Positions 1-64,000 of a DNA stretch of 64,000 nt are shown piece after piece (the first letter of the stretch is position 1; each line of letters opens with the position of its first letter). The stretch comes from an uncultured cyanobacterium (lineage in GTDB: Bacteria > Cyanobacteriota > Cyanobacteriia > Cyanobacteriales > Cyanobacteriaceae). Where the stretch lies: NCBI GenBank assembly GCA_963749915.1, contig CAVVOP010000022.1, forward strand, positions 1 to 64,000. Reading direction: 5' to 3'. The notes beneath the pieces were generated by a model. It saw only the letters and a list, made by a program, of their open reading frames with translations. It searched no databases and was not told the origin of the DNA. The translations under genes and the position numbers were made by a program.

Positions 1-105
1 ATGTAAGTTCACTTTGTCGAAACTGCGATCAATCCAAACCGTGTACTTTAATAATCCCAATTTTTATCTTGCACCTCTGTTGGAAATTTTAGAGGTGAAT
101 CCTTG

Positions 106-141
106 ATTGAATAAAGGTTTCAATTTTTATCGGCAAGCCCT
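106..141. repeat. 36-bp dispersed repeat (probable MITE end); inverted copy at 4816-4851
   Basis: attgaataaaggtttcaatttttatcggcaagccct is the exact reverse complement of 4816-4851. Confidence 0.8.
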
Positions 142-152
142 AACTTATTGCC

Positions 153-1316
153 TTATAATATGCCGATAAAATGTAAAGGACCGTGACCGCTAATTATTTC
201 AATCACTAAACCTAAAAAGCCTACCATCGCTAATCGCCCATTCCAGACTTCGGCGGCAGTAGTTAAACCCCATTCCCATTTTTCTTGAGGATACATCTTC
301 ATGTTTTTCTTGGGGTGGGTAATTTCATTGAACCTCAAGGGTTTTTTCTCTAAGGCTTCGGTGGTTAAATTACTTAAGGCTTCGATAAACATGGGATGAG
401 TATTCAAAGCAGGTACACGCTTAAAGTTAGTTATACCTGCTTGTTCAGCGACTTCTCGATATTCTAAGTCAATTTCTTGTAGAGTTTCAATGTGTTCTGA
501 GACAAAACTAATAGGAACTACTAATAAATCTTTGGTATTTTCTGCTCCCAATTCTTGCAATGCATCTTCTGTATAGGGTTTTAACCATTCCACCGGGCCG
601 ACTTTACTTTGATAGGCTAGGGTATGAGGATTTTCAGTGTTAAGAGCTTTCATGATCAAGTCGGTGCATTCTTCAATGTCCACTTGATAAGGATCTCCTG
701 CTTCGGTAACATAACTTTTAGGCACACCATGGGCACTAAAGAATATATGCACATTATCGGGATTTTCAAACTGTTGTAATTCTTGTTTAATCAAGTCAAC
801 CATCGCCCCTAAATATCCTTGATGATCATGCCATGAGGATATTAAAGTATATTCAACATTTTGAAGATGGGGATCTGTTTTCCACATTTCTTCTAGGACT
901 CGAAAACTTGAACCGCTAGTGCTAATAGAAAATTGCGGATATAAAGGTAATATTACTAATTTTTGAATGTTATCTTTTTTTATTTGAGCGATCGCTTCTT
1001 CGGTGAAGGGATGCCAATAACGCATACCCACATAAACTTGAATATCATTTCCCTGTTCTGACAACTTAGATTGTAAAGCTTGAGCTTGAGCTTCGGTAAT
1101 TTGCAGCAATGGTGAACCCCCACCAATTTCCATGTAATTAGCTTCAGATTTTTTACTGCGGAGGGTTGAAATTAACCAAGCAAGAGGTTTTTGTAACCAA
1201 GGGAAGGGTAAACGGATGATTTCGGGATCTGAGAATAAATTATACAGGAAAGGACGTACATCCTCTAATTTTTCCGGACCACCTAAGTTTAATAATAATA
1301 CTCCTGTACGACCCAT
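153..1316 (-). CDS. hemH: Ferrochelatase with C-terminal CAB/HLIP helix
   Basis: [29 protein letters not shown] and [14 protein letters not shown] motifs; C-terminal [13 protein letters not shown] chlorophyll-binding motif. Confidence 0.97.
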
Positions 1317-1629
1317 GATATTAATATTTTTATTTTTAAATTTTCTTTACTAAGTGTAACAATATATTATCGTTAGTTTAAGTTTATCTCAAAATGTGAG
1401 TGAAGACCCCAGCAATTCTCATTTTGGGAAAATACTATTTGATCCCTTTGTATTACAAAAAGAAGTAAGGAGAATTTTGTGCGAAAATGATTAGAATTGT
1501 TAATGTGTGACATCAATTCTTTTAAATAGACCTCTTGCAGAAATGGTTGTCACAAAACAATAATAAGACAAGCCCAGGCATGATTCAAATTGAATTTAGT
1601 ATTGTTAAGTTTTCTGTGGGTTTGCTCTG

Positions 1630-1643
1630 GTAATTCGTGTTAC
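1630..1643. promoter_or_regulatory. Possible NtcA box (GTA-N8-TAC) between divergent hemH and clpP
   Basis: GTAattcgtgtTAC; a TATAAT lies at 1705-1710; the motif can arise by chance in AT-rich DNA. Confidence 0.25.
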
Positions 1644-1758
1644 AAGTATTACTTGTTAATTAAATTATTCAGTTAATTAAATAACAGAGATTTGTCTGAG
1701 ATAGTATAATATTCAGTGTAAGTACTAAATCGGCTTTCACTGTAATTGCTAAAAAGCT

Positions 1759-2475
1759 ATGCTAGAATCGCAATCCTCTCAAATTTTATTCCACAATAGT
1801 TATCAACCTAATTTACATTCCATTAGGGAACAAAATATCTTGAACAACGCTGTACCGATGGTAGTTGAATCTTCCGGCATGGGAGAAAAAGTTTTTGATA
1901 TTTACTCCCGGCTACTGAGGGAAAGAATCATTTTTTTGGGCACGGCTATTGATGATAAATTAGCAGATTCTGTTGTGGCTCAACTACTATATTTGGAAGC
2001 AGAAGATCCTGAGAAAGATATTTATATTTATATCAATTCTCCCGGCGGCTCAGTTTATGCTGGTATGGCGATTTATGACACAATGCAATATATTCAGCCC
2101 GATGTCTCTACTATTTGTTATGGCATTGCCGCTAGTATGGGGGCATTTTTACTTTCTGGTGGTGCAAAAGGAAAACGCCTAGGTTTACCTAATTCTAGGA
2201 TTATGATACACCAACCCCTAGGTGGTGCCCAGGGTCAAGCCAGTGATATTGACATTCAGGCTAAAGAAATTCTTTACATCAAGCAAAGATTAAATCAGTT
2301 ATTAGCAGATCATACCAATCAACCCATGGAAAAAATCAGCGAAGACACCGAAAGAGACTTTTACATGTCTTCTACCGAAGCTAAAGATTATGGACTCATT
2401 GACGAAGTAATCATCAGAGAAGGCATTGATCTTCCCCTTAGTCGTCAATCTATAGATCTAAGCGAACTTTTATAA
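1759..2475 (+). CDS. clpP: ATP-dependent Clp protease proteolytic subunit
   Basis: [33 protein letters not shown] (catalytic Ser), RIMIHQP (His); directly upstream of clpX. Confidence 0.97.
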
Positions 2476-2515
2476 TCATCCATTATCAAAATATTTATTT
2501 CTCAATCTTAATTTT

Positions 2516-3859
2516 ATGGCTAAATACGACTCTCATCTGAAATGTTCATTCTGCGGAAAATCTCAGGAACAGGTACGCAAATTAATCGCCGGACCCGGGG
2601 TTTATATTTGTGATGAGTGTGTGGAACTTTGTAATGAGATTTTAGAAGAAGAACTGATGCCTGCCAACAGAACCAATAATCCTTCTAAGTCCAAAGCGAA
2701 TAGTAAATCTGCCAATACCAGCAGTAACCGCAAACCTCTGTCTTTTCACAAACTACCCAAACCCGTCGAAATTAAACAACAATTAGATGAATACGTCATC
2801 GGACAAGATGAAGCGAAAAAGGTTCTCTCGGTGGCTGTGTATAATCATTATAAACGTTTGACCGTTGTCGAACATGATCAAGCCCATGGCATTCATTCGG
2901 AAAATAGTGTGGAGTTACACAAATCCAATATCTTATTAATTGGTCCCACTGGATCGGGTAAAACTCTTTTGGCACAAACTTTAGCAAAAATTCTTGATGT
3001 GCCTTTTGCCATCGCCGATGCCACTACCCTCACAGAGGCAGGATATGTTGGCGAAGATGTGGAAAATATCCTTTTACGTTTGTTACAAGTTGCTAATTTA
3101 GATTTAGAAGAAGCTCAACGGGGTATCATTTATATTGACGAAATCGATAAAATTGCTCGTAAAAGTGAGAATCCCTCTATTACGAGAGATGTATCAGGGG
3201 AGGGAGTACAACAGGCATTGCTAAAAATGTTGGAAGGTACAGTGGCTAATGTACCACCCCAAGGGGGCAGAAAACACCCTTACCAGGACTGCATCACCAT
3301 CGACACTAGCAATATCTTATTTATCTGCGGAGGCGCTTTTGTCGGCTTAGATAAAATTGTCGAACAACATAAAGATAAAAAAGTTTTAGGTTTTGAAATT
3401 CCCCCTGAAACCGTCAGCAAAGAACAAAGAGTATCGGATGCAGCTCGTCAATTACAACCTGATGATTTAGTCCGTTTTGGTTTAATTCCTGAATTTGCGG
3501 GACGTTTACCTGTGGTGGCGGTGTTAGATTCTTTAAATGAAGAAACTTTAATTTCCATTCTCACTCAGCCCCGTAATGCTTTGGTAAAACAATTTCAAAA
3601 ATTAATCGGCATGGATAATGTTACTTTAGATTTTGAACCCGAAGCGATTCGTGCCATCGCCCAAGAAGCCTACCGCCGTAAAACTGGTGCAAGGGCATTA
3701 AGAGGCATTGTAGAAGAAATAATGTTAGATGTGATGTATGAATTACCATCTCGGCAAGATGTACGACACTGTGTTATTACCAAAGAAATGGTAGATAAAC
3801 GTAGTACCGCGGAATTGTTGCTTCATCCTTCTTCCTTGCCGGAACCAGAATCCGCCTAA
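2516..3859 (+). CDS. clpX: Clp protease ATP-binding subunit ClpX
   Basis: C4 zinc finger CSFC..ICDEC, Walker [21 protein letters not shown] loop. Confidence 0.98.
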
Positions 3860-3915
3860 TAGGAGTTCAGAGTTCAGGGTTAGGTGAAGGAAGACAGGGA
3901 ACAGGGGTGAACATT

Positions 3916-3949
3916 AATTATCGATTATCGATTATCAATTATCAATTAT
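3916..3949. repeat. Heptamer tandem repeat (ATTATCR)n, STRR-like; related arrays near 38295-38325 and 41950-41980
   Basis: aattatcgattatcgattatcaattatcaattat. Confidence 0.7.
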
Positions 3950-3955
3950 TTAGAA

Positions 3956-4795
3956 ATGTATTCTAAAACTGCAGTTTCTACTACTAGATTGAAATATCGT
4001 CGTGATGAAATTAAAAATCAACGTCGATGGCGGGATACTGTATCTATTCTTCGCAGTTTGTTGATTATGTCTCTGACCGGGGGAATTTTTTCGGTTTTAA
4101 CTTTGCCTCATTGGGTAATTCGAGATAGTCAACAAATCAAGATAGAAGGTAATGATTTACTTACTGATGAAGAGCTTCATAGTTTAATTCCCCTTCAATA
4201 TCCTCAATCTTTATTAAAATTATCAACTTCTCAATTAACGGAAGACTTACAGAAAAAAGTTCCTTTAGCGAATATCATTGTCACTAAAGAATTATTACCT
4301 CCTAGTCTTACCATTAAAGTGACAGAAAAAAAACCTGTTGCCATGGCCTTCACTTCTATTTTATCCCCGAAAACAAAAAAACTGGAGCTGAAACAAATTG
4401 GTTATCTTGATAAAGATGGGATATTCGTATCCAATAAAGTATATAAACAGTTACGACAAAAACAGGGACAACTCCCTAAATTAAAAATTCTCGGTACACC
4501 ACAAGTTTATTTATACTATTGGCAAGATTTATACAATTTAATCAATCAATCCAGCGTAAAAATAAGTGAAATAGATTGGCAAAACCCCACAAATCTTATT
4601 TTGACCACTGAGTTAGGAAAAGTTCATATTGGTGGTTATAACTCGAAATTTTCTCAACAATTAATGGTATTAGAAAAACTAAAGGCTATCACTGAAAAAA
4701 TCCCTCGTGAAAAAATTATTTATATCGATTTAACAGATCCGGAAATGCCTTCTATTAAGGAGAAGAAACTCCCCAAAAAGGAGAAGAAAGACTAA
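3956..4795 (+). CDS. ftsQ: Cell division protein FtsQ/DivIB (POTRA domain)
   Basis: Basic N-terminus, single TM helix, IKIEGN...YPQSLL POTRA region, C-terminal YIDLTDPEMP typical of cyanobacterial FtsQ. Confidence 0.85.
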   Translation: MYSKTAVSTTRLKYRRDEIKNQRRWRDTVSILRSLLIMSLTGGIFSVLTLPHWVIRDSQQIKIEGNDLLTDEELHSLIPLQYPQSLLKLSTSQLTEDLQKKVPLANIIVTKELLPPSLTIKVTEKKPVAMAFTSILSPKTKKLELKQIGYLDKDGIFVSNKVYKQLRQKQGQLPKLKILGTPQVYLYYWQDLYNLINQSSVKISEIDWQNPTNLILTTELGKVHIGGYNSKFSQQLMVLEKLKAITEKIPREKIIYIDLTDPEMPSIKEKKLPKKEKKD

Positions 4796-4815
4796 GAGTG
4801 GAATGGCGGTTACTC

Positions 4816-4851
4816 AGGGCTTGCCGATAAAAATTGAAACCTTTATTCAAT
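4816..4851. repeat. 36-bp dispersed repeat (probable MITE end); inverted copy of 106-141
   Basis: agggcttgccgataaaaattgaaacctttattcaat. Confidence 0.8.
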
Positions 4852-4960
4852 ATTCTGATCTAGCTCAAAACTACTGATATGTAAGAGTTGCAGATCTATT
4901 TTTGCGATCGCTCTTTATCTAAAACCCACTTTCCGCAGTTTAAAACAAAAGAAAACAAAA

Positions 4961-5257
4961 TAGTGGGGAGTGATGGCTATTTTTATCACCTCAGCATTGT
5001 CCATTATTCCCCTTTCAATTTGGTTAAGTACGGCAATAGAAAGGGTTGCAGTGGTCACAGGTCCAACATTAGGAGGATTAGTTAATGCCGTCTTTGGCAA
5101 TACTACCACTATCATCATTGCACTGACTGCGTTGAAACAAGGGCTAGTAGATATTGTTCAAGCTAGTATCACTGGAAGTATTCTCAGGGATTTACTGCTA
5201 TTTATGGGCATAGGAATGCTAACGGGAGGAATTCGCTATTGTTCAAGCACTAGGTGA
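4961..5257 (+). pseudogene. Fragment of a Ca2+/H+ antiporter (CaCA/Cax family)
   Basis: IIPLSIWLSTAIERVAVVTGPTLGGLVNAVFGN...LVDIVQASITGSI..LLLFMG..GGIRY matches the first helices of Cax; only ~95 aa of a ~360-aa protein; the GNATE motif has decayed to GNTTT. Confidence 0.85.
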
Positions 5258-5313
5258 CGTGCGGAATGTGGGTTATTACTTCGTCCTAAAGCAGCTAAAA
5301 TTTTGTTAAATTA

Positions 5314-5736
5314 TCAATTACTATGCACATCTAACCACTGTTGTAAGATAATGGCGGCGGCACGTTTATCAATTAAGCCTTTATTATACTGAGAAAATTT
5401 TTTACTTTCTCGTAGTTGTTCTTCAGCTTCAATAGAAGTAAGTCTTTCGTCGACAAATTCTAAGGGTAATTCTAGGGCTTTACTCAATCTTTTAGCGTAT
5501 TTGATGACTTGTTTCGCCTGAAATCCGATTTCACCATTCATGGTATAGGGTATGCCGACAACTAACAGATTAGCTTCTCTTTCTGCGACTATTTTACGGA
5601 AGGCTTCTACATCATCTTTAAAAGAGGTGCGATTAATGGTGGTTAATTCCGTAGCTAACAAACCTAAACCGTCACAACCAGCGACACCAACTCTTCTTAA
5701 ACCGATGTCTAACCCCAATACTGCGATTCTTTCCAT
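5314..5736 (-). CDS. ruvX: YqgF/RuvX family RNase H-fold nuclease
   Basis: LGLDIGLRRVGVA, VVGIPY, DERLTS and IDKRAAAIILQ motifs. Confidence 0.95.
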   Translation of the reverse strand: MERIAVLGLDIGLRRVGVAGCDGLGLLATELTTINRTSFKDDVEAFRKIVAEREANLLVVGIPYTMNGEIGFQAKQVIKYAKRLSKALELPLEFVDERLTSIEAEEQLRESKKFSQYNKGLIDKRAAAIILQQWLDVHSN

Positions 5737-5781
5737 TAAAAAAACTCTTTTCTCTTTTTGCGTAAGTCCTGAATTGGTTAA

Positions 5782-6678
5782 TTATCGATTATCAACACCT
5801 ACTTTAGTTAAAAATTCTAAAGGTTTATATTTAAGTAAAAGCTGTAATTCTGCGTCATTTTTGACTAATAATGCCCCTGCAAAACCGAGAGAATTAATAG
5901 AAATAGAATCGAATTTTTCTTGACTTCTAGGTATTATCATCATCCAATCCTTTGTTATTAATAAATTATAATCTTGTGAAGGTTTATTCTCTTCAATTTT
6001 TATATTTAATTTGTCCAGTAATTGGTTATAATATTCTGAGGTAATTTTACCAGCTTCTTCGACTGATTTCTCGCTTATTCCTTCAAAAAAAGCTATTCCT
6101 TGTAGATAAGGTAATGCTTTTAAAGTAGTAATTTTTTCTTGATTTTTATTACTTAAAATTAAATGATTTAGGGGTATATCATCTATTTCGGGTACTAATG
6201 GATAAGGTACGACTTGTAAATGTTTATGGGGTTGAGACGCCCCTGACAATAAACCACTATTATAAAAACCTAGCCCATTTATCTCTTTTAAAACTGTCCA
6301 TAAAGCAGAAAAGTCTTCCAGAGTCAATATGCTATCTTGGGATTCAAATTGACGAGTTATAATTAATAAATGATGATTAACAACATTAAATTTATTTAAA
6401 ATTAAGACATGATTTTTTTTAATATCGGCAATAAATAAATCTTTTTCATAGGGTAAAAAAGGATTAAAAGTTGAGTTAGATTTTTTTTGTTTTTCCTTTT
6501 GTTTCTTCTTGGCTTTATCTTTTTTATTCAAGTTTTCTAGGATTCTAACAATAAATTTAATACCCTTTTCTTCTAAAATTTGATACTGAGTCGGTATCGG
6601 ATGTAACACTTTTTTTTCTAAGGCTTCTTTAGTTGTTAACTCAATTTTTTCCCACAAACTCAGACTATTTTCACTCAT
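5782..6678 (-). CDS. ATP adenylyltransferase / Ap4A phosphorylase (Apa2-like)
   Basis: NPFLPYE, LNKFNVV..HLLIIT, FYNSG..SGASQPHKHLQ, NSLGFAGALLV. Confidence 0.9.
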   Translation of the reverse strand: MSENSLSLWEKIELTTKEALEKKVLHPIPTQYQILEEKGIKFIVRILENLNKKDKAKKKQKEKQKKSNSTFNPFLPYEKDLFIADIKKNHVLILNKFNVVNHHLLIITRQFESQDSILTLEDFSALWTVLKEINGLGFYNSGLLSGASQPHKHLQVVPYPLVPEIDDIPLNHLILSNKNQEKITTLKALPYLQGIAFFEGISEKSVEEAGKITSEYYNQLLDKLNIKIEENKPSQDYNLLITKDWMMIIPRSQEKFDSISINSLGFAGALLVKNDAELQLLLKYKPLEFLTKVGVDNR

Positions 6679-6726
6679 AATTTACAGTTGATAGTTTACA
6701 GTTAGTTTTCTTGCCTTCTGCCTTTT

Positions 6727-7458
6727 TTAATTGTCAATTGTTAACCGCTGGAAAGTGCGTGCGCTTTTCGGGGGGATGGGTAAATCAAAGCGAGAATGAA
6801 AATCTTTTTGGACTTTATAAGTTAAGCGAGGTGATATTTGTTTAACTATTTCACTTAAAAGGCGATCGCCTGTAGTCTTAATTATTGACATAGGCAATTT
6901 ATGGATGAAGGGAGGAAATTTGACTTTTACTTGTAAATCCAACTGCCAATTAATTTTAGTGATGGATTCGGGGAGAGTTTTTTTTCCCTTTTGATGATAA
7001 ACTTTTTCGATGTCGACGGCTTGGGAAGGAGGTATTGATTCAATCTCCATGATTGAGCGGTAATCTACTTCATAACCCTGACGATCAAATTCACTATTGG
7101 ACACGGAATACATCGAATAATATTTAGGTTCAGGAGGGTCTAACACTACGTTTATCTGTGGGTTAACATTGTAGCCAAAAGCACCATAATGACCGATAGT
7201 CAAAGTGTATCCATTTTCGCCGAAGGGTTCTGCTTTCATGGGCGAAGCACACCGTACAAACCATCCTTGATGATCATTGAGATAATTTATGACAGTTTCC
7301 TCGTCACTATACATTTCCATCATACCGTTAAAGTAAGTTCGAAAAACGACGGGATCTTGTTCTGGTGTTTCTAATTCTTCGACAGTAAGGTAATTATTGA
7401 TGACGATTTCTTGTGGGTTGTCTTCTCGGGTTTCGAGGAGAGTGTTTGACTTTGACAT
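6727..7458 (-). CDS. DUF1997 family protein
   Basis: YLNDHQGWFVRCASPM and TGDRLLSEIVKQISPRLTYKVQKDFH recognised as cyanobacterial DUF1997. Confidence 0.8.
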   Translation of the reverse strand: MSKSNTLLETREDNPQEIVINNYLTVEELETPEQDPVVFRTYFNGMMEMYSDEETVINYLNDHQGWFVRCASPMKAEPFGENGYTLTIGHYGAFGYNVNPQINVVLDPPEPKYYSMYSVSNSEFDRQGYEVDYRSIMEIESIPPSQAVDIEKVYHQKGKKTLPESITKINWQLDLQVKVKFPPFIHKLPMSIIKTTGDRLLSEIVKQISPRLTYKVQKDFHSRFDLPIPPKSARTFQRLTIDN

Positions 7459-7633
7459 ATTTATTAATGGTTGACAATTAATTTTCTAAAAATGACAATC
7501 GATTATTAAGTGTAAAATTAACATTGATCAAATATTAGTTGCTTACTTAAATTATGCCCACTTAAATTAATAAACTAGCATTTTTAACAAATTTTCGCTT
7601 TTGCCTTTTGATTTTTTATATTATCAATTATTT

Positions 7634-10309
7634 ATGAATCTTTCTTTGCGTCAACGACTAAATATTTCCCGTTTTTCCATTGAACATCCCTGGTTAACGA
7701 TTAATTTTTGGATAGCGGTCAGTGTTGCTGGATTGTTGGCTTTTTCTTCTCTCCAATATGCCCTATTTCCTGACGTCACTTTTCCTGTGGTGATTATCCG
7801 TGCTTCTGCTAATTTTGAGAAAGTTATTGACATAGAAACTCAGTTAACGAATCCTCTACAAAAATCTTTACTGACTATTGAGTCTATAGACAATATTGTT
7901 TCTACGACTTACCCCAATGAAACTGTAATTACTTCTCTTTTTTTCGCAGGGGATACTCTCGATTCTGCCACTAAAACCATTAAAAACGCCATTGCCACCG
8001 TTGATTTGCCAAAGGATACCCAAATAGAAATTACCCCCTATAATCTCAATGAGTCTTCGGCCATTAGTTACGTTTTGACTAGCGAGACAAAGAGTTTAGA
8101 AGAAATAGCAGAAGTTACTAATAATAAAATTATTCCTGCTTTTAAAAATATTGACGGTATTCTCAAGATTAATGTTTTAGGGTTAGATTTTGCCGAAGAT
8201 GAAGACATTATGCCTAGTTTCGTGAGTTTTAATGGCAAAGAAGGTTTAGGCATTTCCATTATTAAACGAGGAGACGGCAATACTTTAGACGTGGTTCAAT
8301 CTGTGGAGTCTGTCATGGCAAAACTTCAATCTTCATTGACAGATATAAAAATAAATATGGCACAAACAGAGGCAGGTTATATAAAAGAGGCGACTCGGGC
8401 AACTATTGACTCTCTTTTCTTGGCGATTATTTTAGCAGTTTTAGTGATCTTGCTTTTTCTCGGCAATTTTACCGCCACTTTTATCACCGCTTTAGCTATT
8501 CCTACCTCTCTACTAGGGACCTTTATCATAATGGCCATGGGCAATTTTAATTTAGAAAGTATCACCTTATTAGCCTTAGCCTTAGTAATCGGTATCGTGG
8601 TGGACGATGCCATTGTGGATGTGGAGAATATTAGCCGTCATATCGAAAACGGAGAATCACCAAAAGATGCGGCAATCAAAGGAAGTGACGAAATTGGCTT
8701 AACAGTATCGGCTTCAAGTCTCACCATCGTGGCAGTATTTTTACCAGTCGCCTTAACTAGCGGTAATGTGGGACAATTTTTCAAAGCTTTTGGCTTAACA
8801 GTATCGGCGGCGGTTATTTTTTCCTTATTAGTGGCACGTACTTTATCTCCCGTCTTGGCGATATATTGGTTAAAACCGAAAAAGAATCAGGAAAAGAAAA
8901 AAAATTCTGCGGTGACTAATATTAGTGATGCCATCGTCAAAAAATACCGTAACTTGTTAATTTGGTCATTATCCCATCAAAAAATAGTCTTATGGTGCGC
9001 TTTAGTGAGTTTTATTCTTGGTATCGCCTTAATTCCTTTTATTCCTCAAGGTTTTCTTCCCCAATTAGACAGAGGAGAATTTAATGTTGTTTATACCACC
9101 GACTTGCCGAAAATTCCTAACAGCTGGAATATCAATCAAAATCGAGAAGAAACCTCTCCCACCACAGATAATTCTACTTTCTCCTGGTTAGGAGAAATTA
9201 AACGAAATCCCAACGGTTTTATTTTAAGACACACTCGTCGTGTTGGAGACAAAATTGAGGCAGTAATTTTAGACATCCCCGAAATAGAATCTGTTTTCAA
9301 TATTGTCGGTTTTAGAGAGCAACCAAATTTAGGTAAAATTTATGTCAAGTTAAAAGCCGATAGACAAATTAAGACCTTTGAGGTGCAAAATAAGGTCAGA
9401 GAAAATTTGCCTGTCATCAAAGGTGCAAATATCAGTGTTGAAGATATTAAATTTGTTGACACGGGAGACGAGAAACCATTTTCTTTTCGTTTATTAGGGG
9501 ATAATCTTATTTCCCTTTCTCAAAGTGCCAATAAAGTTAAGTCTGCCTTAAGGGATTTTTCTGACTTGACAGATTTAACCATCTCTCCCTCAGAAATTGC
9601 CACGGGCAAAGATGATAGTATCAACATCATCGAACATTTTAACGGCAAACGATCGATTACTTTTTCAGCTAATTTAGCAGAAGGGGGGGCATTAGGAGAT
9701 TTAACCCAGAAAGTTGTCAGGGAAATTCAACCCTTATTACCCCCCGATGTCATTCTATCTCTCGGCGGGGATTCTGCCAGAATGGAAGAAATTGGCAGAC
9801 AATTTGGCATTGTTTTTATCTTATCGATTGCCTTCATGTTATTGTTACTATGGGCATTGTTTGGCAGTTTATTAGAGCCGATAGTGGTAGCCTTATCTTT
9901 ACCTTTATCTATTGTCGGTGCCATGTTAGCCCTACTCATCACCCAAAGTGCCTTTGGGATGATTTCCTTACTGGGGATAATTTTCCTTTTGGGATTATTA
10001 GACAAAAATGCTTTACTGCTGGTAGATTATGCCAATCAACTGCGAAAACAAGGAATGCCCCGTCAAGAAGCAATTATCACAACGGGAGTGACTAGATTTC
10101 GCCCAATTTTAATGACCACCTTTTCTACTATTCTAGGAATGTTACCCATTGCCATCGGTATCGGTGCAGGTGCAGAATTAAGACAACCGATGGCAGTAGC
10201 AATTATCGGAGGATTATTAACCTCTACCATTCTCAGTTTAATTTTTGTGCCTGTTTTCTATACTGTCGTTGAAGATTTCTGGTTAAAAATTAAGGGAAAA
10301 TATAAATAA
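7634..10309 (+). CDS. RND efflux permease, AcrB/AcrD/AcrF family (short form)
   Basis: GIVVDDAIVDVENI, KNALLLVD and RFRPILMTT motifs; two TM bundles. Confidence 0.93.
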   Translation: MNLSLRQRLNISRFSIEHPWLTINFWIAVSVAGLLAFSSLQYALFPDVTFPVVIIRASANFEKVIDIETQLTNPLQKSLLTIESIDNIVSTTYPNETVITSLFFAGDTLDSATKTIKNAIATVDLPKDTQIEITPYNLNESSAISYVLTSETKSLEEIAEVTNNKIIPAFKNIDGILKINVLGLDFAEDEDIMPSFVSFNGKEGLGISIIKRGDGNTLDVVQSVESVMAKLQSSLTDIKINMAQTEAGYIKEATRATIDSLFLAIILAVLVILLFLGNFTATFITALAIPTSLLGTFIIMAMGNFNLESITLLALALVIGIVVDDAIVDVENISRHIENGESPKDAAIKGSDEIGLTVSASSLTIVAVFLPVALTSGNVGQFFKAFGLTVSAAVIFSLLVARTLSPVLAIYWLKPKKNQEKKKNSAVTNISDAIVKKYRNLLIWSLSHQKIVLWCALVSFILGIALIPFIPQGFLPQLDRGEFNVVYTTDLPKIPNSWNINQNREETSPTTDNSTFSWLGEIKRNPNGFILRHTRRVGDKIEAVILDIPEIESVFNIVGFREQPNLGKIYVKLKADRQIKTFEVQNKVRENLPVIKGANISVEDIKFVDTGDEKPFSFRLLGDNLISLSQSANKVKSALRDFSDLTDLTISPSEIATGKDDSINIIEHFNGKRSITFSANLAEGGALGDLTQKVVREIQPLLPPDVILSLGGDSARMEEIGRQFGIVFILSIAFMLLLLWALFGSLLEPIVVALSLPLSIVGAMLALLITQSAFGMISLLGIIFLLGLLDKNALLLVDYANQLRKQGMPRQEAIITTGVTRFRPILMTTFSTILGMLPIAIGIGAGAELRQPMAVAIIGGLLTSTILSLIFVPVFYTVVEDFWLKIKGKYK

Positions 10310-10476
10310 AATTTAGGAGTTATCGTTAACCTCAGTTCGGGATAAGAATTATTGGTAATAATAGACCTCTCCATAAATTATAATTTTGGCAGGGTAGAAT
10401 AAGCATTTCAACCTCCTTTTTCTTAATTGTGGTCGATGTCTAATATAAAGAGCAAAAATGTAACTCCAAATACACA

Positions 10477-10908
10477 TTACCAAATTTGATAACTAAAATA
10501 TTTTTCTGAATTTTCTTGTTTCGCTTTTACTAAAATCCTCCATGTTTTACCCTGAGATTGTCTTTGTAAATCTAGCTTAAAAGTATTCTTGATGATGAGA
10601 TTTTTTAATTTATTCTGCTTAATATTTAGTCGATATGTACCTTCTAAATGATAAGTTGGCAAATTGCCAATAATAGTAGGCTCAATTTTAGTAATATTAA
10701 TTTTAGTAATTTTCAATTCAGGTATTCGAGTTTTTAATTTTTGACTTAAAGATTGATGTTGTTTTTGCAGTTGAAAATTAATTGCTTTTTCAATTACTGT
10801 GGGATTCGGTGCAAATTCTAAGGGTGGTTTATCAGTATTGCACCCCACACATAAAAGTGAAATTAATAGATAAATAAGGATAAAAAATTTGTTTACTTTG
10901 AAGATCAT
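10477..10908 (-). CDS. Hypothetical lipoprotein
   Basis: Signal peptide with lipobox LCVGC; C-terminal LQRQSQGKTWR seen in cyanobacterial hypotheticals. Confidence 0.7.
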   Translation of the reverse strand: MIFKVNKFFILIYLLISLLCVGCNTDKPPLEFAPNPTVIEKAINFQLQKQHQSLSQKLKTRIPELKITKINITKIEPTIIGNLPTYHLEGTYRLNIKQNKLKNLIIKNTFKLDLQRQSQGKTWRILVKAKQENSEKYFSYQIW

Positions 10909-11110
10909 TGTTGTATAACCACTAATTTTATACCAGTCGCCAATAGTGTTAAGACATAACTTGACATCATAAACATTTTAAGTTGCAATAGTATCAGTCA
11001 ATCAACTAACTGTATTTAATAAAATTGTGATTGTTTTTCTCAGAGGAATAATTTACCAGTAAATTATTTGTCTATTTTTCGTTATTTATATCCACTTTGT
11101 GATCAAAATT

Positions 11111-12139
11111 ATGGATGAAAAATTTAATGATTCTCAGAAAAAACAAAATTCAGCTATTGAAATCAAAAAATCATTAAAAAGAACTATTATTCAACTAGAA
11201 AAAGCTATCAGTATCATTAATCAGAAATCTATTAAATATTTACCTAATTTAATGGTGGTAGATAATTTAGTTAATTGTAGTAATGCTTTAGTCGATTATT
11301 TGCAACTAAAAAATACTTCCGTTAACGAAATAACGGAAAGTGTAAATGAATTGAAGAAAAATGAGGAAGAAAATTTAGAATCCATAACAAATAAAGCAAA
11401 AAAGATTATTGCCAATCAAAATAAAACTATTAAAGGCAAAAATAAACCTAAATTAGATATAAATTTTCTGCTAGTTATTGCTTTAATTATCAGCTTTGTA
11501 TTTAATATTTTAACTTGGTGGTTTAAACCTAATGCTATCATAAACTTGCCTGAAAATAAAGAAAATAATCTTAATATAGAGACTCAAGGAACAGAAACAA
11601 TTATCGATAATCCTCCAAGTATCATCTCTACCCAAAAAAAGAATACTAATGATATTAGAGAAGACAACATATTAAATGATTCTAATTCTCGGGAAATAAT
11701 AAATAATGAACTATTAGAAAATATTACAGAAAATGTAGGTGTAGATCAACAAAAAATAACAGAAAATAATGGTATCGGTGATAATAATGTACCTAAGATA
11801 CCAGAAAATAATATTCAAGAAGATTTATTTTTATCATTGACTCCTAAACAGTATTTATTGAAAAGTATCAAAAATCAAATAGCTGATATTACTAATAAAT
11901 ATGGGAAAAAATTAATTATTAAAATAGAAGCAAATTTCAACAAAAATAGTCTCATAATTACTCTGAGTGAAGATTGGTATAGCTTAAGTAATAGTCAAAA
12001 AAATAGTTTAGTTAAAGACATATTTAACAAAGTTAAAACTCTTGATTTTTATAAGTTTAATATTCAAGATATAAATGAGAAATTATTAGCTCGTAATGCA
12101 GTAGTTGGTAATGAATTTATTATCATAAATGAAGATTAA
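11111..12139 (+). CDS. Hypothetical single-TM protein with Asn/Glu-rich linker and conserved cyanobacterial C-terminal domain
   Basis: Long ORF; TM LLVIALIISFVFNILTWW; C-terminal IEANF...DWYSLS...LLARNAVVG. Confidence 0.7.
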   Translation: MDEKFNDSQKKQNSAIEIKKSLKRTIIQLEKAISIINQKSIKYLPNLMVVDNLVNCSNALVDYLQLKNTSVNEITESVNELKKNEEENLESITNKAKKIIANQNKTIKGKNKPKLDINFLLVIALIISFVFNILTWWFKPNAIINLPENKENNLNIETQGTETIIDNPPSIISTQKKNTNDIREDNILNDSNSREIINNELLENITENVGVDQQKITENNGIGDNNVPKIPENNIQEDLFLSLTPKQYLLKSIKNQIADITNKYGKKLIIKIEANFNKNSLIITLSEDWYSLSNSQKNSLVKDIFNKVKTLDFYKFNIQDINEKLLARNAVVGNEFIIINED

Positions 12140-12227
12140 AATAATTGATTTGTCAATTTCAAAAACCGCCTGATGACTCCAAACTTGATCAAAACAGTCA
12201 TTGTCATTAGCAATTATTAATCAACCA

Positions 12228-13175
12228 TTAGGAAGTATGGGGAGATCTTATCGCCTTAAACATACCAAAGCGACACAAACCATTACCAAAAGCAAAACGC
12301 ATTAATAATAACGTCGGAACTTCTCGCAGAGATTTGATGAATCCTGAAAATCCGAATAAGATTAATCCTTTTGGTTTAGCGATACCTTGCCAGATAGAAT
12401 CTAACCAAGAAGGAAGGGTTTGAATCGTCCAATCATCGGTAATTACTTTACCTTCGACAAATCCTGTTGCTTCTAAAAGTTCTTCAAAGCCTTCTATACT
12501 AGAAAATGCAGGGTGTGACCATTGTTCTAGTAATTGTTTCATGACGGGTTTTTCCCAGAAGTTTAAGGGTATTTTGCGATCGTCTCTTTGATTCCAGTCA
12601 GCCACAACTAAAATCCCACCGGGTTTAAGTACTCGGAGTAATTCTTTAGCAAAAATCGCTTTATCCGGCATATGAGGACCGGCTTCCACTGACCAGACCA
12701 CATCAAAACTCTCATCGGGAAAAGAAAGTGCCATCGCATCATCGACTTTAAATTTAGCATTGAGATCTTTCGGGGTTAATTCCTGTGCCCGTTTTACTTG
12801 TTGTGGACTGATAGTAATACCTACGACTGCAAAATGATAATCTTTGGCTAAAATGCGACTACTGCCACCGATACCACAACCCACATCTAATAAAGTCGTA
12901 TTGGGGGGCAATTTATCTAAGCCTCCCCATTTAACCATTTCATGGACAAAATCCGCTTTTGCCTGTAAAAAGTCTTTTTTTTCGGTTGGTAAGCCATAAT
13001 GACCTAAATGGATATGTTCTCCCCAATAAAATTCGAGAATACCATCCTCTGTCCATTCATCATAAGAGTTCGCCACTGACTCCGATGATTGATAACGACG
13101 GGGAGTTAGTATATATATGATTATTCCAGTACTGATTAATAAAAAAAAGCCCCCTAGGGGTAAAAATAAATTCAT
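12228..13175 (-). CDS. MPBQ/MSBQ methyltransferase (tocopherol/plastoquinone pathway, Sll0418-like)
   Basis: N-terminal TM, SVANSYDEWTEDGILEFYWGEHIHLGHY, SAM motif LDVGCGIGG. Confidence 0.88.
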   Translation of the reverse strand: MNLFLPLGGFFLLISTGIIIYILTPRRYQSSESVANSYDEWTEDGILEFYWGEHIHLGHYGLPTEKKDFLQAKADFVHEMVKWGGLDKLPPNTTLLDVGCGIGGSSRILAKDYHFAVVGITISPQQVKRAQELTPKDLNAKFKVDDAMALSFPDESFDVVWSVEAGPHMPDKAIFAKELLRVLKPGGILVVADWNQRDDRKIPLNFWEKPVMKQLLEQWSHPAFSSIEGFEELLEATGFVEGKVITDDWTIQTLPSWLDSIWQGIAKPKGLILFGFSGFIKSLREVPTLLLMRFAFGNGLCRFGMFKAIRSPHTS

Positions 13176-13178
13176 ATG

Positions 13179-13544
13179 TCAATTGTTAAGCTGATATTTC
13201 CCGTCAGATTCTGATGCATCAATGCGGGGTAAACCCATACTATAGTTAACCACCCTAGCATCAAGATTGTAGCTAATTTCTCCTTTATTTAAAAGACTAC
13301 GAATAAAATGTTCTAAATCTGACCCCATACGGCGCAAATTATAATCGGTTAAGTCTTCACCACTATAACTTTCTACTAATTGATCGAACTTACTATAGAC
13401 TTTTTGCAATGCTACTTCATCCCAATTAAATTCATTATCGGGATCAACATCAAGGGTTAAGACTTGATTAGAGGGTATTAACTCATTTTTCTGAATTTCT
13501 GCGGTATAGATTCTAATATGACGGGTTGTAGATTTAATTAACAT
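13179..13544 (-). CDS. ndhM: NDH-1 subunit M
   Basis: MLIKSTTRHIRIYTAE...LDVDPDNEFNW...YSMGLPR. Confidence 0.97.
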   Translation of the reverse strand: MLIKSTTRHIRIYTAEIQKNELIPSNQVLTLDVDPDNEFNWDEVALQKVYSKFDQLVESYSGEDLTDYNLRRMGSDLEHFIRSLLNKGEISYNLDARVVNYSMGLPRIDASESDGKYQLNN

Positions 13545-13764
13545 ACTGGTAAATATTAAAGATTTGTTGGTGTTCGTCGGTTACAACAGTCATGGATGAA
13601 TAAGTTATTTGACCGTTGATAGTTACTTAAATTCTATTATCTACTGTTCACTATCCATTGTCCATTATTGGGAGATTTTTTCTCTAGTCCCCAATCCGTT
13701 TCTTGAAAGTAAAATATAAATAAAGGAACAATTATCAGAAAATCATCTCTTTATTTCATTGACT

Positions 13765-14520
13765 ATGACTCTTAAAGCCTTAATATTTGATGTCGATGGT
13801 ACTTTAGCAGAAACCGAAAGGGACGGTCATCGAGTGGCCTTTAATTTGGCTTTTGAAAATGCAGGTTTGCCCTGGCGCTGGGATGTGAATATATACGGTA
13901 GTTTGTTAGAAATAGGTGGAGGAAAGGAGCGTTTAAGACACTATATCTCCGGTTTTGAACCTGATTTTATCACTGAAGAGCCTTTAGACCAATTTATTCG
14001 CTCTTTACATCAGCAAAAAAATCAGTATTTTCGGCAATTATTAGTTAACAATGCTATCCCTTTACGAGTTGGGGTTGAAAGGTTGATTATGGAGGCATAT
14101 CAAAAAGGTATCACATTAGGGATCGCTTCCACCGCATCAGAGGAAAATGTCAAAGCACTTTTAGATACCAGTTTGGGAGAAAAAATGAGTAAATATTTTG
14201 CAGTGGTTGCGGCAGGAGATATGGTAGAAAAGAAAAAACCCGCACCGGATATATATTTATTAGCCTTAGAAAAACTCAATGTTTCTCCCGAAAATTGTTT
14301 AGCCATAGAAGACACTAATCAGGGACTAGTAGCGGCGACAAAAGCGGGCATAAAGACTATAATAACCTTTAATGATTACAGTCAAAATCAGAATTTTAAT
14401 CAAGCTATTTTAGTATTAAATAGTCTAGGTGAACCTGATTTACCTTTTTCCTTAATTCAGGGAAATAGTTATAATCGATCCTATTTTAATATAGACTTAG
14501 CTCAGAAATTATGCGGATAA
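13765..14520 (+). CDS. cbbY: HAD-family hydrolase, CbbY-like
   Basis: LIFDVDGTLAETERDGHRVAFN, GGGKER, KKPAPDIY, AIEDT. Confidence 0.85.
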   Translation: MTLKALIFDVDGTLAETERDGHRVAFNLAFENAGLPWRWDVNIYGSLLEIGGGKERLRHYISGFEPDFITEEPLDQFIRSLHQQKNQYFRQLLVNNAIPLRVGVERLIMEAYQKGITLGIASTASEENVKALLDTSLGEKMSKYFAVVAAGDMVEKKKPAPDIYLLALEKLNVSPENCLAIEDTNQGLVAATKAGIKTIITFNDYSQNQNFNQAILVLNSLGEPDLPFSLIQGNSYNRSYFNIDLAQKLCG

Positions 14521-14588
14521 ATTATTAACTATTTTAGGGAATTAATTATCTTAAGGCTTTATATTATTCATCATTATTCATTATTAAC

Positions 14589-15848
14589 ATGAAAGCAGAA
14601 ATTATTTGTATTGGTACGGAATTATTATTAGGTGATATACTTAATAGTAATGCTCAATTTTTAGCTCAAGAATTGGCTAATTTAGGCATTTCTCTCTATT
14701 ATCAAACTGTTGTGGGGGATAATTTATCACGAATTCATGAAGTAATTAAAATTGCCTCTCAACGCTCTCAAATTCTTATTTTTACTGGTGGTTTAGGACC
14801 TACTCCTGACGATTTAACCACAGAAGCGATCGCCACTTTCTTTGAGACTCCCTTGGAAGAAAAAAAAGAAATAATTGAGGATATAAGAAAGAAATTTACC
14901 GAAAGAGGGAGAAACATGACATCTAATAACCGAAAACAAGCTCTAATTCCTCAATCTGCTGATATTTTGCCCAATATAACGGGAACTGCACCGGGGATGA
15001 TTTGGCAACCTTTGCCTAATTTAACTATTCTCACATTTCCGGGTGTACCTTCAGAAATGAAACAGATGTGGCGTGATACTGCCGTACCTTTTCTTAAAAG
15101 TCAGGGGTGGGGAGAAGAAATCATTTATAGTCGCATGATGCGTTTTTGGGGTATCGGTGAATCGGCTTTGGCTGAAAAGGTTAATCATCTCTTTAATTTA
15201 ATGAATCCTACCGTTGCACCTTATGCCTCCAGAGGGGAAGTAAGATTGCGGGTGTCAGCGAAAGCTAAAGATAAAGAGTCGGCGGAAAAATTAATTCTTC
15301 CTGTGGCTAAGGAAATAGAAGCGATCGCAAGGGAAGATTATTTCGGTTATGATAATGACACCCTTGCCTCCGTTGTCGGTAAAATCTTGCTGAAAAGAGG
15401 AGAAACCCTAAGCGTGGCAGAATCTTGCACGGGGGGAGGATTAGGGTCAATGTTAACCGAAGTTGCGGGAAGTTCTGGTTATTTTTATGGAGGCATTATC
15501 GCCTATAGTAATCGAGTAAAAATCCAAGAATTAGAGGTTTTAGAAGAATTTTTAAGGGAATATGGTGCAGTATCAGCAATAGTGGCACGACAAATGGCTA
15601 AAGACGTTCAAGGGAAATTCAACACCGATTGGAGTGTCTCGATTACAGGTATAGCTGGACCCGGAGGTGCGACGGAAGATAAACCCGTCGGCTTAGTATA
15701 TATTGCCATCGCCAATCCAGAAAAACAAGTAGAAAGCTACGAGTTAAGACTAGGGAAAAAAAGAAGCAGAGAAGTGATAAGATACCTTACTAGTTGTTAT
15801 GCCTTAGATAAATTGCGCCGTGAATTAATAGACTACAAATTACAATAA
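14589..15848 (+). CDS. cinA: Competence/damage-inducible protein A (MoCF-binding domain + NMN deamidase)
   Basis: IGTELLLG, GGLGPTPDDLT, AESCTGG, SITGIAGPGG. Confidence 0.95.
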   Translation: MKAEIICIGTELLLGDILNSNAQFLAQELANLGISLYYQTVVGDNLSRIHEVIKIASQRSQILIFTGGLGPTPDDLTTEAIATFFETPLEEKKEIIEDIRKKFTERGRNMTSNNRKQALIPQSADILPNITGTAPGMIWQPLPNLTILTFPGVPSEMKQMWRDTAVPFLKSQGWGEEIIYSRMMRFWGIGESALAEKVNHLFNLMNPTVAPYASRGEVRLRVSAKAKDKESAEKLILPVAKEIEAIAREDYFGYDNDTLASVVGKILLKRGETLSVAESCTGGGLGSMLTEVAGSSGYFYGGIIAYSNRVKIQELEVLEEFLREYGAVSAIVARQMAKDVQGKFNTDWSVSITGIAGPGGATEDKPVGLVYIAIANPEKQVESYELRLGKKRSREVIRYLTSCYALDKLRRELIDYKLQ

Positions 15849-15971
15849 AATATTTTGAATTTTATTGTTCAAAATTATCCCCGTTCTAAGGGGTTTTTTG
15901 GAAATGAAGGATAGGAGAATTCTCCAAAACCCAAAATTATCCATTACCAGTCCATAAGGTTTAAATGTGTT

Positions 15972-16373
15972 TTAGCTTATCTTACTAAAAAAGATTTTTT
16001 CAAAACTAAAACCCTGTACGGACTGAGCTATTTCTGCTGCCAAATTAATGTTAGATTCCAGCAAATTAACTCCGCACTGGTGTGCTAAATCAATAATATC
16101 TTTTTTGGAATTACATTCATATAACCTTTGATTAAGTTCGGGGCTTAAATGTACTTTAGCAAAGAATAAACGGGTAGTTTCATCAAGTTGATTTAACCAT
16201 TCTTGGTAGGCATGATTAGCTAATTCTTTAAAGTCTTCTATACTTAATTCAAAACCTTCTTCTTTAGCTATTTTTACTAATTCAATCGGTGAAGTTATGG
16301 TTTTCAACTTTACCTGTAAATTCTTTGATTTGATTAAATGTTCATTAAACTCTTTTATTTTCTGTGATAACAC
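15972..16373 (-). CDS. Tandem Nif11-domain protein
   Basis: Two repeats: LQVKLK..LVKIAKEEGFELSIED and FFAKVHLSPELNQRL..IIDLAHQCG. Confidence 0.7.
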   Translation of the reverse strand: MLSQKIKEFNEHLIKSKNLQVKLKTITSPIELVKIAKEEGFELSIEDFKELANHAYQEWLNQLDETTRLFFAKVHLSPELNQRLYECNSKKDIIDLAHQCGVNLLESNINLAAEIAQSVQGFSFEKIFFSKIS

Positions 16374-16462
16374 AATTTTAGTTGTTAAATAATATTTTAA
16401 TTATAAAGTGTTTATAGATCGTTTATTTCACTCAAATTCTGAGGTTATTGGGTTTTCTTCTC

Positions 16463-16861
16463 CTAACCAAAACCATTCCACCATCCAGAGGGCAAGAAAA
16501 CACCGTTTAAAGTCTTAACCTTTTCTTCTGTCATAAAATATGTCCAAGCCTCACCTAAAGGGCAATTAGCCTCATCATAGACCACAATTTCTTCTCGATC
16601 ATATTCATTTAAAGGGGAATTAGGAATTCCCGAATAACCCTCTAATTTATCTAAATTTGCCAAATCCTTAACCAAAGCAAAAGTTAGTAAATAGCCGAAA
16701 ACCTGATTATCACCCTTAGTCATGGCAGGATAACCCAGAGGTAGAGCAAATAATCGCCCTTTTACCCAACATTTTACTTCTTGAACGATTTTTCCCTCAC
16801 AATAAATTTTATAGTATTTCCCGCCGGGTTTTAATGTGCCATAAACAAAAACTTTGATCAT
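16463..16861 (-). CDS. Gamma-glutamylcyclotransferase (AIG2-like)
   Basis: VFVYGTLKPG, GYPAM, LDKLEGY, AWTY. Confidence 0.9.
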   Translation of the reverse strand: MIKVFVYGTLKPGGKYYKIYCEGKIVQEVKCWVKGRLFALPLGYPAMTKGDNQVFGYLLTFALVKDLANLDKLEGYSGIPNSPLNEYDREEIVVYDEANCPLGEAWTYFMTEEKVKTLNGVFLPSGWWNGFG

Positions 16862-16931
16862 ATTTGTTGCCAAATTGTAACTGCCGAGACCGTTAAATTT
16901 ACAGTGAGGCTAGCCCAATTTTGCGACCAAG

Positions 16932-16964
16932 AAAAAAAGGCCAACCAAAATTAATTGATTAGCC
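16932..16964 (-). terminator. Rho-independent terminator downstream of the ycf46-ycf35 operon
   Basis: Minus strand GGCUAAUCAA-loop-UUGGUUGGCC followed by U7. Confidence 0.7.
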
Positions 16965-17002
16965 CTAAAAATTGGGAACGCACTTTCAGAAAATAGAATC
17001 CA

Positions 17003-17353
17003 TTACTTGAGAACTAACTTGACGTTAGCGTTTTGTAACCCACGTTGCTTAACTTCGCCCAAAGTTTTATTAACCGCATATTTTTGATTAATGGAGTTAA
17101 TTAACTCAGTTTGATTATGTTTTTTAGCAACGCCCCAGAGATCCGCGATCAAGTCAAAGCTACCGTCTGTATTGCGAGACCAACCGAGATCGTATTCTCC
17201 TTCTAAAACAGCTACTATATCAGCACGAAGACGTTGACCATTATAGCCACGAACATCAGCATCAGTTTTGACACTAATACCGAGATCACGCAAGGAACCA
17301 GTTAAAATTTCCGCAGAAGTGATTTTGGTGCGTAAGGTACTGAAATGAGACAT
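17003..17353 (-). CDS. ycf35: DUF1257 / Ycf35 family protein
   Basis: MSHFSTLRTKI...FDLIADLWG...QKYA. Confidence 0.9.
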   Translation of the reverse strand: MSHFSTLRTKITSAEILTGSLRDLGISVKTDADVRGYNGQRLRADIVAVLEGEYDLGWSRNTDGSFDLIADLWGVAKKHNQTELINSINQKYAVNKTLGEVKQRGLQNANVKLVLK

Positions 17354-17471
17354 TGGTATTTCCTCCTAAGAGATTAAAGACAACTTTTTGATTTTAAGAT
17401 GCACATAAAGTGCTTTTCATTCAACTGTTAGCCCTTAAGCTAACCTTTCTCCAAAAATGAGAGAAAGACTG

Positions 17472-18992
17472 TTAAAACGACCTGCGTTGATATTCCTCAA
17501 CGGAGGCTGACCCAGGTCTAGCTCGTTGTCGAGCCCAGTCTCGTAGCGCTGTGACCTGTTCTGTCATCGTACGGGACAGAGGTAGTGTCGATTTGACGGC
17601 AGCAATGATGTCCAACTGTGTAAACTCTCGCCCTTGGGCAAAAGCCTCGTACATAGCGGCAACAATGGCCTGTTCAATCTCTGCCCCGGAAAAACCTTCT
17701 GAGACCTTGGCTAATTGTTCTAAGTCAAAACGACCGATATCGGAACGACGTTTGCCAAGATGAATATTGAAAATCGCTTCTCGCTCTTGCCCACTGGGCA
17801 AATCCACAAAAAAGATCTCATCAAAACGACCTTTTCGCAAAAACTCCCCTGGTAATTTTTCTAAACGGTTAGCGGTCGCCATCACAAACACAGGAGAATT
17901 TTTTTCTTGCATCCATGTCAGGAATGAACCGAAAATTCGACTAGATGTCCCACCATCAGAATCACTGGAACCAGCACCACCGGCAAAAGCCTTGTCTAAT
18001 TCATCGATGAATAATATTGCCGGAGAAATGGATTCCGCCGTTTTCAAAGCACTGCGCAGATTTGCTTCCGATTTCCCTACCGTTGAGCCGTCATAGACTC
18101 TACCCATATCCAACCGTAGTAAGGGCAATCCCCATAACTTGGAGGTCGTCTTCGCAATTAAAGACTTTCCACAACCGGGAACCCCTAAAATTAGCATTCC
18201 TTTGGGTTGGGGTAAGCCATAGGCTCTGGCTTTTTCCGTGAAGGCTTCCGAACGTTGGGTTAACCAGTGTTTTAGCTCTTCTAAACCCCCTACTGCATTG
18301 ATAGTTTCGTCTTCTTCAATATAATCAAGGATGCCATTACGCCGAATTAGTTGTTTTTTCTCAGAAAGGACGATTTCAACTTCATTTTCTGTTAATTGTC
18401 CCCCTTTGATCTGAGCTTTACGATAAACCTTTTCCGCTTCATCGATAGTTAAACCAAGGGCGGCCCTGCGCAATTTCTCTTTGACTTGCGGTTGAAGTTG
18501 CTTGCTTTTAGTTTTCTTTAATGCCCTTTCCAATACCTGATCTAGCTCATGGGCCTGAGGCAGAGGAAAGTCCAACACCACTAAATCTTTTTCTAGTTCT
18601 AAAGGTGTTTGCTGATAGGGTGACATCAAGACAATTATTTTATCTGTTCCCTTAAAACTAGCAATGGCATCTCTCAACCATCTTGTTACCGGGGGCGATT
18701 CTAAATAAGGATGTAAGTCTTTGAAGATGTAAATCCCCGCCTCTTTTTGTCTGACAACCCACTCAATGGCCGCTTCGGGGGAAACCGTGTTGTGTTGTAC
18801 AGAGGTCGAATTTTGTTGACTGCATTCAACGATTCCACGGGTTACTGTCCACACAAATAGCCGACGAGATCCCTGATTAGGTAATTCATTCAATATAGTC
18901 CCAATGGCTTCCTCTGCACGTTCTTCTTCCGAAGTCACTAGGTAAATCAAGGGATATTGAGCTTTGATAAGAATGTTTAACTCTTCTTTCAT
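17472..18992 (-). CDS. ycf46: Ycf46-family AAA+ ATPase (Slr0374-like)
   Basis: MKEELNILIKAQYPLIYL start, GVPGCGKS, FIDELDK, LRKGRFDEIFFVDLP; start moved to the ATG at 18992. Confidence 0.92.
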   Translation of the reverse strand: MKEELNILIKAQYPLIYLVTSEEERAEEAIGTILNELPNQGSRRLFVWTVTRGIVECSQQNSTSVQHNTVSPEAAIEWVVRQKEAGIYIFKDLHPYLESPPVTRWLRDAIASFKGTDKIIVLMSPYQQTPLELEKDLVVLDFPLPQAHELDQVLERALKKTKSKQLQPQVKEKLRRAALGLTIDEAEKVYRKAQIKGGQLTENEVEIVLSEKKQLIRRNGILDYIEEDETINAVGGLEELKHWLTQRSEAFTEKARAYGLPQPKGMLILGVPGCGKSLIAKTTSKLWGLPLLRLDMGRVYDGSTVGKSEANLRSALKTAESISPAILFIDELDKAFAGGAGSSDSDGGTSSRIFGSFLTWMQEKNSPVFVMATANRLEKLPGEFLRKGRFDEIFFVDLPSGQEREAIFNIHLGKRRSDIGRFDLEQLAKVSEGFSGAEIEQAIVAAMYEAFAQGREFTQLDIIAAVKSTLPLSRTMTEQVTALRDWARQRARPGSASVEEYQRRSF

Positions 18993-19051
18993 GGGATCGA
19001 CCTCTATTTTGCTTAGGCAGTTACTGTAATCGCTAACATGACTGTCACCAT

Positions 19052-19396
19052 TTAGCAAGGGATTAACTCTTCTTGTCCTTGAGTCCCTGCAATGATCTCT
19101 GTTTTTTCACCGATCAGGGGAAACTCTTCATCAACGATACTGGGTTGATTTTTGAGAGAAATCATCTCCCCGTCACGCATCACCATTGCGGCACTACATT
19201 CGGGGCAAACGTGGACTTGATGAGTTTTTCCGTAACTCGCTTCTAATTCCTCTACCACTTCGGGATGTTTCAAGTAGAAGCTGAGGGCTCTTTCGACAAG
19301 TGCTGACATAGAATCAGTATCGATGGCCGCTTTTACTTTCAACTGACGATGCAGTGTTGGTGGAAGATAAAGAGTAACTTTTTGCTTTTCTTGCAT
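19052..19396 (-). CDS. Ribbon-helix-helix protein with CxxC motif (Slr0373-like), first gene of the ycf46 operon
   Basis: KQKVTLYLPPTLHRQLKVKAA...MSALVERAL RHH pattern; CPEC; operon context. Confidence 0.8.
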   Translation of the reverse strand: MQEKQKVTLYLPPTLHRQLKVKAAIDTDSMSALVERALSFYLKHPEVVEELEASYGKTHQVHVCPECSAAMVMRDGEMISLKNQPSIVDEEFPLIGEKTEIIAGTQGQEELIPC

Positions 19397-19666
19397 ATTC
19401 GCTGTTATTTGATATGCCCGGGTGCGATATTGATTAATTTAACTCTTTTTTTTTCCACTGTCAAGCGGTCATCCCGTTTTAATGGTAATATTGTTACAAA
19501 ACTTAATAAATGAAACTTTAGAAAGATGGTTGTTTTCTTTATAAATAAACAACATTAATCTTGGTATTATGTGATGGAGTCGTGATAGTTCTCGCTCTAT
19601 AAGGAGAAGACGAGGATCACTGTCGGCTACATTAATATTTAATATCAACGTTTTAGAGATAAAAAA

Positions 19667-21841
19667 ATGAACCAGTGGCAACCATCTGCAATAAGACATT
19701 TAGAACAACAAAACTATCACGAAGTAGTTAGGATTTATGAAGGTATCATCGAAAATAATCCCGATGAAATTAATAATTATTGGTATTTAGGATTAGCCTA
19801 TCTGTTGCAAGGAGAAGAAGAACAGGCTCAAGTATCTTGGTTTGTCGCCTTTGAGCAAATTGCAGAAGAAGATTTAGACGCTCAAACTCAGATTTTGATT
19901 GAGATTTTGTGCCAAGAGGCTGAACGACAACTCACCACAGATAATAATAAACTTGCTTGGCTTATTCGCAGTCATATCAGGGAATTAGTTCCCGATAATT
20001 TTGCCAATTTTTTAGAATTAATTTGCCTAGATATTTATATTAATAAATCTGATATTGAACAGTTTGAAACTTGGAAATTGGGAGAATGCTGTCAATTGGT
20101 TTCTGCCAATAGTCTTCCCACCGAGTTATTACTGAAAACATTACATATCATTCTTTGTTTGCCTTGTCCTGATAGTTTGGCCTTTGCTAGATTTTGTTTA
20201 GGTAAAAACCAAGATTTTCAATTTATATTAGCAGGAGTAGTAAATTTAGCCGTGAAGATGGCATACGATCACCGCTATGCTGGTTATGCCGCCGATTTAA
20301 TTAGAATTTGTTTAGAATTTGAACCGTCAAACTTAATCCTTCTTAACGCACTCTATGTATTTTATGGCGATTCCCAAGATTATGAAAATGCCCTAGAGAT
20401 AGCCTATAAGTTTAGGGAAAATAGCCCTAATGTGGCACAACAAATATTTAGTGGCTACCAAATTATTAATATTTCTTTGAAGTGCCACCAGTGGCAAGAA
20501 CTTTCTTCTTTGTTTCAACGACAAAACGAATTAATTCGTCAATATGTTAATAATCCGGAAGATATCCCTATTGATTTTATTCGCCAGTCTTTGCTTATTG
20601 TCAATCAGCCATCTTTTTATATTCAAGATAGTCCCCAACAAAATCGCCATTTTATCAATCAAATAGGACAAATTTTTCAGTCGTTATTTAGAAAAGAGTC
20701 CAAGGTTGAAGTTAAGCCTTATGGTAATGCTTTGACCTGGGATCGCCCACTCAAAATAGGTTATATTGGTAGCACTTTCAGGTCTCATTCGGTGGGTTGG
20801 CTATGTCGATGGTTGATTCATTACCAAGATCAAGAAAAATTCCCTTGTTATATTTATTCCATAACTAATCATTGCGATCAAATAACGGAGCAATGGTTTA
20901 AGGGGAAAGCCAAAGGGTTTTATACTTGCAACAGGAATGTAGGCAATGCCATTGAGCAAATCCAACAAGACGAAATCGATATTTTGGTTGATCTTGATAG
21001 CCTTACCTTAGATTTAGCCTGTCAAATTTTAGCATTAAAACCTGTTCCCATTCAAGTTACTTGGTTAGGATTAGATGCACCCGGTATTCCTGCTATGGAC
21101 TACTTTCTCGCCGATCCTTATGTATTACCCGAAAATGCTCAAGATTATTATTCTGAGAAAATCTGGCGACTTCCCCAAACTTACCTGGGTATTGACGGAT
21201 TTGAGGTAGGTGTGCCAACTTTAACACGAGAAGATTTAGATATTGATCAAGATGCTATTATCTTTTTTAACGTTCAAAATCGCCAAAAACTTCACCCCGA
21301 CACCATTCGTCTGCAAATGCGAATTTTAAGAGAAGTTTCCAATAGCTATCTATTAATTAAAGAACGGGATAATAAAAAAACAGCTCATAAATTCTTTGAG
21401 TATCTGGCACAAGAAGAAGGCATTGAACTAAACCGATTACGTTTTTTAGAAGGCAATAAAACAGAATTAGAACACAGGGCAAATTTAAGTATTGCTGATG
21501 TGATGTTAGATACTTATCCTTACAATGGGGCAACTACAACCCTCGAAACTTTATGGATGGAAATACCTTTAGTTACGAGAGTTGGTGAACAATTTGCAGC
21601 ACGGAATAGTTATACTTTTATGATTAATGCGGGAATAACAGAAGGTATTGCATGGAGTGATGAGGAGTATATTGAATGGGGTATTAAACTCGGCACCGAT
21701 GAAGATTTGAGGAATGAGATTAGTTGGAAGTTAAGACAATCGAAAAAAACTTCACCTCTTTGGAATGGGAAACAATTTACCAGAGAGATGGAAAAAGCTT
21801 ATCAACAAATGTGGGAGATTTACCTCCAGAACAAAAACTAG
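19667..21841 (+). CDS. SPINDLY/OGT-like GT41 glycosyltransferase, copy 1
   Basis: TPR-like N-terminus (YWYLGLAYLLQG), KIGYIG..FRSHSVGW, PIQVTWLG, QKLHP Lys, DTYPYNGATTTLETLWM. Confidence 0.92.
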   Translation: MNQWQPSAIRHLEQQNYHEVVRIYEGIIENNPDEINNYWYLGLAYLLQGEEEQAQVSWFVAFEQIAEEDLDAQTQILIEILCQEAERQLTTDNNKLAWLIRSHIRELVPDNFANFLELICLDIYINKSDIEQFETWKLGECCQLVSANSLPTELLLKTLHIILCLPCPDSLAFARFCLGKNQDFQFILAGVVNLAVKMAYDHRYAGYAADLIRICLEFEPSNLILLNALYVFYGDSQDYENALEIAYKFRENSPNVAQQIFSGYQIINISLKCHQWQELSSLFQRQNELIRQYVNNPEDIPIDFIRQSLLIVNQPSFYIQDSPQQNRHFINQIGQIFQSLFRKESKVEVKPYGNALTWDRPLKIGYIGSTFRSHSVGWLCRWLIHYQDQEKFPCYIYSITNHCDQITEQWFKGKAKGFYTCNRNVGNAIEQIQQDEIDILVDLDSLTLDLACQILALKPVPIQVTWLGLDAPGIPAMDYFLADPYVLPENAQDYYSEKIWRLPQTYLGIDGFEVGVPTLTREDLDIDQDAIIFFNVQNRQKLHPDTIRLQMRILREVSNSYLLIKERDNKKTAHKFFEYLAQEEGIELNRLRFLEGNKTELEHRANLSIADVMLDTYPYNGATTTLETLWMEIPLVTRVGEQFAARNSYTFMINAGITEGIAWSDEEYIEWGIKLGTDEDLRNEISWKLRQSKKTSPLWNGKQFTREMEKAYQQMWEIYLQNKN

Positions 21842-22345
21842 AGATAAAATCTGTTGTTATATTCAATCACAAATCGATTTACTATGAATCAAATAAATCA
21901 GTCTCATATTTTTGAGAACTACCTAAATGAAGAACAGTATGACAAAGCAGCGGAATATTATCAATCATTGCTCGAAGAAAAGCCTGAAAGCACAAAATAC
22001 TATTGGTATTTAGGTTTGGCTTATTTATTGCAGGACAAAGAAGAAGAAGCCCAATTAACATGGTTTATGGCTTTGAATCAACAGCAAACTGAAGAAGAAA
22101 TTGATAGTGCAACTCAAGAATTAATAAACATTTTAGATCAAGAAGCAAAAAGGCAAGAAGCTAAAGGAAATTATCAACTTGCTTGGTTAATTAGAGGACA
22201 TATTCAACAGTTGCACCCCGATAATTTGACTAATATAATGGGCTTAATTTGGTTAGATGCCACTCTACAATACCCAACTATCAGTAAATTTAAAGATTGG
22301 AACGTAATTGAACTTTTATCGGCAAAAAATATACCAAGAGTATCA
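21721..22345 (+). repeat. Junction repeat A (3' end of GT41 gene + 42-bp spacer + 5' end of next gene)
   Basis: Near-identical to 26960-27584 and, over its first ~440 bp, to 29180-29618. Confidence 0.9.
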
Positions 22346-24082
22346 GAGGAATTAATTATCAGAACAATAGATAAAACTTTATCTATTGTTAGTGAGGAAA
22401 GTGTCGATTTCGCCCGTGCTTGTTTAGAACATTCATCTAATTCACCGAAAATAATTGAGGCGATCTCAAGAGTAGCAAAAAAACTCAATTTTGTGGATCA
22501 ATTAATTCTCTACCCCGCCGATTTAATTAACCTTTGTCGAGAAAAAAACCCTGAAGATTTAGCTTTAATTAGATCGCTTTTTGTTTTCTATGCAGATAAT
22601 CTCGAATATTACGAACAAGCTCTGGAAATTGCCACGGAATTGCTGACTAAAAGTCAGACTCTCCCCGCTCGTATTTTTGGTATTCGCCAACTATTGTATC
22701 TTTATCTAAGAAATTTTAATTGGCATGATGGTCTAATGATTGCACAAGAGTATATAGAAGGACTAATTGAATTTGCAGATCAAGGGGCTTTCCGTATGGA
22801 AGGTTTTATTGCCAATATTTTGCCTATTTTGCCACATTATTTACTTTTGTTACAGGACCAACCATCTCTGAATCGTCATATTTTCAATCGATTTAATAGT
22901 CATTTTGAAAATATAACCATAAATTTTGGTGCTATTGGTTTTCAATATCAGTCTTATTCAAATATTTTAAGTCAGAATAGACCTCTCAGAATTGGGTATA
23001 TAGGTCATACATTTAGAGCTCATTCCGTGGGTTGGTTATGTCGTTGGTTGATTTCCTATCATGATTCCAGTAATTTTGATGTGTTTATATACTCAATGAC
23101 AGATTCCATAGATAAAATTACCCAAGAGTGGTTTATCAAAAATACAAAGAACTTTTATTCTTATTCCGATGATATATTTTATGAAAATATTGTTCAACAA
23201 ATTCGAGATGATGTTCTTGATATTCTGATAGATGTAGATAGTATAACTTTGAATTCAACCTGCGAAGTAATGGTACATAAACCAGCTCCAATCCAAGTTA
23301 CTTGGTTAGGTTTTGATGCTAGTGGTATTCCTGCTATAGACTATTTTATAGCTGATCCTTATGTGTTACCAGATGAGGCTCAAGACTATTACTCAGAAAA
23401 AATTTGGCGACTTCCTCACACTTATTTGGGTATTGATGGTTTTGAAGTGGGTGTTCCAACCCTTAAACGAGAAGACTTGAATATAGGGAATGATAGCATT
23501 ATTTTTATGAATATTCAAGGTCCTCTCAAACTTCATCCTGATACTCTTCGCTTACAATTGCGTATTCTGAAAAATGTACCAAACAGTTATTTACTGGTTA
23601 AGGGAAAAGACGATCAACGTTTTCTCCAAAAACTTTATGCTCAGTTAGCGACAGAAGAAGGGGTTAATTGCGATCGCCTTCGTTTCTTAGGGAGGACACC
23701 TACTGAAGTAGAACACAGAGCAAATCTGAGAATTGCCGATGTAATATTAGATACTTACCCTTACAATGGGGCAACTACAACCCTCGAAACTTTATGGATG
23801 GAAATACCTTTAGTTACGAGAGTTGGTGAACAATTTGCAGCACGGAATAGTTATACTTTTATGATTAATGCAGGTATTACTGAGGGTATTGCATGGAGTG
23901 ATACAGAATATATTGAATGGGGTATTAAACTCGGTACGGATGAGAATTTAAGAAAAGAAGTTAGTTGGAAGTTAAGACAATCGAAAAAAACTTCACCTCT
24001 TTGGAATGGAAAACAATTTACCAGGGAAATGGAAAAGACTTATCAACAAATGTGGGAGATTTATGTTAAGGAGAATCAGTAA
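21884..24082 (+). CDS. SPINDLY/OGT-like GT41 glycosyltransferase, copy 2
   Basis: Same motifs (HSVGW, PIQVTWLG, LKLHP, DTYPYNGATT); ATG at 21884. Confidence 0.92.
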   Translation: MNQINQSHIFENYLNEEQYDKAAEYYQSLLEEKPESTKYYWYLGLAYLLQDKEEEAQLTWFMALNQQQTEEEIDSATQELINILDQEAKRQEAKGNYQLAWLIRGHIQQLHPDNLTNIMGLIWLDATLQYPTISKFKDWNVIELLSAKNIPRVSEELIIRTIDKTLSIVSEESVDFARACLEHSSNSPKIIEAISRVAKKLNFVDQLILYPADLINLCREKNPEDLALIRSLFVFYADNLEYYEQALEIATELLTKSQTLPARIFGIRQLLYLYLRNFNWHDGLMIAQEYIEGLIEFADQGAFRMEGFIANILPILPHYLLLLQDQPSLNRHIFNRFNSHFENITINFGAIGFQYQSYSNILSQNRPLRIGYIGHTFRAHSVGWLCRWLISYHDSSNFDVFIYSMTDSIDKITQEWFIKNTKNFYSYSDDIFYENIVQQIRDDVLDILIDVDSITLNSTCEVMVHKPAPIQVTWLGFDASGIPAIDYFIADPYVLPDEAQDYYSEKIWRLPHTYLGIDGFEVGVPTLKREDLNIGNDSIIFMNIQGPLKLHPDTLRLQLRILKNVPNSYLLVKGKDDQRFLQKLYAQLATEEGVNCDRLRFLGRTPTEVEHRANLRIADVILDTYPYNGATTTLETLWMEIPLVTRVGEQFAARNSYTFMINAGITEGIAWSDTEYIEWGIKLGTDENLRKEVSWKLRQSKKTSPLWNGKQFTREMEKTYQQMWEIYVKENQ

Positions 24083-25813
24083 ATGTTAAATTGGCATCCA
24101 GAAGTAAAGGAATTAAGAGAATTTACTATTACTTCTTAAATCAGCATTAATAACTAATCTATTTGAACCCATTTTTCTACATCAATGGGATATTTTAGAG
24201 CTATTAAAAACAGAGAAATACCCAGTAATTGAAATTAAATTATTATTAGATATTCTTGGGCAAATTTTATTAATAAAAGAGAGAGAAACTATTGAATTTG
24301 CTAGAGCTTGTTTAATTTATAGTAATTGCGATCCAGATATTTTGACTAAAATATACGATACAGGAAAGAGAATAGGTTTTCAAGATCGTTATGCTAATTA
24401 TGGAATAGAACTTTTACTTCTATGCCAAGAATTTGATCAGCAGAAATTATCTATTTATCTATATTTGCATGAACTTTATCTCTTACAAGAAAATTATACT
24501 AAAGCTGTAGAAATAGTCCATATTTTTGAGAAAAAAGCTGAATCTTTTGAAGATAAATTATTAGCTACTTGTTATTTACTTAATACCTATCCCAAGTTAG
24601 CTAATTGGAATCAAGTTAATAAAACTGTCTATGATTTAACTAACTATTGTGAAAAAATTGTTGCTGAACAATATACTTTTAATTCATTAAATAACAGAAA
24701 TTATTTTTATCAAACTTTAATCAATTTTTTGTACTTGAAAGATGATTTAATTTTTCATCGTCATCTATTTCAAGAAATCTCTTTGTTATTGGATAAATCG
24801 GTAACAAAAACTCAAAAAATTAATCTAACTTACAGTCAGACAAAAAAGAACAAAATTTTAAGAATTGGTTATATTGGAACTACTTTTAGAACTCATTCGG
24901 TGGGATTTCTCTGTCGCTGGTTAATTCATCATCATAATCCAGATTTGTATGAAGTTAATATTTATTCAGTAATAACTAATGAAGATGAAATCACAAATCA
25001 ATGGTTTAAACCACCAAAAGTTAAACAATTTTATGACAGCAAGGGAGATTTAGATCAATTAGCAAGTAAAATTATGGCCGATGAAATAGACATCTTGGTA
25101 GATCTTGATTCATTAACGTCAGCTTTAACTGCTTCTGTTTTACTACAAAAACCCGCCCCGATTCAAATAACTTGGCTAGGATTAGATGCTTCTGGTTTAT
25201 CGACTATCGATTATTATGTAGCAGATCCTTATGTTCTAACAAGTGATGCGGAGAAATACTATAGAGAAAAAATTTGGCGTTTACCTCATACTTATCTTGG
25301 TATTGATGGTTTTGAAATTGGTATTCCTAGTTTGAGAAGAGAAGATTTGGGAATTGATCCCAATAGTATCATTTTCATGAATTTACAACATTCCAAGAAA
25401 CTTAATCCCGATCTTATGCGATCGCAAATAAAAATTGTTAAAGCTATACCGAATAGTTATTTAATGATCAAAAAAACTTATGATCATAAAGCATTATCTA
25501 ATTTTATTTTTGAGATTGCTAAATCGGAAAGTCTTTCCAGAGAAAAAATCGTTTTTATTCCTTCCGAAACACTTAATATAACTCATCGTGCTAACATACA
25601 AATAGCAGATGTAGTTCTAGATACTTACCCTTATAATGGTGCAACTACCACCCTCGAAACTTTATGGATGGAAATTCCCTTAGTTACCAGAGTTGGTGAA
25701 CAATTTGCAGCACGGAATAGTTATACTTTTATGATTAATGCAGGTATTACTGAGGGTATTGCATGGAGTGATACAGAATATATTGAATGGGGTATTAAAC
25801 TCGGTACGGATGA

Positions 25814-26941
25814 CAGTTTAATTTACCTCAATATTTAACTCTTTGTATTTTAGTTAACTTACTTCAAAATCTTAAAACTGTCAGGTTAGAAGAAATGGCA
25901 AAACGTTTTCCTTATCCGATTAAATTAAGAAGTAGAATTAAAAAGTTACAACGATTTCTGAGTCTGGAAAATTGGAAAATTGAAACTATATGGTTTCCGA
26001 TTTTAAAATCAGGGATTATTAATCAATGGGAATCAAAAAAAGTGATTTATTTAGTCATAGATAGAACACAGTGGCAAAATATTAATATATTGATGGTAAG
26101 TTTAGTTTATAATCAACGAGCTATTCCTATATATTTTACATTACTAGATAAAAAAGGAAGCAGTAATTTATCGGAACAAAAACAAGTATTAGAACCAAGT
26201 ATCAATTTATTAATTGAATATAAAATAATCGTTTTAGGAGATAGGGAGTTTTGCTCTGTGGATTTAGCAAAGTGGTTATCAGTAGAGAAACAGGTTTATT
26301 TATCTCTACGTTTAAAAAAGAGTGAATATGTGGAGTTAGAAACTGATATATGGTTTCAATTAAGTGAATTAGGTTTATGTCCAGGATTCTCGGTATATTA
26401 TCAAGGAATAAAAGTAACAAAAACCAAGGGATTTTCAGGAATTAATTTAGCCGCAAAGTGGAAAAGAAATTATGGTCATAAATCTAGCAAAGAACCATGG
26501 TTTATTTTAACTAATTTAGAAAATATGTCGGAAACAATCTCCGCTTATTCCAAAAGAATGGGGATTGAAGAAATGTTTAGAGATTTGAAATTAGGCGGAT
26601 ATAATTTAGAGAGTACAAAGATGGAAAATGAACGACTAATTTCTTTAATTATACTAATAACATTAGCCTATAGCTATTCAACATTTATAGGGGAAGAAAT
26701 TAAAAGAAAAGGAATAAGTGAATATTTAGTTCGTCCGACAGAAAAAGGAAGAAGATATAAAAGAAATAGTGATTTTTCTATTGGTTTAAATGCCATAAAA
26801 TGGCTAAGTGAAATCTGCTTTTTCCAAGAACAATTGGAAGAATTAACCTCTTTATTTCCTCAGAAACACTCTTATTATCGTCAAGGTATGAGAGCTATTT
26901 CCCTTATCCAATCTGCGTTATGAATGCGTTGTCGCCCCCAG
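25814..26941 (+). mobile_element. IS4-family element, left end missing
   Basis: Interrupts gatga|gaattta, which is intact in copies 2, 4 and 5; right end ttgtcgcccccag; the left boundary is already transposase-coding sequence. Confidence 0.88.
25895..26923 (+). CDS. IS4-family DDE transposase (N-terminally truncated)
   Basis: VIDRTQW (D), LGDREF (D), YSKRMGIEEMFRDLK (YREK signature); frame is open 27 codons upstream to the insertion boundary. Confidence 0.9.
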   Translation: MAKRFPYPIKLRSRIKKLQRFLSLENWKIETIWFPILKSGIINQWESKKVIYLVIDRTQWQNINILMVSLVYNQRAIPIYFTLLDKKGSSNLSEQKQVLEPSINLLIEYKIIVLGDREFCSVDLAKWLSVEKQVYLSLRLKKSEYVELETDIWFQLSELGLCPGFSVYYQGIKVTKTKGFSGINLAAKWKRNYGHKSSKEPWFILTNLENMSETISAYSKRMGIEEMFRDLKLGGYNLESTKMENERLISLIILITLAYSYSTFIGEEIKRKGISEYLVRPTEKGRRYKRNSDFSIGLNAIKWLSEICFFQEQLEELTSLFPQKHSYYRQGMRAISLIQSAL

Positions 26942-26959
26942 GAATTTAAGAAAAGAAGT

Positions 26960-27584
26960 TAGTTGGAAGTTAAGACAATCGAAAAAAACTTCACCTCTTT
27001 GGAATGGAAAACAATTTACCAGGGAAATGGAAAAGACTTATCAACAAATGTGGGAGATTTATCTCCAGAACAAAAACTAGAGATAAAATCTGTTGTTATA
27101 TTCAATCACAAATCGATTTACTATGAATCAAATAAATCAGTCTCATATTTTTGAGAACTACCTAAATGAAGAACAGTATGACAAAGCAGCGGAATATTAT
27201 CAATCATTGCTCGAAGAAGAGCCTGAAAGCATAAAATACTATTGGTATTTAGGTTTGGCTTATTTATTGCAAGACAAAGAAGAAGAAGCCCAATTAACAT
27301 GGTTTATGGCTTTGAATCAACAGCAAACTGAAGAAGAAATTGATAGTGCAACTCAAGAATTAATAAACATTTTAGATCAAGAAGCAAAAAGGCAAGAAGC
27401 TAAAGGAAATTATCAACCTGCTTGGTTAATTAGAGGACATATTCAACAGTTGCACCCCGATAATTTGACTAATATAATGGGCTTAATTTGGTTAGATGCC
27501 ACTCTACAATACCCAACTATCAGTAAATTTAAAGATTGGAACGTAATTGAACTTTTATCGGCAAAAAATATACCAAGAGTATCA
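26960..27584 (+). repeat. Junction repeat B
   Basis: Near-identical to 21721-22345. Confidence 0.9.
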
Positions 27585-29300
27585 AAGGAATTAATCATTA
27601 AAACATTAGATAAAGTTTTATCTAATGTTAGTGAGGAAAGTGTCGATTTCGCCCGTGCTTGTTTAACTCATTCTCAGAATCAAGAATCCATCATCGAAAC
27701 AATTTTAGCAATAGCAAAAAAAATAGTTGATAAAAAAGTTTATATTTCATTTGCTGAAAATTTAGTAAATGTGTGTCGTGAACAAAATCCTGAAGATATA
27801 TCATTAATTAAAACTCTTTTTTGGTTTTATGCCAATACCGAACATTATGAGAAGGCCTTAGAGTTTGCATTGGATTTTTTAGACAAAAGCAAATCATTAT
27901 CTACAAAGATATTTGGTACTAATCAATTACTATACCTGTATTTAAAACATTGTAATTGGCAAAATGCTTTATCTTTATATAAAAGTTATTTGGGAGATTT
28001 AAACGATTTAACTGAAAATGACCATATTGAAAAGTTTATTATAGCTACCTTACCAGTTCAGATTAACCCGTTACTTTATATTCAAGACAAACCTCAGATA
28101 AATCGTTATCTGTTAAATAAGATAAGTCATCGGTTTTACCAAATCATATCACAGTCAACTATTGCTAGTAATTCCTATCCTCATTTATTAGACAAGAAAA
28201 GGCCAATGCGCATAGGCTACATTGGTCATACATTTAATTGCCACTCTGTGGGTTGGTTGTGCCGTTGGTTGCTACACTATCATAATACTGATAAGTTTCA
28301 ATGTTATCTTTATTCCATGACAAAACGGATGGATAACCTAACAAATGAATGGTTTATTAAAAAGGCTGTAAAATTTTATTCCTATGATGTAACTCTTACA
28401 CTAGATGCCATTCAACAAATTAAAGATGACGAAATTGACATTCTAGTTGACCTTGACAGTATAACTTTAAATACGACTTGTCAAATTATGGCGTTAAAAC
28501 CAGCTCCAATCCAAGTTACTTGGTTAGGTTTTGATGCTAGTGGTATTCCTGCTATAGACCATTTTATAGCTGATCCTTATGTCTTACCAGAAAATGCTCA
28601 AGACTATTACTCAGAAAAAATCTGGCGTTTACCTCACACTTATGTAGGTATTGATGGTTTTGAAGTGGGTGTTCCAACCCTTAAACGAGAAGACTTGAAT
28701 ATAGGGAATGATAGCATTATTTTTATGAATATTCAAGGTCCTCTCAAACTTCATCCTGATACTCTTCGCTTACAATTGCGTATTCTGAAAAATGTACCAA
28801 ACAGTTATTTACTGGTTAAGGGAAAAGACGATCAACGTTTTCTCCAAAAACTTTATGCTCAGTTAGCGACAGAAGAAGGGGTTAATTGCGATCGCCTTCG
28901 TTTCTTAGGGAGAACACCCACTGAAGTAGAACACAGAGCAAATCTGAGAATTGCCGATGTAATATTAGATACTTACCCTTACAATGGGGCAACTACCACC
29001 CTCGAAACCTTATGGATGGAAATTCCCTTAGTTACGAGAGTTGGTGAACAATTTGCAGCACGGAATAGTTATACTTTTATGATTAATGCAGGTATTACTG
29101 AGGGTATTGCATGGAGTGATACAGAATATATTGAATGGGGTATTAAACTCGGTACGGATGAGAATTTAAGAAAAGAAGTTAGTTGGAAGTTAAGACAATC
29201 GAAAAAAACTTCACCTCTTTGGAATGGAAAACAATTTACCAGGGAAATGGAAAAGACTTATCAACAAATGTGGGAGATTTATCTCCAGAACAAAAACTAG
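27123..29300 (+). CDS. SPINDLY/OGT-like GT41 glycosyltransferase, copy 4
   Basis: Same motifs; N- and C-terminal blocks shared with copy 2. Confidence 0.92.
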   Translation: MNQINQSHIFENYLNEEQYDKAAEYYQSLLEEEPESIKYYWYLGLAYLLQDKEEEAQLTWFMALNQQQTEEEIDSATQELINILDQEAKRQEAKGNYQPAWLIRGHIQQLHPDNLTNIMGLIWLDATLQYPTISKFKDWNVIELLSAKNIPRVSKELIIKTLDKVLSNVSEESVDFARACLTHSQNQESIIETILAIAKKIVDKKVYISFAENLVNVCREQNPEDISLIKTLFWFYANTEHYEKALEFALDFLDKSKSLSTKIFGTNQLLYLYLKHCNWQNALSLYKSYLGDLNDLTENDHIEKFIIATLPVQINPLLYIQDKPQINRYLLNKISHRFYQIISQSTIASNSYPHLLDKKRPMRIGYIGHTFNCHSVGWLCRWLLHYHNTDKFQCYLYSMTKRMDNLTNEWFIKKAVKFYSYDVTLTLDAIQQIKDDEIDILVDLDSITLNTTCQIMALKPAPIQVTWLGFDASGIPAIDHFIADPYVLPENAQDYYSEKIWRLPHTYVGIDGFEVGVPTLKREDLNIGNDSIIFMNIQGPLKLHPDTLRLQLRILKNVPNSYLLVKGKDDQRFLQKLYAQLATEEGVNCDRLRFLGRTPTEVEHRANLRIADVILDTYPYNGATTTLETLWMEIPLVTRVGEQFAARNSYTFMINAGITEGIAWSDTEYIEWGIKLGTDENLRKEVSWKLRQSKKTSPLWNGKQFTREMEKTYQQMWEIYLQNKN

Positions 29301-29618
29301 AGATAAAATCTGTTGTTATATTCAATCACAAATCGATTTACTATGAATCAAATAAATCAGTCTCATATTTTTGAGAACTACCTAAATGAAGAACAGTATG
29401 ACAAAGCAGCGGAATATTATCAATCATTGCTCGAAGAAGAGCCTGAAAGCATAAAATACTATTGGTATTTAGGTTTGGCTTATTTATTGCAAGACAAAGA
29501 AGAAGAAGCCCAATTAACATGGTTTATGGCTTTGAATCAACAGCAAACTCAAGAAGAAATTGATAGTGCAACTCAAGAATTAATAAACATTTTAGATCAA
29601 GAAGCAAAAAGGCAAGAA
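29180..29618 (+). repeat. Junction repeat C
   Basis: Near-identical to the first ~440 bp of repeats A and B; diverges after gaagcaaaaaggcaagaa. Confidence 0.9.
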
Positions 29619-31529
29619 AAATTAGGAAATCAAAGTTTAACTTACACTATTAGAGAACAAATTAGAGAGACTTATCCTCAAAATATTAATAACTTACTGA
29701 AGTTAGTCTTACTTAAAATAAGTTTAAATCTATTTCAAATTGAGGATATTAAACAATGGAATATAGCAAATTTATTGGTAGAAAATAAAGAAGATAAAAT
29801 AGATAAAGAACTATTGTTATTAGTAGTAGAAATACTCTTAAACTTGCCCTCAGATGAAATTATAGATTTAGCAGAAGCTGTTTATAATTATGTTGAAGAA
29901 GATGATAGCATAACGGATTTATTTTTATCAAAAGCAACAAAACTGGCACAAGAAAAAGGATATTATGGTTATGCCGCTGGGTTATGCGAAATTTGCCTTA
30001 AAAAGAAATCCAATAATTTAAAAATTTTAAACCAAGTAATTTCTTACTATTCAGCAGCTAGTCAATATAACCAAGTACGATTTTTAGCCCAAAGGTTTTA
30101 CGAATGTAGCAATACCATCGATGAAAAAGCACTTGCTTTACGTCTATTAATTTCTAACACCATAACAGTTGGCGATTGGCAAGAAGCTGTTAAAATAGTT
30201 GCTAAATATAAAGCCATATTACAGGAGTTAGTTAAGGAACAACCCGAGATAAAAGATGCTTATATTCGTAACTGTTTGAGTATGGTGACTCAACCTTTAC
30301 TTTATTTTGATGATCAACCTCAAGAAAAAAGATTAATTATTAACGGCGTTGCTCAATTATTTCAAAAATTAATCCGTAACTACTATAGTTGTCCTGTTCA
30401 TCTTACATCTCCAGAGAAAATAAAGATTGCTCGAAAACTAAAAATTGGTTATATTGGACACACATTGCGATCGCACTCTGTCGGATTTCTTAGTCGATGG
30501 TTGATCCGTCACCATGATCGAGAAAAATTTGCTATTTATACTTATTTTGTTTGTCATCAAATAGAAGATGAAATAACCCAAGAGTTTTTTAGAAAAGACG
30601 TCGATCAAGCCCATAATTCCACTAATGTAGTTAATGATTTAATTACCCAAATAGAAAAAGACCAGATTGACATATTAGTAGATTTGGATAGTTTTACCGA
30701 GAATATGACTTCTATAATCATGGCATTAAAACCAGCCCCCATACAGGTAGCTTGGTTAGGAATGGATACTAACGGTATTCCAGCCATTGATTATTTTATT
30801 GCCGATCCTTATGTCTTACCTGATGAAGCCCAAGACTATTATCAAGAAAAAATTTGGCGCTTACCCTATAGTTATTTAGGTGTTGATGGTTTTGAGGTAG
30901 ATGTACCAAACATATCGAGAGGTGATTTAGATATTCCATCAGATGCAATTATTTATCTCAATATTCAAAACTCCGTAAAACGTCATCCTGACATTATTCA
31001 TAGCCAAATGAAAATTATTAATGCAGTACCCCATAGTTATTTAGTAATTAAAGGCAGTGGAGATCAAGAAATACTAAAACAATTATTCGTCACCATCGCA
31101 GAACAAGAAGGAGTTGATAAAAACAGATTAAGATTTTTACCGCAAACTTTAACAGAGAAAATTCATCGAGCAAATCTGAGGATTGCCGATGTAATGTTAG
31201 ATACTTATCCCTATAATGGGGCAACTACAACCTTAGAAACTTTATGGATGGAAACACCCTTAGTTACCAGAGTTGGGGAACAATTTGCAGCACGGAATAG
31301 TTATACTTTTATGATTAATGCAGGTATTACTGAGGGTATTGCATGGAGTGATGAAGAATATATTGAATGGGGTATTAAACTCGGTACGGATGAGAATTTA
31401 AGAAAAGAAGTTAGTTGGAAGTTAAAACAATCGAAGAAAACTTCACCTCTTTGGAATGGAAAAAAATTTACCAGAGAGATGGAAAAAGCGTATCAACAAA
31501 TGTGGGAGATTTATGTTAATGATCATTAA
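29343..31529 (+). CDS. SPINDLY/OGT-like GT41 glycosyltransferase, copy 5
   Basis: HSVGF, PIQVAWLG, VKRHP, DTYPYNGATT; first ~92 aa shared with copies 2 and 4. Confidence 0.92.
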   Translation: MNQINQSHIFENYLNEEQYDKAAEYYQSLLEEEPESIKYYWYLGLAYLLQDKEEEAQLTWFMALNQQQTQEEIDSATQELINILDQEAKRQEKLGNQSLTYTIREQIRETYPQNINNLLKLVLLKISLNLFQIEDIKQWNIANLLVENKEDKIDKELLLLVVEILLNLPSDEIIDLAEAVYNYVEEDDSITDLFLSKATKLAQEKGYYGYAAGLCEICLKKKSNNLKILNQVISYYSAASQYNQVRFLAQRFYECSNTIDEKALALRLLISNTITVGDWQEAVKIVAKYKAILQELVKEQPEIKDAYIRNCLSMVTQPLLYFDDQPQEKRLIINGVAQLFQKLIRNYYSCPVHLTSPEKIKIARKLKIGYIGHTLRSHSVGFLSRWLIRHHDREKFAIYTYFVCHQIEDEITQEFFRKDVDQAHNSTNVVNDLITQIEKDQIDILVDLDSFTENMTSIIMALKPAPIQVAWLGMDTNGIPAIDYFIADPYVLPDEAQDYYQEKIWRLPYSYLGVDGFEVDVPNISRGDLDIPSDAIIYLNIQNSVKRHPDIIHSQMKIINAVPHSYLVIKGSGDQEILKQLFVTIAEQEGVDKNRLRFLPQTLTEKIHRANLRIADVMLDTYPYNGATTTLETLWMETPLVTRVGEQFAARNSYTFMINAGITEGIAWSDEEYIEWGIKLGTDENLRKEVSWKLKQSKKTSPLWNGKKFTREMEKAYQQMWEIYVNDH

Positions 31530-31577
31530 TACAACGAATGCTAATGTAATTGAATTATTGTCATAAAGACATAATTT

Positions 31578-32201
31578 TTAATTCCCTATTTCCAGTTTTC
31601 CCAAGATAATCAAACTTTCTAAATCTTCCGCCGCAGTTGGTAAATAAGTTTTAATAACTTGTCTGACTATACTTAATTCTGTTTCCTCTGCCAATGCCAA
31701 CATTCTACTTATATCTGCTAGATCCTGGGTTCGACTAGCAGACAACTTCATTAGTATAAGATAAGGTAAAGGAATAATCGGTAAACCATCTGGGGCATAA
31801 TTAGGATTACAAAGGGCATCTTTAACCCAATCATCTTCCCCTTCTAAAACATCTAAAGATGTGTTGTCCAACAATTGCCATTGAGTACCAGGAATACTCA
31901 AATTGCCTATTTTTTTGGCGTTGGCATTTTTTAAGTCTTGATAAATAAGCTCAGAATCTTCTGATTTAATGAGAATATCAAGATCTAAGGTCATTCTTTC
32001 CGGCATATACATTCTTGTTGCAATCCCACCAACAACCACAAAAGGAGCTTGTTTTAAGATTAAGTTTAGATTACTCACTGGATAAGTCCAACTACGTTGA
32101 TGTAAAAATTCTAAACTGCTACCACTACCAGATTTTATTCGTTTTTCAACCAGACCGAGAAAAAATCTTCTTTTTTGTGCCGATAAATCTTGAACTAACA
32201 T
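31578..32201 (-). CDS. Putative Pol-beta-fold nucleotidyltransferase
   Basis: FVVVGGIA...RMTLDLDILI (hGG..DxD) and LILMKL.ASRTQDLAD helical tail. Confidence 0.7.
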   Translation of the reverse strand: MLVQDLSAQKRRFFLGLVEKRIKSGSGSSLEFLHQRSWTYPVSNLNLILKQAPFVVVGGIATRMYMPERMTLDLDILIKSEDSELIYQDLKNANAKKIGNLSIPGTQWQLLDNTSLDVLEGEDDWVKDALCNPNYAPDGLPIIPLPYLILMKLSASRTQDLADISRMLALAEETELSIVRQVIKTYLPTAAEDLESLIILGKLEIGN

Positions 32202-32373
32202 GGGTATAAATTTATTTTATTTCAGTAAATGAAAGGTTGACGTTTTTTGAACTATTCTCCTTATTGATCGCGGATGTTGAAACTTTTTAAAAAAGTTTTG
32301 TTAATAACGAAAACGAAAAAATAACTGAATTATTGTATATTGTAAAATGAATATAAAAAATATATAGTTATTT

Positions 32374-34722
32374 ATGACTAATAATTCTCCTTTCATCAGC
32401 TATCACCAATATTTACAGGAACACTTCTCGGAAATTAATTTATCATCATTACCTCTATGGAAATCAGCAGAGGAAACAGATTGGGACAGTCCTTCTACGG
32501 CTATAGAGTTAAATAATTTTGCCGTCGTAAATATTATTGAAGCAGAAAACACTCAGGATACTTCTTTAAGGCAATTTTATCTAGAATTGGCCATTGAAGC
32601 CTTAGAAACGGCTTTAAATGTGGAAGAAACTAATCCTCTTTGTGTGGCACATTTGGGTATTATTAAAAATTTATTGGGTGAAACCAATCTTGGTTGCAAT
32701 ATAGAATATTCTAATTTATTGACGCTTTTGCCTATTATTTTTACACAAAAAAATAATTTACCAGCTGGATTCGTTTATTTACCGATTCCATTAAGGAATA
32801 AAGCAAAAAACAAGGAAAATTTACAAAAAATAATTAGTTTAGATAATGGCTATTTACAGGCTTTTTATCTATTAATTGCTGATTTAGAACAGTCACAGAT
32901 GGTTTTTTACAACCCTTGGGGATTAAGGATGCTTAATTTAGTTAATCAAATAATACCTGATGCTGTTAATATTAAGCTCAATTTAGGCATAAGTAGTCTT
33001 TTTAATAAACAAGTCGAAGGTTTACTTTATCTATATCAAGCGGGACAATTAGAATCTCATAACAGTAGAGTTGTTCAATCTTTGTATCTTTGCTATTGTG
33101 ATCTCGACGATCAACAATTAGCTAATAGTTATTATCAATATGGCAATAATTATTATCAGCAAAATCGTGAAAATATAAACTGGCAATGGGCAAATTTACC
33201 ACTGGAAAATTCCTGGACTTATCTTAAATTTGATGATAATTTATTAATGGCTGTGGAAGCTAGTTTCAAATCTATTGTTACGGCTGTTTTATTGGCACAA
33301 GAAGATTGGTTTGAGAAAGAAATGGAGTTATGGCGAGATGAAATTAAGCCTAATATGACAGTAATTGATGTGGGTGCCAATGTTGGTGTTTATACCTTTA
33401 GTGCCGCTAAAAGAGTCGGAAAAAATGGAAAAGTAATAGCAGTTGAACCGTTTTTTGGCTGTGTAGAATGTTTAGAGGAAACCCGTAGAATCAACAAATT
33501 AGATTGGGTGAATATTTGTGCTGGTGCGGCAGGAGATAGCAATAAAACTGTTAAACTATCCTTACATCAAGCCAGTGAATTAAACGAAATTATTAAAGAC
33601 GATTCAGGTCTCCAAGGCAATTATCAAGAGGTGGAATGTTTTACCCTCGATAGTTTAGTGGAAAAATATAATTTATCTACCGTTGACTGGTTAAAATTAG
33701 ATGCCGAAGGTAACGAAATTGAAGTATTACTCGGTAGCAGTCGCATTTTATCGGACTTTAAGCCCAGTATCTTATACGAAAATATCGCCGGTAGTCAAGG
33801 AAATAATATCCCCGTCGCTCAATATTTACTGAGTATTGGCTATGAGTTGTTCTATTATCAACCCTTTCTTAAACAATTAATTCAACTTGAATCACTAGAA
33901 GAATTATCAGGTAAATTAAATATTATTGCACTACCAAGGATAAACCAATCAGATATATCCAATTTACCCAAAGCCCAAGCAGAAGATTTTGTCGGAAGGT
34001 TTAGAGAAATCTTGGCCGATCCAAGTAATAAATATATTCCTAGATGTGAAAATGCCGGCAAACTAGAAAATGGTTATGTGATCATGCACAACGGGTTAAA
34101 AGTTTTTCCTACTTATTATGGTAATTTCTCTCAAATTCTTATCTTCAATAAGGGAGTTCACGAACCACAAGAAGAAAGAATGTTTATGGAAGTTTTAAAA
34201 TATATAAAACCAGGTGGGACAATGATTGAATTGGGGGCTTATTGGTCTTTTTATTCAATGTGGTTTCACCAACAAATACCCGATGCAAGGAATTATATGA
34301 TTGAACCGGATCCCAATAATATTCGTTGTGGAGTTGATAACTTTGAACTTAATAACATGATCGGTAATTTTGTTATTGGTGGAATAGGTGAAGGGGGAAT
34401 AGTTCTCAACGATTTTATGTCAGATAATGAGATTGATTATATAGATTTATTACATTTAGATATTCAGGGGACTGAATTATATTTTTTAAAAAATACTGAA
34501 ATTATCTTTTTAGAAAAAAAAGTTGGCTATATTTTTATCTCAACTCATAGTCAGGATTTACACTCACAATGTATGCAGTTTTTGCAAGATCATGATTACA
34601 TGATTTTAGCTTCGGCAGATTTTGAGAATGAAACTTATTGTTATGATGGTGTTATTGTAGCAAGAGATAATAATATACAAGGACTAAGTCCTATTAAACT
34701 TGACGTCCGGAAATGTGTTTAA
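32374..34722 (+). CDS. TPR-like N-terminus plus two FkbM-family methyltransferase domains
   Basis: Domain 1: VIDVGANVGVYT...AVEP...LKLDAEGNE; domain 2: MIELGAYWSFYS...MIEPD...LHLDIQGTE. Confidence 0.85.
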   Translation: MTNNSPFISYHQYLQEHFSEINLSSLPLWKSAEETDWDSPSTAIELNNFAVVNIIEAENTQDTSLRQFYLELAIEALETALNVEETNPLCVAHLGIIKNLLGETNLGCNIEYSNLLTLLPIIFTQKNNLPAGFVYLPIPLRNKAKNKENLQKIISLDNGYLQAFYLLIADLEQSQMVFYNPWGLRMLNLVNQIIPDAVNIKLNLGISSLFNKQVEGLLYLYQAGQLESHNSRVVQSLYLCYCDLDDQQLANSYYQYGNNYYQQNRENINWQWANLPLENSWTYLKFDDNLLMAVEASFKSIVTAVLLAQEDWFEKEMELWRDEIKPNMTVIDVGANVGVYTFSAAKRVGKNGKVIAVEPFFGCVECLEETRRINKLDWVNICAGAAGDSNKTVKLSLHQASELNEIIKDDSGLQGNYQEVECFTLDSLVEKYNLSTVDWLKLDAEGNEIEVLLGSSRILSDFKPSILYENIAGSQGNNIPVAQYLLSIGYELFYYQPFLKQLIQLESLEELSGKLNIIALPRINQSDISNLPKAQAEDFVGRFREILADPSNKYIPRCENAGKLENGYVIMHNGLKVFPTYYGNFSQILIFNKGVHEPQEERMFMEVLKYIKPGGTMIELGAYWSFYSMWFHQQIPDARNYMIEPDPNNIRCGVDNFELNNMIGNFVIGGIGEGGIVLNDFMSDNEIDYIDLLHLDIQGTELYFLKNTEIIFLEKKVGYIFISTHSQDLHSQCMQFLQDHDYMILASADFENETYCYDGVIVARDNNIQGLSPIKLDVRKCV

Positions 34723-34787
34723 AAGCTAAAAAGTTACATTACCCTATTTTTATACTGATAAAATCAGCTTAATGTTAATTATTGATT

Positions 34788-35990
34788 ATGATTTACGATT
34801 TTGCAATTATTGGCGGTGGTATTGTCGGGTTAGCTACGGCGATCGCCTTACAAGAAAAATATCCCGAGAGAACAATTATCTTAGTAGAAAAAGAAAGTAA
34901 ATGTGCCGCCCATCAAACAGGGCATAATAGCGGAGTGATACATTCAGGAGTATATTATAAACCCGGCAGTTATAAGGCAATTTTAACCACCAAAGGAAAT
35001 CGAGAATTAGTCAAGTTTTGTCAACAACACAATATCAATCATGATGTGTGCGGTAAATTAATTGTCGCTTGTCAAGAAAAAGAATTACCCCTCCTTGAAA
35101 ATTTATATCAGCGGGGTTTGGATAATGGCATCCCCGTAAAAAAAGTATCAGCTGAAGAAGTCAAAGAAATCGAGCCTTACGTTAGTTGTTTAGCTGCAAT
35201 ACAAGTACCAACGGCGGGAATTGTTGACTATAAGCAAGTGGCTCAAAAATACGCTGAAATCTTCACCCATAAAGGCGGAGAAATTAAATTCAAGACTAAA
35301 GTAATTAAAATAAATTCTCAATCTTCAGGGCCTATTTTAATCACTAATCAAGGAGACATCACCACTAAATATCTCATCAACTGCGGTGGTTTATATAGCG
35401 ATCGCATCGCCAAATTAGGGGGTACTGATGCGAAAATGAAAATTATACCCTTCCGAGGCGAATATTATGAATTAAAGCCTGAAAAACGCTATTTGGTGAA
35501 ACATTTAATCTACCCTGTACCAAATCCAGATTTTCCATTCTTAGGGGTACACTTCACCCGTTTAATTGACGGAAATATTCATGCAGGACCTAATGCTGTG
35601 TTAAGTTTAAAACGAGAGGGCTATAAAAAAACCGACTTTGACTTAGGAGAATTTGCCGAAATTGTTACCTATCCGGGGTTATGGAAATTAGTGCTTAAAT
35701 ATTATGCTGAAGGGATGGAAGAAATTATCCGTTCTTTCAGTAAAGCGGCTTTTGTCCGTAGTTTGCAAACCCTCATTCCCCAAGTACAAGCCAATGATCT
35801 TATTCCTTCTCCTGGTGGAGTGAGGGCACAAGCACTCAAAACCGACGGCAAATTAGTAGAAGACTTTTTAATTATACCCACTGAAAACGCTCTTCATGTC
35901 TGTAATGCCCCTTCCCCTGCTGCTACTGCCTCCCTGGAAATTGGGAAAGCCATTTGTGAGCAAATTTCTAGTAAACCTCTTTTCAAGTGA
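34788..35990 (+). CDS. lhgO: L-2-hydroxyglutarate oxidase
   Basis: GGGIVG, HQTGHNSGVIHSGVYYKPGS, FPFLGVHFT, NAPSPAATASL. Confidence 0.93.
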   Translation: MIYDFAIIGGGIVGLATAIALQEKYPERTIILVEKESKCAAHQTGHNSGVIHSGVYYKPGSYKAILTTKGNRELVKFCQQHNINHDVCGKLIVACQEKELPLLENLYQRGLDNGIPVKKVSAEEVKEIEPYVSCLAAIQVPTAGIVDYKQVAQKYAEIFTHKGGEIKFKTKVIKINSQSSGPILITNQGDITTKYLINCGGLYSDRIAKLGGTDAKMKIIPFRGEYYELKPEKRYLVKHLIYPVPNPDFPFLGVHFTRLIDGNIHAGPNAVLSLKREGYKKTDFDLGEFAEIVTYPGLWKLVLKYYAEGMEEIIRSFSKAAFVRSLQTLIPQVQANDLIPSPGGVRAQALKTDGKLVEDFLIIPTENALHVCNAPSPAATASLEIGKAICEQISSKPLFK

Positions 35991-36038
35991 TTAAGTAACA
36001 AAGTTAATTGTATTCAGAAAAAATGAGTAATTGAATCT

Positions 36039-37685
36039 ATGGTAAATATCACTCAAGTATTTGATGGGTTGACGAAGAAAAAAGCATTAAAAGATTATAT
36101 TCTAGGTGCTATCGATATTGGCACAAATTCCATACATATGGTCGTAGTGCAAATTAATTCTCAAATTCCCTCTTTCCGTATTATTGCCAAAGAAAAAGAT
36201 ACTGTTAGACTTGGCGATCGCGATCCCGAAACAGGTAATCTTACAGAGGAAGCCATCAATCGTTCTTTAGCCGCCCTGAAGCGATGTAAACACCTAGCGG
36301 AAAGTTTAAAAGCCGATCAAATTATTGCCGTAGCTACCAGTGCCACAAGAGAAGCACCCAACGGCAATGAATTTTTAAGAAAAATAGAATCAGAATTAAG
36401 CATTTTTGTCGATTTAATTTCTGGCCAGGAAGAAGCCCGAAGAATTTATCTAGGAGTCTTATCGGGCATGGATTTTGGCGGAAAAGTTCACGCTATGATT
36501 GATATTGGTGGAGGCTCAACAGAGATAGTATTAGGAGATGGTCAAGAAGCCAGATTTTTAAGTAGCACTAAAATAGGAGCTGTTCGTCTCACACGCGATT
36601 TAATTCATAGCGATCCTATTAATAATCGAGAATTTATTACTTTGCAGGCGTATATTCGAGGGATGTTAGAACGCCCTGTAGAAGAATTTAAAAATGCCCT
36701 CAATCCAGGAGAAAAGCCTATTTTAGTGGGCACATCGGGCACGGCGGAAACTTTAGCGTTAATTCATTATAGCCTCCATCAAGAAGCTGAACCTTTAACC
36801 TTGAATGGTTATCGAATACCACTAAAAGATATAGAGAGAATTTTAAATCAACTCATCTCTATGAATTACTCTCAACGTGCCACCTTACCCGGAATGTCTG
36901 AACGCAGAGCGGAAATTATTATCGCGGGGGTTACAATTTTACTAGAGGCTATGAAAATGTTGGAGATGGAAGACCTTAACATTTGTGAACGTGCCTTGCG
37001 AGAAGGAGTAATTGTGGATTGGATGTTGCAACACGGTTACATTGAAGATCGTCTAGCTTTTCAAGGAGAGGTTCGCCCCCGTAATATTTACAAAATTGCC
37101 CATAAATATCAAGTCGATTTACCTCATGCCGAAAAAATCGCCGATTTTGCCCTAAATATCTTTGATTCCACAAAAAATCAATTACATTCTTGGGGGGATT
37201 TAGAGCGAGAATATCTTTGGTCGGCAACTATCCTACATAATTCTGGTTTATATATCTCCCATTCTGCCCATCATAAACACTCTTATTATTTAATTCGCAA
37301 TGCTGAATTGTTAGGGTTTACCGAAATCGAAATCGAATTGATCGCCCAAATTGCCCGTTATCACCGTAAAAGTAAACCGAAGCGAAAACATGAAACCTAT
37401 GCTTGTTTATCAGATTCCCATCGTAAAATAATTAAACAATTAAGTGCTATTCTCAGATTAGCGATCGCCCTCGATCGTCGTCAAATTGGAGCCATAAAAA
37501 GTCTAGAATGTAGATATGACAACGAATATAAACAATTACATTTACACCTAACGCCAACTCAACCTAATGATGATTGTGCCTTAGAACTATGGAATTTAGA
37601 CTACAAAAAGCCAATTTTTGAACAAGAATATCAAGTTAAAGTTCTAACTACACTACATAAACCCTACATTGCACAGGTTTCCTAA
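36039..37685 (+). CDS. ppx: Exopolyphosphatase Ppx/GppA
   Basis: AIDIGTNSIH, ATSATREA, DIGGGSTE, ALREG; C-terminal HD-like domain. Confidence 0.95.
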   Translation: MVNITQVFDGLTKKKALKDYILGAIDIGTNSIHMVVVQINSQIPSFRIIAKEKDTVRLGDRDPETGNLTEEAINRSLAALKRCKHLAESLKADQIIAVATSATREAPNGNEFLRKIESELSIFVDLISGQEEARRIYLGVLSGMDFGGKVHAMIDIGGGSTEIVLGDGQEARFLSSTKIGAVRLTRDLIHSDPINNREFITLQAYIRGMLERPVEEFKNALNPGEKPILVGTSGTAETLALIHYSLHQEAEPLTLNGYRIPLKDIERILNQLISMNYSQRATLPGMSERRAEIIIAGVTILLEAMKMLEMEDLNICERALREGVIVDWMLQHGYIEDRLAFQGEVRPRNIYKIAHKYQVDLPHAEKIADFALNIFDSTKNQLHSWGDLEREYLWSATILHNSGLYISHSAHHKHSYYLIRNAELLGFTEIEIELIAQIARYHRKSKPKRKHETYACLSDSHRKIIKQLSAILRLAIALDRRQIGAIKSLECRYDNEYKQLHLHLTPTQPNDDCALELWNLDYKKPIFEQEYQVKVLTTLHKPYIAQVS

Positions 37686-37705
37686 CAGAGGAAATAATAT
37701 TTATG

Positions 37706-38281
37706 TCATAATTTCATATTTTCATAGTCTTGAGGGGTATTGCAATTAAACAATGTTTGCCTATTTTTAACTACTAATTCCTCGACTATTTCTTGATTTA
37801 ACCATCGCTGAAAAGATCGATTTCCTCCTTCTATAGATTTTTGTAAAGAATTTTGACAATGGCGGCGATAAAAACCACATAAACATTCCCAACCCTTTTC
37901 ATTTTTCGGTAAAAAGGCCATAGTATTTTCGGGAATATTGGACAGAGAATTAATCCAATTTTTAAGATCATTTATTGTTAAAAAAGGTAAATCACAGGCT
38001 AAGAGTAAAACCCAATCAGAATCGATATAATTTAAAGCCCCAGAAAAAGCCATTAACCCCCCCTGAAAATTTGATGATTCGGAAATAAAATTACAATTTA
38101 CAGGCAAGATAGAAGCATATTTTTCAGCCCAAGGAGTCATAATATAAACTTGAGCGGTACATTGTTTAGCTATATGATAAATTTTACTTAATAAAGGTTC
38201 TCCATTTATCTCTAATAAAGCCTTATCTTTCTGCATCCTAGAACTTTTCCCCCCCGCCAAAATAACCGTCACAATTTTCAT
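37706..38281 (-). CDS. mobA: Molybdenum cofactor guanylyltransferase
   Basis: ILAGGKSSRMQKDKA, LACDLP, FNCNTPQD. Confidence 0.93.
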   Translation of the reverse strand: MKIVTVILAGGKSSRMQKDKALLEINGEPLLSKIYHIAKQCTAQVYIMTPWAEKYASILPVNCNFISESSNFQGGLMAFSGALNYIDSDWVLLLACDLPFLTINDLKNWINSLSNIPENTMAFLPKNEKGWECLCGFYRRHCQNSLQKSIEGGNRSFQRWLNQEIVEELVVKNRQTLFNCNTPQDYENMKL

Positions 38282-38328
38282 AAATTAATCAGCAATTATT
38301 AATTATCAATTATCAATTATTTATTGTC

Positions 38329-38802
38329 ATGGCAATCAGAATCAAAGTTTCTCAAGATAAAGCCAATTTAGTACAAAGTTTAGTTTTAAATAACGAAAAT
38401 CCTCAAGGAGTATTTGCCACTTATGCAGATGCAATGGCTTTTGCAGCAGCATTGGGCAAAAAAAATAAACTCAGATTACCATTAGATGTCATTGCCAAAG
38501 AACCATCTCCCATCAGTTTAGATGTTTTTAGTACTCGTGGATATGATCTTTTATTTAAACTTATAGCTATTACTGAAACCAGTAATCCCCAAATTATCTC
38601 TGCTTATAATATCACGGCAGAAGAAGAAAGAGTCACTATTTTTGAAGAATATGCTAATGGAGGATTAATGAAGCTACAAGAACAACTCAAAGGATCAGTC
38701 GATTATGGTGAGAGAATTTTATTGATTTTAAGTCAGGCAAAAAACCAACAATCGCAAACAACTTCTACTAATTTCGATTTAACTAAATTTTTAGAAGAAT
38801 AA
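38329..38802 (+). CDS. DNA phosphorothioation (Dnd)-associated protein 4 family
   Basis: RIKVSQDKA.LV..L, FATYADAMAFAAALG and IFEEYANGGL recognised by eye. Confidence 0.75.
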   Translation: MAIRIKVSQDKANLVQSLVLNNENPQGVFATYADAMAFAAALGKKNKLRLPLDVIAKEPSPISLDVFSTRGYDLLFKLIAITETSNPQIISAYNITAEEERVTIFEEYANGGLMKLQEQLKGSVDYGERILLILSQAKNQQSQTTSTNFDLTKFLEE

Positions 38803-38843
38803 ACAGTTTTTGATGTTGCCAAAATCTATTAATTATTAATTAT

Positions 38844-40226
38844 TTATTCCTCTCCGCCGACAACTACATCTTTAATACGCAAACTAGGACCTCCACAGCC
38901 TACAGCTAAACCACCTTGTCCACCTTTTCCACAACCCCCAGATTCATCCCAGTAAAAATCATCACCAATGGCTTCTATATTCCCTAGAGTTTTAAAGACA
39001 TTACCTGATAAAGTAACATTTTTGACTGGTTCGGCAATCTTTCCGTCTCGAATCATCCATGCTTCCCCTGGGGTAAAGGTAAACATTTCGCCGTTGGTCA
39101 TGCCTCCTAACCAATTGGCGGCATAAACTCCTTCTTTGATGTGGGTGAATAGATCCGCCACGGGGGTTTTACCTCTGCCAATCCAAGTGTTAGTCATTCT
39201 GACGATGGGAGGATAATGATAATTTAAGCATCTGGCGTTACCTGTGGGTTTTTCCCCCAATTTTCCGGCAGTTTCACGGGAATGTAAACGTCCCGCTAAA
39301 ATACCATCTTTGATTAATTGAGTCGTGGTGGCGGGTGTGCCCTCATCATCATAATAATAACTGCCTCGGTGTCCTTCTAGCATTGCACCGTCAAAAATCT
39401 GTAAAAATTCTTCGCCAAATTTGCGTCCCATGGTCATGACTTCTAATAAATCGGGGTTTTCGTAAGCCATATCGGCTTCTGATAAATGCCCAAAGGCTTC
39501 ATGGACGAATAAACCTGTTAAAATGGGATCAATTACCACGTCATATGTACCACCTTTCACCGATGGCAGACTTAAGGCGTTGACTGCCCGTTTTGCCGCA
39601 TTTTCTACCTTTATATCTAAGTTGGTTAAATCTTCATAGGCTTTTTTTGTGCCGGTGGTTTCTCTGCCCGTTTGCACCAATTCCCCATTTTTGGCGGTGG
39701 CACTAAACCTCATTTCACAATCAATCCACCATTGCTCAATCATACTTCCTTCGGAGGTTGCCAATAAAACTGTTTGTTGAGAGTCTCGGTAACTAACATT
39801 AGAAGTTGTGATTTGTGGGTGATGTTCCCCTAAAATACGATTATAGCGATCGCAGAGTTGTTTTTTATCAAAAAGTGGAATTAAACGGGGATTTGAGCCT
39901 GTGAGGGGCAATTTGCAGCTGATTTGTATGGGGGATACAGGGGCTAAAATAGTCTCATCATCGCCCACTAAACGAGCGGAAGTAATGGCATCCTCTATTC
40001 TTTCTCTAAGTTGGGTTAAATCATTGAAAGTGGCAAAACCCCAACCCCCTTGATAACAAGCCCTAACCTGACCACCGACGGAGACTCCTTCGCTCAAGGT
40101 TTCGACTTGATTACCACGTAGAACAATGTTACTACCCTCTGCTTTTTCCAGGCGAATTGTCAAAAAATCAACTCGATGATGGTAATGATTAATTAAATCC
40201 GAGAGTTGATTACGGTAGTCTTCCAT
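38844..40226 (-). CDS. tldD: TldD/PmbA family metalloprotease
   Basis: FVHEAFGHLSEAD (HExxxH), DDEG, RMTNT, GCGKGGQ. Confidence 0.9.
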   Translation of the reverse strand: MEDYRNQLSDLINHYHHRVDFLTIRLEKAEGSNIVLRGNQVETLSEGVSVGGQVRACYQGGWGFATFNDLTQLRERIEDAITSARLVGDDETILAPVSPIQISCKLPLTGSNPRLIPLFDKKQLCDRYNRILGEHHPQITTSNVSYRDSQQTVLLATSEGSMIEQWWIDCEMRFSATAKNGELVQTGRETTGTKKAYEDLTNLDIKVENAAKRAVNALSLPSVKGGTYDVVIDPILTGLFVHEAFGHLSEADMAYENPDLLEVMTMGRKFGEEFLQIFDGAMLEGHRGSYYYDDEGTPATTTQLIKDGILAGRLHSRETAGKLGEKPTGNARCLNYHYPPIVRMTNTWIGRGKTPVADLFTHIKEGVYAANWLGGMTNGEMFTFTPGEAWMIRDGKIAEPVKNVTLSGNVFKTLGNIEAIGDDFYWDESGGCGKGGQGGLAVGCGGPSLRIKDVVVGGEE

Positions 40227-40273
40227 GATGGTGATAGTTAGTTAGTGGCTTCTAACAATAATAGTAAACTTAA

Positions 40274-40834
40274 ATGATAAACTCAAAAATAATGAATAAT
40301 TCTCTTAAAGAATCCAATTTTCCCATATCCCCCCTAATCAAAATCACCTTACTTAATCTTTATTTTGCCTTAACAATTCCTCTACCATTTTTAGCCAAAT
40401 TTGCCGCCGTTAATCTTCCCCTGTGGCTTTTTTGCCTTTTTTTAATCTTAGGTGCCATCGCCATTTTTGCCATATTGAGTGAGAGAGTAATCCTCAATGA
40501 CGAAGGCATAAGGGTATCTTATCCTCAATGGGTATCATGGTTGTGGCGTAAAGGCTGGAGTTTGCCCTGGAGTGATATTGATAGCCTGAAAATGCGTACT
40601 ACTGGACAAGGAGGAATAGTATATTATTTTGTCACAAAAAGTAGGGATAAGGCCTACTTATTACCGATGAGGGTGTCAGGATTTAACAAAATGGTACAGG
40701 AAGTGCAAAACAAAACAAGCATTGATACAACCGATATTCGCCCGTTAGCACAACCTTGGATGTATCTTTTCTTGTTAGTGTTTACTTTTTTTCTCTGGTT
40801 AATAGATATTTGGACAATTGCTAACGCTATATAA
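40274..40834 (+). CDS. Conserved cyanobacterial membrane protein
   Basis: FPISPLIKITL..LY.ALT.PLP; three TM segments; RTTGQGG.VYYF. Confidence 0.75.
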   Translation: MINSKIMNNSLKESNFPISPLIKITLLNLYFALTIPLPFLAKFAAVNLPLWLFCLFLILGAIAIFAILSERVILNDEGIRVSYPQWVSWLWRKGWSLPWSDIDSLKMRTTGQGGIVYYFVTKSRDKAYLLPMRVSGFNKMVQEVQNKTSIDTTDIRPLAQPWMYLFLLVFTFFLWLIDIWTIANAI

Positions 40835-40895
40835 TTGTCAGCAATAAAAATGTCAAAATAAAAAGTTTTTGATTCTACATTCTACATTCTTAATT

Positions 40896-41072
40896 CTACT
40901 CTTCTCCTTCTTCTTCTTCTTTAGTGATATAAACAAAACTGTTGGATTTTCCAGTCAACACTGATTTACCCAAAGATAAGGCTTTTTGTGCTTGTACTTC
41001 AGCTTTTTTAATCCAATGGGCTCGACGTTGATTACGTTTAGATTTAGATGTTTTCTTTTTAGGTACTGCCAT
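40896..41072 (-). CDS. rpmF: 50S ribosomal protein L32
   Basis: Manual translation: [58 protein letters not shown] (58 aa, below the ORF-track cutoff). Confidence 0.97.
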
Positions 41073-41165
41073 AAAGTTAAAATAATAATTTGATGATCAG
41101 ACAATTTTACTATTCTAACCATAGTTGACATACTGTGACAATATTTTAAATTCCCGTGGGAAAGG

Positions 41166-41915
41166 TCAGTCATTTTCTACCAATTCAAAATTTGCTGTGA
41201 CATTTTGGACATCATCCAAGGATTCGAGGGAATCCATTAAACGCAGTAAGTATTTTGTCTGTTCTTGATCGCTAATTTCGATACTATTATTTGGTATCCA
41301 CCGCAATTCTACTTCTTTGACGGTAAAATGATGACTAGTCAATATTTGGTTTAAATTTTCTAATTGATCGATGGTAGTGAAAACTTCTACACCTTGATAA
41401 TCTTCCTCGTCAATAATGTCATAACTATCAGCATCAGCCTCTAAACAAGCCTCTAATAATTTTTCTTCTTCCACTTCCCCTTCAATAATAGCTATCCCTT
41501 TTTGAGCAAACATCCAACTAACGCAACCAGTTTCCCCCAGATTACCACCATTTTTGGTGAATGCCGAGCGAATATCTGCCGCCGTACGATTACGATTGTC
41601 TGTCAACGCTTCAACTAACACCGCAACCCCGCCGATACCGTAACCCTCATATCTGATTTCTTCTAAAATATTCTCATCATCGCTATATGTACCAGCACCT
41701 TTAGCGATCGCTCTTTCTATGTTATCATTGGGTATGGCCGCTGCCTTCGCCTTTTCGATAGCCGTACGCAACTGAAAATTACCTTCGGGATCGGGGATTC
41801 CCTTACGAGCGGCTACGATGATAGCACGAGAAAGTTGTGTAAAAGTTTTACCTTTTTTAGCATCAACGACGGCTTTTTTTCGTTTAATATTTGCCCATTT
41901 ACTATGTCCTGCCAT
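41166..41915 (-). CDS. yebC: YebC/PmpR family protein
   Basis: MAGHSKWANIKRKK, YEGYG, TDNRNRT, DDVQNV. Confidence 0.96.
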   Translation of the reverse strand: MAGHSKWANIKRKKAVVDAKKGKTFTQLSRAIIVAARKGIPDPEGNFQLRTAIEKAKAAAIPNDNIERAIAKGAGTYSDDENILEEIRYEGYGIGGVAVLVEALTDNRNRTAADIRSAFTKNGGNLGETGCVSWMFAQKGIAIIEGEVEEEKLLEACLEADADSYDIIDEEDYQGVEVFTTIDQLENLNQILTSHHFTVKEVELRWIPNNSIEISDQEQTKYLLRLMDSLESLDDVQNVTANFELVEND

Positions 41916-42042
41916 GATTTTTTGATTATTCAATCAAACCGTTGAAATGTCATTATTCATTATCAATTATTAATTATCTTATATTAATTAGTGGAAGAAA
42001 CCTTTCCCCTACATTGTCACCAAAAAACTTTTTCACCACATC

Positions 42043-43740
42043 CTAAAATAAATCTGATCTCGCTATCTTTGCTGCTTTAAATACTTCTTGATCACTTTTT
42101 TCTTGCCAGTCATCATCGCCGATTTGTCTGTAAAATTCTTGATCATAGGGTCTAGTACGAACGACTACAGGCATAGGAACAGCATGACCTAAAACCAGGG
42201 CTTGTTGTTTAGAGTCGAGTTTGGCTAATACAGATCTTAAACCACTTGCACCCGAAACCCCTGTAAAAATAGCGTCAATGTCCTTTTCATCGTTGAGTAA
42301 GCAAGTAATTCTTGTGCCGACTTGAGACATTACTTCGTTATCAATGCCTGAAGGACGTTGATCCACAATGAACAAGGTTACAAAATATTTCCGCATCTCC
42401 CTTGCAATAGTTCCGAAAATGGTTTGATGGACAATTTTGGAATCGAGAAAACGATGAGCTTCTTCGATGGTAATCACTAACTGACGAGGGCGATCGGTTA
42501 TTTTTTGACTTTGTAAAAATTTCTCAGCTTTTTTCACATAAGCGTTATGAATACGACGAGTAATCATATTTGTTACTAGCATATAAGAAAGCATATTACC
42601 TTGTGATCCAAATTCTACGACAATGTGTTTGCCTCCGTCTAATAAATTGAGAATTTCTTTAATATAATTATGAGGACAAGCTGAACGCATATACTTAAGA
42701 CTCTGAAGACGTTTCAATTTCCTTTGTAGTGCCATAATTGAGCCTTGATGCCCTTGTTTTTCATTACAAAATACTTGGATTTCCTCATTTGTCATGTTTA
42801 AGAGGCGATAAATCCAATCTCTGCCATATTCTGAGGCTAAAACATTAGCATTATCCAAACTAGCTTCGGATAAGTTCAATTCTCTCGCAATTAATCGTAA
42901 ATCCTCAATCTCGATTTGATCATAACTCAAGTACAACTCATGAGCGCTGGTTACTCCTCGGCGATTAGTGGATTCGGCATCTAGGGTATAAATTTCCACT
43001 CGATTGGGAAAAAGTTGCTTTAATCCTTTTACCATGCTAAAGTTTTTCCCCTCACTTACCGCCGCCCAACCATACTCCGAGTGCATATCAAACATAAGAT
43101 TAACTGCCGCTTCCTTGTGGATAACACCAGAAATCAATAATCGTGTTAAAAATGATTTTCCTGTGCCAGATTTGCCGAAAATTCCGTTACTACGTTCAAC
43201 AAAACGAGCTAAATCCATACAAACTGGGACATCCATATCCAAAGGTTGACCGATGGAAAAATTGCATTTATGTGGATCATCTTCCCAACCAAAAACCGAG
43301 CGAAAATCTTGCTCTGTGGATTCATATACTTGACTAAAATGACTAGGGATTGTTTTGACCGGTAACAGTTGCAATTCCGTTTCCAATCCTCTTAATTTCG
43401 GAATATTACCGAAATTATTAACATATTCTTCTTTATTTGTCAAAGTCAACATCAACATTGGTGCGATTTCAATAGTTCCATAGGTGTCACTTCCTGCTAA
43501 TATGTCTAACCAAAAACTATCATTATGATCAGGAGGATGAGTAAAAATCCGAGGGTTCGAAGTACCTAAAGAGACATCTGTTAAAAGACAAAAAAACTTC
43601 GATCGAGTGCCTTCCACCACCAGGAATTTACCTACTCTCATATCTTCTACGGATATATCAGGATGTAGTCGCACTTCCAAACCACCACTTAATGAGCCTT
43701 GAATAACGGATCCTAATGGTTGTATTTTATTAAAGTTCAT
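42043..43740 (-). CDS. HerA-like ATPase (HAS barrel + DUF87)
   Basis: GKSGTGKS, FDMHSEYG, IEEAHRF, IAREMRK, DQRPS. Confidence 0.88.
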   Translation of the reverse strand: MNFNKIQPLGSVIQGSLSGGLEVRLHPDISVEDMRVGKFLVVEGTRSKFFCLLTDVSLGTSNPRIFTHPPDHNDSFWLDILAGSDTYGTIEIAPMLMLTLTNKEEYVNNFGNIPKLRGLETELQLLPVKTIPSHFSQVYESTEQDFRSVFGWEDDPHKCNFSIGQPLDMDVPVCMDLARFVERSNGIFGKSGTGKSFLTRLLISGVIHKEAAVNLMFDMHSEYGWAAVSEGKNFSMVKGLKQLFPNRVEIYTLDAESTNRRGVTSAHELYLSYDQIEIEDLRLIARELNLSEASLDNANVLASEYGRDWIYRLLNMTNEEIQVFCNEKQGHQGSIMALQRKLKRLQSLKYMRSACPHNYIKEILNLLDGGKHIVVEFGSQGNMLSYMLVTNMITRRIHNAYVKKAEKFLQSQKITDRPRQLVITIEEAHRFLDSKIVHQTIFGTIAREMRKYFVTLFIVDQRPSGIDNEVMSQVGTRITCLLNDEKDIDAIFTGVSGASGLRSVLAKLDSKQQALVLGHAVPMPVVVRTRPYDQEFYRQIGDDDWQEKSDQEVFKAAKIARSDLF

Positions 43741-43900
43741 GTTTTCAATAAATGAGGAATAAGTAATTAGAAATTAGTCATGAGGAATAAGGAATTAAGA
43801 ATGAGAAATTTTAAAAATTATTTCAACAGTACAAACTTAGCATGCCACGTTGCTACCAACCGTCAACTGTTAACTATTAAATATTAGCTTGTTTTGATTA

Positions 43901-45148
43901 ATGAAATTATTAGTTATAAGTAATGGTCACGGTGAAGATTTAATTGCTGTAAAAATTATAAATCAGTTACGACAAATTAATCCACAAATATCCATTGCCT
44001 GTTTACCAATGGTAGGGGAAGGATTTGCCTATGCTAAAGAAAATATTCCTTTTATTGCACCTGTAAAAAAAATGCCTTCTGGTGGTTTTATTTATATGGA
44101 TAGCCAACAATTATGGCAAGATTTGCGTCAAGGTTTAATTGGTTTGACTTGCACTCAATTTAAAGCTGTGAAATTATGGGCAAAAAACGGCGGTTATGTT
44201 TTAGCAGTAGGGGATATTTTACCTCTTTTATGTGCATGGTTAAGCGGTGCAAAATATGGTTTTATTGGTACTGCTAAATCGGAATATTATTTACGCAATG
44301 AAAACGGTTGGCTAGAAAATATCTCAAGAATCGATCGCTATTTTGGTTCAATATATTATCCTTGGGAAAGATGGTTAATGAAAAATGATCGTTGTTTTGC
44401 CGTTTTTCCTAGGGATTCTATTACCACTCAAACCCTACAAAAATACCATATCCGTGCCCATGATTTAGGTAATCCGATGATGGACGATTTAACCATCTCC
44501 CCTTTACCATCGGACAATGACTATACACTCAAAATTCTACTTTTGCCCGGATCAAGATTACCAGAAGCCATCGAGAATTGGCAACTGATTCTCACCGCCG
44601 TTGAATCTATTATTAATAGTCAATCTTCTGACTTAATTTTTGTCGCCGCCATCGCCCCATCATTAAATTTAAGTACTTTTACTGAATTTTTGTCCCCTCA
44701 ACAATGGCAAGAAAAGTCATTAAAATCTGTGAGTTTATCCATTAACGATTCCCATATAATGGTATTTACTAAGAAAAGAGCAAAATTAATTTTAAGTCAA
44801 AATGCCTATGCTCAATGTTTGAACTATTGTAATTTATCTATAGCCATGGCTGGGACAGCAACGGAACAATTTGTGGGATTAGGAAAACCAGCGATCGCGT
44901 TTCCAGGTAATGGTGCACAATATAATCGAAAATTTGCTGAAAATCAAACTCGTTTATTGGGAATTTCTCTACAATTAGTAAATAATCCCTCGCAGGTAGC
45001 AGAAAAAATACAAGAGTTATTGTCAACACCAGATTTATGGCAGTCCATAGCCGTTAACGGAAAAAAAAGACTAGGAAAAACTGGTGCAACCAAAAAAATT
45101 GCAGAATTTATCATCAAAAAAATAGACTTTTTAACTGGGAATCTTTAA
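43901..45148 (+). CDS. Lipid-A-disaccharide synthase-related protein
   Basis: SNGHGED, PSGGF, GNPMMD, LLPGSR, MAGTATEQ. Confidence 0.85.
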   Translation: MKLLVISNGHGEDLIAVKIINQLRQINPQISIACLPMVGEGFAYAKENIPFIAPVKKMPSGGFIYMDSQQLWQDLRQGLIGLTCTQFKAVKLWAKNGGYVLAVGDILPLLCAWLSGAKYGFIGTAKSEYYLRNENGWLENISRIDRYFGSIYYPWERWLMKNDRCFAVFPRDSITTQTLQKYHIRAHDLGNPMMDDLTISPLPSDNDYTLKILLLPGSRLPEAIENWQLILTAVESIINSQSSDLIFVAAIAPSLNLSTFTEFLSPQQWQEKSLKSVSLSINDSHIMVFTKKRAKLILSQNAYAQCLNYCNLSIAMAGTATEQFVGLGKPAIAFPGNGAQYNRKFAENQTRLLGISLQLVNNPSQVAEKIQELLSTPDLWQSIAVNGKKRLGKTGATKKIAEFIIKKIDFLTGNL

Positions 45149-45155
45149 ATTAATT

Positions 45156-45998
45156 ATGGATGTTCAAGAATTACTAGAAAGGTACAGTCGAGGAGAAACC
45201 AACTTTCAGAAAGTAGATCTTCATGGTCAAATATTGGGTAATATAAATCTGAGTGGAATAAATCTCAAAGAGGCAGACTTAACAAATGTCAATTTAGTAG
45301 GTTGTTTACTACTACAGGCCAATCTTAAAGAAGCAAATCTCAGTCATGCTATTATTCAAGGAGATTTGAGAGAAGTAAACTTAATACAAGCCAATTTAAG
45401 CAAAGCAAATTTAGCAGAATCTGACTTATCCGATGCTAGTTTACGCAATGCCAATCTTAGTGAAAGTAATTTTAGTCATGGTATATTAGTTGGCACCTTA
45501 TTACATGACACTAATTTAAAAAAAGCAAATCTCAGTCATGCCAAAATGATTAACTGCCTTCTCAGTCGTGCCAACTTAACCGATGCTAACCTACAGGGTG
45601 CTAATTTACAGGGGGCAAACTTAACCAATGCCATCATGATGAATACTAACTTAGAAGAGGCCAATTTGTCCTTAACCCTTATGAATAGCGTTAATGGGGT
45701 GGGGATTAATGCTTCCCATGCTAATTTTAGCCATGCTAACTTAAGTGGGGGTAACTTCGTTAACGGAGATTTTAACAATGCCAATTTTTACGACAGTATA
45801 ATGACATGGAGTAGTTTCAAAATGACAGACTTTAACCATGCTAACTTATCACAGGCAAAACTCTCATGGTCTAATTTTAACAGAGCGAATCTTCATAAAG
45901 CGAACTTAGTGAATGCTAATATTAATCAAACTAATTTTGATCTCGCTAATTTAGAAGAAATTATGACAACAATAGACCCCCTACAAAACTCAAACTAA
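45156..45998 (+). CDS. Pentapeptide repeat protein
   Basis: ELLERYSRGETNF start, then continuous A(N/D)Lxx repeats. Confidence 0.95.
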   Translation: MDVQELLERYSRGETNFQKVDLHGQILGNINLSGINLKEADLTNVNLVGCLLLQANLKEANLSHAIIQGDLREVNLIQANLSKANLAESDLSDASLRNANLSESNFSHGILVGTLLHDTNLKKANLSHAKMINCLLSRANLTDANLQGANLQGANLTNAIMMNTNLEEANLSLTLMNSVNGVGINASHANFSHANLSGGNFVNGDFNNANFYDSIMTWSSFKMTDFNHANLSQAKLSWSNFNRANLHKANLVNANINQTNFDLANLEEIMTTIDPLQNSN

Positions 45999-46207
45999 AA
46001 TTAAAATCAATTATCATATAGAAATCATAAATTCCTAGCTTTATTCCCTATTGATAAATGAAATACTCCCAAAATTCGGCAGGAAATCTGATTACTAATC
46101 GACTTATTGGGGCGGGATTTTTTGTCAAAATGAGCATCTTTTGATTATACTCTCACCATCACGTTTTTATGTAAACGTAAGACTGAATGAGTTCCAAGCA
46201 CTATTGT

Positions 46208-46235
46208 AATGATTCCTATAAAATGATTCCTATAA
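46208..46235. repeat. 14-bp tandem duplication
   Basis: aatgattcctataa x2. Confidence 0.7.
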
Positions 46236-46341
46236 ATGGATACGCCCTCAGCATCATAATTAACGCGATGTGCAACTAAAAAGTAAAAACTAACGAGATT
46301 TTAATTTTAAAATAAAATTAATCAATAAGTTCATTTTTTTG

Positions 46342-46409
46342 GCGATTGCAAAGCGACAGGGCGAAGTGGCGTACAAAGCACGATCACGAAGTGGCGATCG
46401 CGCGATCGC
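46342..46409. repeat. Cluster of HIP1-associated short repeats inside the IS982 left end (also 51037-51104)
   Basis: gcgattgc...gaagtggcg...cgatcacgaagtggcgatcgc-gcgatcgc. Confidence 0.65.
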
Positions 46410-46494
46410 TAAAAGCGTCTTGGTGAAAGCAAGATAAAGCAGTGGTTCATCGAATGTTTGGCCATCGCCGGACAATAATTAAAGTATAGCCAGT

Positions 46495-47277
46495 ATGAAA
46501 TTTATGTTGACAATAGAAGATTTTATTATTTACGTTTTTTGCTGTATTGATACAGACAAAGGAATTTGGGAATATTTCCGTTGCCACTGGCAAGAATTGT
46601 TTCCCAAAATACCTAGTCGTAGTACTTTTGTTAGGCAAGCGGCGAATTTATGGCAATACAAACAGGTTTTACAAAAAAAGTTAGCTGGCCAAATGAATGG
46701 TTTTCAAGATCATCTTCATATAATTGATGGTATTCCCATTCCGTTGTGTTGTTTTAGTAGAGCTCCAAGATGTCGTAGTTTTGTGGGTGAAGCCAATTAT
46801 GGCTATTGTGCTGCTAAAAAGGAGACCTATTATGGTTTTCATGGACATTTAATTATTAGTGGTCAGGGAATCATCACAGGTCTAACTTTGACTCCAGCTA
46901 ATGGTGATGAACGTGAGGCATTATGGGATTTAGTCAAAGGAATAAAAGGTTTACTCATTGGTGATAAAGGGTATATAAGTGAGCAATTAGGGGAAGAACT
47001 TATTCGTAATGGCATTGAATTGGAAACAGCATTGCGGAACAATATGAAAGATACTCGTCCTAAGTCGTGGGTAAAAATGTTGATGAAAGTACGTCGTTTG
47101 ATAGAGACAGTAATTGGACAATTAGTTGAGCGATTTAATCTGGAAAAAATTTGGGCAAGGGATATGTGGCATTTAACAAGTAGAATAAACCGCAAACTTT
47201 TAGCACATACTGTTTGTTGCTGGCTCAATCGTGAGAATGAAAATATCTTACAGTTTGAAACTTTAGTGTCAGCTTAA
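46495..47277 (+). CDS. IS982-family DDE transposase with internal in-frame deletion
   Basis: IIDGIPIP, YYGFHGH, IGDKGY, RRLIETV; FCCID is joined directly to TDKGIW. Confidence 0.88.
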   Translation: MKFMLTIEDFIIYVFCCIDTDKGIWEYFRCHWQELFPKIPSRSTFVRQAANLWQYKQVLQKKLAGQMNGFQDHLHIIDGIPIPLCCFSRAPRCRSFVGEANYGYCAAKKETYYGFHGHLIISGQGIITGLTLTPANGDEREALWDLVKGIKGLLIGDKGYISEQLGEELIRNGIELETALRNNMKDTRPKSWVKMLMKVRRLIETVIGQLVERFNLEKIWARDMWHLTSRINRKLLAHTVCCWLNRENENILQFETLVSA

Positions 47278-47411
47278 TTTTAGTTGCACATCGCGTTATA
47301 CTATCAAGAAATATTCTGGATATCAAGGGTTTCGGACAAACTGAATGTTTGCTAAAGGGCGGTTTTTAAATATGACTATTAGTTTGCAGTCACTAAAAGC
47401 GATCGCACCTT

Positions 47412-48026
47412 TTACCACACTTTCGGTTGAAAGTTATCACCGTTGAGTATCTTAATAGTTTCTCCTGCTTGAACTAATACAAATAAACCTTGTTTATAGG
47501 CATATTTATCGGCATTTTCTTCTATTTCAATTCCTGCCACCGCCCCGTATAATTGTTTTTGATTATATTCAGGAAAAAACTGTTTAAATTCTATTAAATC
47601 TTGGATAAATTCTTTAATATCATCTACTCCTAAAGTGCTTTTAACTTCCACTGCTAAAACGTGATTTTCATTACTGACTAAAACATCGACTTCAAGGGTT
47701 TGATGAGCTAATTTTTGCTTAACTCTTTGACTAACTCGATGGACGGGAATACCACGATTAAGAAACAAAGTTTCACAAGCAGGAGCAACCATATTCTCGA
47801 CAAATCTACCCCATTTTCCCCCTAAGTTACCGATTTCTTTACTTAATCTTGAGATTTGAGTATCGGTTTTTTGAGAACTTTCTTTTAATATACGTTCGGT
47901 TTCCTGAAGTCGTTTCTCTGATTCTTGAAAATGTCTTTCTGTTTCTTTTTGAGCATTAACTAATTCGGTTTGTTTTGTAGCTAATTCTGCCAGAATATCC
48001 CATATTTCATCAGCTTTCGTAGTCAT
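47412..48026 (-). CDS. DUF3782-like coiled-coil / PD-(D/E)XK nuclease-fold protein
   Basis: Coiled-coil N-terminus, LGGKWGRFVE, EVDVL..AVEVKS, LYGAVAG. Confidence 0.8.
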   Translation of the reverse strand: MTTKADEIWDILAELATKQTELVNAQKETERHFQESEKRLQETERILKESSQKTDTQISRLSKEIGNLGGKWGRFVENMVAPACETLFLNRGIPVHRVSQRVKQKLAHQTLEVDVLVSNENHVLAVEVKSTLGVDDIKEFIQDLIEFKQFFPEYNQKQLYGAVAGIEIEENADKYAYKQGLFVLVQAGETIKILNGDNFQPKVW

Positions 48027-48066
48027 AGTTTTTCTCCTTAACTATCATTTCCATTATAACCTAAGT

Positions 48067-48095
48067 GCGATCGCGCAGCGCCACTTCATGATCGC
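48067..48095. repeat. 21-nt insert at a HIP1 site (SDR5-like)
   Basis: Minus strand GCGATCATGAAGTGGCGCTGC directly followed by GCGATCGC. Confidence 0.7.
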
Positions 48096-48128
48096 CGTCT
48101 TTTAGGGCGGTTTCTAAGCTAAAACCCA

Positions 48129-48239
48129 TAGGACTTACGCACCAGTCCCCTTGATCCCCCAAGTATGGGGGTAAGAACAAAACAACTCCCCCATACTTGG
48201 GGGTTGGGGGGCAAAAAAACTATTTTTGCGTAAGTCTTA
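48129..48239. mobile_element. MITE/REP-like element with AGGACTTACGCA ends and internal palindrome
   Basis: taggacttacgca ... tgcgtaagtctta; internal ccccaagtatggggg / cccccatacttgggg; solo ends at 5759-5770 and 50051-50062. Confidence 0.8.
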
Positions 48240-48339
48240 ACGCATAAAAGTTGCATTTTTTAAAATTAGTAAAAAATCAAAGAAACTCTTACCCATTGTC
48301 CATTGTCCATTGCCCGACTTCTAAAAGAAGTCTATTGTA

Positions 48340-49389
48340 CTAAACTCCTCTGAAACCCATCGGCATTTCCATTACTTCACGGGGATTTGGTTTAATTAAT
48401 TCTCGATTTATTTTTGTTTGATATAAATTGCCAATAAAACTTAAAATAACCCCCACTAATAAGAAACTTCCCCCCAAATATTGGGCAAAACTGGGAACTT
48501 CTCCTAAAATTAAATAAGCCATAAAAATAGCGGCAATAGGATTAAATAAACTCGCTAAGTTAAGTTGCGTCGATGTGACATTTTTTAAACCTGCCAACCA
48601 ACATAATTGACCTACGACGACAATGATTCCTCCATAAATTAACATCCATCGCCAAAGAAAAGGAGATAATACATTACCAAAATGATCTAGCCCATAAAGA
48701 AAATTAGCTAACAGAAAAAAAATTACTGTTCCTAATATATTACGATAAATCATAAAAATTCCTATTGGTATAGATTTTAATTGCAATTTACCCATAATAT
48801 TAGAAAGAGAGCTAATGATAGCAGAGATCGCCACAAAAAATTCTCCGATTCCGATTTGAAATCCTGCCATTGTCATTATTTGTCCTGAACTTGCGAACAA
48901 AGCAGTTATGACAACTCCCAAAAATGAAATAAGAGATCCTGATATTGTCCAAAGATTAACCCTTGTACCCAATAACGAAACACCCCAAATGAGACTTAAG
49001 ATAGGTTCTATACGCCCAATTAAGACAATATTAGTGACGTTTGTTTGCTCAAGGGCAGTAAAAATTAACCACGGAGCGATCGCCCCTGATAAAATACCTG
49101 TAATGGTTAAACTAATCCAATGTTTACGAGTTATTACTTTGAGAGTGGAAAGTTTACAATCTTGACGAAAAATAAGTAACATTAATCCTAAGGCACAAAT
49201 ATTACCAACAAATAAAACATTACAGGATGAAATAGGATTTTGACCATCAATGAAGTGATATTTCCCAATGTCAATAAGTTTACTGGTAACGGAGTTAGAA
49301 GCCGCAAAAATTAAAACAGCAATAGCAAGATATATCGAAGTAGGAACTCGATTTAAAATTTTCTGTAAATGATTAGTAGCGTTGATCAT
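48340..49389 (-). CDS. DMT/EamA family transporter
   Basis: About 10 TM helices in two EamA repeats; NPISSCNVLFVGN; AYLILGE. Confidence 0.9.
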   Translation of the reverse strand: MINATNHLQKILNRVPTSIYLAIAVLIFAASNSVTSKLIDIGKYHFIDGQNPISSCNVLFVGNICALGLMLLIFRQDCKLSTLKVITRKHWISLTITGILSGAIAPWLIFTALEQTNVTNIVLIGRIEPILSLIWGVSLLGTRVNLWTISGSLISFLGVVITALFASSGQIMTMAGFQIGIGEFFVAISAIISSLSNIMGKLQLKSIPIGIFMIYRNILGTVIFFLLANFLYGLDHFGNVLSPFLWRWMLIYGGIIVVVGQLCWLAGLKNVTSTQLNLASLFNPIAAIFMAYLILGEVPSFAQYLGGSFLLVGVILSFIGNLYQTKINRELIKPNPREVMEMPMGFRGV

Positions 49390-49421
49390 TTGTGAGTAGG
49401 GTAAGTTACCTTTTTTCTGAC

Positions 49422-49772
49422 TTAATTATTAGGGCGAAAAACTCGATGAAAAGACTCTTTTCGATACCGTCTATAAATATCAAAATCTTGATAAGTAGTA
49501 TTAAGCTCTTTAATTCTTTGATAATCTAATGATGTTAAATGTTCACATCTAAAAACACCTTTTTCCAAAGCAAATAAAAATTCATTTTGTACTTTAATAG
49601 CAGGTGCAAGTAACCACATTACCTCAGTTATACAGGCGATCGTGGTAATTAATTGACTGCGACAATGAGAGAAAAAATCAATCACTTGATTATGACATTT
49701 ATCATTCATATTATAGAAAGCGACTAATATACCAGTATCAATTAATATTTGGAGATAATAATTACGACTCAT
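49422..49772 (-). pseudogene. PIN-domain (VapC) toxin with internal deletion
   Basis: ILIDTGILVA and ITEV present; TTYQD is fused to FDIYR, with no D-x-x-D helix or TLD strand. Confidence 0.75.
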
Positions 49773-50016
49773 ATTTTTGTTTAAGTTTTTCTGCTATTAT
49801 TTCCTCGCGAATATCTCTATCTGATAAATTTTCTCCATCGTTTAATAAATTTTCTGGTATTCCTCCAAGACGTTCTAAAACTGTGTCTGTTTGGTTTAAT
49901 TGTGACCAATAATTACGTAACAATTTCTTAATTAATTCTTCGGTATTAGTATTTTCTTTACTGACAATATCAATTAAATATTTTTCTGATTCCTGATCCA
50001 AATTAATACTTAACAT
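49762..50016 (-). CDS. Putative antitoxin of the PIN toxin
   Basis: Small ORF overlapping the toxin start; TVLERLGG..NLSDRDIR. Confidence 0.65.
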   Translation of the reverse strand: MLSINLDQESEKYLIDIVSKENTNTEELIKKLLRNYWSQLNQTDTVLERLGGIPENLLNDGENLSDRDIREEIIAEKLKQKYES

Positions 50017-50087
50017 TTGATTAAATTCTCCAGTTATTAATCAATAATATAGGACTTACGCACCTACTGTAAATATAGTTTTATTAT

Positions 50088-50420
50088 TCATAAATTAGAA
50101 AAAATATGGTCTAATTTTATCTTGATATTTTGCCAATCCTCTAACTCTAATTGTCCTAATGTTCGATCGATGAGAGATTTAGTTAATGTATTGATTTTAT
50201 GTAATCTGAGGGTCGAAGGACGTAATAATCCCGCTTTTTGCCATTCTTTTATTTGTAGATCAAAATCTGTATAGTATAACCTACTGGTAATTTTAGTAAC
50301 GATAACATCTTCATCCTCTGTATCTAATAAAACTAGGGCTGGACGACGTTTCATTTCTTGAGTATCACTAAAGGTGAACCTAACTAAAATAATTTCCCCA
50401 GAGGAATAATTCTTCATCAA
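50088..50420 (-). CDS. PemK/MazF family toxin
   Basis: GEIILVRFTFSD..KRRPALVL, ITS, AGLLRPSTLRLHKI. Confidence 0.9.
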   Translation of the reverse strand: MMKNYSSGEIILVRFTFSDTQEMKRRPALVLLDTEDEDVIVTKITSRLYYTDFDLQIKEWQKAGLLRPSTLRLHKINTLTKSLIDRTLGQLELEDWQNIKIKLDHIFSNL

Positions 50421-50641
50421 AGTTGATTATAAATTTCATCTTCTTCACTATAATCAGAGAAGAATGTTTCTAACGCCAGACGAGACCAATTCTCTTTTTC
50501 AGAATCTTCTATGTTTGAGTTTTGTTTGACTAAAATTATTACTTTTATTTCTTGATTAGGCAATAAATTTTTTTTAATATGTTCGGGATATTCTAATTCA
50601 CCGTTGGGGAGAATCTTGCTGTCAAATTCGTACACTTTCAT
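50417..50641 (-). CDS. Putative antitoxin of the MazF toxin
   Basis: 74 aa, ATGA overlap with the toxin, beta-rich N-terminus, acidic tail YSEEDEIYNQL. Confidence 0.7.
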   Translation of the reverse strand: MKVYEFDSKILPNGELEYPEHIKKNLLPNQEIKVIILVKQNSNIEDSEKENWSRLALETFFSDYSEEDEIYNQL

Positions 50642-50704
50642 TGTTTATTTATTAAATTTATTTTAAACAACTGCCCAATTCAATAATTTTATCATAACAG
50701 AGTT

Positions 50705-50737
50705 GGTGCGTCAGTTATCGTTTGCTAACACACCCTA
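50705..50737 (-). repeat. REP-like hairpin
   Basis: Minus strand TAG-GGTGTGTTAG...CTGACGCACC stem. Confidence 0.55.
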
Positions 50738-50741
50738 GATA

Positions 50742-50949
50742 TAACCTGAGTTCGACATAAAATTATCGGTTAAGGGAGGAGATAGAAAACAGCAGAGAGG
50801 AGATAGTTATAAGAATTTACTGAAAATAATAATTAATTGATTTTTTTCAAAATATTTACTAAATTTAATCCTAATTCTTGGCTTTAATTCTTCCAAATCA
50901 TTCCTCTAATCACTTATTTTTAAAGGTTTCTTACATCGAACTCAGGTTA
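50742..50949. mobile_element. 208-bp MITE with perfect 14-bp terminal inverted repeats
   Basis: taacctgagttcga ... tcgaactcaggtta; a related solo end lies at 10327-10340. Confidence 0.85.
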
Positions 50950-50957
50950 ATATTATA

Positions 50958-51991
50958 ACGCGATGTGCAACTAAAAAGTAAAAACTAACGAGATTTTAAT
51001 TTTAAAATAAAATTAATCAATAAGTTCATTTTTTTGGCGATTGCAAAGCGACAGGGCGAAGTGGCGTACAAAGCACGATCACGAAGTGGCGATCGCGCGA
51101 TCGCTAAAAGCGTCTTGGTGAAAGCAAGATAAAGCAGTGGTTCATCGAATGTTTGGCCATCGCCGGACAATAATTAAAGTATAGCCAGTATGAAATTTAT
51201 GTTGACAATAGAAGATTTTATTATTTACGTTTTTTGCTGTATTGATACAGACAAAGGAATTTGGGAATATTTCCGTTGCCACTGGCAAGAATTGTTTCCC
51301 AAAATACCTAGTCGTAGTACTTTTGTTAGGCAAGCGGCGAATTTATGGCAATACAAACAGGTTTTACAAAAAAAGTTAGCTGGCCAAATGAATGGTTTTC
51401 AAGATCATCTTCATATAATTGATGGTATTCCCATTCCGTTGTGTTGTTTTAGTAGAGCTCCAAGATGTCGTAGTTTTGTGGGTGAAGCCAATTATGGCTA
51501 TTGTGCTGCTAAAAAGGAGACCTATTATGGTTTTCATGGACATTTAATTATTAGTGGTCAGGGAATCATCACAGGTCTAACTTTGACTCCAGCTAATGGT
51601 GATGAACGTGAGGCATTATGGGATTTAGTCAAAGGAATAAAAGGTTTACTCATTGGTGATAAAGGGTATATAAGTGAGCAATTAGGGGAAGAACTTATTC
51701 GTAATGGCATTGAATTGGAAACAGCATTGCGGAACAATATGAAAGATACTCGTCCTAAGTCGTGGGTAAAAATGTTGATGAAAGTACGTCGTTTAATAGA
51801 GACAGTAATTGGACAATTAGTTGAGCGATTTAATCTGGAAAAAATTTGGGCAAGGGATATGTGGCATTTAACAAGTAGAATAAACCGCAAACTTTTAGCA
51901 CATACTGTTTGTTGCTGGCTCAATCGTGAGAATGAAAATATCTTACAGTTTGAAACTTTAGTGTCAGCTTAATTTTAGTTGCACATCGCGT
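50958..51991 (+). mobile_element. IS982-family element, copy 2 (1034 bp)
   Basis: Same IRs; only one synonymous difference from copy 1 noticed (47100 g vs 51795 a). Confidence 0.93.
51190..51972 (+). CDS. IS982-family DDE transposase with the same internal deletion
   Basis: Protein identical to 46495-47277. Confidence 0.88.
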   Translation: MKFMLTIEDFIIYVFCCIDTDKGIWEYFRCHWQELFPKIPSRSTFVRQAANLWQYKQVLQKKLAGQMNGFQDHLHIIDGIPIPLCCFSRAPRCRSFVGEANYGYCAAKKETYYGFHGHLIISGQGIITGLTLTPANGDEREALWDLVKGIKGLLIGDKGYISEQLGEELIRNGIELETALRNNMKDTRPKSWVKMLMKVRRLIETVIGQLVERFNLEKIWARDMWHLTSRINRKLLAHTVCCWLNRENENILQFETLVSA

Positions 51992-52050
51992 TAATTAAGT
52001 AGCCCAAGGGTTGCTTGTCTCTAAATTCATCTGATTTTATGGAGGAATAT

Positions 52051-52512
52051 ATGTTTAGTTTACGTGTTAAATTTTTAACCACGGCATCAAAACTCCAGGT
52101 TTTAGATTATACATCCCCAGATTTAAATGAGGATATTTTGTTGGAAGTCGCTGAGGAATACTTTCCGAAGCGTGTTAAGTTAGCCTTGGAGAAACGCTCG
52201 GATTTAAACGATTTTGCGACTTTATGGGAAATTCTCGGCATTCATGGAGTAATTGCCTTAGAAAATCAAGAAGGTGAAACAATCCGTATCGGGGTTTGCC
52301 TCTGTGACAGTGAAGGAAAGGCCCAAAATCTTCTTTATCATTTAAAAGGAAAACAATATACCCTTATGGGAAACTCCTTAAATATTCAACAATATTGGGT
52401 TTTTGTGGTTAAAAGCAAAAATTTTCCCCAAGAGGAAGAATGGATTGATATTCTTTACCGTGAAATTGACGAATCTTCCACCAATTCCGGTTGTCGTCTA
52501 ATTCTGTTGTAA
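52051..52512 (+). CDS. Hypothetical protein
   Basis: ORF with a GGAGG ribosome-binding site at 52041 before the ATG at 52051. Confidence 0.65.
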   Translation: MFSLRVKFLTTASKLQVLDYTSPDLNEDILLEVAEEYFPKRVKLALEKRSDLNDFATLWEILGIHGVIALENQEGETIRIGVCLCDSEGKAQNLLYHLKGKQYTLMGNSLNIQQYWVFVVKSKNFPQEEEWIDILYREIDESSTNSGCRLILL

Positions 52513-52699
52513 AGTGAATATAGTGAAGTCAGTCTTCATCATAAAATGATCACCAATTGATAATCTCAACCTAACATTTAGATGAAAAATTTCTTAATTC
52601 GGGAGAAAAAATTTTTGTTCTATTTAAAAAAGATTCGGTTAAGATTACCTAAACAGTATTAGTATTATCCCATTCTATGGGCATGAGGAGTAAATATCA

Positions 52700-53512
52700 A
52701 TGAATTTGAAGAAAGATGCCTTAAAGACTCTTAAGGAAACCAGTAGAACTTTTTATATCCCCATTAGTCGTTTACCCAATGGGTTACAAGAAGCTGTGAC
52801 ATCTGCTTACTTATGTATGAGGGCTATAGATGAAATTGAAGACCATCCTCAGATCGAGAATCAAACTAAAGCAAAAATTTTGAGAGATATTAGTTTAGCG
52901 TTACAGGCAGGACATCAAAATATTACTCACGAAGAAATGACAGAAGTTATAAAATCCTATCAACACATAATACCTGAAGTTAGTTATCGTTTTGGAGAAT
53001 GGGCTTTATTAGCACCTCCGACTATTGCTGGGAGAATTTGGGATGCCACAGCGGCAATGGCTGATAGAATGGCATACTGGTCAGAAAATAATTGGACAAT
53101 TAAAACTCAATCTCATTTAGATCAATATACCTTTAGTGTAGCTGGTTCGGTAGGCTTACTCTTGTCTGATTTGTGGGGATGGTACGATAACACTCAAACT
53201 AATCGAGAAGAAGCCATTGGTTTTGGTAGAGGTTTACAAGCGATAAATATTCTCCGTAATCATCAAGAAGATAAACTCAGAGGTGTTAGTTTTTTCCCCC
53301 AAGGGTGGCAATTAGAAGATATGCATCATTACGCCCGTTATAATCTTCGTTTAGCCGACTCTTATACAAAATCTTTACCAAAAGGTCCGGCTTTGCAATT
53401 TTGTCAAATACCTTTAACCCTTGCTCATGCGACTTTAGAAGTGCTAATTTTAGGTAAACCAAAACTTACCCGTAATGACGTAATGACTTTGGTCTCTCAA
53501 GTTTGCAGTTAG
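52700..53512 (+). CDS. sqs: Squalene synthase (Sll0513-like; phytoene/squalene synthase family)
   Basis: LKETSRTFYIPI, AYLCMRAIDEIED, YTFSVAGSVG, GLQAINILRN. Confidence 0.85.
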   Translation: MNLKKDALKTLKETSRTFYIPISRLPNGLQEAVTSAYLCMRAIDEIEDHPQIENQTKAKILRDISLALQAGHQNITHEEMTEVIKSYQHIIPEVSYRFGEWALLAPPTIAGRIWDATAAMADRMAYWSENNWTIKTQSHLDQYTFSVAGSVGLLLSDLWGWYDNTQTNREEAIGFGRGLQAINILRNHQEDKLRGVSFFPQGWQLEDMHHYARYNLRLADSYTKSLPKGPALQFCQIPLTLAHATLEVLILGKPKLTRNDVMTLVSQVCS

Positions 53513-53660
53513 GTATTTATCAACACTTCTTTCAGAAGTCACCGAATATGGCATCAACCTTCTATTCTTAAACACAAATCACGGGAATTTAACCTAGACA
53601 CGGTTTGGAAGGTTATGAAAATTTCTGGTGGGAAGGCAGGAGGCAGCGGTGCGGGAGCTC

Positions 53661-53883
53661 ACAAGTGTAGGTTTTTTACAATAGCATTCTGGTGGAGGTG
53701 AGACAAGGTGGACAAGGGTGGAAAGTGGACAAGGAAGAGGGGAATTATTCAAGAAGTACTTTGTTACAAGTAATACGATAATTGCTAAAAAGATCATTTT
53801 CCGTTTGTATTATCTTTTTTGTCTGCTGTCCTTCGTTCCTTCCTTGTCTTGTCTCAACCCAAATGTTAAAAACCTACCCTTGT
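53661..53883. mobile_element. 223-bp MITE-like element with 20-bp imperfect TIRs
   Basis: acaagtgtaggttttttaca vs tgttaaaaacctacccttgt (18/20 complementary); inner gagacaag / cttgtctc arms. Confidence 0.75.
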
Positions 53884-53929
53884 CAGGCAGTGCCCGCGTC
53901 GGCGAAAGACGCACTTGGTATAGGGTTGA

Positions 53930-55357
53930 TTATGCAGATAATAAAGCCTCGACAAATTCATAGCTAGAAAAAGGGCGTAAATCCTCAATGCCCTCTCCCG
54001 CACCAATAAAGCGAATTGGTAAATTTAATTGCTGAGATATGGCAAGGGCGACACCACCTTTAGCTGTACCGTCTAATTTCGTTAAGACTACTCCTGTTAA
54101 TTGAGCCGCTTCCGAAAATACCTGAGCTTGTCTGAGTCCATTTTGTCCTAAAGTGGCGTCTAGGACTAATAATGACTCAATATGAGCATTTTCCGCTTTT
54201 TTATCGATGATTCGCCGAATTTTGGCTAATTCTTCCATCAAGTTCTTTTTATTTTGTAACCTTCCCGCAGTATCTATTAATAATAAATTAGCATCTCGTG
54301 CCATCGCGGCACTAATACCGTCAAAAACCACGGCGGCAGGATCGGTATTTTGTCCTTGATTGGCTATGACAGGGGTATTGGTTCTTTCTCCCCAAACCTT
54401 AACTTGTTCAACGGCAGCAGCCCTAAAAGTATCAGCGGCGGCGATGATGCATTTATAACCGGATGTTTGCGCTAAATGGGCCAATTTTCCGATAGTGGTA
54501 GTTTTTCCCGCACCGTTAACCCCTGTTAATAACCAAATATTGAGTTTTCCCTCTTCAGGCTCAAATCCAGTCTTGGTAAGTTTTTTTAAGGGTTCATCCA
54601 ATACATCTTGTAATATTGTTTTTAAATAGGCGATCGCTTCTTCGGGGGGGAGGGCTTCTTCTTTGAGTTTATTCTGTAAAGTATTAATAATATAGTCTGT
54701 TGCTTCAATACCTACATCTGCGCTCAATAAAAGGGCTTCAATTTCCATTACAGCCTCTTGATTGAGAGGTCCTTGTCCAACAACGGATTTCAGTTGATTA
54801 ATTAAATTACGGCGAGTTTTACCCAAACCTTGACGTAATTTTTTTAGCCAAATAAACTCATCTTCGGATACATCATCAGGTAATCGTCCTTGAGAAGCTA
54901 AAACCTGTGCAGACCAAATGAAATCTTCGTCTAACTCTTTCTCAGGTTCAATGGCGTTTTCTTTCAATACCTCAAGGCGATCTGATTTTTGCAACCAAAC
55001 GGGGATATTTTCTTCTCTCGTTTCCATTTCTGAGGTAGTTTCCCTTACCGTGACGTCTTCAGATTTAACCACCGTTTCCGATTCAGTGTTAGGGGTTTCC
55101 ATGTCTTCCACCATCACAGTTTTCGGAGAAGATTCAGGGATAATTTCAGCCTCAGTAGTAGGGTTTTCCGTCGTAACCTGTTGTTGTTGCTTTTGTTTTT
55201 GGATATTGGCAAAAGCCGCCTTTGCCCATTCTAAAGAGGCTTGATCTGTGGTGACCGTAACTTCCTCTGTCTTTTCGGCTTCTACCGTTGAAGAATTTTC
55301 CACTAGAGGAGGGGTGACTGGATTATTTTCTTTATTACGACGAAACCAATTAAACAT
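53930..55357 (-). CDS. ftsY: Signal recognition particle receptor FtsY
   Basis: Acidic N-domain, GVNGAGKTTT, DTFRAAA, DTAGR, TKLDGTAKGG. Confidence 0.98.
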   Translation of the reverse strand: MFNWFRRNKENNPVTPPLVENSSTVEAEKTEEVTVTTDQASLEWAKAAFANIQKQKQQQQVTTENPTTEAEIIPESSPKTVMVEDMETPNTESETVVKSEDVTVRETTSEMETREENIPVWLQKSDRLEVLKENAIEPEKELDEDFIWSAQVLASQGRLPDDVSEDEFIWLKKLRQGLGKTRRNLINQLKSVVGQGPLNQEAVMEIEALLLSADVGIEATDYIINTLQNKLKEEALPPEEAIAYLKTILQDVLDEPLKKLTKTGFEPEEGKLNIWLLTGVNGAGKTTTIGKLAHLAQTSGYKCIIAAADTFRAAAVEQVKVWGERTNTPVIANQGQNTDPAAVVFDGISAAMARDANLLLIDTAGRLQNKKNLMEELAKIRRIIDKKAENAHIESLLVLDATLGQNGLRQAQVFSEAAQLTGVVLTKLDGTAKGGVALAISQQLNLPIRFIGAGEGIEDLRPFSSYEFVEALLSA

Positions 55358-55585
55358 AAAAGATTATAATTAATGTGCAATGAATATCTATTACTTTATC
55401 CTAAATTTGTTTTTATTTGATAATTTTTGATGACAGATAATATTATCTCAAAAAATAAACTATCCAACCCTAATCTCTTTCGCGTAAGTTCTGAACTTGT
55501 TAATAACTTTTATGGGTTGTTGTAATATTTTAAAAACATTTTATCCATCTACTTCACAAGTAAAAATTCGATCTATCAACAAAGG

Positions 55586-57061
55586 TTATTTATAAGCACA
55601 AATGATCGAATCATTAGGGTTGAATTTAACTACAATTAAAGTTATATCATCAGTATTATTATGACCCACCCCAACGAATTCCTTAATTTCTTGTAGAATA
55701 TAGTTAAGAATTTCCTCCGGGGTCAGGCGATTTTGACAAGCATAATCAAAACAAATAAGTAAATTATCCTCATCAAATCGTTGATTATTTTGATTCATGG
55801 CATCAGTTAAACCATCGGTATAATAGAGAATAACATCATTTAATTCTAGTTGAATAACATCCTCTTTATATTGAGAATCAGACTGTAAACCAATTAACAT
55901 CCCCTCTGTATCTAATCGGATAATTTTCTTCATTTTTTCCCTCCATAATAAGGGGGGATTATGTGCGGCATTGGCAAAGCGTAAAAGATGAGTTTGAGGG
56001 TCGTATTCGGAGTAAAATAATGTTACAAAACGATGAGAATTATCTAAATCCGCATACATTACCCGATTAAGATGCTCTAATACCTTGGCCGGAGAATGAC
56101 GGTTTAACACTTCTGCTCGTAACATCCCTCTTGTCATGGTCATAATTAACCCTGCGGGTACACCTTTACCCATTACATCCCCGATCACGATGATCCAGGG
56201 CTCACAGGGAGCGTTAGGTATTTGTGCCGTACCTTCATCCCATTGATCATAATTCACGGGAATAAAGTCATAATAATCACCACCAACACGATTTGCCGTT
56301 TCACATTTAGCGGCTACCTCTAAGCCTTTTATGGTGGGGCATTTTCGAGGTAATAATCTCAATTGGATTTCTGAGGCAATTTCTAATTCTCGATCTTGAC
56401 GTTCTTTTGATCTCAATTCTACTGTCAATTCATGATTTGAGATCGCTACGGCTGTTTGATCTGCTACTAATTGAGCTAATTTTTTACGGGTTTGTGTCCA
56501 TAAATATTGAGAATCTTGACTGAAAATATATAACCTTCCTTTTTCAATATTTTTTATCAAAATAGGAGTACTAAAAACCTTTAAAAATGGTGCAAGCTTA
56601 TCATTAAATTTATTTTCTACAAAACTGGAAAAACACTCAACATTTGAAAATTTATCTGATTTTTTTTTAATATTTTTATGATGGCTATTAATATCTGCAA
56701 TTATCTCTTGGAAAGAATCATTAATTTGATCTCGAAATTGATTATTTTGACAATAAATTTGCTCTAAACTAACTTTATGATTATCGTGATAAAGTATTAA
56801 CGCACTACCTTCTGCATCAGTGACTCTAGCCGCCATTAGGGGGGTTAACTCTAAAAACTGATTCAAATTATTAAAACTACGTAAGGCGAAACTTAGAGAG
56901 CTTAGTAAATTTTGAATTTTATTCTGTTCTCTTTGTAAACTAGCTACTAATTCTTTTAACGCCAAAACAGGGCTATATTTGTCCGATTGATAATTAGGTG
57001 ACACAGTTTCAGAATTAAGAGAATTAGGATTAAAAAGAGAATTAGGATTAAAAATAGACAC
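55586..57061 (-). CDS. GAF + SpoIIE/PP2C Ser/Thr phosphatase
   Basis: VGGDYYDF, GDVMGKG, YTDGLTD, DDITL. Confidence 0.92.
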   Translation of the reverse strand: MSIFNPNSLFNPNSLNSETVSPNYQSDKYSPVLALKELVASLQREQNKIQNLLSSLSFALRSFNNLNQFLELTPLMAARVTDAEGSALILYHDNHKVSLEQIYCQNNQFRDQINDSFQEIIADINSHHKNIKKKSDKFSNVECFSSFVENKFNDKLAPFLKVFSTPILIKNIEKGRLYIFSQDSQYLWTQTRKKLAQLVADQTAVAISNHELTVELRSKERQDRELEIASEIQLRLLPRKCPTIKGLEVAAKCETANRVGGDYYDFIPVNYDQWDEGTAQIPNAPCEPWIIVIGDVMGKGVPAGLIMTMTRGMLRAEVLNRHSPAKVLEHLNRVMYADLDNSHRFVTLFYSEYDPQTHLLRFANAAHNPPLLWREKMKKIIRLDTEGMLIGLQSDSQYKEDVIQLELNDVILYYTDGLTDAMNQNNQRFDEDNLLICFDYACQNRLTPEEILNYILQEIKEFVGVGHNNTDDITLIVVKFNPNDSIICAYK

Positions 57062-57233
57062 AGAAATATTTTAATAACTTCTAAAAAGGGTAAGTATAGA
57101 TTGACTAAATATAAGGGTCAACTCAATCAATGATGAGGAAAGTATATCAACTATTAATCAAATGTCAAGTTTTATGACAATGAATGATGAACAATGCGCA
57201 ATTAAATCAGCAATTAACAATTAATTAATAGAC

Positions 57234-57263
57234 TTGAATCGGGAATTAGTAATATAGTATAAT
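57234..57263 (+). promoter_or_regulatory. Sigma70-type promoter of prk
   Basis: TTGAAT-N18-TATAAT about 100 bp upstream of the ATG. Confidence 0.55.
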
Positions 57264-57361
57264 GTTTCGAGAAAAAGTTGGGTTCTTCTACAGTAGTTAT
57301 ACTGCGAACGGGTTAAAACTGGACTTTTTGCGATTTTATTCAACTATTAGGATTGACTCCC

Positions 57362-58273
57362 ATGTCCCAAAAACATCCCATTATAGCAGTGACGGGTTCT
57401 TCCGGGGCTGGTACTAGCACCGTTAAACGCTCTTTTGAGCATATCTTTATGCGTGAAGGGATCAAGTCCGTCGTCGTCGAAGGTGACAGCTATCATAAAT
57501 ATAATCGCGTTGAAATGCGCCAAGTCATGAGTAAGGCGACGGCAGATGGTAGAAATATGAGCCACTTTGGGCCAGAAGCGAATGTGTTGGACAAGCTCGA
57601 AGCCCTGTTCAAGGAATACGGAGAATCGGGTAGCGGCAAAAAGCGTTATTACCTACACAGCACTGAAGAAGCAGAACACCATAATGCTCGACTCGGAAAA
57701 AATTGTAAGTCCGGAGAGTTTACCCCCTGGGAAGACATCGAAACCTCAACGGATATGCTTTTCTATGAAGGTCTGCACGGCGGTATCGTTGCCGATGGAA
57801 TTAATGTTGCCCAGTACGTTGATCTCTTAGTCGGTGTAGTTCCCATTGTGAATTTGGAGTGGATTCAAAAAATTTATCGGGATAATGCTGAACGGGGCTA
57901 CAGTGCTGAAGCAACGGTGGATACTATTCTGCGTCGGATGCCAGACTATGTTAATTACATTGCCCCCCAGTTCTCCCGTACCCATATCAACTTCCAGCGC
58001 GTACCGACCGTTGATACCTCCAATCCCTTTATCTGTCGGGATATTCCTCTACTAGATGAAAGCTTTGTAATTATTCATACCAATCGTTGTTTCCGGGAAA
58101 AATATGAAATTGATTTTCCCTATCTCCTGAGCATGATCCATAACTCATTTATGTCCCGTCATACTACTCTAGTGGTGCCTGGTGGCAAGATGGGTTTCGC
58201 AATGGAAATCATTCTATCGCCCCTGATCGACTTAATGCTAAGTAATTCCAAAAAGCTAAAAAAATCAAAATAA
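57362..58273 (+). CDS. prk: Phosphoribulokinase, proteobacterial/alpha-cyanobacterial type
   Basis: MSQKHPIIAVTGSSGAGTS, EGDSYH, SHFGPEAN, FYEGLHG, NLEWIQKIYRD..RGYS, NFQRVPTVDTSNPF. Confidence 0.93.
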   Translation: MSQKHPIIAVTGSSGAGTSTVKRSFEHIFMREGIKSVVVEGDSYHKYNRVEMRQVMSKATADGRNMSHFGPEANVLDKLEALFKEYGESGSGKKRYYLHSTEEAEHHNARLGKNCKSGEFTPWEDIETSTDMLFYEGLHGGIVADGINVAQYVDLLVGVVPIVNLEWIQKIYRDNAERGYSAEATVDTILRRMPDYVNYIAPQFSRTHINFQRVPTVDTSNPFICRDIPLLDESFVIIHTNRCFREKYEIDFPYLLSMIHNSFMSRHTTLVVPGGKMGFAMEIILSPLIDLMLSNSKKLKKSK

Positions 58274-58322
58274 TGGGCGTAGTGGTCTGTTAAGATAGTT
58301 TTGAGGGACTGGGAACGGATAA

Positions 58323-58452
58323 TTTTGGATCTCTTGGTCGGCATTCCCTCTCTTGGTGGACGTTCCCTTGCGACTTCCGTCGTCGCGGGCTTCCACCGCT
58401 TGCGCCTTTCGGCGGCGCGGGGTCCGACCGCTTTTGGATTTTGGATTTTGGA
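58323..58452 (-). other. GC-rich structured element flanked by (TTTTGGA)n heptamers
   Basis: Nested stems GGTCGG/CCGACC and GGTGGA/TCCACC; two GNRA-capped hairpins on the minus strand. Confidence 0.7.
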
Positions 58453-58541
58453 GGATTGTTTTATCCCTCATTTCAAAATTTGCAGACCAGTAGTTTCATT
58501 TAGGAATTAAAAGCATAAAATCCTTTGTACTAAGATAAATG

Positions 58542-58574
58542 GCGATCATGGGAAGCATGGCGCTACGCGATCGC
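58542..58574. repeat. HIP1-associated short insert (SDR5-like variant)
   Basis: gcgatcatgggaagcatggcgctac + gcgatcgc, resembling 48067-48095. Confidence 0.6.
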
Positions 58575-58681
58575 CCATCTTGATAGTTGGCTTAGGGGGA
58601 TTTTGTGCAGGTTTACGTTCTCGGAGGCTGACAATGAGCTTTAATAAGAAGTGAGAAAATGTAAGAGATTTAATTTGTCAT

Positions 58682-59176
58682 ATGGAAATATATTTAATTC
58701 GTCATGGTATTGCAGAATCGAGGAGTATAGAACAAAATGATCCTGAAAGAATTTTGACGAGTAGAGGAATTACGAAAACTCAACAAGTTGCCCAAAAATT
58801 ATCTAGTTTAGAGATACAGTTTGACGTAATTGTTAGTAGTCCTTATATTAGAGCCAAGGAAACTGCTATTATTATGCAACAAGCAAAAATAACCTCTAAA
58901 ATTATCGAACATTCGGCCTTAGTACCAGAAGGAAATATACTGGAGTGGGTAAGTTGGCTACAAAATTCTGATTATAATCAAGATAGCAATATTGCTTTAG
59001 TAGGTCATCAGCCAAATCTTGGTAATTGGGCAGAATTACTGGTTTGGGGTCAGATTCAAGGAAAATTAATCCTCAAAAAAGCCGGTATTATCGGTTTAGA
59101 GTTACTCGATTTATCCAATCCCATCGGTACAAGTGAGTTATTTTTATTGGCGAGTCCTAAATGGATTACTAATTAG
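58682..59176 (+). CDS. sixA: Phosphohistidine phosphatase SixA
   Basis: YLIRHG, SSPYIRAKETA, LVGHQP; upstream of gltA. Confidence 0.93.
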   Translation: MEIYLIRHGIAESRSIEQNDPERILTSRGITKTQQVAQKLSSLEIQFDVIVSSPYIRAKETAIIMQQAKITSKIIEHSALVPEGNILEWVSWLQNSDYNQDSNIALVGHQPNLGNWAELLVWGQIQGKLILKKAGIIGLELLDLSNPIGTSELFLLASPKWITN

Positions 59177-59322
59177 AGTTTTGTTTCAGAAAAACCTGAT
59201 AACAATGTCTATGCCTTGACTTTATCTTGTCAGTTAATGGTTTAGTATCTTATATGACTTTTGTTGGGTACAGAATCAATTAATTTCACTATTACTTTAA
59301 ATTTTGTTGGAGATGTACAAAT

Positions 59323-60462
59323 ATGACAGCCTGTGAATATCAACCCGGTTTGGAGGGAATCCCCGTAGCTAAATCAAGTGTTAGTTTTGTGGATGGAAAG
59401 CTGGGTATTTTAGAATATAGGGGTATTGACATTGAAGAATTAGCCCAAAAAAGTACTTTTCTGGAAACCGCCTACTTACTAATTTGGGGTAAATTACCGA
59501 CGAAGGAAGAATTGACTGCTTTTCAGGAGGATATTAACAACCATCGGCGCATTAAATATCATATTCGGGATATGATGAAGTGTTTTCCCGAAAGTGGACA
59601 CCCCATGGACGCATTACAAACTTCGGCGGCGGCGTTGGGTTTATTTTACTCTCGTCGGGCTTTAGCTAAAGAAGAATATATCCATGATGCCGTGGTTAGA
59701 CTATTAGCTAAAATCCCCACAATGGTGGCGGCCTTTGCACAAATGCGTGAGGGGAATGATCCCGTTAAGCCAAACGAACACTTGAACTACTCCGCTAATT
59801 TTCTGTATATGCTTACAGAAAAAGAACCCGAACCATTGGAAGCGAGAATATTTGATGTTTGTTTAATGCTTCATGCTGAACATACCATGAATGCTTCTAC
59901 TTTTTCCGCGATGGTGACAGCTTCTACCCTCACAGATCCTTATGCAGTAGTAGCTTCGGCAGTAGGGACTTTAGCGGGTCCTTTACATGGAGGTGCTAAT
60001 GAAGAAGTTTTGTCAATGTTAGAGGAAATTGGCAGTGTCGAAAATGTCCGCCCTTATATTGAAAAGTGCATCGAGAATAAGGAGAAAATCATGGGTTTTG
60101 GTCATCGGGTTTATAAAGTAAAAGATCCTAGGGCAAAGATATTACAACAGTTAGCCGAACGATTATTTGAATTAACAGGTCATGATGATTATTATGACAT
60201 CGCTTTAGAAGTAGAAAAAGTGGTCGCTGAGAAATTGGGTGCTAAGGGAATTTATGCTAATGTCGATTTTTATTCTGGATTGGTTTATCGCAAGTTAGGC
60301 ATCAAAACTGATTTATTTACGCCTATGTTTGCCATTTCTCGGGTAGCCGGTTGGTTAGCCCATTGGAAAGAACAATTAGTCGTCAATCGTATTTTTCGTC
60401 CAACTCAAGTATATGTGGGGGTACATAATAGAGAGTATATTCCCATAGAAGAACGATATTAA
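59323..60462 (+). CDS. gltA: Citrate synthase
   Basis: HAEHTMNAST, GPLHGGANE, GFGHRVYK, NVDFYSG. Confidence 0.98.
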   Translation: MTACEYQPGLEGIPVAKSSVSFVDGKLGILEYRGIDIEELAQKSTFLETAYLLIWGKLPTKEELTAFQEDINNHRRIKYHIRDMMKCFPESGHPMDALQTSAAALGLFYSRRALAKEEYIHDAVVRLLAKIPTMVAAFAQMREGNDPVKPNEHLNYSANFLYMLTEKEPEPLEARIFDVCLMLHAEHTMNASTFSAMVTASTLTDPYAVVASAVGTLAGPLHGGANEEVLSMLEEIGSVENVRPYIEKCIENKEKIMGFGHRVYKVKDPRAKILQQLAERLFELTGHDDYYDIALEVEKVVAEKLGAKGIYANVDFYSGLVYRKLGIKTDLFTPMFAISRVAGWLAHWKEQLVVNRIFRPTQVYVGVHNREYIPIEERY

Positions 60463-60528
60463 CAATTAGCAGTTAAACAATTAACGATTAATTTACTCTT
60501 CAATTCCGGTTCTATGGATTAAAAAGTC

Positions 60529-62847
60529 TTAAATTTTTTCTAATTTTGTATGGTTCGGATTGATAATTTTTCTGCCAACTTCAAATTCCACCACTAGGGT
60601 ATTTTTCTTTCCTAATCCTAATAAATGGGTGACAATTCCCGCTCCAAAAGTAGGATGATGTAATTGATCTCCTTCTTGCCAATCATGGGATTGAGAAGGA
60701 GACTCGGATTCTTCTTTTGCTTTTTTGGAAATAGATTGGCGAGAGCGCAAATTGCTGGTAATTAAATCTTGCGGCAATTCTTCCAAAAACTGCGAGGGTA
60801 TGCAATAATCTACATTCCCCCAGGAATATCTTTCTCTGGCGTAGGTGATAAATAATTGTTCTTTAGCTCTTGTTATCCCAACATAACATAGTCGTCTTTC
60901 TTCTTCTAAATCCAGGGGATCTCGTAAGCTACGATTATGGGGTAATAAACCTTGCTCAAAACCAACTAAGAAAACGATGGGAAATTCTAGACCTTTTGCT
61001 GAGTGTAAAGTCATCAAAGAAACTGCTTTTTCCCCTTCTTGAAGGTTGTCTAAATCAGAGGCTAAAGCGGCATTACTTAAAAAACTTTCTAAAGTGGGAT
61101 CCTCATTGTCTTCCTGAAATTGAAGCATGGCATTAACTAATTCATTAAGATTTTCTTCTCGGTTTTCCGCTTCATCCGTGCCTTGTTGTTTTAAATCTTC
61201 TAAATAACCAGAAGTATTGAGAATTTGATTGAGGATTTCAGCGGCGGAATTTTCCTTAATTTTTGTTTGACAATCGGTAATCATCTGAGCAAATTGATTA
61301 ACTTTTTTGGCCGCCTTTCCTGCAATAGTATTAACGGAAGTTTCGTCGTTAATAATCTCCCATAATGGAATATTTAATTGTTGAGAAGCCGTTAATAAAT
61401 TATCAATAGTAGTTTTACCAATGCCTCGACGGGGAGTATTAATAATGCGTAATAAACTAACAGTATCTGCAGGGTTAATGATTAAACGTAAATAAGCCAA
61501 AGCGTCTTTAATTTCTTTTCGTTCATAAAACTTCAAACCACCCACTATATTGTAGGGAATATTTTTGTTAATTAACTCATCTTCAAAAGCACGAGATTGA
61601 GCATTAATACGATATAAAATGGCGAAATGCCCCCAATTTAATTCAGGATTTTCTTGCACTAATTGCGAGATTTTCCGACAAGCAAAACTAGCCTCTTCCC
61701 TTTCATTATCCGCTCGATAAGTGTAGATAGTTTCCCCTTCTCCACGGGTAGCTTTTAACACTTTATCAATGCGCTGAGTATTCTTTTCAATTAAATGATT
61801 GGCTACTTGTAAAATGTTTTCTCTTGAACGATAATTTTCTTCTAATTTAACCATCGTTTTAGTTAAATCGTCTGGCAAATTATCTCCAAAGTCTTCTTGG
61901 AAATTTAATAAAATAGTAAAATCTGCCATGCGGAAAGAATAGATTGATTGATCTGCATCCCCTACCACAAAAACTGATCTATTTTGCCAATTCCACTCTT
62001 TTTTATTCGGTTCGTTATTAGTAGATAAAAGCCGAATTAACTCGTATTGAATCTGATTTGTATCTTGATATTCGTCAACTAAAATATGTTGAAATTGTTG
62101 ATGCCAATAACCTAAAACTGATTCATTTTGTTGAAAAATACGAACAGGAATTAACAATAAATCGTCGAAGTCTAAGGCATTATTAGCTGCTAATTGACCT
62201 TGATATTCTTCGTAAATTTCGGCGATAACCCTTCCCTTATAATCTTGATTTTGTTCAGCGTATTTTTGAGGAGAGAAGCCCAAGTTTTTAATATTACTGA
62301 CTGCATAACGCATTTTTCGAGGTTCAAATTTTTTATCATCAAGATTTAACTTTTTAGTCACAATTTGCTTAAATAAACTTTGCACATCTGACTCATCTAA
62401 AATCGTAAAATTTCTTTGCCAAACTCGTCCTTTATCATCTTGATATTTATTTATATCATAACGGAGAATTTTAGCACATAAACTGTGGAAAGTTCCCACC
62501 CAAAGAGGTTTAATTGTGTTGCGATAAACATTAGACCTAATTTGTTTCTGCTCTAATTCGGGTAATAAATCCCATCTTTGCCCGTGTTTTTCTTCCGCCA
62601 TTCGTTGAGCAAAAATTGTCTCAATTCTTTCTTTCATCTCTCGCGCCGCTTTATTGGTAAAAGTAACAGCTAAAATATTTTCTGGGGCAACTTTATGGGT
62701 TAAAATTAAATTAGCAATACGATAGGTTAACGCTCTAGTTTTTCCTGAACCTGCACCTGCTACTACTAATAAAGGTCCGCAAAAATGTTCCACGGATTGA
62801 CGTTGAGAGAGGTTAAGATGATTGAGAAAATCCAGATTAGAGTTCAT
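60529..62847 (-). CDS. pcrA: ATP-dependent DNA helicase PcrA/UvrD
   Basis: AGAGSGKT, VDEYQD, VGDADQSIY, ENYRS, TLHSAKGLEF, EERRLCYVGITRA. Confidence 0.97.
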   Translation of the reverse strand: MNSNLDFLNHLNLSQRQSVEHFCGPLLVVAGAGSGKTRALTYRIANLILTHKVAPENILAVTFTNKAAREMKERIETIFAQRMAEEKHGQRWDLLPELEQKQIRSNVYRNTIKPLWVGTFHSLCAKILRYDINKYQDDKGRVWQRNFTILDESDVQSLFKQIVTKKLNLDDKKFEPRKMRYAVSNIKNLGFSPQKYAEQNQDYKGRVIAEIYEEYQGQLAANNALDFDDLLLIPVRIFQQNESVLGYWHQQFQHILVDEYQDTNQIQYELIRLLSTNNEPNKKEWNWQNRSVFVVGDADQSIYSFRMADFTILLNFQEDFGDNLPDDLTKTMVKLEENYRSRENILQVANHLIEKNTQRIDKVLKATRGEGETIYTYRADNEREEASFACRKISQLVQENPELNWGHFAILYRINAQSRAFEDELINKNIPYNIVGGLKFYERKEIKDALAYLRLIINPADTVSLLRIINTPRRGIGKTTIDNLLTASQQLNIPLWEIINDETSVNTIAGKAAKKVNQFAQMITDCQTKIKENSAAEILNQILNTSGYLEDLKQQGTDEAENREENLNELVNAMLQFQEDNEDPTLESFLSNAALASDLDNLQEGEKAVSLMTLHSAKGLEFPIVFLVGFEQGLLPHNRSLRDPLDLEEERRLCYVGITRAKEQLFITYARERYSWGNVDYCIPSQFLEELPQDLITSNLRSRQSISKKAKEESESPSQSHDWQEGDQLHHPTFGAGIVTHLLGLGKKNTLVVEFEVGRKIINPNHTKLEKI

Positions 62848-63025
62848 GGGTTGAGGACATTTTAAAGAGCAGCAGACCCCATTTTAGCACAGAATAGCAA
62901 TGGACAATTGATCATGGCAAATAGACAACTAATTTATCCGTAAAGGATTGGTTGAATAAAAGTAAATAAAAATAATTATAAATCAATTAAATTAACATCA
63001 AAATTTTAGGATTAAATCAAACAAT

Positions 63026-63059
63026 AAAAAGAGACATAAATTATTCACTTATGCCTCTT
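63026..63059 (-). terminator. Rho-independent terminator of crhR
   Basis: Minus strand AGAGGCAUAA-loop-UUAUGUCUCU followed by a U-tract. Confidence 0.7.
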
Positions 63060-63072
63060 AATTATTAATTAG

Positions 63073-64000
63073 TTATCTTGCTTTCACGGGGCGATCGTAA
63101 TTACGTTTGGGCTTACCGCTTCCACCACCGCCGTAGCCTTGTTTCCGTTCATAACTACCGCTACCACGACTTCCGTATTTACGTCCTGAAGAACTACCTT
63201 TACGGCCACTAATATTCGGTTTAGGAGTAGATGGAGGTGGCACTTCCCAATCTTGTTGTAACCATGCAGGACAATTGGCATCGTATAAAATTTGTAATGT
63301 TGCCGCAGCGATGGCACTAGGTTCATATTCGCCGTGTAGTTCTTTGATTAAAGGTAAAAAAGAAGCTAACCTTTCACCGGCAAGGGATTCCTTAATTTGT
63401 TCGGTGAGTTTCTGCATCCGCTTGGCTTCCACCGTAGAACGATTAGGGATGTTTTCCACACGGATAGTTTGATTCACACGACGCTCAATTTGACGCAGTA
63501 AACGACGATCGCTAGGTTCAACTAAAGCAATAGCTTTACCCTCTTTTCCTGCCCTTCCTGTGCGCCCGATACGGTGAATATAAGTCTCACTGTTATCAGG
63601 TAAATCAAAATTGAAGACGTGGGTTAAATCGGAAACGTCCAACCCTCTTGCTGCTATATCGGTGGCTACGACGACTTTAACCTTACCTTCACGCCAACGT
63701 TGAATTAAACGTTCCCGTTGTTGTTGGCTTAAGTCACCGTGATATTCGTCCACACTTTGACCAGCTTCCTGTAACTTAGCCGTTACTTCAGAAGCAGTAC
63801 GTTTAGTGCGCACAAAAATAATTGCAGTTTGAGGATCCTCGATTTCCAAAATCGGTTGAATTGCCTTGACTTTTGACCAACCACGAGGCACCATATAAAC
63901 TACTTGGTCAATACGAGAAGGAGTATCTTGGGGTTTTTCTCCTGTAATACTAACGGGATCACGCATAAACTCGTTGACCAACTGCTTGATCTCACGAGGC
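63073..64000 (-). CDS. crhR: DEAD-box RNA helicase (CrhR-like); 5' part lies outside the window
   Basis: AIIFVRTK, YHGDLSQ, ATDIAARGLD, HRIGRTGRAG; frame open to the window edge. Confidence 0.9.
   Translation of the reverse strand, partial: PREIKQLVNEFMRDPVSITGEKPQDTPSRIDQVVYMVPRGWSKVKAIQPILEIEDPQTAIIFVRTKRTASEVTAKLQEAGQSVDEYHGDLSQQQRERLIQRWREGKVKVVVATDIAARGLDVSDLTHVFNFDLPDNSETYIHRIGRTGRAGKEGKAIALVEPSDRRLLRQIERRVNQTIRVENIPNRSTVEAKRMQKLTEQIKESLAGERLASFLPLIKELHGEYEPSAIAAATLQILYDANCPAWLQQDWEVPPPSTPKPNISGRKGSSSGRKYGSRGSGSYERKQGYGGGGSGKPKRNYDRPVKAR

Follow-up and report, generated by a model that had tools for sequence, protein, structure and literature searches.

In a 64,000-nucleotide stretch of DNA from an uncultured cyanobacterium, hereafter the window, we observe a tandem array of four intact GT41 genes and one GT41 pseudogene, with a gene for a TPR-like protein carrying two FkbM domains downstream. 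The kind of system is already known; the enzyme set found here is unusually large and shuffled by recombination. In the reading that we favor, at a probability of roughly 60%, the four intact OgtA-type enzymes would add single sugars, drawn from a GDP-deoxyhexose, to Ser/Thr residues of type IV pilins encoded elsewhere in the genome, and the FkbM protein would methylate them.

Layout of the array and its flank

A profile scan places five GT41 (PF13844) units in one orientation at positions 19667-31529 (Table 1). The window copies score between 138 and 176 bits against a cut-off of 25, with two matching stretches per copy, and a scan of the whole genome finds PF13844 only in the array units. 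If gene 3 is taken to run from the ATG at 24083 to the stop at 27080, the intergenic gaps measure 42, 0, 42, and 42 bp, as an earlier note on this DNA had described (0-42 bp). Its five-gene array is borne out as five co-oriented units, of which four are intact and gene 3 is a pseudogene. The motifs HSVG and DTYPYNGATT and an invariant lysine equivalent to SPY K665 are present in all five units, again as described earlier. The N-terminal half of each protein is a divergent solenoid of helices in which canonical TPR matches are few.

Gene 3 has suffered a frameshifting deletion of ~105 codons near position 24120, past its first ~12 codons, and contains a defective IS4-family copy (NF033591, 241.6 bits against a cut-off of 152). 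The copy has lost ~150 bp of its left end, including the inverted repeat and the transposase start, so the element is not intact; its right inverted repeat is short by 2 nt, and no target duplication surrounds it. Five other IS4 copies match the same 1126 bp at 96.7-99.9%, every one with its left end retained. Environmental contigs are too short to span the junctions, and none reaches across the IS site or the array. One environmental joint, 23943-26942 (run X3), is accounted for by the repeat with which gene 4 ends. Loose ends seen on single contigs in genes 1, 4, and 5 do not match this genome and carry no evidential weight. In the RNA runs, only 10-12% of words were present, roughly an IS-sized share. 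A promoter and terminator scan gave no excess over shuffles (66 vs. 72.9 and 10 vs. 7.6), a plasmid search returned no record covering 80% of the query, and PADLOC gave no match for the GT41 tested and only a short generic one for the methyltransferase.

Table 1. Array genes and associated features, with positions in the window
Feature	Position	Strand	Description
GT41 gene 1	19667..21841	+	724 aa, intact; middle of its own, at most 40% identical to that of any relative
GT41 gene 2	21884..24082	+	Intact, 732 aa (ATG at 21884); its middle matches orthologs from other genomes at 67-68% identity
GT41 gene 3 (pseudogene)	24083..27080	+	Family-type start at 24083, open body 24117-25813, IS fragment, 45-codon tail 26943-27080
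Defective IS4-family copy within gene 3	25814..26941	+	1128-bp transposase fragment near the 3' end of gene 3
GT41 gene 4	27123..29300	+	Intact, 725 aa; nearly the same as gene 2 in its ends and C-terminal lobe, with 49% identity to it in the middle (191-470)
GT41 gene 5	29343..31529	+	Intact, 728 aa; codons 1-90 share 97-99% identity with genes 2 and 4
Nucleotidyltransferase-like gene	31578..32201	-	207 aa; weak DUF6036 match, below cut-off
TPR-like/FkbM/FkbM gene	32374..34722	+	782 aa; helical ~1-280, FkbM ~329-490, second FkbM ~530-782
Junction repeat copy	21705..22159	+	Spans a gene's 3' end, the 42-bp spacer, and the 5' end of the gene that follows
Junction repeat copy	26942..27398	+	99.8% identical to 29162-29618 over 457 bp
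Junction repeat copy	29162..29618	+	Counterpart of 26942-27398

The two FkbM domains that had been assigned to the protein following the array are confirmed, but its gene starts 844 bp past gene 5, with an opposite-strand gene in between. Homologs of this intervening nucleotidyltransferase-like gene adjoin such cassettes at three other loci (L050, L054, and L055). TIGR01444 matches the whole 782-aa protein at 139.8 bits and its second domain alone at 41.7 bits (cut-off 37.7); elsewhere, the second domain occurs as a stand-alone protein of ~260 aa. The top fold match for a predicted model of residues 1-521 is 2PY6. For the helical domain, Atlas matches are generic TPR clusters, under 0.9, and homology to the GT41 helical domain was discarded at an HHalign probability of 22%. 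A joint alignment of the whole protein misaligned its two FkbM domains and was dropped. No match to the methyltransferase is found in 49 of 60 relatives. Of its 11 TPR-FkbM homologs, 6 are encoded no more than 8 kb from a member of this GT41 family, in line with the earlier proposal that it belongs to the GT41 system. From this linkage, the protein would probably O-methylate the sugars attached to pilin.

Mosaic copies and recombination

Judged by sequence, the array copies are mosaics, in which old, purifying-selected middles from several subfamilies sit between recently homogenized ends. Over residues 191-470, the window copies share 30-49% identity, consistent with the differing middles reported before. 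Outside residues ~180-470, genes 2 and 4 hardly differ, and they are therefore not independent paralogs; their DNA is 99% identical over codons 521-605 and 55-67% identical over codons 191-470. The middle of gene 5 belongs to another subfamily, with 67% identity to proteins of the L022 and L028 loci. Recombination between copies is apparent from sharp steps in identity, with ends that group within the genome and middles that group with other genomes. The array would have grown as its near-identical junction repeats underwent unequal crossing-over and gene conversion, events that placed shared ends on old subfamily middles. Homogenization of the ends is not a general rule: when the last 115 residues are compared, only 12/46 and 10/41 paralogs have their nearest neighbor within their own genome, so strong conversion is a feature of this genome and of a few more.

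The earlier label "diversifying" is apt with respect to copy-number turnover and recombination. It does not extend to positive selection, which was not found on the variable part (dN/dS < 1 in all 12 pairs over three segments, with several dS values close to saturation), and no recombinase family is present among the 44 window proteins scanned.

Predicted donor and acceptor

The best solved match by sequence is the GT41 O-fucosyltransferase SPINDLY of Arabidopsis (PDB 8DTF and 7Y4I) at 200 bits, with human OGT at 195 bits. An AlphaFold model of gene 1, built from a five-sequence alignment, had a mean pLDDT of 60.6 with badly folded catalytic lobes; SPY also came first in a fold search with this low-confidence model (TM ~0.16), and an HMMER alignment was used for residue mapping instead. 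In that alignment, the equivalents of SPY K689, H728, Y744, E752, S496, V497, and K665 are retained in all five copies, and those of H495 and T748 are retained as well. SPY A731 is replaced by Asn (5/5), T747 by Ala, N661 by Gln, and I592 by Leu, while N662 is variable; given the Asn at the 731 position, we treat the copies only as SPY-like in working and do not file them as SPY orthologs. None of the five copies has the OGT/SEC clan residues Leu866, Arg904, and Cys917, which are Lys, Asn, and Tyr instead. A clash of SPY Y744 with GlcNAc has been described (PMC9715652), but Tyr at this position is also reported for XcOGT and TtOGT, and fucose is therefore not proven by that residue alone.

Because the donor-contact residues are the same in all five copies, a single donor type is predicted, and on balance we would expect a GDP-linked 6-deoxyhexose such as fucose; the differing donor specificities suggested in the earlier note find no support here. 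A changed donor signature is seen only in relatives, as a coordinated residue change in 11 of 63 proteins. These proteins form one clade only on residues 606-720, the segment that defines them, and fall into two clades on 521-605 and three on 91-470; the changed signature may have had one origin or several. The genome encodes gmd above cut-off and two fcl-like genes below the curated cut-off.

Gene context points to the type IV pilins of this genome as, very probably, the acceptor. A pilin gene is present in 69 of 76 homolog loci (46 of the 47 that span at least 20 kb), a type IV pilin lies within 1.5 kb in 66 of 76, and the GT41 family occupies the pilA locus in 14 of the 17 family genomes examined. 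A published survey found the family encoded beside pilA in 77 of 201 genomes (PMC9306852). Ogt of Synechococcus elongatus glycosylates PilA, and PilA accumulation in Nostoc punctiforme requires ogtA (PMC9306852); these genetics and the gene context both back the earlier suggestion of pilin as the decorated protein. For genes 2 and 5, the closest relatives lie in or near pilA clusters (L023, L054, L055, and L022). In this genome, pilA1 and two pilA2-like genes are found on another contig (C19:19552-21495) from the array (C22), with no GT41 adjoining, and linkage to pilA would have been lost through rearrangement. As noted previously, no substrate gene is visible in the window.

The pilA-ogt systems of S. 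elongatus PCC 7942 (Synpcc7942_0051) and N. punctiforme (OgtA, Npun_F0677; PMC9306852) resemble the array in their soluble helical-repeat and GT41 architecture, essential lysine, family location beside pilA, and likely pilin acceptor, the orthology here resting on gene context. They differ in having one enzyme rather than four intact and one dead, in their linkage to pilA, in lacking the linked double FkbM gene, and in the reported use of UDP-GlcNAc as opposed to the GDP-deoxyhexose predicted here. SPINDLY, for its part, targets intracellular regulators, whereas the predicted target here is an exported structural protein. Glycosylation would take place in the cytoplasm, probably on pilin that is still unfolded, ahead of export of the pilin head. 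In Pseudomonas aeruginosa, pilin is glycosylated by periplasmic oligosaccharyltransferases, not by cytoplasmic GT41 enzymes. Pilin glycosylation as a phage defence in that species, as cited in a passage of PMC7911016, provides a precedent for pilin glycans that mask a phage receptor.

The tubular (CT) pilus cluster of Microcystis (BH695_0841 pilin, 0839 GT41, and 0838 FkbM; PMC12397347) is likened to the array by gene content, with GT41 and FkbM together, but has another pilin fold, a single GT41, and a single FkbM gene. The CT pilin carries O-linked monosaccharides of 160 and 174 Da, which its authors derive from O-GlcNAc (PMC12397347). We read these masses as deoxyhexose with one or two methyls, and methylated pentoses fit too. 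The pilus coat in our organism is likely to consist of methylated fucose-type sugars. Whether the copies divide pilins or sites among themselves is evenly poised; the copies may plausibly recognize different acceptors, given that the differences between genes 2 and 4 are confined to the acceptor side. In raw counts that ignore kinship, at least two copies are present in 10 of 13 loci with at least two pilins vs. 8 of 56 one-pilin loci, and three loci have three copies against one pilin.

Alternative readings and significance

It is unlikely that the copies are mostly redundant products of birth-and-death turnover, with one working enzyme sufficient and array size no sign of a functional repertoire. 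Such turnover would fit the single copy in 58 of 76 loci, the dead gene 3, the GT41 fragments in three genomes (G010, G011, and G018), and the near-identical tandem junctions, which yield duplicates mechanically. The comparison of copy number and order called for earlier shows that array content differs between species, from zero to four full-length copies in family genomes. Yet the middles are old, common to other genera, and under purifying selection in 12/12 pairs, and two relatives (L020 and L026) retain an identical set and order of four subfamilies. We give a lower probability to a sequential chain, in which one copy primes Ser/Thr and the others extend sugar on sugar into a short methyl-capped oligosaccharide. 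The GT41 enzyme HMW1C is reported to make glucose-glucose links, relatives' arrays also contain GT4, other GT41 types, and several methyltransferases, and the coordinated donor-residue change in relatives' paralogs is in keeping with chain building, but all window copies share one donor signature and the HSV motif, and the Microcystis pilin bears monosaccharides.

A comparably small chance falls to ordinary UDP-GlcNAc transferases for pilin, as reported for S. elongatus Ogt on the basis of UDP-GlcNAc hydrolysis and the binding of its PilA to a GlcNAc lectin (PMC9306852). Human OGT nearly equals SPY as a sequence match, but all three OGT-clan residues are missing from the array copies. Moreover, the published K445A primer for S. 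elongatus Ogt, read by eye, is without the Gln four residues ahead of the Lys that is present in 156 of 156 family proteins examined, so that enzyme may belong to another subfamily. Least probable is that the array, away from pilA, serves other surface proteins (S-layer, tubular pilin, or adhesins) besides or instead of type IV pilin. GT41 copies are unlinked from pilA here and in three other genomes (G003, G004, and G013), the array is the only GT41 set of its genome, and the Microcystis GT41 and FkbM genes adjoin a different pilin; however, no candidate surface-protein gene adjoins the array, and the pilA-associated relatives of genes 2 and 5 argue for type IV pilin.

The preferred reading, deoxyhexose transfer to type IV pilin, bears on GT41-dependent pilin glycosylation, a process described in two model cyanobacteria that have one enzyme each, under an O-GlcNAc label. 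The array allows that label to be tested sharply and cheaply, as its active-site residues predict a GDP-deoxyhexose donor, which, if true, would account for the 160- and 174-Da sugars of Microcystis as methyl-deoxyhexoses. Genes 2 and 4, with a shared donor lobe and different acceptor sides, form a natural chimera pair for mapping target choice in bacterial GT41 enzymes. We regard as speculative, and rather doubtful, the broader view that the pilA-linked "OGT" family as a whole comprises bacterial GDP-deoxyhexose transferases of the SPY type, which together with FkbM partners would cover pili in methylated fucose or rhamnose, and that the arrays are recombination cassettes swapping acceptor middles onto constant donor lobes (in relatives, also the donor nucleotide) to give lineage-specific coats under phage selection. 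If the preferred reading is wrong, the array would be a known locus in ordinary, expanded form. If it is right, these enzymes would be bacterial O-fucosyltransferases, useful in glycoengineering and for the question of pilus glycan variation against phages.

Array layout and mosaic structure

The 4.69-Mb source genome is cyanobacterial, and the window, positions 1–64000 of its contig C22, also encodes NdhM, phosphoribulokinase and a CAB-tailed ferrochelatase. The genome's sole matches to PF13844, the GT41 domain, are five units in the window, all in the same orientation. As an earlier note had described, HSVG and DTYPYNGATT are present in all five, and the 0–42 bp spacing between genes is correct provided that gene 3 runs from the ATG at 24083 to 27080. 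The array is nevertheless one of four intact genes, as gene 3 is dead: about 105 codons are lost out of frame past its first dozen codons, and it holds an IS4-family piece that lacks its left inverted repeat, the beginning of the transposase and 2 nt of its right repeat, all of which five other IS4-family copies in the genome keep. Gene 3 has thus been inactivated twice, by a frameshifting deletion and by the IS4-family piece. The TPR-like/FkbM gene said to follow the array is indeed downstream, but an opposite-strand nucleotidyltransferase-like gene separates it from gene 5. In other genomes (loci L050, L054 and L055) the nucleotidyltransferase-like gene again adjoins GT41 or TPR-FkbM cassettes, perhaps as a passenger, perhaps as a partner.

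Over the first 90 codons, genes 2, 4 and 5 share 97–99% DNA identity, and over the last 115 codons all gene pairs share 88–98%. Genes 2 and 4 show 99% identity across codons 521–605 but 55–67% across codons 191–470, in the middle. Two junctions share a 457-bp repeat at 99.8% identity. Segment trees group the ends of the window's genes together, whereas for the middle, genes 2, 3 and 5 fall with proteins of other genomes, at best identities of 68, 41 and 67%, respectively. For the pair of genes 2 and 4, synonymous distance reaches 1.6–2.7 in the middle, against 0.08 at the C terminus; dN/dS stays below 1 for each of the 12 pairs. Because the middles combine high synonymous distance, dN/dS below 1 and outside clustering, their variety is old, maintained by purifying selection and afterwards recombined. 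The idea of a diversifying array holds as copy-number turnover and recombination between copies, but not as fast positive selection. End homogenization this strong was no general rule among the relatives' paralogs.

The middles are real sequences, since all five, as well as the methyltransferase gene, have 99–100% identical pieces in environmental contigs from runs of two studies, which may include the source sample of the genome; among the contigs matching the array, none spanned a junction. One contig from run X2 carries a 14-bp duplication at 19622, upstream of gene 1. Single low-depth contigs from runs X2 and X3 diverge from the window at 19544, 19878, 27271, 29625 and 32150, in or near genes 1, 4 and 5 and the nucleotidyltransferase-like gene, and only the first matches elsewhere in the source genome; they may reflect additional insertions carried by wild strains, or noise in the assembly. 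Elsewhere in the window, a DUF3782-like gene and a gene for an EamA transporter lie between two DDE transposase ORFs equal in length and in Pfam scores, an arrangement that may be a composite transposon.

Coordinates of the array, associated loci and other features
Feature	Location	Remark
GT41 genes 1–5	window 19667–31529	+ strand
IS4-family piece in gene 3	window 25814–26941	1128 bp
Nucleotidyltransferase-like gene	window 31578–32201	
Methyltransferase gene	window 32374–34722	+ strand, 782 aa
pilA1, two pilA2-like genes, 255-aa gene	source genome C19:19552–22417	
Conserved ~255-aa gene	source genome C19:21635–22417 (= L132:4636–5418)	no Pfam or NCBIfam match
Minor pilin gene, two copies	source genome C10:47010–47723; C15:6939–7652	near-identical
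GT41 paralogs with changed donor residues, relatives	L020:4398–12849; L026:6658–15121; L014:8769–10934; L017:9563–11755; L021:6011–11415; L029:7816–10008	eleven in total
Tandem ~155-aa paralogs, relative G006	L018:16272–19999; start of L050	between GT41 cluster and TPR-FkbM gene
DDE transposase ORFs	window 46495–47277; 51190–51972	
HerA-type helicase gene, divergent 415-aa gene	window 42043–45148	415-aa gene without Pfam match
346-aa ORF	window 11099–12139	low GC, no Pfam match

Pilin linkage and copy number among relatives

No substrate gene is visible in the window, and pilA1 and the pilA2-like genes lie on another contig with no GT41 gene adjoining. The suggestion of a pilin acceptor gains from the relatives, in most of which the GT41 family adjoins pilA, but here pilA is unlinked to the array. 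Gene 2 is matched in 49 of 60 relatives searched (E 1e-20 or better). Within the family, 17 of 19 relatives were examined (leaving out G012, and G019, which is 63% complete and had no match); 14 show the order pilA1–pilA2–conserved 255-aa gene–GT41(n), and G003, G004 and G013 have a lone GT41 copy with no pilin within the fetched stretch. A wide scan, counted separately because two of its loci repeat contigs fetched before, retained 76 loci out of 86 confirmed stretches. With pilins labeled by BLAST against a small reference set plus a pilin motif, 69 of the 76 contain a pilin gene, 66 at 1.5 kb or less, as do 46 of the 47 loci that are 20 kb or longer; six of the seven pilin-less loci stop within 600 bp upstream of the GT41 match. 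On the simplest reading, the array would be a cassette from the pilA locus that has since relocated. The 255-aa gene follows pilA1–pilA2 in the source genome and many relatives, and remains by the pilins when the GT41 array relocates; a minor pilin gene is present twice, on separate contigs. Ser and Thr make up 21 of 110 residues of the PilA1 head. S. elongatus Ogt is reported to glycosylate PilA; in the same paper, 77 of 201 genomes have ogt next to a pilin gene, and PilA accumulation in N. punctiforme depends on ogtA (PMC9306852).

Family relatives carry 0–4 full-length GT41 copies per genome, and the four intact copies here are at the top of the observed range without being unique; in the family, these copies are often accompanied by GT4 genes, GT41 genes of other types and methyltransferases from several families. 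Wide-scan loci have one copy in 58 cases, two in 13 and three in 5. At least two copies occur in 10 of 13 loci with two or more pilins, versus 8 of 56 one-pilin loci, a count that excludes the seven pilin-less loci and includes kin that are not independent. Three loci have three copies for a single pilin. In L124, L125 and L126, three recent duplicates with middles 64–78% identical lie behind one pilin, and these arrays appear to have arisen by another route than that of the window. A literature search largely outside subscription journals found no publication describing pilin GT41 arrays with multiple copies, although Fig. S4 of PMC9306852 may already show tandem ones.

Donor signature

Residues reported to specify GDP-fucose are K689/A731/Y744 in Arabidopsis SPINDLY (SPY), and those for UDP-GlcNAc are L866/R904/C917 in human OGT (PMC10027727); Y744 is described as clashing with GlcNAc (PMC9715652). 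Mapped through an HMMER alignment, positions 689, 731 and 744 are K, N and Y in all five window copies, which also retain H495, S496, V497, K665, H728, T748 and E752 and have Ala at T747. The sole variable position among those mapped is N662 (N, G, H, G and N in genes 1–5), and the K/H/N/Y/E set is found in 89 of 93 wide-scan proteins. The window thus has a single donor signature, SPY-like without being identical to SPY, which speaks against the earlier proposal of differing donor specificity among the paralogs. Because the repeat domain of SPY is described as binding the protein substrate and its C-terminal lobe the nucleotide, genes 2 and 4 are predicted, by analogy, to use one donor but different acceptors. 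The source genome has gmd above the cut-off and two fcl-like genes below it.

Against a GDP-deoxyhexose donor count the report of UDP-GlcNAc as the donor of S. elongatus Ogt (PMC9306852) and that of Tyr at the 744 position in XcOGT and TtOGT (PMC9715652). A Gln four residues N-terminal of the catalytic Lys is present in 156 of 156 family proteins examined, and the published K445A primer of S. elongatus Ogt, read by eye, lacks it, so this enzyme may belong to another subfamily. Our search, again largely outside subscription journals, found no paper giving a GDP donor for the pilin-linked family; cyanobacterial proteins may be among those for which the supplement of PMC10027727 lists the three key residues.

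Among relatives, 58 of 90 GT41 matches were retained after removal of 32 divergent or partial ones. In eleven of the 58, donor-contact residues have changed in concert (K689 to S/N/Q, H728 to Y, Y744 to F and E752 to D), and this arose in at least two clades. The change of four donor residues together makes these candidates for donor switching and suggests that the nucleotide-sugar donor has switched within relatives' pilin arrays, that of the window excepted.

The methyltransferase and a proposed pathway

Residues 1–521 of the methyltransferase are predicted (pLDDT 87) to form a helical solenoid and a Rossmann domain whose best fold match is the FkbM structure 2PY6. Homologs occur in 16 of 76 wide-scan loci and in 11 of 60 relatives, six within 8 kb of the GT41 family and five on other draft-genome contigs. 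The second FkbM domain has no match in the 60 relatives searched, and elsewhere is a common stand-alone protein (2556 matches of similar length). Since a separate, different FkbM gene trails the 520-aa gene in G001, G006 and G026, the double-FkbM fusion mimics a two-gene unit. In Microcystis a GT41 and an FkbM gene adjoin the gene of the tubular pilin, which carries sugars of 160 and 174 Da that the authors derive from O-GlcNAc (PMC12397347). By mass calculation these match either a singly or doubly methylated deoxyhexose or methylated pentoses; differing from the authors, we tentatively read them as methylated deoxyhexose.

Family, gene context, residues and mosaicism are established. For acceptor, donor, division of labor among copies and sugar methylation, we infer as most likely that soluble GT41 enzymes would transfer GDP-deoxyhexose onto pilin Ser/Thr ahead of export, each copy serving different sites or different pilins, and that the double FkbM protein would methylate the pilin sugar at up to two positions. 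A phage-defense role would be by analogy, with a precedent reported for pilin glycans in Pseudomonas (PMC7911016). The array is a variant of an already known pilin-glycosylation system, and its main value lies in a testable donor prediction and in genes 2 and 4 as a chimera pair.
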